A DNA stretch of 40,153 nt, taken from assembly GCA_964640405.1 (NCBI GenBank), contig CAZXIG010000001.1, forward strand, positions 1 to 40,153, written 5' to 3'. A program made the translations under genes and the position numbers. Source of the stretch: an uncultured Candidatus Kuenenia sp. (lineage in GTDB: Bacteria; Planctomycetota; Planctomycetia; Pirellulales; UBA1268). Positions within the stretch are counted from its first letter, which is position 1. Every line of letters starts with the position of its first letter. This document shows positions 1 through 40,153 of this stretch, piece by piece. The notes under the pieces are model-generated. The model worked only from the letters and a program-made list of their open reading frames with translations. It had not been told where the DNA came from and made no database searches.

Positions 1-31
1 GCGGCATCCAACCCGATGCAGCGCGGATTAT

Positions 32-52
32 CCCCCGGCTTGCGCCTGGGGG
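32..52 (-). terminator. Candidate stem-loop downstream of rpoD (no U-tract)
   Basis: The minus strand reads CCCCC-A-GGC GCAA GCC GGGGG. That gives a 5 bp stem, a bulged A, a 3 bp stem and a GCAA (GNRA) tetraloop. It lies about 25 nt after the rpoD stop (78-80). No T-run follows, so terminator function is uncertain. Confidence 0.3.
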
Positions 53-77
53 CTTGTATGAGGAGACCACGCTCCGG

Positions 78-1826
78 CTAGCCGTCGGCGTTCGCCGACT
101 CCATGAAGTTTTCCAGCTGCCGGGAGCGGACCGGGTGCTGGAGCTTCTTCACGGCCTTGGCCTCGATCTGGCGGACCCGCTCCCGCGTGACGCGGAAGAT
201 GCGGCCCACCTCCTCGAGCGTGTAGGTGTAGCCGTCGGTGAGGCCGTACCGCAGGCGGATGATCTCCCGCTCGCGGTAGGTGAGCGTCTTGAGCAGCGAG
301 TCGATCTTGTCGCGAAGCAGGCCGTGGGTGGTCGACTGCGTGGGGCTGGCCACGCCGACGTCCTCCACGAACTCGCTGAAGCTCGCGTCCTCGCTCTCGC
401 CCACGGGCCGGTCGAGGCTCATCGGCTGCCGCCCCATGTCCATCACGCGACGGGCCTCCTCGAGCGGCACGCCCGCGGCCTGCGCGATCTCCTCCGCCGT
501 CGGCTCGCGGCCGAATTCGTGGAGCAGCTTCTTGGCGGTGGTCCGCAGCTTCGAGAGCACGTCGATCATGTGCACCGGGATGCGGATCGTCCGCGACTGG
601 TCGGCGATCGCGCGGGTGATCGCCTGGCGGATCCACCACGTCGCGTAGGTCGAGAACTTGAAGCCGCGGCGATACTCGTACTTGTCGACTGCCCGCATCA
701 GCCCCGTGTTGCCCTCCTGGATCAAGTCGAGGAAGGACAGGCCACGGTTACGGTATTTCTTGGCGATCGACACCACGAGCCGGAGGTTGGCCGCCGAGAG
801 GTTCCGCTTCGCGGCGTCGTACTCGACCTTCAGCTTCTCGAGCATGTCCACGCGGGTGCGGAGCGAGCGGGGGCTCTCGAGCGTGGTGAGCATCAGGTCG
901 CGGAGCTCCTTCCGCATGTCGGCGAAATCGTCACGCGGCATCTCCCCCTTCTTGATCAGCCGCAGGTCGTGCTGCAGCCGGTCCATGCGGGCCGACATGC
1001 CCCGCAGCAGCTTCACCAGCGGCTGCACGCGGCGGGTGCGGAGGCTCAGCTCCTCGACGAGCTGAAGCGACTTGCCGCGGGCGCGGCGGAACCGCAGCCG
1101 GGCGGCCTTGGCGTCGTCGGGACTCGTCTTCTTGCTGATCAGGAGCCGGAAGTCGGCCACGCTCTGCTTCATGAGGTGGTCGAGCGTCGTCAGGTTGTGC
1201 GGCATCCGCGCCTGGATCTGCTCCTTGGTGAGCCGCTCGGTGAGCGACACCTTGATCGTGCGGTCGAAGGGCAGGGCCCCCTCGTGCACCCGCCGCAGCG
1301 TGTCGACCGTGGCCCGCAGCGAGTAGTTGCAGCCGAGCACGGCCCGGCGGAAACGCTTTCGCGTCACCTCGATCCGCTTGGCCAGCGAGATCTCCTCGCG
1401 GCGCGTGAGCAGCGGGATCTCCGCCATCTGGGCCAGGTACATCCGGATCGGATCGTTGCCCGCGTTGGAAGGCGGCGTGGTGATCGCCTCCTCGCGGCGC
1501 GGCGCGGGGGCGGCTGCGGCCGGCGCGGCTGCGGTCTGGTCCCGCGGTTCCGGAGGTGAATCGACCAGTTCGACGCCGATGTCTTCCAGGGCCACGAGCA
1601 GGGCGTCGATCTTCTCGGGATCGACCGCCTCGTCGGGCAGGTATTCGTTGACCTGGTCGAACGTCAGGTAGCCCTGGGACTTGCCCGTGGCGATCAACGC
1701 GGCGAGGTCGGCATCGCTGCCGTGGGGCTGCGGGCCCGTGGCGACGCGGGCGGCGGCGTCGATCTGCTCGGAGGAAATCCGCTGCGTGGCGGGGGTGGCC
1801 TGGGTCTTCGTGGTCACGTTCTTCAT
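78..1826 (-). CDS. rpoD: RNA polymerase primary sigma factor (sigma-70, RpoD)
   Basis: 582 aa. Acidic region 1.1-like N-terminus. Conserved region 2 ([41 protein letters not shown]), region 3 and region 4.2 ([27 protein letters not shown]). ATG at 1826 is preceded by AAGGAG. Confidence 0.97.
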
Positions 1827-1929
1827 CGGTGGTTCTCCTTCACCATCCTACCGTCACTCGCCGACCGCCCCCCGATCCCGCGGAGCCTTCCGGCCGGCGG
1901 GATCGATCGCAGCGACGAGATGGACACCC

Positions 1930-3906
1930 TCACCCATCCTTGGGATCGGCCATGCCCTGCACGGCCCGCCGCTCCGCGACGAGACGTGCCAAAAGTTCAG
2001 CTTCCGCGCCGGTGTCGAGCCGGTCGGTCTTCAATGCCCGGGCGCTCGCCCGCGCCCGCCGCTCCGCGGCCCGGCGCTGGATCGCCTCCTCCAAATGTTT
2101 GAGTCGCTCCCGCGGATCGACGCGGCCGCGATCGCCGCTCGACTCGTCTACGGCGACGAGCAGGCTCTGGAGCGCGGGGTCGGTGAGTTCGAGGAGTAGT
2201 CCACCAAGGGCCACGGGCCGCCCCTCGCGGTGCAGCTTGCTGGCCACCTCGAGCACCTGCCGCGCGGCCGGCGTCTCGAGGCCGCTCTGCCCGACCTGCT
2301 GCACGATCACGCCGATGCTGTCGGGCACGCCCACGAGCACCTCGATCACCTCGCGATCCCACGGCGGCAGCCGCGGCACGTCGGCGGCGGCCGCATCGTC
2401 GTCGGGCCGTTCGGCCGCGGGGCGACCGCCGCCGCGGAGGTCGTCGAGGCGGGCACGCAGCGTCTCCCGCGCGAGGCCGAATCGCCGCGACAGCCGGCCG
2501 AGAACCTGGTCTTCCCGCAGCCGTGCCTGCGAGGCGACGAGCGACGAGCGACGCGAGGCGGTGGCGAGAGCCGTGAGCACGCTCTCGATCGAGGCGAGGG
2601 CCGCATCGTCGCCGGCGTCGGGGGCCAGGCCGGCGAGTGCCTCGTCCATCCGGTAGTCGAGCGGATCGCCCGCCGAATCGACGAGCGACTCGAAGGCGTC
2701 GCGGCCGCGCTCGAGGATGAACTCGCACGGATCGACACCCGCCGGCAGCCGCGCGATCCGCACGTCGATCGGCTCGGCGAGGAGCACTTCGAGCACCTCG
2801 TTGGCCCGGCGGCGGCCGGCGTCGTCGCCGTCGAGCACGAGCACGATCCGGTCGGCGTAGCGCCGCAGCAGTTTGGCATGCCGCTCTCCGAGGGCCGTGC
2901 CGAGCACGGCGACCACGTCGTCGATGCCGGCCTGCCGGGCGGCGAGGCAGTCGGTGTAGCCCTCGACGACGATCGCCCGCCGCGACTTGGTGATCGCGTC
3001 GCGGGCCGTGTCGAGGCCGTAGAGCATCGAGCTCTTCGAGAAGAGCGGCGTCTCCGGTGAATTGATGTACTTCGCCGAATCGGGCGGGGCACCCGGCAGC
3101 ACGCGGCCGCCGAAGGCCACGCACCGCCCCTGCGGATCGCGGATCGGGAAGATCACGCGGCCGCGGAACCGGTCGTAGTGGCCCGAATGATCCTGCCGCT
3201 CCACGGCGAGGCCGGTCTTCACGAGGTCGGCCGCGCCGATGCCCGCGGCCGCAGCCTGCCGCAGGAGCCAGTCCCAGGCCTGCGGCGCGAAGCCGAGCTG
3301 AAACCGCGCGATCGACTCGGCCGGGAGGCCGCGGCCGGCGAGATACTCGCGGGCGGCTGCAGCCTCGGGCGAGTGTTGCAGGCAGGCGTGAAACCGTTCG
3401 GCGGCCCAGCCGCAGGCCCGCCGGAGGGCGGCCTTGTCGTCGGCAGGCAGGCCGCCGCGGCCACGGGGAATCTGGATGCCGGCCCGATCGGCGAGTTGCT
3501 CGAGCGCCTCGCGGAACTCGATCTTCTCCATCCGCATCACAAAGTTGAACACGTCGCCGCCGATGTCGCACACCCAGCAGCGGAACGTCTGCCGCTCCGG
3601 ATTCACCTGGAGGCTGGGCCGCGAGTCGTCGTGCCAAGGGCAGAGCCCCACCATGGCCTTGCCGCCGCGCCGCAGCGCGATGTAAGAGCCCACGACGTCG
3701 ACGATGTCGGTCGCGTCGCGGACCCGCTCCTTGAGGTCATCCCGCGGACCGGCGGCCGAAGGCGACGGGCTCGACGGTGGCGTGGGACGAGCTGGCACGG
3801 GGGAGGCCGAGGTGTGGTGGCGAAGAGTGCGGTGAAGTGACCGCCGAAATCTATGGGTGCCCGAGAAACGGGTCAACGCGGATTTCTCGCTGCGCAGCCA
3901 GCCCAA
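1930..3906 (-). CDS. dnaG: DNA primase DnaG (start codon uncertain)
   Basis: CHC2 zinc finger (CPWHDDSRPSLQVNPERQTFRCWVCDIGGDVFNFV). Toprim region (IVVEGYTDCLAARQAG ... LVLDGDDAGRRRA). Sits immediately upstream of rpoD. The maximal ORF begins with TTG at 3906. No in-frame ATG precedes the zinc finger, so the real start is a non-ATG codon somewhere in 3750-3906. Confidence 0.93.
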   Translation of the reverse strand: MGWLRSEKSALTRFSGTHRFRRSLHRTLRHHTSASPVPARPTPPSSPSPSAAGPRDDLKERVRDATDIVDVVGSYIALRRGGKAMVGLCPWHDDSRPSLQVNPERQTFRCWVCDIGGDVFNFVMRMEKIEFREALEQLADRAGIQIPRGRGGLPADDKAALRRACGWAAERFHACLQHSPEAAAAREYLAGRGLPAESIARFQLGFAPQAWDWLLRQAAAAGIGAADLVKTGLAVERQDHSGHYDRFRGRVIFPIRDPQGRCVAFGGRVLPGAPPDSAKYINSPETPLFSKSSMLYGLDTARDAITKSRRAIVVEGYTDCLAARQAGIDDVVAVLGTALGERHAKLLRRYADRIVLVLDGDDAGRRRANEVLEVLLAEPIDVRIARLPAGVDPCEFILERGRDAFESLVDSAGDPLDYRMDEALAGLAPDAGDDAALASIESVLTALATASRRSSLVASQARLREDQVLGRLSRRFGLARETLRARLDDLRGGGRPAAERPDDDAAAADVPRLPPWDREVIEVLVGVPDSIGVIVQQVGQSGLETPAARQVLEVASKLHREGRPVALGGLLLELTDPALQSLLVAVDESSGDRGRVDPRERLKHLEEAIQRRAAERRARASARALKTDRLDTGAEAELLARLVAERRAVQGMADPKDG

Positions 3907-3919
3907 ACTACCAGCGTGC

Positions 3920-4354
3920 TCAGGAAAGCAGGCGGTCGACGCTGGCGAGGAGCCGGTCCATGGCGAACGGCTTGCGGATGTAGTCGTCGACGCCGAGCAT
4001 CTCGGCGTAGGCCTTGTGACGGCTCCCCTCGTTGGCGGTGATCATGATCACCCGCACCGGGTTGGGGCTGCTACGGCGGAGCTTTTCGAGCACGAGAAAG
4101 CCGCTCCGCTTGGGCATCATCATGTCGAGCACGACGAGGTCGGGAGCCTCTTTTTCAGCCATCACGAGGCCCTGATTGCCGTCGCGGGCCACGAGGATCG
4201 CATAGCCCCGCGACTCGAGCACCGTCCGCATCGACTCCACGATTTCCGGGTCGTCGTCCACCAGCAGAATGCGCCGGCCGCCGGCCGTCGCCGTGGCCGT
4301 ATCGCTGGCACTCGTTTCCTTGACGGCCTTTTTGGTTCGCTTCTGGGCGGGCAT
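3920..4354 (-). CDS. Single-domain response regulator (CheY-like receiver)
   Basis: 144 aa. Receiver motifs RILLVDDD, phospho-acceptor context LVVLDMMMP, and a conserved Lys in DDYIRKPF. No output domain. Confidence 0.9.
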   Translation of the reverse strand: MPAQKRTKKAVKETSASDTATATAGGRRILLVDDDPEIVESMRTVLESRGYAILVARDGNQGLVMAEKEAPDLVVLDMMMPKRSGFLVLEKLRRSSPNPVRVIMITANEGSRHKAYAEMLGVDDYIRKPFAMDRLLASVDRLLS

Positions 4355-4420
4355 CGACTCAACCTCTGAATCTGAAACAAGTGCTCGATGACGAATGGGA
4401 CTTCAACTGCCCAGATGGTA

Positions 4421-5164
4421 TCACGAGCGGGCGGTCGTGGCCATCGAATCGCCCGTCACGCGGCCAGCGAGCGATACTTCGGACGCCGGCCCTAGGCCCA
4501 GCCATGCCGACGCCGCGACCAGCCCAACGGCGGCGCCGAATGCGATGTCGCTTGGATAATGGGCCGACGACGTCACGCGTTGCAGCGCGGCCAGCGTGGC
4601 CACGATCGTGAAGCCCCAGGCGCCGTCGGGATACCGCCAGGCAAGCGCCGCCGCGAAGGCGGCGGCCGCGCCGGCATGCCCGGAGGGAAAACTCATCACG
4701 TCGGCGCCCCCCCGACCGTCGACGAGCGCCGACGTGCCGAACGTGCCGAAGACCGAGGCGAGCGAGCCGAGGTCGGCCGCCCGCGGCCGCACCCGCTCGA
4801 TCGCCGACTTGATCAGCGTCGTGCAGATGCCGGACGTGATCACGGCGGCAGCCATCCGCAGGAATGCCCGCGGCCACGCAGGCGGGCTGCGGAGCGAGCG
4901 GTCGATCGCGAGAAGCACCAGAAAAAGCACCGTGATCCCGGTGCCGTGCGCGAAGATCTCCATGAGATCGAACAGGCGATCCAACTCCCGGGGCAGGCCG
5001 TGAGTCTTCACCCAAGAAGCCACGGGCAGGTCGATCGGCAGGCAGGCGAAGCCCACGAGCACGAGGCTCGAGGCGATCGCCCAGAGTCGCTGCCGATAAC
5101 GCGCGCGGGAGCCCGGGCGGGTGCGGGAGAGGATTGGCGGAAGCGGAACGGATGAGCGGTTCAT
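4421..5164 (-). CDS. PAP2-family membrane phosphatase
   Basis: 247 aa and hydrophobic. Has the three PAP2 motifs: KSAIERVRP, SFPSGH and SSAHYPSD. Confidence 0.85.
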   Translation of the reverse strand: MNRSSVPLPPILSRTRPGSRARYRQRLWAIASSLVLVGFACLPIDLPVASWVKTHGLPRELDRLFDLMEIFAHGTGITVLFLVLLAIDRSLRSPPAWPRAFLRMAAAVITSGICTTLIKSAIERVRPRAADLGSLASVFGTFGTSALVDGRGGADVMSFPSGHAGAAAAFAAALAWRYPDGAWGFTIVATLAALQRVTSSAHYPSDIAFGAAVGLVAASAWLGLGPASEVSLAGRVTGDSMATTARS

Positions 5165-5197
5165 GAACGAAGTATCGCACGAGAGCCTCCCCGACGC

Positions 5198-6766
5198 CTA
5201 CGTCCACAGCGCCCGATCGAGCAGCCGGTAATTCACGGCCTCGCTCACGTGGGCCGGGCTGATCGTGTCGGCTGCGTCGAGGTCGGCGACGGTGCGGGCC
5301 ACCCGCAGCACCTTGTCGTGGGCCCGCGCGGAGAGGCCGAGATCGGCCACGGCCGCGCGGAGCAATTCGGCGGCGGCGGGCTCCAGGCGGCAAAACTCCC
5401 GAATCTGTCGGGAGTTCATCCGGGCATTGCTTCTCGGCGTCGCCGAGCCCCCCGCGGCGAACCGCTGCGCCTGCCGCAGCCGGGCGGCGAGCACGGCCTC
5501 CCGCATCTGGCTGCTCGAGGTGCCCGGACGCGAGGCGGCCAGCTCTCGAAACGGCACGGCCGGCACCTCCAGGTGGATGTCGATCCGGTCGAGCAGCGGC
5601 CCCGAGATCTTGCCCATGTAGCGTTCGATCTGCGGCACGGTGCACTGGCACTGTCGACGCGGATCACCGCGGTAGCCGCAGGGGCAGGGGTTGAGCGCGG
5701 CGACGAGCATGAAATCGGCCGGGAATTTGGTCGACGTGCGGGCCCGGCTGATCGTGACGAATCCATCTTCCAGCGGCTGGCGGAGCACCTCGAGCGTCCG
5801 CCGATTGAACTCCGGCATTTCATCGAGAAACAACACGCCATTGTGGGCCAACGAAATCTCGCCCGGCATCGGGATCGAGCGGCCGCCGATCAGGCCGGCT
5901 TCGCTGATCGTGTGGTGCGGGGCGCGGAACGGCCGCGTGGCCACCAGCGGCTGCCCGGGCTGGAGCAGGCCGAGCGAACTGTAGATGCGGGTGGTTTCGA
6001 TCGACTCGGCGGCGGAGAGCTGCGGCAGGATCGTGGGAATCCGTTTGGCGAGCATCGTCTTGCCCCCTCCCGGCGGGCCCACCATCATGCAGTTGTGGCC
6101 CCCCGCCGCGGCCACGCAGAGCGCCCGCTTGGCTGCCTCCTGGCCACGGACGTCGGCGAAGTCGATGTCGTAGCTCGCAAAGCGGTCGAACCATTCCGTC
6201 ACCCGCGGCGGTGCCGGCGGGATCGAGAGGTCGCCGGAGAAAAACTGCACAGCTTCGGTGAGCGAGGCCACGGGGATGACCTCGATGTCTTCCACGACCG
6301 CGGCCTCCGTGGCGCTCGCCGCAGGCACGACGAGCCCCTTCAGCGGCGCAGCGCTGCCGGCGCAATGCCTCTGGCGCGCCGTCGCCATGGCGATCGAGAG
6401 GGCGCCGCGGGCGGGCCTCGTCGTGCCCTCGAGCGAGAGTTCGCCCACGACCGCGTAATCCCGCAGCCGCTCCGAACAGAATTGGCCACTCCCCGCCAGG
6501 ATGCCGAGCGTGATCGGGAGATCGAACGTCGCTGCCTGCTTCGGCAATTCGGCCGGGGCAAGATTGATCACGATCCGATCATTGGGGCGGTGAAAGCCTG
6601 AATTCACCATCGCCCGGGCGACCCGGTGGGTGCTCTCGCGGATGGCCGGGTCGGGAAGGCCGACGAGCACCGTGGCCGGCAGCGCGCCGCTCGATACATC
6701 GACCTCGACATCGACGGGAACCGCATCGATCCCAAACAGCGAGAAGGTCTGCAAGCGGGCGAGCAT
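5198..6766 (-). CDS. comM: Mg-chelatase-like AAA+ protein ComM/YifB
   Basis: N-terminus MLARLQTFSLFGIDAVPVDVEVDVS is typical of YifB/ComM. Walker A is GPPGGGKTMLAKRI, and an arginine-finger region follows. The track ORF extends to a TTG at 6847. I prefer the ATG at 6766, which has AGGAG 9 nt upstream. Confidence 0.92.
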   Translation of the reverse strand: MLARLQTFSLFGIDAVPVDVEVDVSSGALPATVLVGLPDPAIRESTHRVARAMVNSGFHRPNDRIVINLAPAELPKQAATFDLPITLGILAGSGQFCSERLRDYAVVGELSLEGTTRPARGALSIAMATARQRHCAGSAAPLKGLVVPAASATEAAVVEDIEVIPVASLTEAVQFFSGDLSIPPAPPRVTEWFDRFASYDIDFADVRGQEAAKRALCVAAAGGHNCMMVGPPGGGKTMLAKRIPTILPQLSAAESIETTRIYSSLGLLQPGQPLVATRPFRAPHHTISEAGLIGGRSIPMPGEISLAHNGVLFLDEMPEFNRRTLEVLRQPLEDGFVTISRARTSTKFPADFMLVAALNPCPCGYRGDPRRQCQCTVPQIERYMGKISGPLLDRIDIHLEVPAVPFRELAASRPGTSSSQMREAVLAARLRQAQRFAAGGSATPRSNARMNSRQIREFCRLEPAAAELLRAAVADLGLSARAHDKVLRVARTVADLDAADTISPAHVSEAVNYRLLDRALWT

Positions 6767-6910
6767 GGCATCGGCTCCTACGTGACGAAGGGGGCACTCG
6801 GGCGGCCCCGGTGACAAGGAGTGTACAGACGTATATGTTTTATGCAAGTTGGTCGATTTTTCGGGCGATTCTGCGGTAGGCTGTAGACGCGCGAATCAAA
6901 GGCGCGACGC

Positions 6911-8956
6911 ATGAGTGACCGCAAGATGACCAACGCAGTTCGAACCACGACGACGGCCGTCGGGCTGTGCCTGACGGCGGCGGCGATGGCAGTGGTGACC
7001 CGAGCCGTGGAACCCAATCACGATGAAGCGGCCGTCGCGGCATACACGCTTCCCGATCCACTCGCCGGTGCCGACCGCACACCGGCCCGGACGGCCGAGG
7101 ACTGGCGGACCCGGTGTCGGCCCTTTCAGTTCGAGCTCGTCGAATCGACCGTCTATGGCCGGCGGCTGCCGCCCGTGCCGGTGAGCGTCGTGGGAGACGT
7201 GGAACGGGCCGAGGTCACGCTCGCCGGCGATCTCCCCGCCGTGCGGGTGCAGGCGACGCTGCGGCTGGGCGCGGTCGCGGATGCGCCGACCGTCGACGTG
7301 CTCCTCTACCTGCCCCGCGATGCGAAGCGGGTGCCCGTTTTCCTCGGCCTCAACTTCCGCGGCAACCAGGCCGAGCACCCCGATCCGGGCATCCGGCTGG
7401 CCCGCGGCTGGGTGCCCGACGACGCGGCCGCGGGCATCGAAAACAACCGGGCGACGGAACGGTCGCGCGGCACGAGCGCCCAGCGGTTTCCCGTCGAGCA
7501 GATGCTCGCCCGGGGCTACGGCATGGCCACGGCCTATTGCGGCGATCTGTTTCCCGACCGCCCCGATGGCCGGTCCATGAGCGTGCTCGCCGCGCTCGGC
7601 CGGCCCGTGGCGGGCGAGTTGCCCCCCGACGAACCCGGCGCCATCGCAGCCTGGGCGTGGGGCCTCTGCCGGATCCTCGATTGGCTCGTCACGCTCCCGG
7701 AGGTCGATCCCGCCCGCGTGATCGTGGTCGGGCACTCGCGGCTCGGGAAGACGGCCGTGTGGGCCGGGGCCTGTGACGAACGCTTCGCCATGGTCGTGTC
7801 GAACGAGTCGGGCTGCGGCGGAGCGGCCCTCTCGAAACGCAATTTTGGCGAGACGGTGGAGGTCATCACGCAGCGGTTTCCGCACTGGTTCTGCCCGCGG
7901 TTCGCCACGTTCGCAGGCCGCGAGGCCGAATTGCCCTGCGATCAGCATCAACTGCTCGCGCTCGTCGCCCCGCGGCCGCTGTACGTGGCGAGCGCCGCGG
8001 AGGATCTCTGGGCCGACCCGCGGGGTGAGTTTCTCGCCGCCGTCGCCGCGGGCCCGGTGTGGCGGCGCCTCGGCCAGACCGACCTCGGCACGGACGAGTT
8101 CCCACCCGTCGACACGCCCGTCGGCGGCACCGTCGGCTATCACGTGCGAACGGGTCGCCACGAGCTCATCGACTACGACTGGCAGCGCTTCGCCGACCAC
8201 GCCGACCGGGTGCTGCTCGGTAAAACACCCTCCTCCGATCGTCATCCTGCCTTCCATCCGCAGCAGGCGAAGCTCCCCGTCGCCCCGCCGCCGGGGGCCA
8301 TCGTGCTCTTCGGTGACGGGACCGAGCCGGCGAAGTTCACGAGCATGGCGGGCGGACCGATCGACTGGCGGGCGGAGGACGGCACGCTCGTCGTGAACAC
8401 CACGAACGGGCATGCCAACCACATCGTGTCGACCGAGCTGTTCCAGGACGCCGACATCCACGCCGAGTTCGTGGTCGACCCGCGAGCCCACGGAAACAGC
8501 GGCCTCTACCTGCACGGTCTCTACGAGATGCAGATCTACGACTCGTTCGGCGTCGAGCCGCCGACGGAGCAGGACGAGGGGGCCCTCTACCGGTTCGCCA
8601 AGCCGATCGTGAATGCCTCGCGGCCGGCCGGCGAATGGCAGGTGTACGACATCCGGTTCATCGCGCCGCGCCGCGGAGCCGACGGCACGATCACGACTCC
8701 GGGGAAGGTCACCGCCTGGCTCAACGGCCGGCTCGTGCAAAACGGCCTCGCGTTCACCGAGCCACGGTCACCCTACGTTCCCTACAAGCATGGCGTGACC
8801 GACTTTCTCCGGGGCGTGGAGAAGCGGCTGCTCGCCACGGGACGCGGCCCGCTCTTTCTGCAGGATCATGGCAGCCCGGCGCGGTATCGGAATGTCTGGG
8901 TGCGACCGCTGGACGCGAGAGAGGGCCGGGCTCCGCATGGAGCCGCAGGCCGATGA
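6911..8956 (+). CDS. Secreted CE15-like (glucuronoyl/acetyl-xylan type) esterase fused to a C-terminal DUF1080 (3-keto-disaccharide hydrolase-like) domain
   Basis: 681 aa with a signal-peptide-like N-terminus. Has the nucleophile elbow GHSRLGKTAVWAG plus SNESGCGGAALSKRNFGE, as in CE15 esterases. The C-terminal ~200 aa carry DUF1080 hallmarks (VLFGDGTEPAKFT ... WRAEDGTLVV ... GPLFLQDHGSPARYRNVWVRPL). Confidence 0.75.
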   Translation: MSDRKMTNAVRTTTTAVGLCLTAAAMAVVTRAVEPNHDEAAVAAYTLPDPLAGADRTPARTAEDWRTRCRPFQFELVESTVYGRRLPPVPVSVVGDVERAEVTLAGDLPAVRVQATLRLGAVADAPTVDVLLYLPRDAKRVPVFLGLNFRGNQAEHPDPGIRLARGWVPDDAAAGIENNRATERSRGTSAQRFPVEQMLARGYGMATAYCGDLFPDRPDGRSMSVLAALGRPVAGELPPDEPGAIAAWAWGLCRILDWLVTLPEVDPARVIVVGHSRLGKTAVWAGACDERFAMVVSNESGCGGAALSKRNFGETVEVITQRFPHWFCPRFATFAGREAELPCDQHQLLALVAPRPLYVASAAEDLWADPRGEFLAAVAAGPVWRRLGQTDLGTDEFPPVDTPVGGTVGYHVRTGRHELIDYDWQRFADHADRVLLGKTPSSDRHPAFHPQQAKLPVAPPPGAIVLFGDGTEPAKFTSMAGGPIDWRAEDGTLVVNTTNGHANHIVSTELFQDADIHAEFVVDPRAHGNSGLYLHGLYEMQIYDSFGVEPPTEQDEGALYRFAKPIVNASRPAGEWQVYDIRFIAPRRGADGTITTPGKVTAWLNGRLVQNGLAFTEPRSPYVPYKHGVTDFLRGVEKRLLATGRGPLFLQDHGSPARYRNVWVRPLDAREGRAPHGAAGR

Positions 8957-11172
8957 CGAACGGAGTGCGGTGGCCTTCGGGTATGATCGGGGCCATGCAT
9001 CGCATGCCGCGGTTCATCGACGAATCGAAGTGTCTGCGCTGGCGCGGGGTCAGGCTCGTGGCCGTCGCGCTCGTGGCCGTGGGCCTGCAAGCGGCCTTCG
9101 CCGACGAGGGCATGTGGCCGTTCAACGGGCTGCCGGCGGAGCGGCTGGCCGAGCGGCACGGAGTGTCGCTGACTCCCGAATGGCTGCTGCGGCTCCAGCA
9201 GTCGTCGGTGCGGTTCAACTCGGGGGGCTCCGGCTCGTTCGTGTCTCCCGACGGGCTCGTGCTCACCAACCACCACGTCGGTGCCGACAGCCTGCAGAAG
9301 CTGAGCGACGCGACCCACGACTACTTCCGCGACGGCTTCGCCGCCGCCACGCGGGCCGAGGAACTGCGGTGTCCGGATCTCGAGCTCAACGTGCTCGTGT
9401 CGATCGAGGACGTGACCGCTCGGGTGCAGGCGGCGGTGACGCCCGCGATGTCGGCCGGCGAGGCGTTCGCGGCCCGCCGCAGGGTGATGGCCGAGATCGA
9501 GCAGGAGTCGCTCGCGGCCACGGGGCTGCGGAGCGACGTGGTGACGCTCTATCAGGGCGGCGCCTACCATCTATATAGAGCGAAGAAATACACCGACGTG
9601 CGGCTCGTCTTCGCCCCGGAGCAGCAGATCGCGTTCTTCGGCGGCGATGCCGACAACTTCGAGTTTCCCCGGTTCAACCTCGACGTCTGCTTCTTTCGGG
9701 CCTACGAGGATGGCCGGCCCGCCCGCGTGCCACACCACCTGACGTGGGCCGCCGATCCCGTCGCCGGCGGCGACCTCGTGTTCGTGTCGGGCCATCCGGG
9801 GCACACGGACCGGGCCGCCACGCTGGCCGAGCTGGAGTCGATGCGGGATCGGCGGCTGCCGGCCGAGGTGCAGCAGCTGCAGCGGCTCGAGTCGCTGCTC
9901 AACGCCTATTCGGCGGAGGGGCCGGAGGAGGGACGGCAGGCGGCCGACGATCTCTTCGGCGTGCGGAACGGCCGCAAGGCGCGGCAGGGCGTGCAGGCGG
10001 GCCTGCTCGATCCGGCGGTGTTCGCCAGGCGGCAGGCCGCTGAACAGCGGATTCGCGCCGCGGTCGATGCCGATCTCGCCGGCAAGCCGTCGCCCTACGA
10101 GCGGATCGCGGAAGCCCAGCGGGAGCTCGATGCGATCGCCGTGCGGCTGCGGCTCTTCGAGGGGGCGGCCGCGTTCAACAGCCGCTTTTTCGCCCATGCA
10201 CGCACGATCCTGCGGTCGGCGGCCGAGCGGCCGAAGCCCACCGGCGAGCGGCTCAGGGAATACCGCGACTCCAATCGCGAGTCGCTCGAGCTGGAGCTGT
10301 TCTCGTCCGAGCCGCTCTACGACGGCTACGAGACGGCGAAGCTCGCCGACTCGCTCACGCACCTCGCCGCGACGCTCGGGGCCGACGAGCCGCTCGTGCG
10401 AGAGGTGCTCGCGGGTGCGTCGCCGCGGGAGCGAGCCGCGGGGCTCGTCCGCGGAACGGGCCTGGGCCGACGAGCGGTCGCCAACGCGGGCAAACAGCCG
10501 GCCGACACCCGCCGGGAGCTCTATGACGGCGGGCAGCAGGCAGTGGATGGCTCGTCCGATTCGATGCTGGCGCTCGCGCGGCTGGTGGACGACGAGTCGC
10601 GCCGGCTGCGGAAGATCGCCGAGGCCGCCCAGGAGGTGAAGCGGCAGGCGCACGCGGAGATCACGCGGGCGCGGTTCGCACGCGAAGGGGCCGCGATGTA
10701 TCCCGACGCCACGTTCACGCTGCGGCTCGCCTGGGGCACCGTACAGGGCTACGAGGAGGGAGGACGACGGATCGAACCGATCACCACCTATGCCGGGCTC
10801 TTCTCGCGGGCGTCCGAGAAGCGCGACACGCCTCCGTTCGATCTGCCGCCGCGGTGGCGGGCGGCCCGCGAATCGCTGGAGCGGGATGCCGGTTTCATGG
10901 CGACGCCCTTCAACTTCGCCTCGACGGCCGACATCATCGGCGGCAACTCGGGCAGCCCGGTGGTGAACCGCGCCGGCGAACTCGTGGGGCTGATCTTCGA
11001 CGGCAACATCCAGTCGCTCGTGCTGGGGATCGCCTACGACGACACGCAGGCCCGCGCCGTATCGGTCGATGCGGCCGGCATCCTGGCAGCCCTGCGGCGC
11101 GTGTATCGGGCCGACTGGCTCGTGGACGAGCTCGTGCCGCGGCTCGCGAAGCAACGAAAGGAAAACCCATGA
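8953..11172 (+). CDS. Peptidase family S46 (dipeptidyl-peptidase 7/11-like serine protease)
   Basis: DEGMWPFNGLP follows a signal sequence. Catalytic His is in LVLTNHHVG and catalytic Ser in IGGNSGSPVVNRAGELVGLIFDGN. The ATG at 8953 overlaps the upstream stop (ATGA). Alternative starts are 8983, 8995 and 9004. The track ORF start at 8635 lies inside the previous gene. Confidence 0.9.
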   Translation: MTNGVRWPSGMIGAMHRMPRFIDESKCLRWRGVRLVAVALVAVGLQAAFADEGMWPFNGLPAERLAERHGVSLTPEWLLRLQQSSVRFNSGGSGSFVSPDGLVLTNHHVGADSLQKLSDATHDYFRDGFAAATRAEELRCPDLELNVLVSIEDVTARVQAAVTPAMSAGEAFAARRRVMAEIEQESLAATGLRSDVVTLYQGGAYHLYRAKKYTDVRLVFAPEQQIAFFGGDADNFEFPRFNLDVCFFRAYEDGRPARVPHHLTWAADPVAGGDLVFVSGHPGHTDRAATLAELESMRDRRLPAEVQQLQRLESLLNAYSAEGPEEGRQAADDLFGVRNGRKARQGVQAGLLDPAVFARRQAAEQRIRAAVDADLAGKPSPYERIAEAQRELDAIAVRLRLFEGAAAFNSRFFAHARTILRSAAERPKPTGERLREYRDSNRESLELELFSSEPLYDGYETAKLADSLTHLAATLGADEPLVREVLAGASPRERAAGLVRGTGLGRRAVANAGKQPADTRRELYDGGQQAVDGSSDSMLALARLVDDESRRLRKIAEAAQEVKRQAHAEITRARFAREGAAMYPDATFTLRLAWGTVQGYEEGGRRIEPITTYAGLFSRASEKRDTPPFDLPPRWRAARESLERDAGFMATPFNFASTADIIGGNSGSPVVNRAGELVGLIFDGNIQSLVLGIAYDDTQARAVSVDAAGILAALRRVYRADWLVDELVPRLAKQRKENP

Positions 11173-12068
11173 ACGCATTCATTCGCCGTCCAGTGCCGCC
11201 GGCCTGCCTGGCCGTGATCGCCGTCCTGCTCGCGACGGCGGCGACGTACGGCCATCGGTCGGCGGCAGCCGAGGCTGGAGACGAGAAGATCACGCTCGCT
11301 GGCCTGCAGCTCGGTCGCCATGTGTCGGGGCCGGCGTGCACCGCCGAATCGCTGGGGCATCGGCCGGTGCTCCTCGAATTCTGGGGAATCCACTGCCCCC
11401 CCTGCCTCAAGAGCCTGCCGCTGCTCGAGGAGATGCACCGCACGCTGGGGCCACAGGGACTCGTCGTGATCGGCGCCCATGCCCAGGAAGGCTCCGCCGA
11501 CGAGATCCGCGCAGCGGTGGCGCAGCGGGAGGTGACCTTCACGATCGTCGAGCAGGCCGCGGTGCAGGGGGGAATGGACTTCACGGGCATTCCCCACTGC
11601 ATGCTCTTCGACCACACGGGGAAGTGCGTCTACCGCGGCTCGCCCTTCGAGGCCGGCGACGCGGTGCTGGCCGCGGTGAAGGCCGCGCCCGGGGCGGTGC
11701 TCCAGGGCCGCACGCTCGTGAAGCTCGCCGCGTTCAACGAGATGGTGAGAAACGAGCGGCAGTACGGGGCCGCGCTCAAGAAGGCCAAGGGCCTCGCCAA
11801 CTCCAAGAACGCCGACACGGCGGCCGAGGCGGCGTTCGTGGTGGAGCGGCTCGAGGCGCATGGCCGGGAAATGCTCGAAGATGCCGGCTCCCGGAAGGGA
11901 GATGATCCGCTCGGCGCGATGGAGGTTCTCCAGCGATGCGCGCTGGCGTACCGCGGCAGCGACATCGGCACGGAGGCGGACCGCACGCTGCGGGAATGGA
12001 AGAAGGATGCGGAGTTTCGTGCGGCCGTGAAGGCCGCCGTCGCCGAGCGTACGGCGCCGGTGCGATGA
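11169..12068 (+). CDS. TlpA/ResA-like periplasmic thioredoxin-fold protein with a helical C-terminal domain
   Basis: Signal/anchor MNAFIRRPVPPACLAVIAVLLATAA. Redox motif EFWGIHCPPCLKSLP. The ATG at 11169 overlaps the S46 stop (ATGA). Confidence 0.8.
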   Translation: MNAFIRRPVPPACLAVIAVLLATAATYGHRSAAAEAGDEKITLAGLQLGRHVSGPACTAESLGHRPVLLEFWGIHCPPCLKSLPLLEEMHRTLGPQGLVVIGAHAQEGSADEIRAAVAQREVTFTIVEQAAVQGGMDFTGIPHCMLFDHTGKCVYRGSPFEAGDAVLAAVKAAPGAVLQGRTLVKLAAFNEMVRNERQYGAALKKAKGLANSKNADTAAEAAFVVERLEAHGREMLEDAGSRKGDDPLGAMEVLQRCALAYRGSDIGTEADRTLREWKKDAEFRAAVKAAVAERTAPVR

Positions 12069-12099
12069 CTTTTCAATGCCGCCGCGTTTGGAGTCGATC

Positions 12100-14544
12100 A
12101 TGCGAACGCCGTTGTCGTTGATGGGACGAATCGCAAGCCTGTGCATGGCGTTGGTCGCCTGTGCAGCCGCCGGCGTCGCGACCGCCGCCGAATGGCGGCC
12201 GCTCTTCGACGGGAAGCGGATGGGGGAATGGAAGGCGACGCGGTTCGGTGGAGAGGGAGAAGTGGCCGTCGTCGACGGCGCGATCCAGATCGGGATGGGG
12301 GCCGACCTCAGCGGCATCACCTGGGGCGGGGAGTTTCCCGAGCAGTCGTACGAGATCTCGCTCGAGGCGCGGCGGGTCGACGGCAACGACTTCTTCTGCG
12401 GGCTCACGTTTCCCGTCGGCGACGAGGCATGCAGCCTGATCCTCGGTGGCTGGGGGGGCGCGGTGACGGGCCTCTCGAGCATCGACGGCCGCGATGCGTC
12501 CGACAACGGCACGACGCAGGTGCGGGCCTACGAGGCGAACCGGTGGTACGAGGTCGTGGTGCGGGTGACGCCCGAGCGGATCGAGTGCTTCATCGACGGC
12601 GAGCCGATCGTCGATCAGCCGCTCGCCGGCCACACGATCTCGATCCGCGGCGAGGTCGAGGCGTCACGGCCGCTCGGCATCTCCACCTACGCCACGACGG
12701 GCGAGGTGCGGAAGATCCGCTGGCGTCCGCTCGGGCCCGCGGCCCCCCCCAACATCGTCCTCGTCCTGGCCGACGACCTGGGCGTGAACGATCTGGGATG
12801 CTACGGCCGGAAGGAACACCGGACACCCCAGCTCGACGCGCTTGCGGCTGAGGGCATGCGGTTCACGTGCGGCTACACGGCCCAGCCGATCTGCTCGCCG
12901 TCGCGGGCCGCGCTCATGACCGGGAAGTGCCCCGCCCGGCTGCACCTCACCAATTTTCTGAACGGGCGGCCCGATGCCGCCTCGCAGCGGCTGTTGCAGC
13001 CGACGATCGAGGGCCAGTTGCCGCTCGAGGAGACGACGCTCGCCGAGTGGCTGCGCGGCGCGGGCTATGCCACGGGCATGTTCGGCAAGTGGCACCTGGG
13101 CGGCACGGGCTTTGGGCCGGCCGAGCAGGGCTTCGACGTCGTGATGATGCCCCCGCAGGACAGCCGCCCCGGCGAAGAGGACGGGGGCAAGAGCGAGTAT
13201 GCGATCACGAAGGCCGCTACGGAGTTCATCACGGCCAATCGCGACCGGCCCTTCTTCTGCTACGTGCCGCACAACAACCCGCACATCCCGCTGGTAGCCA
13301 GGCAGGCCCTCGTCGATACGTACGGCGACACGTTCCATCCCACCTACGCAGCCATGATCGAGACACTCGACGACGCGGTGGGCCGGCTGGTGCGCACGAT
13401 CGACGAACTGGGCCTCGCCGATAACACGATCATTATCTTCACGAGCGACAACGGCGGCCTCCACGCGCCCGAGCCCGCCGGCATTCCGGCGACGCACAAC
13501 ACGCCGTATCGCGCGGGGAAAGGATTCCTCTACGAAGGCGGGCTCCGTGAGCCGCTCATCGTGCGGTGGCCGGGCGTGATCCGGCCGGGCAGCACGACCG
13601 ACACGCCGGTCGTGCTCACCGATCTGGTTCCCACGCTGCTCGAGGCCGCCGGGATCGACGTCGCCAAGACGGTCGGTCCGCTCGACGGCGTGAGCCTCAT
13701 GGGGCTCCTCAAGGGGGGCAGCCTCGCGGAACGGCCCCTGTTCTGGCACTTCCCCAACTACACGAACCAGGGGGGCCGTCCGGCCGGCGCGATGCGGCAG
13801 GGAACCTGGAAGTTGGTGGAACAGTTCGAGGACGGCGGGCTCGAACTCTACGACCTGGCGAACGACATCGGTGAATCCCACAACGTGGCGGCCGAGCAGG
13901 GCGACCGCGCCCGTGCGATGCAGCGCGAACTCGCGGCCTGGCGGGCGCGGGTGGGGGCCCAGATGGGCACGCCGAATCCCGGCTTCGACCCGGCCCTTCA
14001 CAAGCAGCTCTACCTCGACCTGGATCCTTCTCGGATCACGGCCGTCGCGACGGCCGTCGCACTCGACCCGACGTGGGCCGCGTGGCGCGAGAAGATGGCC
14101 GCAGTCGTGGCCGGCACCACGCCACCCGTGACACCCCCCTCGGGCGACGTGCGGCTGCATGCCAAGGACGCGATCGTGCATGGGAAAAAATTGCGGTACG
14201 AGCCCGCGTCGAACAAGAACGTGCTCGGCTTCTGGACAGACCCCGCCGACTGGGCCGAGTGGAAGTTCCCGGCGCCGGCGGCGGGGCTCTACGAGATCGA
14301 GGTCCAGCAGGGGTGCGGCCGGGGCTCCGGTGGCGCACAGGTGGACGTGGAGGTGGGCGGCAAGACGTTTCCGTTCACCGTGGTCGATACGGGCCACTTC
14401 CAGCAGCTCGTGCAGGTGAGCGTGGGCGCGGTGGAGCTGTCGGCGGGCGAGCACACGCTCGCGCTCAGGCCGCGGAGCAAGCCGGGGGTGGCCGTCATGG
14501 ATGTGCGCCGCGTCGTCCTTCGCCCCGTCCGCATGTCCCGTTGA
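12100..14544 (+). CDS. DUF1080 - sulfatase - C-terminal carbohydrate-binding-like domain fusion protein
   Basis: Signal peptide MRTPLSLMGRIASLCMALVACAAAGVATA. DUF1080 opening EWRPLFDGKRMGEWK. Sulfatase signature PNIVLVLADDLG ... CSPSRAALMTGK, with Cys as the formylglycine precursor. The C-terminal ~130 aa is a beta-rich module (DVRLHAKDAIVHG ... GEHTLALRP). An alternative ATG is at 12076. Confidence 0.9.
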   Translation: MRTPLSLMGRIASLCMALVACAAAGVATAAEWRPLFDGKRMGEWKATRFGGEGEVAVVDGAIQIGMGADLSGITWGGEFPEQSYEISLEARRVDGNDFFCGLTFPVGDEACSLILGGWGGAVTGLSSIDGRDASDNGTTQVRAYEANRWYEVVVRVTPERIECFIDGEPIVDQPLAGHTISIRGEVEASRPLGISTYATTGEVRKIRWRPLGPAAPPNIVLVLADDLGVNDLGCYGRKEHRTPQLDALAAEGMRFTCGYTAQPICSPSRAALMTGKCPARLHLTNFLNGRPDAASQRLLQPTIEGQLPLEETTLAEWLRGAGYATGMFGKWHLGGTGFGPAEQGFDVVMMPPQDSRPGEEDGGKSEYAITKAATEFITANRDRPFFCYVPHNNPHIPLVARQALVDTYGDTFHPTYAAMIETLDDAVGRLVRTIDELGLADNTIIIFTSDNGGLHAPEPAGIPATHNTPYRAGKGFLYEGGLREPLIVRWPGVIRPGSTTDTPVVLTDLVPTLLEAAGIDVAKTVGPLDGVSLMGLLKGGSLAERPLFWHFPNYTNQGGRPAGAMRQGTWKLVEQFEDGGLELYDLANDIGESHNVAAEQGDRARAMQRELAAWRARVGAQMGTPNPGFDPALHKQLYLDLDPSRITAVATAVALDPTWAAWREKMAAVVAGTTPPVTPPSGDVRLHAKDAIVHGKKLRYEPASNKNVLGFWTDPADWAEWKFPAPAAGLYEIEVQQGCGRGSGGAQVDVEVGGKTFPFTVVDTGHFQQLVQVSVGAVELSAGEHTLALRPRSKPGVAVMDVRRVVLRPVRMSR

Positions 14545-14568
14545 GCCTTCGGGCCACAGGTCGGAGAA

Positions 14569-15264
14569 ATGACAGAAGATCGGCCCGACAAACTGCGACA
14601 GCGGATTGCCGCCGAGGCGGCCCGGGGCGTGGCGTCGGGCAGCGACGCCACGCGGGCGATGTTTCGCGCGGCCCGCCGCGTGGCCCGCGGCTGGGTGCCG
14701 GACGACCAGCTGCCGAGCCACGACGAAATCCGCAGCGACGTGCAGCGGCGGATCGATCCGGCGGCGGGGCTCGCGCCGCTGATCGGCGACCGCTTCGACT
14801 CCCTGGCGGCGATCGTCGGCGTGCTCGCGACGGTGCGGCAGAATGTGGCCACGCACCCGGAGGGAGACGCGCTCGAGCATTCGCTGCAGGTGTTCGAGCG
14901 GGTGCATGCCGAGCGGCCCTTCGACGAGGAGCTGCTCACGGCGGCGCTCGTGCACGACGTGGGCCGCGCGATCGACCGCGACCGCGTGGTGGAGGCCGGC
15001 ATCGAGGCTCTCGGCGAGTTGATCACGCCGCGGACGCGGTGGCTCGTGGAGGCGTTGCCCCTGGCCGCGGCCTATGCGAACCAGACGCTCGGCCACCGGG
15101 CGCGGCAGCGGCTCGAAGCGCATCCCGATTTCGAGGATGCCCTGCTGCTCGCGGAGGCCGATCGCCGCGGTCACGTGCGGAGCGGCGCCGCGCCGTCGCT
15201 CGACGAGGCGATCGCCATCCTCCGGGAACTCGAGGCGGACGCCGGTGAGCCGCCAGGGGATTGA
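14569..15264 (+). CDS. HD-domain metal-dependent phosphohydrolase
   Basis: 231 aa. H...HD signature (HPEGDALEHSLQVFERV ... AALVHDVGRAI). GGAGA lies just upstream of the ATG. Confidence 0.75.
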   Translation: MTEDRPDKLRQRIAAEAARGVASGSDATRAMFRAARRVARGWVPDDQLPSHDEIRSDVQRRIDPAAGLAPLIGDRFDSLAAIVGVLATVRQNVATHPEGDALEHSLQVFERVHAERPFDEELLTAALVHDVGRAIDRDRVVEAGIEALGELITPRTRWLVEALPLAAAYANQTLGHRARQRLEAHPDFEDALLLAEADRRGHVRSGAAPSLDEAIAILRELEADAGEPPGD

Positions 15265-15288
15265 CGCCGCATGAAACAGATGTATAGT
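15261..15288 (+). promoter_or_regulatory. Sigma-70-like promoter candidate TTGACG-16 nt-TATAGT
   Basis: TTGACG at 15261-15266 and TATAGT at 15283-15288, with a 16-nt spacer ending in TG. It sits in a locally AT-rich patch. The implied ~18-nt leader contains AGGAG (15303-15307) ahead of the ATG at 15314. Confidence 0.4.
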
Positions 15289-15313
15289 ATCTGGCATTCT
15301 TCAGGAGCCAGTC

Positions 15314-15568
15314 ATGGACATCGCCGGAATTCGCGAAGCGTTGCACGCGCAGCCGTTTTCGCCGTTCACGATCCGCTTGGCTGACGGCCGAGCCCTCCAC
15401 GTGCCCCATCCGGATTTCGTGGCCCTGACCCCGCGGCGCGTGATTGTCGGCGCTCTCGACGATACATGGTCTGTCGTGGAGCCGCTGCTGATCGTGTCGC
15501 TGGAACATGCTGCCGGAGCCCCGGGCGGTGATGCAGGCAGTGGTGGAAATGGCCGCAAGGCGGGCTGA
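15314..15568 (+). CDS. Small hypothetical protein (84 aa)
   Basis: AGGAG lies 6 nt upstream of the ATG. GC-rich third positions. The sequence is non-repetitive (MDIAGIREALHAQPFSPFTIRLADGRALHVPHPDFVAL...). I recognise no family. Confidence 0.5.
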   Translation: MDIAGIREALHAQPFSPFTIRLADGRALHVPHPDFVALTPRRVIVGALDDTWSVVEPLLIVSLEHAAGAPGGDAGSGGNGRKAG

Positions 15569-16724
15569 TCGCTGCGTTCTGCGGGCCGCGTTCGCGCTGT
15601 TTGCCTGCGGTCTCGTGATAAGCCGCGGCGCGGTGGCGGTCGCCTGCCCGTTCTGTGGCGTCGTCGGCGAATCGCTCGCCCAGCGGCGGGATCGGGCGGC
15701 CTTGGTCGCCGTGGCCGAGGCGGATGGCAAAGCCGATCCGGACGCGGCCGGTCTGCCAGTGCAGCCGTTCGCGGTGCGGCAGATGATTCGCGGCGAGATC
15801 GACGGCGGCGGTGCGTCGCGGACGATCGTCGCGCGGGTTCCGGCGGCGGTCGAGGGCTCGGCCGTCGTGTTCGGTGACCCCACGGAGGCTGTCGGCCGGT
15901 GGTCGTGGTCGGCGATCGCGGCCGACGAGACGGTGATCGGCCACGTCGTCGCGGCGCCTCCGGTGGCCGAGCCCGCCGAGCAGCGGCTGGCCTGGTTCGC
16001 CAAGCGGCTCGAGCATCCTGATCCCGTGATCGCGACGGACGCCTTCACCGAGTTCGGGCTCGCGCCCTACGAGGCGGTGCGGGCCGCGGCGGGAGCATTC
16101 GACGCCGAGCGGCTGCGGAGTTGGGTGCGCGATGGCACGGGCGACCAGCGGCGGCGCGGCTTTTACGGTCTGGCTCTCGGGCTGGTGGCCGCCACGCGGC
16201 CGAGCGAGCGGGAGGCGGCGGTGACCGTTCTACGAGATGCAATCTCGGCGCCGGCCGACGATTTCCGGGCGGGATTCGACGGCCTGCTTGGCGGGCTGCT
16301 GGTGGCGGAAGGGGAGGCCGGGCTGGCGTTTCTCGATGCCCGCGGGCTGTTCGGCGCCGAGGCCCGGCCCGTGGATCAGCGGCACGCGCTGGCCGCCCTG
16401 CGGTTCGCCTGGGAGAGCCTCGCCGACTCGCTTCCGCGGGCTGCGGTCGCGGCCGCCACTCGCCGGCTGCTCGCCGCGCCCGTCGTGGCGGCCGACGCGA
16501 CGATCGATCTGGCCCGCTACCGGGAGTGGGAAGCGGTCGATGATGTCGCCGCGCTGTGGGGCACGACAGGCCGCGATGATCCGCTCGTCCGCCGAGCCGT
16601 GGCGGGATATCTACTCGCCTGTCCCTTGCCGGAGGCCCGGCTGCGTCTCGAGGCGATCCGCGCAGCCGATCCGGAGCGGCTCGAGGCGGCGGTGCAAGCT
16701 GCCGCATTGCCGGCCGGCCGCTGA
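15549..16724 (+). CDS. Hypothetical membrane-anchored protein with a CPFC motif
   Basis: N-terminal hydrophobic segment AAFALFACGLVISRGAVAVA is followed directly by CPFCG. The rest is Ala/Leu-rich and helical. Possible starts are 15507 (track), 15531 and 15549, and all overlap the end of the 84-aa ORF. I recognise no family. Confidence 0.55.
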   Translation: MAARRADRCVLRAAFALFACGLVISRGAVAVACPFCGVVGESLAQRRDRAALVAVAEADGKADPDAAGLPVQPFAVRQMIRGEIDGGGASRTIVARVPAAVEGSAVVFGDPTEAVGRWSWSAIAADETVIGHVVAAPPVAEPAEQRLAWFAKRLEHPDPVIATDAFTEFGLAPYEAVRAAAGAFDAERLRSWVRDGTGDQRRRGFYGLALGLVAATRPSEREAAVTVLRDAISAPADDFRAGFDGLLGGLLVAEGEAGLAFLDARGLFGAEARPVDQRHALAALRFAWESLADSLPRAAVAAATRRLLAAPVVAADATIDLARYREWEAVDDVAALWGTTGRDDPLVRRAVAGYLLACPLPEARLRLEAIRAADPERLEAAVQAAALPAGR

Positions 16725-16728
16725 CCGG

Positions 16729-17349
16729 CTACTCGGGCGATTGCCCGTCGAGCGCGTCTTTCACGGCCTCCCGCACCTCGCGCCACCGGGTCTTCACGGT
16801 GCGCTCCGAGCAGTCGAGCAGCCGGGCGACCGTCTTCTGGTCGGCGCCGAGGTGCCAGACCAGATGAAACAGCTCACGTTGCTCGGCCGGCAGTCGCTCG
16901 ATCGCCTCGTGAAACGCGGCCCAGCGGTCGAGGTGGTCGTCGGCTGCGGGCATGCGGTCGACGTGGTGCACCACGCTCTGGCCCGGCGTTCTCCCGCGGG
17001 GAGCGATGTTGGTGCCGTGGTTGGCCGCATACGACATCGGGCCGGCGTGGTGCCGGGCGAGATCGATGAGCTCGCGATGGAGCTGCGTGGCCGCGAGGGC
17101 CATCAGGTCGCGGGGGGAGCCGACCGGCACCTGGGCGAGCGCCCGATGCAGTCGCAGCACGGCGTTTTGGAAGACGTCGTCGGTGTCGTCCCAGCGGCGG
17201 ACGGTCGGATAGCCGGCAAGCATCCGATGGGCGAGCGCCCGCAGGCGGTCGGCGCACAGCGAGATGATCTCGTCGCGGGCGGTCAGATCGCCACCGGCGA
17301 GCCGTTCGAGCCGGGCCGCCAGGGCCGAGTTGAGTTCGTCGCGATCCAT
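16729..17349 (-). CDS. ECF-type RNA polymerase sigma factor (PF07638-like)
   Basis: N-terminal LERLAGGDLTARDEIISLCADRLRALAHRML resembles the planctomycetal ECF sigma family. Region 2 is DDTDDVFQNAVLRLH. Region 4 HTH is QRELFHLVWHLGADQKTVARLLDCSERTVKTRWREVREAV. The track start at 17379 is a TTG, and I prefer the ATG at 17349. Confidence 0.85.
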   Translation of the reverse strand: MDRDELNSALAARLERLAGGDLTARDEIISLCADRLRALAHRMLAGYPTVRRWDDTDDVFQNAVLRLHRALAQVPVGSPRDLMALAATQLHRELIDLARHHAGPMSYAANHGTNIAPRGRTPGQSVVHHVDRMPAADDHLDRWAAFHEAIERLPAEQRELFHLVWHLGADQKTVARLLDCSERTVKTRWREVREAVKDALDGQSPE

Positions 17350-17502
17350 CGTGCCGATCCGGATGGGGAGCCCCGCCAAGAGTGTACGCGACCGCGGCCG
17401 GATTTTTGCCCCTCACCGACGCGGCTCTCGCTTATATGAATAGACGTACACCATTTGGTCGGCACGGTTGGTGACCTGCCGACGGGTGAGGAGACCGCTC
17501 GT

Positions 17503-20500
17503 ATGGGAGGCTGTATAACCCTGGGCATGGACTCACCGTGCGAATCACCGCCGACGGGCAGCGATCAACGCCGGCCCGGCGGCTGTGATTCGGGCGGCTG
17601 GGGATTGAGCGGCGCCGAAGAGACGTTCGGTTTCGGGGGAGATCATCCGGCTGCGGATGCGGCGATCCAGTTGGCGGCCGGCACCCGCCTCGGGGACGTG
17701 ACCATCGTGCGGCTGCTGGGGGCCGGTGGCATGGGCTGCGTCTACGAGTGCTGGCAGGCCGCGCCGCGCCGCAAGGTGGCCTTGAAGCTGCTCCGTCGTC
17801 CCGGGCGGGATGCCGCGTTCGAGCGGCGGTTCGCCCGCGAGGCGGAGGTGCTCGCCGGGCTGCGTCATCCGCACATCGCGCAGGTGCATACCTCCGGCAC
17901 CCGCGTCGTGAACGGGGTCGAGATTCCCGCCTTCGTGATGGAACTGGTGCCCGAGGCCGTGTCGCTCACGGAGTATGCCGAGGCGCGGGGGCTGTCGATC
18001 CGCGACCGCGTGTCGCTCTTCGGCAAGGTCTGTGAGGCGGTCGCCCACGCGCACGGCCAGGCGGTGGTCCATCGCGATCTCAAGCCGGCCAATATCCTCG
18101 TCGGCAGCGACGGCGAGCCGAAGGTGATCGATTTCGGGGTGGCCCGGCTGCTCGGCCGCGAAGGCGACGGAGGCGCGATGCCGACGCTCGCCACCGCCGC
18201 CGGCGAACTCGTCGGCACGCTGCAATACATGAGTCCGGAGCAGATCGTCGGCGGCCGCGACATCGACGGCCGCTGCGACGTCTATGCGCTCGGGCTCGTG
18301 CTGCACGAGCTGATCGCGGGGCGGCCGCCCTACGATCTCCGCGATCGTTCCTACCCGGAGGCCGTGCGAATCGTGACCGGCCGGGGCGGAGCGGGCTGCG
18401 ACGACGTGGAGCGGGCGGCCGCAGACGCCGTTTCCCGCGGCGACGCTCGGGCGCTGGCGACGATCGCGGCGACGTGCCTCGAGGCGGAGCCGGCCGACCG
18501 CTACCAGTCGACCGCGAGCCTCGCTGCCGACGTGGCGCGGTGGCTCGCCGACGAACCGATCCGCGCCCGGCCGCCGACGCCCTGGGAGTCGGCCCGCCGG
18601 TTCACGCGGCGGCATCGCGGGGTGGCCTGGGCGGCGGGGTTGGCGGTCGCGACGCTCGTCGTGGCGGTCGTGGGCATTGCGCTCGCCTCCCTGCGGGCCG
18701 AACGGCTGCGGCAGGTCGCCGAACGGGAGGTGGCTGCCACCCGTGCCCAGCTCTATTACTCCACGATCCTGCTCGCGGCCGACGCCCGCGATCGCGGCAG
18801 CGTGGCCGAGGCGCGACGGCTGGTGGCCGAGGCCCGGGGGCTCTCCGCAGAGGCGGAGCGCGCTGAGCCGCTCGAGCTGCGCAGCCTCGCGGCAGCGCTC
18901 GACGAGTCGAGTGTCGCGCTCGGCGGCTTCGAGGGCACGGTCGCCGCCGTGGCCTGGTCGCCCGATGCGAGCTGGCTGGCGGTCGGCGATGAGAAAGGGA
19001 CGGTGCGGCTGCGGCGGCTTGCCAGCGACGATGGAGTCGGTGCCACCTTGGGCGCTCACGACGGGGCCGTCTGGTCGGTCGCCGTGTCGCCCGACGGGCG
19101 GCGGCTCGCGTCGGCTGCGGCCGATGCCACAGTGAAGATCTGGAACGCCACCACGGGCGACCGTGAAACCACGCTCCACGGCCATGCGGGCATCGTGTAT
19201 TCGGTCGCCTTTTCCCCCGACGGCGGCACGCTCGCGTCGGCCTCGCGCGACGGCTCGGTGCGGCTGTGGGACACGGCGACCTGGCAGGAGAAGGCGGTGC
19301 TTCGAGGGCACGCCGGAAGCGTGTATGCCGCGCGGTTCTCGCCGGATGCCGCGCGGCTGGTCACGGCGTCTCAGGATCGGACGGTGAGGGTCTGGGACCT
19401 GGCCACGGGCGAGGTGGTGACGACGCTCGAAGGGCACGACGAACGGGTGTTTTCAGCCATGTTCTCCGCCGACGGGCGGGAGATCTTGACCGCGTCGGAG
19501 GATGCGACCGCTCGCGTGTGGAACGTCGACGCGGCCGCGGAGGTGCAGCGGTTCGCCCATCCGTTCCGCGTCAACGCCGCGGTCTTCGTCGGTGCGACCG
19601 GTCGGATCGCGACGGTGGCTGGCGACGACGTCGTGCGGGTCTGGGATCGGGCGCGGCCGGGTGCGCCTCAGCAGCTGCTCGGCCATTCCGACCTGGTCTG
19701 GGGGGTGGCCTCCACGGCCGATGGCTCGGCAATCGCCACCGGTTCGGCCGACGGAACGGTGCGGACCTGGAGCGGCACCGGTGACCCGCCGACCCTGCTG
19801 CGGGAGTCGGATCGCGTGCTCGCCGCCGCCGGCTCGCGCGATAGCCGGATGCTGGCCACGGCGCTGGCCGACGGGAGCGTGGTGCTGCGGGATGCCGCCA
19901 CGCTCGAGCACCGCGGGCGGCTCACCGCTGCCAGCGGCCGGGCGAACGCCGTCGCCTTCCTACCGGCTGGCGGTATGCTCGCCGTCGCCGGCGACGACGG
20001 CTGCGTCACGCTCTGGGATTCCGAGACGCACGCGCGGCGGCTGTCGATCGCCGCCCACGAGAAGCGTGTCTATTCGGTGGCCGGATCCGCCGATGGCCGG
20101 CGGCTCGTCACGGCGTCGGACGATCGCACGGCGCGGATCTGGAACGCCGCGACCGGCGAGGCCGTGGGCACGCCTCTCAGGCATCCACGGCGGGTGTTCT
20201 GCGGCATCTTCACGCCCGACGGCCGGCGGGTGATCACGGCCTGCGAGGATCGCGTGGCACGGGTCTGGGATGCCCGCGACGGCCGTGAACTCATGCGGCT
20301 CGAGGGGCATGCCGGGCCCGTGAACTGGGTCGCCCTTTCGGCCGACGGGGCGCAAATCGCCACCGCCGGCTCCGACGGCACCGTGCGGCTCTGGCACGCC
20401 GACACCGGACAAGCCGGGCTCGTGCTCACGGGGCCTGCCCGGCAGGTCTGGAAGGCTGCGTTCTCACCCGACGGAACCCGCGTCGTGGGCGTGTCGGCCG

Positions 20501-20688
20501 ACGGCACGGTGCAGGTTTGGGATGCGGCGACGGGGCGTGCGGCCCTCATGCTTCGCGGCCACACCGATCAGGTGTGGGGCGTGGCGTTCACCGCCGGCGG
20601 CACGCTCGTCACGGGCTCGTGGGACGGCACGACCCGCGTCTGGGGCGTTCCTCCCGCCGAGATCATCCGCCGCCGCGCCGCCCAGTGA
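17503..20688 (+). CDS. Membrane Ser/Thr protein kinase with 14 C-terminal WD40 repeats
   Basis: Hanks kinase motifs: LGAGGMGCVYEC, VALKLL, VVHRDLKPANILV, DFGVARLL, YMSPEQ. One TM helix (GVAWAAGLAVATLVVAVVGIALASL, about nt 18619-18693). By hand count, 14 repeats of the form GH..V..VAFSPDG..LA..S.D.TVR.WD between about 18925 and 20670. ATG at 17503 with GAGGAG upstream. The track start at 17455 is a TTG. Confidence 0.93.
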   Translation: MGGCITLGMDSPCESPPTGSDQRRPGGCDSGGWGLSGAEETFGFGGDHPAADAAIQLAAGTRLGDVTIVRLLGAGGMGCVYECWQAAPRRKVALKLLRRPGRDAAFERRFAREAEVLAGLRHPHIAQVHTSGTRVVNGVEIPAFVMELVPEAVSLTEYAEARGLSIRDRVSLFGKVCEAVAHAHGQAVVHRDLKPANILVGSDGEPKVIDFGVARLLGREGDGGAMPTLATAAGELVGTLQYMSPEQIVGGRDIDGRCDVYALGLVLHELIAGRPPYDLRDRSYPEAVRIVTGRGGAGCDDVERAAADAVSRGDARALATIAATCLEAEPADRYQSTASLAADVARWLADEPIRARPPTPWESARRFTRRHRGVAWAAGLAVATLVVAVVGIALASLRAERLRQVAEREVAATRAQLYYSTILLAADARDRGSVAEARRLVAEARGLSAEAERAEPLELRSLAAALDESSVALGGFEGTVAAVAWSPDASWLAVGDEKGTVRLRRLASDDGVGATLGAHDGAVWSVAVSPDGRRLASAAADATVKIWNATTGDRETTLHGHAGIVYSVAFSPDGGTLASASRDGSVRLWDTATWQEKAVLRGHAGSVYAARFSPDAARLVTASQDRTVRVWDLATGEVVTTLEGHDERVFSAMFSADGREILTASEDATARVWNVDAAAEVQRFAHPFRVNAAVFVGATGRIATVAGDDVVRVWDRARPGAPQQLLGHSDLVWGVASTADGSAIATGSADGTVRTWSGTGDPPTLLRESDRVLAAAGSRDSRMLATALADGSVVLRDAATLEHRGRLTAASGRANAVAFLPAGGMLAVAGDDGCVTLWDSETHARRLSIAAHEKRVYSVAGSADGRRLVTASDDRTARIWNAATGEAVGTPLRHPRRVFCGIFTPDGRRVITACEDRVARVWDARDGRELMRLEGHAGPVNWVALSADGAQIATAGSDGTVRLWHADTGQAGLVLTGPARQVWKAAFSPDGTRVVGVSADGTVQVWDAATGRAALMLRGHTDQVWGVAFTAGGTLVTGSWDGTTRVWGVPPAEIIRRRAAQ

Positions 20689-20737
20689 TACGGATCACAC
20701 TTGAAGCTCGCGCAACCGGGCGTCACCAGCATCCAAG

Positions 20738-20790
20738 AAGCCCCCGGCGGGAGCCGGGGGATCCCCGGGCTTCCGCCCGGGGCTTTTGGG
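20738..20790 (+). repeat. Double-hairpin palindromic repeat, copy 1 (probable bidirectional intrinsic terminator)
   Basis: AAG CCCCCGGC GGGA GCCGGGGG AT CCCCGGGC TTCC GCCCGGGG CTTTT: two perfect 8-bp stems with tetraloops, centred on GGATCC. It begins 49 nt after the kinase stop and ends about 15 nt before the convergent dehydrogenase stop. Near-identical copies lie at 39034 and 40014. Confidence 0.85.
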
Positions 20791-20803
20791 GGGAACACGC
20801 ACT

Positions 20804-21733
20804 TCAACCGCCGAGCACGTCGGCGAGCGTCTTCTGGAGCACGCCGGCGCTCATCTTCAGCCCCTGCATCTCCTTCGGCCAGAGCTCGATCTCGAGCGTC
20901 TTCTCGGCGCCGCCGCGGCCCACCACCGTGGGCACGGAGAGGGCGACGTCGCGGAGGCCGTAGCAGCCGGCCTGCACGGTCGAGACCGGCAACACCCGCT
21001 TCGCATCGAGGGCCAGTGCATGGATCACTTCGGCGATCGACACGCCCACGGCAAAGCCGGCACCCGTCTTCTTTTTGATCATCTCGGCGCCGCTCGTCTT
21101 GGCCCGCTGAAACACGTCGGCCCCGAGCTTGGGCGTGTAGCCCGGATACTTCTCCAGCGGCAGGCCCGCGACGCTCGCGCTGCTCCAGACCGGCACCATG
21201 CTGTCGCCGTGCTCGCCCAGGATCATCGCCTGCACCTGGGTGGCCGGTGCCTTGAGGTTCATCGCCAGCAGGCTGCGGAACCGCAGCGTGTCGAGCAGCG
21301 TGCCGAGGCCGATCACGCGGCCCTTCGGCAGGCCGAGTTCCTTCTCGGCGATGTAGGTGAGGATGTCGACCGGATTGGAAACGACGAGCACGTTGGCATC
21401 GGCCTTCATCCCCTTGGACTTGATCTCTGCCAGGATCGACCGGAAGAGCACGACGTTGCGGTTGATGAGCGCCAGGCGGCTCTCGTCGGGCTTCCGCCGC
21501 AGGCCCGCGGTGATGCAGATCACGTCGGCGTCTGCGAGGCACTCATAGCCGCCCGCATGGATCACCTGGTCGGCGATCGCGGCGGTGCCGTGGAGCATGT
21601 CGAGCGCCTGGCCGTCGGCCAGATCGGGATTGGCGTCCACGATGACGATCTCGTGGACGATGCCGCCGAGCTGCAGGGCGAAGCCCGCCGACGAGCCCAC
21701 GATGCCGCCGCCGCCGATGATGCCGACTTTCAT
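20804..21733 (-). CDS. NAD-dependent L-lactate/malate dehydrogenase family oxidoreductase (last gene of the BMC operon)
   Basis: 309 aa. Rossmann MKVGIIGGGGIVGSSAG with VIVDAN. Catalytic motifs GTLLDTLRFR and ILGEHGDSMVPVWS. The specificity loop reads ITAGLRRKPDESR. Confidence 0.9.
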   Translation of the reverse strand: MKVGIIGGGGIVGSSAGFALQLGGIVHEIVIVDANPDLADGQALDMLHGTAAIADQVIHAGGYECLADADVICITAGLRRKPDESRLALINRNVVLFRSILAEIKSKGMKADANVLVVSNPVDILTYIAEKELGLPKGRVIGLGTLLDTLRFRSLLAMNLKAPATQVQAMILGEHGDSMVPVWSSASVAGLPLEKYPGYTPKLGADVFQRAKTSGAEMIKKKTGAGFAVGVSIAEVIHALALDAKRVLPVSTVQAGCYGLRDVALSVPTVVGRGGAEKTLEIELWPKEMQGLKMSAGVLQKTLADVLGG

Positions 21734-21764
21734 GTTTCTGGTTTCTCCGTTGTGCTGTGGTTGA

Positions 21765-22670
21765 CTAGGCAGCGGCGATGCCGAGCTGCTTGCAGACCTG
21801 CTCCGTGACCGCCTTCACGAGGGCTTCGTGGTCGAGGCCCGCCGGGGCGACCGGCCGCGAGGCGTTCTCCGGGTCGGCACCCATCGGGGGAGGCGCGTCG
21901 AAGGCCTTGCGGGTGACGCCCGTCGTGCCCCAGCTGGCGCGGAAGACGTCGTTGGCGCAGATGTCGCAGTTCTCCATGTTCTTGTCGAGCCGCGGATCGG
22001 TGTAGCCCCACTTGGCCTTCAGGTCGAGCAGTTCCTTCGTCTCCTGCTTCGTGAGGTAGGTCACGCGGCCGAGGTCCTTCGAGAGCATCAGGATCCGGCA
22101 GTAGGCGTCGAGGATTTCCGTCCACCAGTAGGCTTTCTCGACCGTCTCGCCGAAGCTCACGGTGCCGTGGTTGGCGAGGATCACGACGTTCGACTGCTTC
22201 ACGAACGGCTTGACCGTGTCGGCGAACTTCTGGCCGCCCGGGGTTTCGTAGCGGGTGATCGGCACGTCGCCGAGAAACACCTCCACCTCGGGCAGCACGC
22301 ACTGCGGAATCGGCTCGCGGGCCACGGCGAAGGCGGTGGCATGCGGCGGGTGGCAGTGCACCACCGAATTGATGTCGGGCCGCTCCTTCATGATCGTGAG
22401 GTGGAGCAGGATCTCGCTCGACCGCTTGCGGTTGCCGGCGACCTGGTTGCCCTCCATGTCGACGATGCAGAGGTCGGAGGGCTTCATGAAGCCCTTCGAG
22501 ATCATCGTGGGGGTGCAGAGCACCTCCCGCTCGTTGAGCCGGAACGAGATGTTGCCGTCGTTGCCGGCGGCGAAGCCCTTGTTGTAGATCCGGCGGCCGA
22601 TGTCGCAGATCTCCTCCTTGAGTTGGGAGAGCGACTTGTCGGTGGTCTTGATCTGGCCTGTGGCTGCCAT
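21765..22670 (-). CDS. Class II aldolase (L-fuculose/rhamnulose-1-phosphate aldolase-like) with a 78-aa C-terminal extension
   Basis: Aldolase_II core: GNDGNISFRL, HLTIMKERPDINSVVHCHPPHATAF, ILANHGTVSFGETVEKAYW. ATG at 22670 is preceded by AAGGAG. The track start at 22748 adds 26 unsupported residues. The C-terminal tail ends in the amphipathic LDHEALVKAVTEQVCKQLGI. Confidence 0.92.
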   Translation of the reverse strand: MAATGQIKTTDKSLSQLKEEICDIGRRIYNKGFAAGNDGNISFRLNEREVLCTPTMISKGFMKPSDLCIVDMEGNQVAGNRKRSSEILLHLTIMKERPDINSVVHCHPPHATAFAVAREPIPQCVLPEVEVFLGDVPITRYETPGGQKFADTVKPFVKQSNVVILANHGTVSFGETVEKAYWWTEILDAYCRILMLSKDLGRVTYLTKQETKELLDLKAKWGYTDPRLDKNMENCDICANDVFRASWGTTGVTRKAFDAPPPMGADPENASRPVAPAGLDHEALVKAVTEQVCKQLGIAAA

Positions 22671-22810
22671 GACTGCTCCTTCGGGTGGCGGGTGGGATGG
22701 TTGGTGTGCGATGGACGGCGCTGCTGCGTCTACTCGATTCTGACCCACTTTTCGGGTCGCGGTCGGATTGTCGGTTGCGGGATCGCTGCGTCAGGGAGTG
22801 GTCGTGCGGG

Positions 22811-23101
22811 TCATGCCGGTCGCGCGGGCAGGTCGAGCCGGTCGATGAGCGCGGCGACGTAGGCATCGATCGGCTTGTCGGCCGGGCGGAACGGCTGGGC
22901 GGCCTCGCCCCCCTCGCTGAAGGCGACGAGCTGTCCGTCACCCGCGCCGAGGTCGTCCCAGGCGACGAGGGGCTCGGCCGGACCGTCGCCGGCGCGGAGA
23001 TCGTTCGGGCCGAGCGGCACCACGAGGCGGAACACGCCGCCCCGCACCGTGGAATGGGGTTCCACGAGGGTCACCGTGCCGATCGTTTTGCCGAGTCGCA
23101 T
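22811..23101 (-). CDS. BMC vertex (pentamer) protein, EutN/CcmL family (BMC-P)
   Basis: 96 aa. MRLGKTIGTVTLVEPH ... LVAWDDLGAGDGQLVAFSEG ... PIDAYVAALIDRL is the typical EutN/CcmL pattern. Confidence 0.9.
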   Translation of the reverse strand: MRLGKTIGTVTLVEPHSTVRGGVFRLVVPLGPNDLRAGDGPAEPLVAWDDLGAGDGQLVAFSEGGEAAQPFRPADKPIDAYVAALIDRLDLPARPA

Positions 23102-23246
23102 CGCGTCACCTGCTCGATGGATGGGTTATGTCAACCGGAGTGGTCCGGCTGCGGGACGGCATGAGTTGCCTCGCTGGCGGCCGCACGCCACGCTCGGCAT
23201 CCTCACGCCGATCCCTTCGCCTCGTTGCTTGGTTGGCATGGTTTTC

Positions 23247-24023
23247 TCAGTGAGCGTGAGACTTGCAGCCGCAGCCCGCGGGCGCGGAGGCGAGTTCGGA
23301 GGGCAGGGGACCGGCCGGCCGCGCGGCGAAGTCGCCGCACAGCCGTTCGAGGCCGCCGGGGAAGGCCGCCGGATCGACGATCAGCAGGTTCGCCTGGCAG
23401 TCGGCGGCGGCCGCCGCGAGCTGCGTCGCGTCGCGGCCGGTGACGGCACGCAGGCTGGCCGAGCGGTTGGCGAGGATCGTGGCGACGGCGGGCCGGCTCG
23501 TGAGCAGGATGCCGCGGGCGGCGTCCCGCGAGGCGTGCATCGCGATCGCGGCGATCACGTCGGCCAGGCCCGACGGTGGGAGTTGCTGCGCGCCCCGTGT
23601 GGCGCGGGCGATCGCGGCGGCCTTGGCCGACGGATCGGCCTTGCAGGACGCGGAGGCGATCAGGAACGGGCGGGGCGGGGCGGCCGCTGCCGCCGCGGTC
23701 GCGCCGCCGCGGACGATCGTGATGCCCACCTCTTTGGCGTAGTCTCGGGCCGACGGGGTGACCACCGCTTTCGTATCGACGATCAACTGCCGCGTGCCCG
23801 CCGGCAGCCGCTCGAGCGCCGCAAGCGTGATCACCTTGTCCACGACCGTCGCGTTACCTGTTTTCGCCTCGGGAGCGCCGTAGCTGCTCGGGCTGCTCGC
23901 CGGCGTGGCTGCGGGAGCTTGCGCAGGGCCGGGGGAAATGGGCGGGCGGGCCTCCGCCTGGATGCGGCGGATGACCTCGGCGACGAGCCGCTGCACGGTG
24001 TCACGATCGAGTGTCGGTGTCAT
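23247..24023 (-). CDS. Hypothetical BMC-associated protein with an encapsulation-peptide-like N-terminus
   Basis: 258 aa inside the operon, with high GC3. N-terminal amphipathic helix LDRDTVQRLVAEVIRRIQ, then a Pro/Ala/Ser linker, a short domain (VVTPSARDYAKEVGITIV), and a C-terminal ~130 aa domain ending in CGCKSHAH. I recognise no family with confidence. Confidence 0.7.
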   Translation of the reverse strand: MTPTLDRDTVQRLVAEVIRRIQAEARPPISPGPAQAPAATPASSPSSYGAPEAKTGNATVVDKVITLAALERLPAGTRQLIVDTKAVVTPSARDYAKEVGITIVRGGATAAAAAAPPRPFLIASASCKADPSAKAAAIARATRGAQQLPPSGLADVIAAIAMHASRDAARGILLTSRPAVATILANRSASLRAVTGRDATQLAAAAADCQANLLIVDPAAFPGGLERLCGDFAARPAGPLPSELASAPAGCGCKSHAH

Positions 24024-24089
24024 TGCGGGGCTCGTGTTTCGCTGTCCCGTCGCTTCCGCTCCGGGCTTCCAGTGAAGGTGGTCATGGCG

Positions 24090-24353
24090 TCACGGCTCGT
24101 CGACGAGCGCGATCGTGCTCCAGCGGGCCGGCGTCGTGTCGCTCTTCAAAAGGTCGCGGAGGAGGCGGCCGTCGCTCGTGATCACGGTGATGTCGCCGGC
24201 GCCCGCGCCGACTGTGTCGATCGCCAGCTGCGGGTCGCCGTCGGGGCTTTTCCGGTCGGCCATGAGCGGCTGCACCACGAGCAGCCGGGGACCCACGAGC
24301 GACGGGTGTTTCACCGTCGCCGTCGCCGTGCCGATGATGCGGGCCAGTTGCAT
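24090..24353 (-). CDS. BMC vertex (pentamer) protein, EutN/CcmL family (BMC-P)
   Basis: 87 aa. MQLARIIGTATATVKHPSL ... LLVVQPL ... AIDTVGAGAGDITVITSDG ... STIALVD. Confidence 0.9.
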   Translation of the reverse strand: MQLARIIGTATATVKHPSLVGPRLLVVQPLMADRKSPDGDPQLAIDTVGAGAGDITVITSDGRLLRDLLKSDTTPARWSTIALVDEP

Positions 24354-24375
24354 GGGTTCGTGTCGTTGGTGGGGT

Positions 24376-25860
24376 TCAGCTCACCGCGTCGGCGCTGCCG
24401 AGGATGCGGAGGTCGTCCACGAGCGTGCACCGCCGCTGCCGGGTGAACGTCAGCGGGGTCGTCACGCCCTCGCCCGTGGGCGTGGCGATCGAGAACGAGA
24501 GGTAGCCCTCGCCGCCGAGTCCGAGGCCGGCCACGCTCGGGCCGTTCTTCACGAACAGGGTCGTGTCGAGCAGCCGGCCCATGCGGGTCATCGTGCGGAC
24601 GTTCGTCGAATGGATGATCGCCGTGTGGCGGAAGCCGTGCTCGCTCGCGTGGGCCCGGTCGATCGCCTCGTCGGCGTCCTTGCACCGCACGAACGGCACG
24701 AAGGGCATCATCTGCTCGGTCGGCACGAACGGGTTGTCGTTGTCGGTCTCGCCGAACACGAGCTCGAGCCCGGCATGGCCGGTCGCCCCGGCCGCCTGCG
24801 CCAGCAGCGATGCATCCTGCCCGAGCAGGTCCTTGCACGGCACCCAGTGGCGATGGGCCCCTTCGCCGGTCATCACGATCGCCCGCTTCGTGAGGGCATC
24901 GACCTGCTGGGCGTTGAGGCGGAGCGCTCCGGCCCGCTCCATCGCGGCCATCATCCGGTCGAACACGCTCGCCACGACGAACACCTGCTTCTCGCCGATG
25001 CAGAGCAGGTTGTTGTCGTAGGCCGCGCCCGCGATGATCGAGCGGGCGGCGTTGTCGAGGTCGGCCGTCTCGTCGACCACCACCGGCGGATTGCCCGGGC
25101 CGGCCACGATCGCCCGCTTGCTCGACTGGAGCGCCGCCTTCGCCACGGCCGGGCCGCCGGTCACGCAGATCAGCTTCACGCCGCGGTGGTTGAACAGGGC
25201 CCCGGCCGACTCGAGCGACGGCTCGGCAACGAGCGAGATCAGGTTGTCGACGCCGAGATCCCGGTGGATCGCGGCGTTGAACCGGCGCACGCCCTCGGCG
25301 GCGATCTTGCGGCCGCTCGGATGCGGGTTGACGACGACGGTGTTGCCGCCGGCGAGCATGTTGATCGCATTGCAGGCGATCGTGGGGAGCGAGTGGGTGA
25401 CCGGCGTGATCGCGCCGATGACGCCGAACGGGGCGTGCTCGATCACGGCCAGGCCGTGGTCGCCGCTGAACACCTCGCTCTGCATGAACTCGACGCCCGG
25501 CACCTTCTCGCCGAGCACCTTGAGCTTCTCGATCTTGTGGTCGAGCCGGCCGATCTTCGTCTCGGCAAACTCCATGCCGCCGAGTTCCTCGGCGTCTTCT
25601 ATGGCGATCCGGCGGACGTGGGCGATCGCCTTCTTGCGGCCCTCCACGCCGAGTCGCTCGAGCTGGTGGAAGGCCTCGGTCGCGGCGGCGACGGCTTCGT
25701 CGACGGACGAAAAGACGCCGTTGGCGCCTTCGTACGACCCGGCCGCCGTGCGGGCGGCGGCCGCGGGGGACTTGGGGGCGGCGGGAGCGCCGGGCGCGGT
25801 CAGCTCGGCGATGACCTGGCGGACGATGGCGGCGATGTCGGGGGCGGTCGTGGTGCTCAT
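24376..25860 (-). CDS. CoA-acylating aldehyde dehydrogenase (PduP/EutE-like) with an N-terminal encapsulation peptide
   Basis: 494 aa from the ATG at 25860, which lies 2 nt after the upstream BMC-P stop. Catalytic Cys context [11 protein letters not shown]. Also [10 protein letters not shown] and [15 protein letters not shown]-terminal helix [14 protein letters not shown] is followed by an Ala/Pro linker. The track ORF extension to 26178 overlaps the BMC-P gene. Confidence 0.93.
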
Positions 25861-25862
25861 GG

Positions 25863-26171
25863 TCAGGTGCGTTTGAAAACTTCGGTGCCTTCGATGCGGA
25901 CGGTGTCGACGAGGCCGATCACGACCGCGTCGATGGGGAGGGATTTGGTTTCGGGGGTGAGGCGGGCGCTCGAGCCCTGGGTGACGAGCACGAACTGGCC
26001 CTCGCCGGCGCCGAGCGTGTCGACGGCGATGAAGGTGCGGCCCGTGGAGACGAGCTTCGTGCGGGTCTTCTCGTCGAGCCGGTAGGGCTCCACGACGAGC
26101 AGCTTGTGGCCCGTCATCGATTCGGCCTTCTGCGTGGCCACGACCGAGCCGGTCACGAGTGCGACGAACAT
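25863..26171 (-). CDS. BMC vertex (pentamer) protein, EutN/CcmL family (BMC-P)
   Basis: 102 aa. [15 protein letters not shown] ... LLVVEPY ... [22 protein letters not shown] ... [10 protein letters not shown]. The start overlaps the ackA stop by 1 nt (TGATG). Confidence 0.9.
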
Positions 26172-27421
26172 CAGCCACCTCTCTCGTTGGAATGTGCGGT
26201 GCCGCCGGCCAGCAGATCGCGGGTCTGGCGGGCGACGATCAGTTCTTCATTGGTGGGAATCACGAACACCTTCACGGCCGACTCACGGGCATGGATCGGT
26301 CGTTCGCCCGACGCCTTCGCGTCATTGGCCGTCGGATCGAGCCGGATGCCGAGGTCCTCGAGACCGGCGAGCACCGCCGCACGGGTCAGCGGCGAGTTCT
26401 CGCCGATGCCTCCGGCGAAGGCCACGCCGTCGAGGCCGCCGAGCTCCACGATCCCCGCACCGAGCCAGTGCCGGATCGACGCCACGTAGACGTCGATCGC
26501 CGTCTGCGCCCGGGCGTTGCCGGCGGCTGCGGCCTCCTCGAGATCCCGCATGTCGCCCGACGTGCCCGACATGCCGGCCAGGCCGCTGTTGCTCGACAGC
26601 TCCACGAGCAGATCCTCGAAGCCTCTGCTCGTCGCCTTCGCCACGTGGACGAGGGCGAACGGATCGAAGTCGCCGGCCCGGTTGTTCTGGGGCAGGCCCG
26701 ACTGCGGGCTCATCCCCATCGACGTGCCGACGCTCGCGCCGTCCTTGATCCAGCAGACGCTGCTCGAGCCGCCCAGATGGCAGGAGATCACCCGCCGGCC
26801 GCGCGGGCCGGCCGGCACGAGTTCCGTCATCCGTTCGGCCACGAAGCGGTGGCTCGCCCCATGAAAGCCCCACCGCTTCACCAGGTGCTTCTCGACCCAC
26901 TCCGTGGGCACGGCGTAGAGCGAGTTCCGCGCCGGGATGGTGGCGTGGAAGCCCGTCTCGAACGCCGCCACGAGCGGCACCTGCGACATTCGTTCCCCGA
27001 GCAGCCGCATCGCCCGCACGTAGGGCGGATTGTGGGCCGGGGCCACGAGCGCCATCTCCTCCATCGCCGCGAGCACGTCGGGTGTGACGCGGACGACGCC
27101 GCTCACCCGACCGCCGTGCACCGCCTTGAAGCCGACCGCCGCCACCTCGTCGACGCTCGCCAGCGGCCCGCCGGGGGCGGTGAGCTGGTCGAGCGCCGCC
27201 TGGAGGGCGACGGCATGATCCGGCACCGGCATCACCGCCTCGAGCTTCGCCGGCTCCCCTCCGGTGGACGTGCTGGCATAGACGCGGCTTTCCGCCGCGC
27301 CGATGCGTTCCACGCCACCGCGGGCAAGCTCCCGCCCGCCGACGGCTCCCCGGGATTCGGGGAGGTCGAAGAGGCGGTACTTGAAGCTGGTGGAGCCGAG
27401 ATTGGCGACGAGGATCTTCAT
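26171..27421 (-). CDS. ackA: Acetate/propionate kinase
   Basis: 416 aa. [21 protein letters not shown]-terminus. Also [17 protein letters not shown] and [11 protein letters not shown], which are characteristic of the ASKHA acetate kinases. Confidence 0.95.
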
Positions 27422-27452
27422 GATGCGGGTGCCTTCCGTGGCGGGGGTGGAA

Positions 27453-27722
27453 TCAGCTGAAGAACGCCGAGACGAGGCTCTCGGCCGGGCGCGGGATCAC
27501 GTGGCTGGCGACGAGCTCGCCCACCTGCTGGGCCGCGGTGGCACCGGCCTCGACGGCCGCCCGCACGCTGCCCACGTCACCCTGCACGACCGTCGCCACG
27601 AAGGCGTTGCCGATGCTGATCCGCTTGAGAATCTTCACGTTGGCCGCCTTGGCCATCGCGTCCGTCGCCTCGACGAGGCCGACGAGTCCCTTGGTCTCGA
27701 GAAGTCCGATTGCCGTGTTCAT
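27453..27722 (-). CDS. BMC hexamer shell protein (BMC-H, PF00936)
   Basis: 89 aa from the ATG at 27722, with AAGGAAAG upstream. AIGLLETKGLVGLVEATDAMAKAANVKIL ... VQGDVGSVRAAVEAGATAAQQVGELVASHVIPRP. The pore-loop position reads SIGNAF rather than KIGSGL. Confidence 0.95.
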   Translation of the reverse strand: MNTAIGLLETKGLVGLVEATDAMAKAANVKILKRISIGNAFVATVVQGDVGSVRAAVEAGATAAQQVGELVASHVIPRPAESLVSAFFS

Positions 27723-27817
27723 GCTCTTTCCTTCTGGTTGGGTCCGTCTGGTTCTGTAAGTGGGGAAAAGGTCCAGTTGCATCTGTCGAGAAGGGCCTGT
27801 TCAGCCCTGGTTTTCAT

Positions 27818-28102
27818 TCAGCCCTGAGTTGGCAGCACGATCCCGATGTCCTCGTGAGGACGCGCGATCACCTGCACGCTCACCACGTCGCCGATCCGGC
27901 CGCCGGCCGCCGCACCCGCGTCGGTCGCCGCCTTCACCGCGGCCACGTCGCCCGAGACGAACGCCGTCACGAGTCCGCTGCCGATCTTGTCCCAGCCGAT
28001 GAAGGAGACGTTCGCCGCCTTCATCATCGCGTCCACCGCCTCGACGAGGGTGACGAACCCTTTCACCTCGATCATGCCGAGGGCTTCGACGTTCTTCGCC
28101 AT
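27818..28102 (-). CDS. BMC hexamer shell protein (BMC-H, PduA/PduJ-like)
   Basis: 94 aa from the ATG at 28102, with AGGAGCAAGG upstream. [60 protein letters not shown] ... [10 protein letters not shown]. Confidence 0.95.
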
Positions 28103-28256
28103 CTGTTGCCTTGCTCCTGTGTCATTCTGCCTATCAGCCTTCGCGGGGCCGTCCCCGCCGACCGCACCGGCACGCGCCGGTTGCACGGTCATGTTTCGTG
28201 GTCGTGATCGTTTGGTTGCCCGCTTTCGGGCCGGCTTCTTCTTGGCCATCGGCGCC

Positions 28257-28985
28257 TCACTTCTGCCTGACGAGTTCGACGCTCGTCGCGTGGTCGAGAT
28301 CGGCCGCGTTGCCCTCGTCGGTGTCGATGTGCACCTCGAGCTTGCTCGTCGCGTCGGCCCGCACGAGCAGGTCGCGGAACACCGTGGCACAGCTGCCGTT
28401 GATCGCGAGGCTCATGCGGTCGCCGTCCTTCACGCCGAAGTGCTCGGCATCGGCGAAGCTCATGTGCACGTGCCGCTCGGCCCGGATCACGCCCTCGGTG
28501 AGTTCGATCGCGCCGGCGGGGCCCACGAGCACGCAGCCGGGGGTGCCCGCGATCTTGCCGCTGGGCCGCACGGGGAGATCGATGCCGAGGGAGATGCCGT
28601 CGGTGAAGGCGAGTTCGACCTGCGAGGCCTTGCGGGTGGGGCCGAGCACCCGCACGGTGGGCAGCATCTTCCGCTTCGGGCCCACGAGCATCACGGTCTG
28701 TTCCGCGGCATAGAAGCCGTCCTGGTAGAGGCCCTTCATCGGCGTCAGCTTTTGGCCGGGGCCGAACAGCTTTTCGACGTGCTCGTCGGTGAGGTGGCAA
28801 TGGCGGGCCGAGATGCTCACGACGAGCTTCGGCTCGGCCTTGCCCTTCGCGGCGGCCTGGGACGGCGGCGGTCCACCGGCCGACCGCAGCACGATCTCGC
28901 GGACGATCCGCTCGACGCTCGCGCGATCGAGTGCCGTTGGAAGGCCGGCGAAGGGGGCGTGCGAACCGTTCATGGTGGCGGTCAT
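28257..28985 (-). CDS. pduL: Phosphate acyltransferase PduL (PTAC) with an N-terminal encapsulation peptide
   Basis: 242 aa. Two PTAC repeats with metal-binding His motifs ([17 protein letters not shown] and [17 protein letters not shown]). N-terminal amphipathic [17 protein letters not shown] plus a Pro/Ala linker. Confidence 0.92.
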
Positions 28986-29836
28986 GCGGGGCGGTTCCTG
29001 CGCGGGGGCGGGGAAAAGTCGGTGTCGGCCTGCGGCACGTCGGCGATGATCAGCCGGGCACCGGCCTTGGAGATCCTGTGTCGCCAGACGTCGGAAAGGC
29101 CGTCGTCGGAGACGAAGACGTTGATCTTGTCGAGCGCGGAGACGAGCGTGAGGCTCTTCTGGCCGAACTTCGAGCTGTCGGCCACCACGATCACGCGGCC
29201 GGCGGCCTTGAGCATCGCCTGCTCGGTTTCGGCGAGCAGGAGGTGGGCGTTGAACAGGCCCTCGTCCGCGATGCCCGCCGCGGAGAGCACGGTCGTGGTG
29301 ACGTGCAGCCGCCCGAGCAGTTCGTTGGCGTAGGGGCCGAGGCAGACTCCCGTGCGGGGCGAAACGTAGCCGCCGAGCAGCACGAGATCGGTGCGGGCCT
29401 CCGATGCAAACAGGTTGGCGACGGGCAGGCTGTTGGTCACGACCTGCAGCGACCGTCCGACGAGGAGCCGAGCGACCTCGTAGGTGGTGGTGCCGCCGTC
29501 GAGCAAAACGGTCTCACCGTCGCCGATGATTTCCGCAGCTTTGATTGCAATCGCGCGTTTGGCCGCCCAGTGTGCGGGTTGTCGTTCATCGAATTCCGCC
29601 AGGCGGGGCATGCCGCCGGCGTACAGCACCCCGCCGTGGGTTCGCTTTGCCGAGCCCTGTTCTTCGAGGGCGTCGAGGTCGCGTCGCACCGTTGATTCCG
29701 AAACGCCCAGCTCGCGCACGAGCTCATCCAAGGCCGCGAATCCGCGGATGCGAATGAGGTCGAGCAATCGGCTACGGCGATCGTGGTTTTGCACGTCTTC
29801 TGGCTTCCTGCAGCCGGCATTATGAATGAAAGCCAT
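28982..29836 (-). CDS. DeoR-family transcriptional regulator (first gene of the BMC operon)
   Basis: [42 protein letters not shown]. DeoR C-terminal sugar-phosphate-binding domain ([16 protein letters not shown]). The stop overlaps the pduL ATG (ATGA). The start is either ATG 29836 (track) or, as I prefer, GTG 29794, which has AGGAAG 9 nt upstream and gives a typical DeoR N-terminus. Confidence 0.9.
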
Positions 29837-29847
29837 TTTATTGCAAT
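29819..29847 (-). promoter_or_regulatory. Candidate promoter/operator of the BMC operon: TTGCAA-16 nt-CATAAT with an ATTGCAAT palindrome over the -35
   Basis: On the minus strand, TTGCAA spans 29846-29841 and CATAAT spans 29824-29819, with a 16-nt spacer. It lies in the most AT-rich patch of the window (about 29815-29935). The 8-bp perfect palindrome ATTGCAAT (29840-29847) overlaps the -35. The layout resembles the candidate promoter at 15261. Confidence 0.4.
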
Positions 29848-30036
29848 CTTTTTATGACTGATTTCACTCGCCCCGCGACAGAATACGGGCTTGTAACCAC
29901 GCAAGTCGTTGCCAGCCATTAAGTTATGTCGCCTGCGTAAGCCCTGCGGCCCTCAAGCCTAGGTCGCATTCTGCGGCGGTGGCGGCCAACGCGGTTCGTC
30001 GCGCGGCTGGTACGATCCGGCCACGCGATCGTCGCC

Positions 30037-31365
30037 ATGGCACCACACCCCCACACCGTCGAGCCGTCTGCATCGGGCGGAGCCCCGCACCGGAAAGGTG
30101 CATCCCGCCGGCTGTTCTTCGGGCTCATCCTGGGCGTGATCGCCGGGCTGGCGGCGAATCGACTCGGAGCCGGAACACCGCTCGTCGATTACGCAGTGGC
30201 CGCGGCCGACGTCGTCGGCAATCTGTTTCTTCGTCTGTTGTTCGTCATGGTGGTGCCGCTCGTCGTCTCCGCATTGGCCCTGGCCGTCGCCGAGATCGGC
30301 GACCTCGCGAAGCTCGGTCGGCTCGGGCTGGCCACGCTCGCGGTGACCGTCGTGCTGTCGAGTTCCGCGGTGCTCATCGGCGTCGGGCTCGTGAACCTGA
30401 TCCGGCCCGGCGATGCGCTCGCCGCCGCCCGTGGCCATGAGGCCGATGCGTCGCCCGCCGCGGAGACGGAGCGGGTGCTCACCCAGGCGACGGGGATGAA
30501 GAAGCTCCGTGACATCGTCGTCGACATGATTCCGCAGAACCCGCTCCAAGAGATGGCCGGGGCGATCGACGGCAGTTCGAAGGGCAATGGCATGCTGGCG
30601 GTGATGGTGTTCGCGCTCCTGCTCGGGGCGGCGATCGCGGCCAATCCGGACACCTGCCGGCCGCTGGTGGGCTGGCTCGAGGCCTGGAATACGGTGGCGA
30701 TGACGGTGATCGGCTGGGGCATGGCGTTCGCCCCCGTGGGCGCCGGCTGCCTCGTGTTTGCCACGGTCGCCCGGCTGGGCTTCGACGCGCTCGTCTCGCT
30801 GTTCTGGTTCGCCTTCACGGTGCTGGCCGGGTTCGCGATCCAATTGGTGGTCGTCTATCCGACGGTCCTGCGAACGCTGAGCCGATTTCGACCGGGGGAT
30901 TTCTTCCGGCGGTCGGCCGAGGCGATACAGGTGGCGTTTGGCACGTCGTCGTCCAACGCCACGCTGCCCACGGCGTTGCGGGTGGCCGAGCATGATCTCG
31001 GGCTCCGCCGCGACGCCGCCCGGTTCGTGCTCACGGTGGGGGCCACGGGGAATCAAAACGGCACGGCGCTCTTCGAGGGCGTGGTGGTGCTGTTCCTCGC
31101 ACAGGTGTTCGGCGTGTCGCTCACGGCGGGCCAGCAGGTGCAGGTGGTGCTCATGTCGATGCTCGCCGGCATCGGCACGGCCGGCGTGCCGGGCGGCTCC
31201 CTGCCGCTGGTGGCGGTGATCGCCCAGTCGGTCGGCGTGCCCGCCGAGGGAATCGGCCTGATTCTTGGCGTGGATCGGCTCCTCGACATGTGCCGCACCG
31301 TGCTCAACGTGACGGGCGACCTCGTCGTCGCCGCCTGCGTAGCCGGACCGTCTGGAAAAGCGTAA
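30037..31365 (+). CDS. Dicarboxylate/amino acid:cation symporter (DAACS, GltP/DctA family)
   Basis: 442 aa and polytopic. Family motifs LFLRLLFVMVVPLVVSAL, FGTSSSNATLPTAL, GTALFEGVVVLFLAQVFG and AGIGTAGVPGGSL. Confidence 0.9.
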   Translation: MAPHPHTVEPSASGGAPHRKGASRRLFFGLILGVIAGLAANRLGAGTPLVDYAVAAADVVGNLFLRLLFVMVVPLVVSALALAVAEIGDLAKLGRLGLATLAVTVVLSSSAVLIGVGLVNLIRPGDALAAARGHEADASPAAETERVLTQATGMKKLRDIVVDMIPQNPLQEMAGAIDGSSKGNGMLAVMVFALLLGAAIAANPDTCRPLVGWLEAWNTVAMTVIGWGMAFAPVGAGCLVFATVARLGFDALVSLFWFAFTVLAGFAIQLVVVYPTVLRTLSRFRPGDFFRRSAEAIQVAFGTSSSNATLPTALRVAEHDLGLRRDAARFVLTVGATGNQNGTALFEGVVVLFLAQVFGVSLTAGQQVQVVLMSMLAGIGTAGVPGGSLPLVAVIAQSVGVPAEGIGLILGVDRLLDMCRTVLNVTGDLVVAACVAGPSGKA

Positions 31366-31372
31366 GCCAGCG

Positions 31373-31879
31373 TCAACTCGGCAGCTGCAGGCTCAGGAAC
31401 GCCGCTCCCGACGCCAGGGCAAGAATCAGCCCATCGGCAACCGCCGACCGATCGCGACGGACGACCGCCAGGCATGCCGCTGCGAGGATCGCCACGGCGG
31501 CCACTGTTTCGACGGCGAGCACCCGCGGCGTGGCTGCCTGCAAAACGCGGATCACGAGAAACACGAGGACGATGAGTCCACCGGCGGCACTGGCGGGGAT
31601 CAGGCCTCGGCCGCCGACGGTCAGCGCCGCATGCGCGGCGAGATACATCGTGAACGGAAAGAACAACTCCCGGTCGCCCGTCAGCCGGAACGCCGCGAGC
31701 CAGCCGAGGCTCGGCAGGATGAGCCAGACAGGTTCTTGCCACCGGCCATCCTGCCGCCTGCCGAAGACGCCGAGTACGGCGAACGCGATGGCAGCGACGA
31801 CGGTCCAGGGTGGCCCGCCGGCAACGTGGGCCACGGCCAAGAACGCAGCCTCGAGGAGCAACAGTCGGATGGGAAACAT
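31373..31879 (-). CDS. Hypothetical integral membrane protein
   Basis: 168 aa. About 5 hydrophobic segments and GC-rich third positions. I recognise no family. Confidence 0.5.
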   Translation of the reverse strand: MFPIRLLLLEAAFLAVAHVAGGPPWTVVAAIAFAVLGVFGRRQDGRWQEPVWLILPSLGWLAAFRLTGDRELFFPFTMYLAAHAALTVGGRGLIPASAAGGLIVLVFLVIRVLQAATPRVLAVETVAAVAILAAACLAVVRRDRSAVADGLILALASGAAFLSLQLPS

Positions 31880-32069
31880 TGAGAACAGCGATCCGTGTCA
31901 CGGCCGAAAGGAACAGCCTGGAGAAGCGAAGGATCATCACTTGTGGGCCAAGTCAGTGTCGATTTTCACCGCATCATACGACTCGGAACAATACGCTCGG
32001 AATGCCTCGCTTTGTCGTGACAAGAAGGCCGCGTTAGACTGCCTTCCGGCAATCCTGAAAGGCGTTCCA

Positions 32070-32621
32070 ATGGCAGCGTCAACCGCGATCGTAGATGCTC
32101 AGAGACTGCTCGGCATGGCGGACGACGGGCAGCGATATGAACTCGTGGAGGGAGTCCTGCGCATGATGTCACCAGCAGGCGGGCGGCATGGCCGCGTGGC
32201 ACATTCGCTCGGCCTGCTCGTCGGGGCTCACGTCCGAGCCCGGCAGTTGGGAATCGTGTATGCGGCTGAAACCGGCTTCCTTCTGGCTCGCGATCCCGAC
32301 ACGGTCCGTGCTCCCGACATCGCCTTCGTCAGCCAGGCGCGGGCTGTCGCGATCGATGAAGACAGTGGGTTCGTGACCGTCATCCCTGATCTCGTCGGTG
32401 AGGTCGTCTCGCCACGGGACTCGTTCAGCGAGGTGGAGGAGAAGGTGCTCGGCTGGCTCGCCGCGGGCACACGGCTCGTCGTCGTGGTCGATCCGAGCAC
32501 GCGCACGGTCCACGCCTACCGCCGTTCCGATCGGGTGGTCGTGTGCCGCGAAGACGAGTCGCTCGACGCGAGCGATGTCGTGCCGGGGCTGATGATCGCC
32601 GTTGCCGACCTCTTTCGCTGA
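32070..32621 (+). CDS. Uma2-family (DUF820) PD-(D/E)xK putative endonuclease
   Basis: 183 aa from the ATG at 32070. YELVEGVLRMMSPAGGRHGRV, PDIAFVS and PDLVGEVVSP are the typical Uma2 motifs. The upstream part of track ORF 31290-32621 lies antisense to the membrane-protein gene and is not supported. Confidence 0.85.
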   Translation: MAASTAIVDAQRLLGMADDGQRYELVEGVLRMMSPAGGRHGRVAHSLGLLVGAHVRARQLGIVYAAETGFLLARDPDTVRAPDIAFVSQARAVAIDEDSGFVTVIPDLVGEVVSPRDSFSEVEEKVLGWLAAGTRLVVVVDPSTRTVHAYRRSDRVVVCREDESLDASDVVPGLMIAVADLFR

Positions 32622-32711
32622 GCCCAGGGTTCACCGGGGGCTGGGAGTCTTGAACGTGCGGTCGTGGTCGCCGGCCGCGGGCGGCACGCCGCCGGATGCG
32701 GCCGGGGCCGG

Positions 32712-33233
32712 TTAGGCGGCGCCGAGGCCTTCCATCCGCCGCCAGGCGCTCATCTGTCCGAGGTGCATCATCATGTGGCCGCCGCAGTAGAAGGCCTGTA
32801 CGGAGCCGATCGTCGGAAACAGCTCCTTCATCCGGCCCTCGGCTGGGTTGGGCTGATCGAAGACGGAATCGGGCGTGCCGCGGAGGGCGCCCGACACCAT
32901 GCGGTGCCCTTCCAGGAAGAAGGCGACGATCTCGTCCATCGACGGATAGAGGTCTCCGTCGAAATCGTCCACGCACGTCGCCTCCTTCGAGAACCGCACC
33001 TCGAACTGGTCGGGAATCGACGGCGCGGGGTGGCCGATCTGGCGGAGGATCTTGGGGGCGTAGAGGCTCAGGTGGCCGTAGATGAAGGCCGGATGGTTCG
33101 ACTCGACCGCCACGCCGCCGACGGTGGCGAACCGCGCGAACCGGTCGGCCGACACGCCCTTGAGGAGCCGCTCGGCGTAGCCGACGGAGAGCTGGAGCGA
33201 ATCGGCGATCACGTTTCCGAGTGAACGATGCAT
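32712..33233 (-). CDS. DinB-superfamily protein
   Basis: 173 aa from the ATG at 33233. His-containing helices (NHPAFIYGHLSLY, YCGGHMMMHLGQMSAWRR) are typical of the DinB four-helix-bundle metal site. Confidence 0.8.
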   Translation of the reverse strand: MHRSLGNVIADSLQLSVGYAERLLKGVSADRFARFATVGGVAVESNHPAFIYGHLSLYAPKILRQIGHPAPSIPDQFEVRFSKEATCVDDFDGDLYPSMDEIVAFFLEGHRMVSGALRGTPDSVFDQPNPAEGRMKELFPTIGSVQAFYCGGHMMMHLGQMSAWRRMEGLGAA

Positions 33234-33255
33234 GCACGGACCTTTCACGAGGGGT

Positions 33256-33852
33256 TTAGGACGGCGTCCGCGTTGCAATGCGGTTGATGGCTTCGGGAAG
33301 CGCCTGACACTCGGCCGTGAAGACGCGGGCGGCCAGCGACTCTGGCGTGTCGCCCGGCTCCACGGTCACGGCCTGCTGGAGCAGGATCCGGCCGTGGTCG
33401 TATTCGCCGTCCACGAGGTGCACGGTGCAACCCGAGATCGTACAGCCGCGGTCGAGGACGGCCCGGTGGACGTGCATCCCGTGAAACCCCTTGCCGCCGA
33501 AGGCCGGCAAGAGCGACGGATGGATGTTGATCACGCGGTCGGCGAAATCCGCCGGGATCTCGACGAGATGCAGGAAGCCCGCCATCACGACGAGATCGGC
33601 CCGGGCCGCGCGGCAGCGGTCGAAGATGTCGCGACTCCAGTCGGCGAGCGGCCGGCCCTGCGGCGGGAGCACGTGCACCGGAATGCCCGCCGCCCGGGCG
33701 ATCTCGACGCCGCGCACGTCGCCGCGGCTCGACACCACCGTCTCGACCGTGGCCGCGAGCGTTCCGGCGGCGATCCGCTCGAGCAGGTTGGAGAGCGTTC
33801 GCCCCCCTCCGGAGATCAGCACGGCCAGCCGAAGCGTTCGGAATACGGTCAT
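33256..33852 (-). CDS. purN: Phosphoribosylglycinamide formyltransferase
   Basis: [59 protein letters not shown]. The ATG overlaps the ileS stop (ATGA). Confidence 0.95.
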
Positions 33853-36800
33853 GCGCCGACCTGACGGATCGAGATGGCGAGGGAGTGGCCGTCGATGTCG
33901 ATCGGCTCCGCGGCCGCTGCGGCGAGCGGCGTGCAGACCGCCCGGGTGGCCAGCGTTTCGGCGGCCACGTAATCGAGGTGCTTCTCGAGCGCCGCTCGCA
34001 GTTCGGGCGAGTCGGTCGCGAACTCGAGCTCGATCCGCGCGGTGAAGTCGAGGTCGAGCGTTTTCCGCTCCGACTGCACGGCATGCACGACCTCGCGGAC
34101 GAGCCCCTCGGCGACGAGCTCGGGCGTCAGCTGGCTGGCGACGACGACCACGGCCTGCGGGCTCTCGGCCGCCGCCCAGCCCTCCTTGGCCGTCGTGCGG
34201 ATGAGCACGTCGTCCTTCTCGATCACGGCCTCGCCTCCGCCCGGCAGCGGCAGCACAGCCTTGCCGTCGCGGGCAAGAGCGGCCAGAAGCGCCGAGGCAT
34301 CGGCCTTGGCCAGCGCATCGCGGGCTTTCGGCAGGTTCTTGCCCAGCTTGGGGCCGAGCTTCTTGAGGTCGGGCAGCACCTGCCGCGTAATGTAGCGATC
34401 CGGCTCGCGACAGATCTCGAATTGCTTGACGTTCAGCTCGTCGCAGACGAGGTCGGCGTGGGATTCGAGCCAGGCCGCGTCGGCGGGCGTGGCATCGGCG
34501 AGGATCACCTCCACCTTCGAGAGCGGCTGCCGCACCTTGAGCTTCTCCGCGGCGCGGGCCGCCCGGCCGAGCGACGAGACGTCGCGGACGACCGCCATCC
34601 GCCGCACGAGGTCGGCATCGACGAGGGCCGGCTCGCCGACCGGATAGTCGGTGAGGTGCACGCTCTCGGGCACCTTCGCGCCGAAGGCCGCGACGGCGAG
34701 GTTCCGCCAGATCGCCTCGGTCACGAACGGCACGAACGGCGCCGCCAGCTTCGAGATCGTGAGCAGCGTCTCGTAGAGCGTCCAGTAAGCGTCGAGCTTC
34801 TCCGCGTTGCCCTCGGGCCCCGTGTCCGCCTTGCCGGCGGCCCAGAACCGGTCGCGGCTGCGGCGGACGAACCAGTTGCTCACCGCCTCCACGAGCGCCG
34901 AGAGCCGGCCGGCCGCGCCGAAGTGGTCGTAGCGGTCGAGCCGCTCCACCATTTCCGCCGCCGTGGCGTTGAGCTCCGAGAGCATCCAGCGGTCGAGTTC
35001 GCCGCGTTCGGCCACGGGCCGCCAGCCGCGGGCCCGCGCGAGGTCGGCATGAGCGAGGCTGCCCGGGGCGTCGAGCAGGGCCGCGGGATCAAAGCCGTCG
35101 ATCCGGGCGTAGATCACGAAGAACGAGTAGACGTTCCAGAGCCGCAGCAGAAACTCGGGCACGCTCTCGCGGATCGACCGTTCGCTGTAGCGGATGCTCG
35201 TCCAGGGGGCCTGACCGGCGAGGAAGAACCACCGCAGGGCATCGGCGCCATAGGTGTCGAAGATGACCGCCGGCTCCTTGTAGTTGCGGCGGCTCTTGCT
35301 CATCTTCTGCCCGTCCTCGCCGAGCATGTGGCCGAGCACGATGCAGGTCTTGAACGGGTGGGGGTAGGGGCGGCTCGCCGCGCCGGACTCACCGAACAGG
35401 AGCGTGCTGATCGCGAGTTGGCTGTAGAACCAGCCCCGCGTCTGGTCGATCGCCTCCGAGATGAAGTCGGCCGGGAACTGCCGCTCGAACTCGTCGTGCC
35501 CCCGATGCGGCCAGCCCCACTGGGCGAATGGCATCGCGCCCGAGTCGAACCAGCAGTCGATCACCTCGGACACCCGCCGCATCCGGGCCCCAGGTGAAAA
35601 CGGCGAGTCGTAGGTGACGGCGTCGATATAGGGCTTGTGCACCTTCAGGTCGTCGGACAGCTGCGGGTTCGCCGCCTTCGCTTTGTCGAACACCTCGGTG
35701 CCCTGCACGCCCGGCTTGGCGAGGAGCGCGGCGTAGGAGGGCACGGCCTCCGCCTTTCCCGTGGCCTCGCACTTCCAGATCGGCAGCGGCGTGCCCCAGT
35801 AGCGCTCGCGGGAGAGGGCCCAGTCGACGTTGGTCTCGAGGAAGTTGCCGAACCGGCCGTCCTTGATGTGGTCGGGCAGCCAGTTGATCCGGGAGTTGTT
35901 GGCCAGCATCTGTTCGCGGAACTGGCTCGTGCGGATGAACCAGCTCTGCCGCGGATACTGGATCAGCGGATCGTTGTCGGCCCGCCAGCAGAACGGGTAG
36001 TCGTGGACGTATTGCTCCTGGTGGACGAGCAGGCCGCGGGCCTTGATGTCGCGGGTGATGTCGCGGTCGCACTCCTTCACGAACCGCCCGCTCCCCATCG
36101 GGAAGGCGTCGGTGAACGTGCCATCGGGGGCAACGCAGTTGATGAGCCGCGGGCCTGCGCCCGATCCAAACCGGGCCTGCTCGGCGACGAGCACGCCGTA
36201 GTCGACCTCGCCGAAGGCCGGGGCGATGTGCACGATGCCGGTGCCGGAGTCGGTGGTCACGAAGTCGGCGGCCACGACCCGCCAGGCGACGGGCTCGGTG
36301 CCGCCCGCGGCGAGGGGTGCGGTGGCGGGGGGGCCGGCGGGCCGGAACGTGTCGAACGGCGGCAGGTAGCTGCGGCCGACGAGATCGGAGCCCTTCAGCC
36401 GCTCGACCACGGCGAACGTCTTCTTGAGCTTCTCGCCGAGGGCCGCCGCGAGCGGCTCGGCCACGATGAGCTCCGCCTCGCCTGCCTCACGGAGGACGAC
36501 GTACTCGAGATCGGGCTTCACCGCGGCGAACTGGTTGGAGGGGAGCGTCCACGGCGTCGTCGTCCACGCCACGAGGCTGCGGGACGTCGGACGGCCGGTC
36601 TCGTCGAGCAGCGGAAACGCGACGTAGACGCTCGGGTCGGCCACCTCCTTGTAGCCCTGGCCCACCTCGCCGCTGGAGAGCGCGGTGCCCCCCTGGGCCC
36701 ACCACCACACGATCTTGTGCCCCTCGTAGAGCAGGCCCTTGTCGAACAGTTCCGCCAGCGCCCACCAGACGCTCTCCACGAAGCTCTGGTGGTAGGTGAC

Positions 36801-37244
36801 GTAGGCGGCGGAGAGGTCGATCCAGAAGCCGATCCGCTCCGTGAGCGTCTCCCACTCCTTCATGTAGCGCCAGACGCTCTCCTGGCACTTGTGGATGAAG
36901 GGCTCGACGCCATAGGCCTCGATCTCGGCCTTGGAGTGGATGCCGAGTTCCTTGCAGACCTCCACCTCGACGGGCAGACCGTGGGTGTCCCAGCCCGCCT
37001 TCCGCTCGCAGAACTCTCCCCGCATCGTGCGATAGCGGGGGTAGAGATCCTTGATCGTCCGCGTGAGGCAGTGGCCTGGGTGGGGCATCCCGTTGGCCGT
37101 CGGCGGGCCTTCGAAGAACACGAACCGCCGCGCATCCCGCCGCCGGTCGAGCGACTTGGCATAGATGCCGCCGTCGCGCCAGAAGGCGGCGATCGAGGCT
37201 TCGAGGGCGGGAAAGTCGGGCTTGCCGCGGACGGGTTCGAACAT
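33849..37244 (-). CDS. ileS: Isoleucine--tRNA ligase
   Basis: 1131 aa from the ATG at 37244. HIGH-type motif [19 protein letters not shown] motif ([11 protein letters not shown]), and a CP1 editing-domain region ([10 protein letters not shown]). The track ORF extension to 37511 is unsupported. Confidence 0.97.
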
Positions 37245-37341
37245 GGGAAATGGCCGGCTGGAGGCGGGATTCTGCCGGCAGATCGTACCCCGGCCCGCGG
37301 CATCGCCACAGGGGAGGTTACATTCCCCGCAGGAGGCTGCC

Positions 37342-39012
37342 ATGCGTCGAAACCATAGCCAGTGGCAAGTGCTCGGGCTCTTGATCGCGGGCGTGATCGC
37401 CGCGCGGGCCGCCGTCGCCCTCGAACCCGTGCGGCCGCCGAACATCGTCTGGCTCACGGCGGAGGACATGAGCCCGTGGATCAGGGCGTATGGCGATGCC
37501 ACGGTGCCCACGCCGCACCTCGACCGGCTCGCGAGCGAGGGGGTCGTCTACGACAACGCCTTCGCCACGTCGCCCGTCTGCGCGCCGGCGCGGTCAACGC
37601 TGATCACGGGCATGTTCTGCACGCGGATCGGCACGATGCACATGCGGAACAATCGAGCCTCCGCCGACATCCTGGCCTACGAGGGCCTGCCGCCCGCATT
37701 CGTGCGATGCTTTCCGGAGTGGCTGCGGGCAGCCGGCTACTACTGCACCAACAACGACAAGAAGGACTACCAGTTTCGGGAACCAGTCACGGTGTGGGAC
37801 GAGTCTGGCAATCGAGCCCACTGGCGGGGCCGAGCCGAGGGGCAGCCATTCTTCGCCGTCTTCAATTTTATGGGCACCCACGAAAGCCAGGCCTTCCCGG
37901 ATGCGAAACGGAGTCCGCAGAAGGTCGCAGCCGAGGCCGTGCCGCTGCCGCCGTTCTATCCCGACACGCCGCACGTGCGCGACGCCGTCGCCCGCACCTA
38001 CGACAACATCGCTGCCCTGGACGCCTGGGTCGGCGAGCGGATCGGCGAACTGGAGGCGGCCGGCCTGCTCGACGACACGGTGGTGATGTTCTTCAGCGAT
38101 CACGGCGTCGGCCTGCCCCGCGGCAAGCGTTCTTGCTTCGACACCGGCCTCCGCGTGCCGCTGATCGTGCGGCAGCCCGACGGCGTCGGCGCCGGCACCC
38201 GCAACGCCCGCGTGGTGAGCTTCGTCGACTTCGGCCCGTCGGTCTTGTCGCTCGCGGGGATCGAGCCCGACAGCCGGCTCGACGGCACACCGTTCCTGGG
38301 CCGCTTCGCGTGCGAGCGCGACGACTATCGCCGCGGCTACGCCTATGCCAACGCCGACCGTTTCGACGAGGTCTACGACCGCGCCCGCACGGTCTCGGAC
38401 GGCCGGTTCCGCTACACGAGGAACCTCTGCCCCGAGCTTCCCTACCTCATCCGCAACGCCTACCGCGAGCGGCTGCCGATGACGGCCGATCTTTACCGGC
38501 TCGAGCAGACCGGCCCCCAGCGGCCGGAGCAGAGGCAACTCGCTGCCGGACGGCGACCGGTCGAGGAGCTGTATGACTCGCAGAGCGATCCCTGGGAGGT
38601 CGAGAACCTGATCGATGCCCCCGAGCACCGCGAGCGGATCGCCCGGCTCCGCGAGCACCTCGACGCCTGGCTCGCCGCCACGGGCGACCTCGGCTTCGTG
38701 CTCCCAGAGAGCCGCCTCGTGCGCGAAAAGATCTGGCCGCCCGACGGCGTGCAGCCGACGACTCCCGCCGCCGAGATCACCGACCAGGCGGTGCAGCGCG
38801 GCGACTCGATGGCCTACGTCGTCTCGCTCGCCTGCGCCGACCCCGGCGCCTCCATCGGCTACCGCCTGAGCACCGAACGCCGCTATGCCGGCCCGTGGCA
38901 GGTGTACACCGGGCCGTTCGAGGTGCCGGCGAACCGCCGGTTCATCGAGGTGCAGACCCACCGCATCGGCCACGAGCCCACCACCACCGGCGCCTTCCTC
39001 GGCGGCGAGTGA
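37342..39012 (+). CDS. Secreted Cys-type sulfatase
   Basis: 556 aa from the ATG at 37342, with AGGAGG 5 nt upstream. Signal peptide. [13 protein letters not shown] ... [16 protein letters not shown], with Cys as the formylglycine precursor. Also [14 protein letters not shown]. The C-terminal ~90 aa is a beta-sandwich-like tail. Confidence 0.9.
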
Positions 39013-39033
39013 CGGGCGAGATGAAGACCCAAC

Positions 39034-39087
39034 AAGCCCCCGGCGGGAGCCGGGGGATCCCCGGGCTTCCACCCGGGGCTTTGTGGG
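39034..39087 (+). repeat. Double-hairpin palindromic repeat, copy 2
   Basis: AAGCCCCCGGCGGGAGCCGGGGGATCCCCGGGCTTCCACCCGGGGCTTTGTGGG. It begins 21 nt after the sulfatase stop and ends about 30 nt before the convergent phosphorylase stop. It differs from copy 1 by one base in the second stem and in the T-run. Confidence 0.85.
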
Positions 39088-39117
39088 AACAGCGCGCGGA
39101 TCGAGTGTGAGCCGGTA

Positions 39118-39948
39118 TCAGGCCCTGCCGGCGTCGCGGACGGCGGCCGTGATAATCGCCCGCAGCTTGGGCTCCGCCGACCGGGCGACCGCCAGGATCG
39201 CCTCGACCGTGGCTACCTCGAGGGCGTCGGGCAGGCACATGTCGGTGATCACGGAGACGCCGAGCACCTTCATGCCAGCATGAACCGCAACGATCACCTC
39301 CGGCACCGTCGACATGCCCACGACGTCGGCCCCGATCGTCCGCAGGAAGCGATACTCGGCCCGCGTCTCCAGGTTCGGTCCCGTCACGGCAACGTAGACG
39401 CCGCGGTGGGCCGTGAAGTTCTCGCGGCGGGCGACGGCGAGCGCGGCGTCGATGAGGTGCGGCGTGTAGGGCGCCGACATGTCGGGGAACCGCGGCCCGA
39501 GCCGGTCGTCGTTGATCCCGATGAGCGGGTTGTCGTTCATCAGGTTGATGTGGTCGTCGATCACCATCAGGTCGCCCGTGCGGAACTGCGGATTCAGACC
39601 GCCGCAGGCGTTGGTCACGATGAGCAGGTCGGCTCCCAGCCGCTTCATCACGCGGACCGGAAACGTGATCTGGGCGAGCGGATAGCCCTCGTAGGCGTGC
39701 ATCCGCCCCTCCATCACGATCGCGGGCACGCCGTCGAGCAGGCCGCAGACGAGCTGGCCGGCATGGCCGTGGGCGGTCGAGCGGGCGAAGTGGGGGATCG
39801 TGTCGTAGGGGATCGTCACCGTCTCGGTGAGGGCGGCGGCCGCGGCGCCGAGGCCGCTGCCGAGGATGATCGCCACCTTGGGCTTGTGGGCCCACCTGCC
39901 GGAGATGAACGTGCAGGCTTCCGTGATCTTGTCGAATTGGTCGAGCAT
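39118..39948 (-). CDS. punA: Purine nucleoside phosphorylase (trimeric PNP/MTAP-type)
   Basis: 276 aa. ILGSGLG, HGHAGQLVCG, IVMEGRMHAYEGY, LIVTNACGGLN, GPNLETRAEYRFLRTIGADVVGMSTVPEV. Confidence 0.93.
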   Translation of the reverse strand: MLDQFDKITEACTFISGRWAHKPKVAIILGSGLGAAAAALTETVTIPYDTIPHFARSTAHGHAGQLVCGLLDGVPAIVMEGRMHAYEGYPLAQITFPVRVMKRLGADLLIVTNACGGLNPQFRTGDLMVIDDHINLMNDNPLIGINDDRLGPRFPDMSAPYTPHLIDAALAVARRENFTAHRGVYVAVTGPNLETRAEYRFLRTIGADVVGMSTVPEVIVAVHAGMKVLGVSVITDMCLPDALEVATVEAILAVARSAEPKLRAIITAAVRDAGRA

Positions 39949-40013
39949 GCGTGCTCTCGGGAGGAGAAATGCCGGGCCGGCATCATACCCGACAACGGCC
40001 GCTCGGATTCTTC

Positions 40014-40065
40014 AAAAGCCCCGGGCGGAAGCCCGGGGATGGTCCCCCGACTCCCGCCGGGGGCG
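40014..40065 (-). repeat. Double-hairpin palindromic repeat, copy 3 (inverted relative to copies 1 and 2)
   Basis: The minus strand reads GCCCCCGGCGGGAGTCGGGGGACCATCCCCGGGCTTCCGCCCGGGGCTTTT. It is the same element with a C-to-T change in stem 1 and a small insertion at the centre. It begins about 43 nt after the stop of the partial minus-strand CDS. Confidence 0.8.
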
Positions 40066-40107
40066 TCCCGGATCATGATCAGACACGACGAGCGTTCCGA
40101 CCCGCGC

Positions 40108-40153
40108 TCAGTCGGTGTCGAGCAACGCCTTGAAATCCGGATGGTCGCGGAGC
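40108..40153 (-). CDS. 3' end of an unidentified CDS running off the window
   Basis: Only 14 codons are visible (..RDHPDFKALLDTD, stop TGA at 40110-40108). Third positions are GC-rich, and repeat copy 3 follows in terminator orientation. No identity can be assigned. Confidence 0.3.
   Translation of the reverse strand, partial: LRDHPDFKALLDTD

Follow-up and report, generated by a model that had tools for sequence, protein, structure and literature searches.

A probable complete PVM-type metabolosome operon in an uncultured freshwater Pirellulales, with a fucose/rhamnose route assigned by homology

Does a block of genes in an uncultured freshwater planctomycete encode a complete bacterial microcompartment, to which known type does it belong, and what would it break down? 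The window, meaning the whole stretch of DNA that was analysed, is 40,153 nucleotides long. All features of the locus given below lie on its minus strand.

Gene order, regulation and recurrence of the block

Reading the open reading frames of the window, we find 12 ORFs at 20804-29836, all intact. The original prediction had listed them, in order, as a DeoR regulator, PduL, two BMC-H proteins, AckA, a BMC-P, an acylating aldehyde dehydrogenase, a second BMC-P, an unknown protein, a third BMC-P, a class II aldolase and an LDH/MDH-family dehydrogenase, and every ORF was found. HMM searches for PF00936, PF03319, PduL and Aldolase_II matched the expected families, and 11 of the 12 genes have the expected Pfam or NCBIfam match. 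The coupled junctions it had named can be read exactly: ATGA at 28982-28985, where the deoR stop overlaps the pduL start, TGATG at 26169-26173, shared by the end of ackA and the start of BMC-P1, and the gap of 2 nt at 25861-25862. Several starts lie within longer mechanical ORFs, namely 25860 (aldehyde dehydrogenase), 22670 (aldolase), 27722 (BMC-H2) and, for BMC-H1, 28102 or 28249. Long plus-strand ORFs across the block lack a Pfam match and were rejected as shadow ORFs.

The ORF limits given earlier stand for order and genes but not for the start of the regulator. A promoter scan places a sigma-70-like operon promoter, TTGCAA-N16-CATAAT, at 29819..29846, overlapping the first codons of the mechanical DeoR ORF (28982-29836, 284 aa from ATG 29836). 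Its -35 and -10 boxes are positionally conserved in about 35 orthologous loci, whereas ATG 29836 is not. The start at 29794 is conserved as GTG or ATG, with an AGGAAG Shine-Dalgarno. Because this conserved start lies behind a conserved promoter, the DeoR-family regulator (PvmA-like, HTH_DeoR and DeoRC) most likely begins at GTG 29794 and runs over 28982..29794 (270 aa). None of its DeoR/GlpR-type NCBIfam matches reaches the equivalog cut-off. The regulator would be transcribed from the conserved promoter and translationally coupled to pduL. At the other end, a pair of GC-rich hairpins lies between an A-tract and a U-rich tract (20741..20782, read from the sequence; fold energy -46.5 kcal/mol, z = -2.3) and is probably a bidirectional terminator common to the operon and a convergent kinase gene.

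In other genomes, the identical gene order is found in about 70 Pirellulales MAG loci, of which 29 are complete and about 40 are truncated by contig ends. The truncated loci are all collinear, and their source is a Planctomycetota MAG in every case. DNA identity to the nearest related locus is 90.5%. Proteins of the nearest species are 73-100% identical, with gene order strictly kept, and the 12-gene order is also kept in a locus with only 56-66% identity. The recurrence of this arrangement is far beyond chance.

Shell proteins and a conserved double stem-loop

[quoted passage not shown] BMC-H1 (PvmD-like, 27818..28102) has a 94-aa core with its own Shine-Dalgarno (ACAGGAGC) and matches PF00936 at 8.6e-25. 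BMC-H2 (PvmE-like, 27453..27722, 89 aa; PF00936, 2.1e-24) is 45% identical to BMC-H1 and is also called as 89 aa. The vertex proteins BMC-P1 (PvmH-like, 25863..26171), BMC-P2 (PvmK-like, 24090..24353) and BMC-P3 (PvmM-like, 22811..23101) match PF03319 at 1.2e-27, 2.4e-21 and 1.5e-15, respectively, the third sharing 27-31% identity with the other two. These five proteins could build the shell without a BMC-T.

The spacer from pduL to the BMC-H1 core (28103..28249) holds a polybasic in-frame ORF whose frame is conserved. Its ATG, at 28249, is placed 7 nt past the pduL stop. Of 42 loci, about 30 keep the spacer ORF in the BMC-H1 frame, with nine lengths, each a multiple of 3; its third-codon-position excess is modest. 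The called BMC-H1 has 94 aa on loci L002 and L003, 143 aa on L001 and L005; called versions of 137-151 aa exist. BMC-H1 may thus have a longer polybasic isoform of 143 aa, starting at 28249.

Also between the two genes lies a conserved double stem-loop (28143..28190), seen in the 42-locus alignment. Hairpin 1 (28190-28160) reads GACCGT...CCGGC-GCGT-GCCGG...GCGGTC and hairpin 2 (28158-28143) reads GCGGGG-ACGG-CCCCGC; both are kept in 42/42 aligned loci. In the alignment 93% of cells are paired, versus 36-51% with partners slid, and three pairs show two-sided changes. There is one copy per locus and one in the window. The element has no Rfam match, and its folding z-score by itself is not significant.

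Enzymes, cargo and substrate

PduL phosphotransacylase (PvmB-like, 28257..28985) matches PF06130 (PTAC) at 1e-71 and scores 245 bits with NF011652 against a cut-off of 209. Its N-terminus forms an encapsulation-peptide-like helix followed by a Pro-rich linker. When aligned to 5cuo, Phe91 falls at the rPduL Gln77 position and is invariant among orthologs. Most pvm PduLs carry Tyr or Phe at this lactyl-CoA-associated position (PMC4784909), and Phe91 agrees with that. The CoA-acylating aldehyde dehydrogenase (PvmJ-like, 24376..25860, 494 aa; Aldedh) exceeds the NF011927 cut-off (607 versus 403 bits) and opens with a similar helix and an Ala/Pro linker. Its best solved relatives are the microcompartment enzymes 5jfl and 4c3s, and its conserved catalytic Cys motif aligns to DNNLPCVAEK. 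The acetate/propionate-family kinase AckA (PvmG-like, 26171..27421; PF00871, 9e-99) passes TIGR00016 with 322 bits against 293. No encapsulation peptide is evident in its sequence, so it may act either inside or outside the shell; this counts against the main reading.

The class II aldolase (PvmN-like signature enzyme, 21765..22670, 301 aa; Aldolase_II PF00596, 2.8e-50) has L-fuculose-phosphate aldolases as its best solved relatives, and its E86, H105, H107 and H168 line up with the metal site of FucA. An extension of about 80 aa at its C-terminus ends in an encapsulation-peptide-like helix (LDHEALVKAVTEQVCKQLG); microcompartment aldolases typically carry such a C-terminal peptide (PMC4594438). 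The LDH/MDH-family dehydrogenase (PvmO-like, 20804..21733, 309 aa; Ldh_1_N and Ldh_1_C) keeps LDH catalytic residues (R86, D, R and H), and its loop TAGLRRKPDESRL is essentially invariant (50/51 orthologs). It falls below the L-LDH cut-off (281 versus 303.6) and the MDH cut-off (263.5 versus 283). Arg80 occupies the place of LDH Gln102, the LDH/MDH discriminator position. Because of this Arg, and because neither model fits, any substrate named for the enzyme is putative. It too lacks an evident encapsulation peptide and may act inside or outside the shell; this and the Arg also count against the main reading.

The protein previously listed as unknown (23247..24023, 258 aa) indeed lacks a Pfam match, but its locus slot and the PVM encapsulation-peptide HMM place it as the PvmL-type cargo of PVM loci. 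Its N-terminus scores about 31 bits over 19 positions of Sutter's HMM02441_01.PVM model, and the published catalog places PvmL under PF02441 'Flavoprotein'. The encapsulation peptide (5-24) is followed by a Pro/Ala linker, a small domain (~56-105; VITL...TPSARD), of which residues 62-104 match TIGR02536 eut_hyp, an RpiB/LacAB-like domain (~118-235) and a clade-restricted CxCxxHxH motif at the C-terminal end. At E <= 0.001, 1851 representative clusters match, and a distant homolog holds the same slot in locus L079. PF02502 is weak in 17 of 47 homologs, passes the cut-off in one distant member and has no significant match on the window protein. An AlphaFold2 model (mean pLDDT 76) has RpiB 5ifz as its best Foldseek match, which is non-significant. 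In a manual alignment, what we take to be the catalytic Cys66, Thr68 and His99 of E. coli RpiB are not conserved. By this alignment the RpiB-like domain is degenerate, and since it lacks the catalytic residues, we consider PvmL less likely to be an isomerase than to serve as a scaffold or to bind a ligand. It would act as an encapsulated accessory protein. With it, four proteins would be cargo by virtue of their encapsulation-peptide-like helices, N-terminal in the aldehyde dehydrogenase, PduL and PvmL and C-terminal in the aldolase.

A scheme for PVM fucose/rhamnose breakdown has been published (PMC8857213). Going by the PVM literature and by P. limnophila, where the system has been characterised, L-fucose or L-rhamnose would first be converted by an isomerase and a kinase whose genes would lie at other sites in the genome, and the aldolase would cleave L-fuculose-1-P or L-rhamnulose-1-P to DHAP and L-lactaldehyde. 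The aldehyde dehydrogenase would then yield lactyl-CoA and NADH, PduL lactyl-phosphate with recycling of CoA, and the kinase lactate and ATP. The LDH/MDH-like enzyme would regenerate NAD+, predicted in the PVM literature to occur by reduction of lactaldehyde to 1,2-propanediol. The shell would confine the toxic lactaldehyde.

No fucose/rhamnose isomerase, kinase, mutarotase, fucosidase or dedicated transporter was found in the 40-kb window, as the original prediction had said of the isomerase, kinase and sugar transporter. Its caution that the substrate is assigned by analogy was right: without these upstream genes in the window, fucose/rhamnose is assigned by homology only. The same architecture might instead serve another substrate, either a ketose-1-phosphate such as D-ribulose-1-P (giving glycolaldehyde) or another 6-deoxyhexulose phosphate from sulfated glycans, with the core enzymes processing the resulting aldehyde. 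The aldolase falls under every NCBIfam equivalog cut-off, FucA and RhaD included, and scores highest with an unrelated class II family. This counts against fucose/rhamnose, whereas the PduL aromatic residue tied to lactyl-CoA in pvm loci counts for it. The distance of the sugar genes also favours another substrate, but in P. limnophila the upstream sugar genes presumably likewise lie outside the pvm operon. The window is rich in sulfatases and has a glucuronyl-esterase-like gene, and promiscuity has been reported for class II aldolases (PMC4207490); against this, orthologous loci of P. limnophila and Verrucomicrobia have been linked experimentally to fucose/rhamnose (PMC11958385, PMC8857213). 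We consider a different substrate unlikely.

Assignment to the PVM type and comparison with known systems

PVM loci (defined in PMC4207490 and the PMC8217296 supplement) numbered 285 in the 2021 catalog and have two BMC-H and a BMC-P triplet, in Planctomycetes and Verrucomicrobia only (Sutter 2021, PMC8217296 supplement). The block has the class II aldolase signature enzyme, a microcompartment-type acylating aldehyde dehydrogenase, PduL with Phe, acetate kinase, DeoR, an LDH/MDH-like dehydrogenase, two BMC-H and three BMC-P, and a planctomycete host. Two PVM signatures appear at sequence level, PduL Phe91 and the fit of the PvmL N-terminal encapsulation peptide. Compared with catalogued BMC types, the locus is collinear with pvmABDEGH-JKLMNO. 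The block thus fits published PVM descriptions in its genes and their order, in the make-up of its shell and in its host phylum, and the original view of a PVM-type locus rather than a new BMC class is upheld.

PVM-like, GRM5, MUF2 and MIC4 loci also hold a PF00596 aldolase, aldehyde dehydrogenase, phosphotransacylase and sometimes acetate kinase (PMC8217296 supplement). That the locus belongs to one of these classes and not to PVM proper is nevertheless very improbable, given the planctomycete host, the collinear order, the PvmL with its PVM encapsulation peptide and the absence of a glycyl-radical enzyme, BMC-T and PduS; MUF2, which has BMC-T, is mainly found in Gemmatimonadetes. Nothing specific points to a relic that is decaying or silent and from which the organelle is no longer made, and this reading is less credible still, with 12 intact ORFs of coding-type GC3 (0.78-0.90), conserved catalytic residues and, among nearest species, 73-100% protein identity in strictly retained order. 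Taken together, our results point with high probability to a complete PVM-type metabolosome operon of an uncultured freshwater Pirellulales, with a fucose/rhamnose route by homology. It is an already well-known organelle operon, and an intact copy in an uncultured freshwater planctomycete is real but ordinary.

The closest comparison is with Planctopirus (Planctomyces) limnophila (Erbilgin et al. 2014, described in PMC11958385, PMC4207490 and PMC8217296), whose rhamnose-induced operon has 13 genes, pvmABDEGHIJKLMNO (PMC11958385). By published description, both run from DeoR, PduL, two BMC-H, acetate kinase, BMC-P and aldehyde dehydrogenase to BMC-P, PvmL, BMC-P, class II aldolase and LDH/MDH-like dehydrogenase. 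Both have two BMC-H and a BMC-P triplet without BMC-T, and an aromatic residue at the PduL Gln77 position. The present locus has 12 genes; with BMC-P1 and the aldehyde dehydrogenase gene just 2 nt apart, pvmI has no counterpart, a point against the assignment. The deoR stop and pduL start overlap here; in P. limnophila they are 46 bp apart, and a promoter is predicted in the spacer between them. The 151-nt pduL to BMC-H spacer, with its conserved double hairpin and possible polybasic BMC-H extension, is a further difference.

Verrucomicrobia PVM loci (Lentimonas, Puniceicoccaceae, Akkermansiaceae) share the enzyme set and the proposed route from fucose/rhamnose through lactaldehyde to lactate or 1,2-propanediol (PMC8857213), but are described as lying in two adjoining loci that carry three BMC-H and three BMC-P genes, against one operon with two BMC-H here. 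In PVM-like/GRM5 loci of Firmicutes and others the PF00596 aldolase is homologous and also carries its encapsulation peptide at the C-terminus, and a DeoR regulator is often present. These loci differ in their GRM5-like gene order, in the glycyl-radical diol dehydratase of GRM5, and in an aldehyde dehydrogenase, phosphotransacylase and BMC-P of other clades. PvmL resembles the RpiB (PF02502) of the SPU microcompartment in its flavodoxin-like RpiB-type fold signal and, like SPU cargo, bears an encapsulation peptide, but lacks that protein's significant PF02502 match; its small VITL...TPSARD domain is shared with eut-locus hypothetical proteins (TIGR02536).

In the Pdu microcompartment, PduB and PduB' are two shell isoforms of one gene. 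With two putative in-frame starts, BMC-H1 would likewise be made in a long and a short version, the long form being suggested here by conservation only. The extension differs in being polybasic, in belonging to a BMC-H and not to a BMC-T, and in holding the conserved double stem-loop.

Architecture of the operon and its surroundings

An ORF scan recovered twelve consecutive minus-strand ORFs at 20804-29836, in the order given by the original prediction: DeoR, PduL, BMC-H1, BMC-H2, AckA, BMC-P1, an acylating aldehyde dehydrogenase, BMC-P2, a 258-aa protein, BMC-P3, a class II aldolase, and an LDH/MDH-like dehydrogenase (PvmO). G+C content is ~69% across the window. Pfam agrees with the predicted family for eleven of the twelve: HTH_DeoR and DeoRC for the regulator, PTAC (1e-71) for PduL, PF00936 for both BMC-H proteins, acetate kinase PF00871, PF03319 for all three BMC-P proteins, Aldedh, Aldolase_II PF00596 (2.8e-50), and Ldh_1_N with Ldh_1_C for PvmO. 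The twelfth ORF (23247-24023, -), encoding the 258-aa protein, had no match in the Pfam scan. Three proteins score above curated NCBIfam cut-offs. The aldehyde dehydrogenase scores 607 bits on NF011927, a microcompartment-type subfamily with a cut-off of 403; PduL belongs to NF011652 (245 bits) and the kinase to TIGR00016. The two PF00936 and three PF03319 genes are the shell genes of the window, with no further ones elsewhere in it, and the BMC-P paralogs are mutually 27-38% identical.

Reading the sequence gave exactly the gene junctions quoted before, ATGA at 28982-28985, TGATG at 26169-26173, and a CC gap at 25861-25862. Inside longer mechanical ORFs lie the starts of the aldehyde dehydrogenase (25860, -; 494 aa), the aldolase (22670, -; 301 aa, with a GAAGGAG Shine-Dalgarno), BMC-H2 (27722, -; 89 aa), and the BMC-H1 core (28102, -; 94 aa). 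Independent gene calls on identical metagenomic contigs give the same starts. Long plus-strand ORFs across the operon have no family or Pfam matches and were rejected as shadow ORFs. The DeoR gene and its family were predicted correctly, but its proposed start, ATG 29836 (-), is not conserved in orthologous loci. What is conserved across them is a GTG or ATG corresponding to 29794, with an AGGAAG Shine-Dalgarno before it and, farther upstream, a promoter of the form TTGMAA-N16-17-CAYAMT. By promoter scan and conservation, the copy in the window is TTGCAA-N16-CATAAT at 29846-29819 (-). Because these elements are conserved and ATG 29836 is not, DeoR is probably 270 aa long, and the first 14 codons of the ORF as originally drawn are probably promoter and leader. 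On the 3' side of the last gene, two GC-rich hairpins with A-/U-tracts at 20782-20741 (-) form a likely bidirectional terminator, which the operon likely shares with the convergent kinase gene. ARAGORN found no tRNA genes in the window, and an Rfam scan of the operon returned nothing at E <= 1.

The flanks contain housekeeping genes (rpoD, dnaG, ileS) together with sulfatases, a glucuronyl-esterase-like gene, an S46 peptidase, an ECF sigma factor, and a Ser/Thr kinase with WD40 repeats. As predicted, a family scan of these flanks found no fucose or rhamnose isomerase or kinase in the window. The ECF sigma factor gene (-) and the 1077-aa Ser/Thr kinase-WD40 gene (+), the latter convergent with the operon, lie at 16729-20688. 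This pair adjoins the operon in ~25 related loci, a retained neighborhood that may be vertical synteny only. An SDF-family (sodium:dicarboxylate) symporter gene at 30037-31365 (+) is divergent from the operon promoter. Its position is kept only in the loci of the closest relatives, L007 and L009, and a functional tie to the operon is therefore doubtful. Two sulfatases and the glucuronyl-esterase-like protein are encoded at 6887-8956, 12031-14544, and 37165-39012, and two of these three proteins carry 3-keto-disaccharide-hydrolase domains. They point to a sulfated-polysaccharide-degrading lifestyle, consistent with deoxy-sugar use.

The enzymes and the PvmL protein

The aldolase aligns with L-fuculose-phosphate aldolases, with E86, H105, H107, and H168 at the FucA-type metal-site positions, and it scores below every FucA, RhaD, and AraD equivalog cut-off in NCBIfam. 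It has an extra C-terminal region of ~80 aa, a Pro-rich linker followed by an encapsulation-peptide-like helix, LDHEALVKAVTEQVCKQLG, recognized by sequence pattern only (hydrophobic moment 0.40). Aldolases associated with microcompartments typically end in such a peptide (PMC4594438). Among solved structures, those nearest to the aldehyde dehydrogenase are the microcompartment-type acylating enzymes 5jfl and 4c3s, and it keeps the catalytic Cys motif. Inspection of the termini of AckA and PvmO found no obvious encapsulation peptide.

PvmO retains the equivalents of LDH catalytic Arg109, Asp168, Arg171, and His195. At the position of LDH Gln102, the classical LDH/MDH specificity determinant, it has Arg80, in the loop TAGLRRKPDESRL (residues 75-87; LRRKPDESR). 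This loop is essentially invariant, occurring in 50 of 51 orthologs, even in loci that are only 66% identical. PvmO also falls below the cut-offs for L-LDH (TIGR01771; 281 bits against 303.6) and MDH (NF004863, TIGR01763; 263.5 against 283). An LDH would have Gln102 and an MDH Arg102 within a PRK context; with both cut-offs missed and Arg at position 102 in the loop LRRKPDESR, we rejected its assignment as a curated L-LDH or MDH. Candidate substrates are lactaldehyde, which is the literature prediction, lactate/pyruvate, and a 2-oxo acid that is dicarboxylic or otherwise anionic. The assumed substrate is called into question by the Arg that is invariant at the specificity position.

The 258-aa protein, listed as unknown in the original prediction, is indeed blank in Pfam, but its position and an encapsulation-peptide model identify it as PvmL. 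Its N-terminus, LDRDTVQRLVAEVIRRIQA, follows the consensus lDselIerIVrEVLrRLra of HMM02441_01.PVM, the published encapsulation-peptide model for the Planctomycetes-Verrucomicrobia (PVM) microcompartment type. Computed from the printed emission table of that model, the match scores 21.5 nats (~31 bits) over 19 positions (7-25). The protein has five parts. The first is an amphipathic helix at residues 7-24 (pLDDT ~93 in the AlphaFold2 model), with a hydrophobic moment of 0.81, the highest among the termini in the operon. A Pro/Ala linker leads to a small domain, VITL..LERLP.G......AV(V/I)TPSARD.A...GI, which matches TIGR02536, a hypothetical protein of eut loci, over the C-terminal part of that model at 1e-6, and weakly matches PF15953 'PDU_like'. 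The same domain occurs in loci of Comamonas metagenome-assembled genomes (MAGs), adjoining aldehyde dehydrogenase and BMC-H genes (L076, 6360-6533; L077, 10001-10222). Its presence in these proteobacterial loci means that it is not PVM-specific.

The fourth part is a flavodoxin-like domain, for which 17 of 47 close homologs give weak matches to LacAB_rpiB (PF02502). One distant family member passes the PF02502 cut-off (40.9 bits against 24.7); PvmL of the window itself has no PF02502 match in Pfam. Foldseek of the PvmL model returned nothing significant, the best match being RpiB 5ifz at E = 0.32, and no match came from searching the PDB with a profile of the PvmL alignment. Membership among the RpiB/LacAB isomerases was rejected, the gathering score not being reached. 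In a manual alignment to E. coli RpiB, the window protein appears to lack the catalytic Cys, Thr, and His. This apparent loss suggests that PvmL is not an isomerase and may instead serve, for instance, as a scaffold or bind a ligand. The fifth part is a C-terminal GCGCKxHxH (23247-23270, -), found in only part of the family. Together with a nearly invariant Cys229 it is conserved in the Pirellulales clade and some distant members and absent in others, and may constitute a putative metal site. A full-library profile search placed 1851 representative clusters in the PvmL family at E <= 0.001, which makes PvmL a widespread uncharacterized cargo family of ~1850 such clusters. A literature search on PvmD, PvmE, PvmL, and PvmO returned nothing relevant. 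In the published supplementary table, PvmL is filed as a member of the 'PF02441 flavoprotein' family (PMC8217296).

Conserved spacer elements and a possible long shell-protein isoform

A conserved stretch of 151 nt (28103-28249, -) separates pduL from BMC-H1, unusually long for an operon that is otherwise tightly packed. Hairpin 1, GACCGT-NNN-NCCGGC-GCGT-GCCGGN-GCGGTC at 28190-28160 (-), is present in 42 of 42 aligned loci, with energies of -14 to -21 kcal/mol. Hairpin 2, a GC-rich stem-loop at 28158-28143 (-), is likewise present in every one of the 42, its stem sequence varying between clades. When the alignment is read as these stem-loops, 93% of its cells pair, compared with 36-51% when the partners are slid. 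Three stem pairs show two-sided changes (for example, CG 33, UG 5, UA 4; GC 13, GU 12, AU 11), and their double-change count was reached by no shuffle. The fold energy of the window spacer does not differ significantly from that of shuffles (z = -1.0), so the case for the hairpins rests on their conservation, their fixed single position, and the few covarying pairs. We conclude that selection acts on the stem-loops at the nucleotide level. Against the stem-loop reading stand the fold energy, no better than that of shuffles, and the fact that most of the element is simply invariant among the aligned loci; a role at the level of DNA, for example as a protein binding site, is possible. A dispersed REP element was rejected, as each locus has the hairpin exactly once and the 40-kb window likewise has a single copy.

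A polybasic ORF, M[AT]KK[KR]AAKR..., begins at an ATG 7 nt after the pduL stop; in other loci this ATG overlaps the stop as ATGA. The ORF is in frame with BMC-H1 in ~30 of the 42 loci, and its product in the window would be a 143-aa isoform. Nine lengths occur, from 129 to 189 nt, every one a multiple of three. Three loci have the ORF out of frame, seven lack it and still have the hairpins, and in one sub-clade the hairpin is read in another frame. A pairwise test counted 183/123/252 differences at codon positions 1/2/3, a modest third-position excess. Gene callers have already produced 'EutM' proteins of 137-151 aa from the polybasic ORF plus BMC-H1. A long polybasic BMC-H isoform is thus plausible but unproven on these patterns.

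One joint reading of the spacer, for this Pirellulales clade, is that the first shell gene gives two proteins, with the stem-loop setting their ratio and a basic tail tethering the organelle. The long BMC-H would start at 28249, coupled to pduL translation, and carry an N-terminal tail of ~49 aa, polybasic and akin to histone H1 tails, while the 94-aa BMC-H would be made from the internal Shine-Dalgarno and ATG 28102. The double stem-loop inside the extension would set the isoform ratio, or the ratio of shell to enzyme expression, and the basic tail on the outer shell face could be a tether to nucleic acid or another polyanion. Such a tether, if true, might serve, for example, organelle positioning or inheritance. 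We advance this combination tentatively and consider it rather unlikely as a whole.

Several related loci (L018, L020, L028, L034, L045, and L053) have additional palindromic repeats in tandem, for example CACAGGTTGCCAACCTGTG and GACAGGCTTCAGCCTGTC, inserted on the upstream side of the hairpins, and these lengthen the pduL-BMC-H spacer to as much as 296 nt. The BMC-P3-aldolase spacer (~120-140 nt) holds a block of ~35 nt, CAATCCGACCGCGACCCGAAAAGTGGGTCAGAATCGAG, at about 22733-22770 (-), which is conserved across related loci and includes a short hairpin, GACCC-GAAAAGT-GGGTC. The block may act as an internal promoter or as an RNA element.

Related loci and comparison with the PVM type

Twelve short metagenomic contigs encode an aldehyde dehydrogenase identical to that of the window, with the same neighbor genes. 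A genome scan with an alignment of PvmL as query returned 71 loci, all from MAGs and with no cultured reference among them. Planctomycetota account for 69, most of them labeled Pirellulales or Planctomycetia, and lakes are the source of many. The remaining two, from the Comamonas MAGs, match over the short domain only. When the 12 window proteins were mapped onto these loci, 29 kept the full set of 12 in unchanged order. The loci cut off by contig ends are all collinear, and no rearrangements were seen. Shell proteins and enzymes are ~75-100% identical across loci and PvmL only 42-79%, so that pvmL evolves faster than any other gene of the operon. The nearest locus, L007 from a Pirellulales MAG of Lake Mendota, has 90.5% DNA identity over 9.1 kb, so the source organism is of a species other than any genome representative. 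Protein look-ups added two distant loci. L079 is ~56-66% identical, with the same 12 genes in the same order; L078, a planctomycete PVM locus (9419-10004 and 10933-12125), lacks pvmL, and its second and third BMC-P genes are adjacent. Gene calling splits the LDH-like gene of L078 into ORFs of 217 and 180 aa, which suggests a frameshift or assembly error. A homolog search with the aldolase was saturated, the matches listed being all at least 72% identical. Other planctomycete genomes, which include contigs of 0.7 to 7.4 Mb, have the two BMC-H genes fused into a tandem-domain protein of 187-221 aa (proteins P0481, P0440, P0507, P0416, and P0472), which amounts to joining PvmD and PvmE in a BMC-T-like manner.

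The proposed match to the PVM-type metabolosome is supported by gene content, gene order, shell set, and residue signatures. In the published definition, the type comprises 285 loci with two BMC-H and a BMC-P triplet (Sutter 2021, PMC8217296 supplement), which is the shell set found here. The signature enzyme is a class II aldolase (PMC4207490), present in this shell-gene locus as the PF00596 protein, along with the core acylating aldehyde dehydrogenase and PduL-type phosphotransacylase. The ancillary DeoR-family regulator and acetate kinase (PMC4207490) are here too, the latter as PF00871/TIGR00016. PVM loci have an LDH/MDH-pfam dehydrogenase replacing the usual alcohol dehydrogenase (PMC4207490, PMC8217296 supplementary table), and PvmO is the sole dehydrogenase of the operon besides the aldehyde dehydrogenase. 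PvmL, with its encapsulation peptide, lies between the second and third BMC-P genes and fits the K-L-M order. Most pvm PduLs have Tyr or Phe at the Gln77 position, which is tied to lactyl-CoA preference (PMC4784909). Phe91 of our PduL aligns with Gln77 of rPduL (5cuo, the nearest solved structure) and is invariant in the ~45 orthologs examined. The nearest loci are from Pirellulales/Planctomycetia MAGs, in keeping with the Planctomycetes or Verrucomicrobia as hosts; the few records titled Kuenenia or Chitinophaga seem to owe those names to binning. Because the window matches the published definitions and two residue-level signatures, the PVM interpretation is supported.

The other locus types do not fit. 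PVM-like/GRM5 membership failed on two BMC-H against three BMC-P in the operon. PVM-like, GRM5, MUF2, and MIC4 all fail on shell composition, gene order, and host phylum, and also because neither a glycyl-radical enzyme nor BMC-T nor PduS is present; the window has no glycyl-radical enzyme or activase.

[quoted passage not shown] Pathway steps can be proposed from the characterized system (PMC4207490, PMC4784909, PMC8857213, PMC11958385). L-fuculose-1-P or L-rhamnulose-1-P would be cleaved to DHAP and L-lactaldehyde, which would be converted to lactyl-CoA, lactyl-phosphate, and finally lactate plus ATP. PvmO would regenerate NAD+, probably via 1,2-propanediol formation, and the shell would hold in the toxic aldehyde. 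The earlier caution that the substrate is assigned by analogy stands, as the assignment is one of homology.

Taken together, the block is a genuine PVM-type organelle operon, complete and conserved. As a further intact example, from an abundant yet uncultured freshwater Pirellulales lineage, it supports the view that planctomycetes of lakes and sea alike break down deoxy-sugars in compartments as a standard trait. Useful refinements are the DeoR start and promoter, the identity of PvmL, the PvmO Arg, and the intra-operon stem-loop with a possible second shell isoform. Mild novelty is limited to the anatomy of PvmL, the invariant PvmO Arg, and the conserved stem-loop together with the possible long form of the shell protein.

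The characterized counterpart is the rhamnose-induced operon of Planctopirus limnophila, pvmABDEGHIJKLMNO, for which organelle formation, induction, and requirement on L-fucose or L-rhamnose have been shown (PMC11958385). PvmD and PvmE are BMC-H proteins, PvmH is a BMC-P, and PvmO is the Ldh_1_C protein (PMC8217296 supplementary table). Unlike that operon, ours has no counterpart of pvmI; otherwise its synteny agrees with the published PVM definitions among the catalogued locus types. The locus is a further example of the known PVM type, and the refinements leave its classification unchanged.
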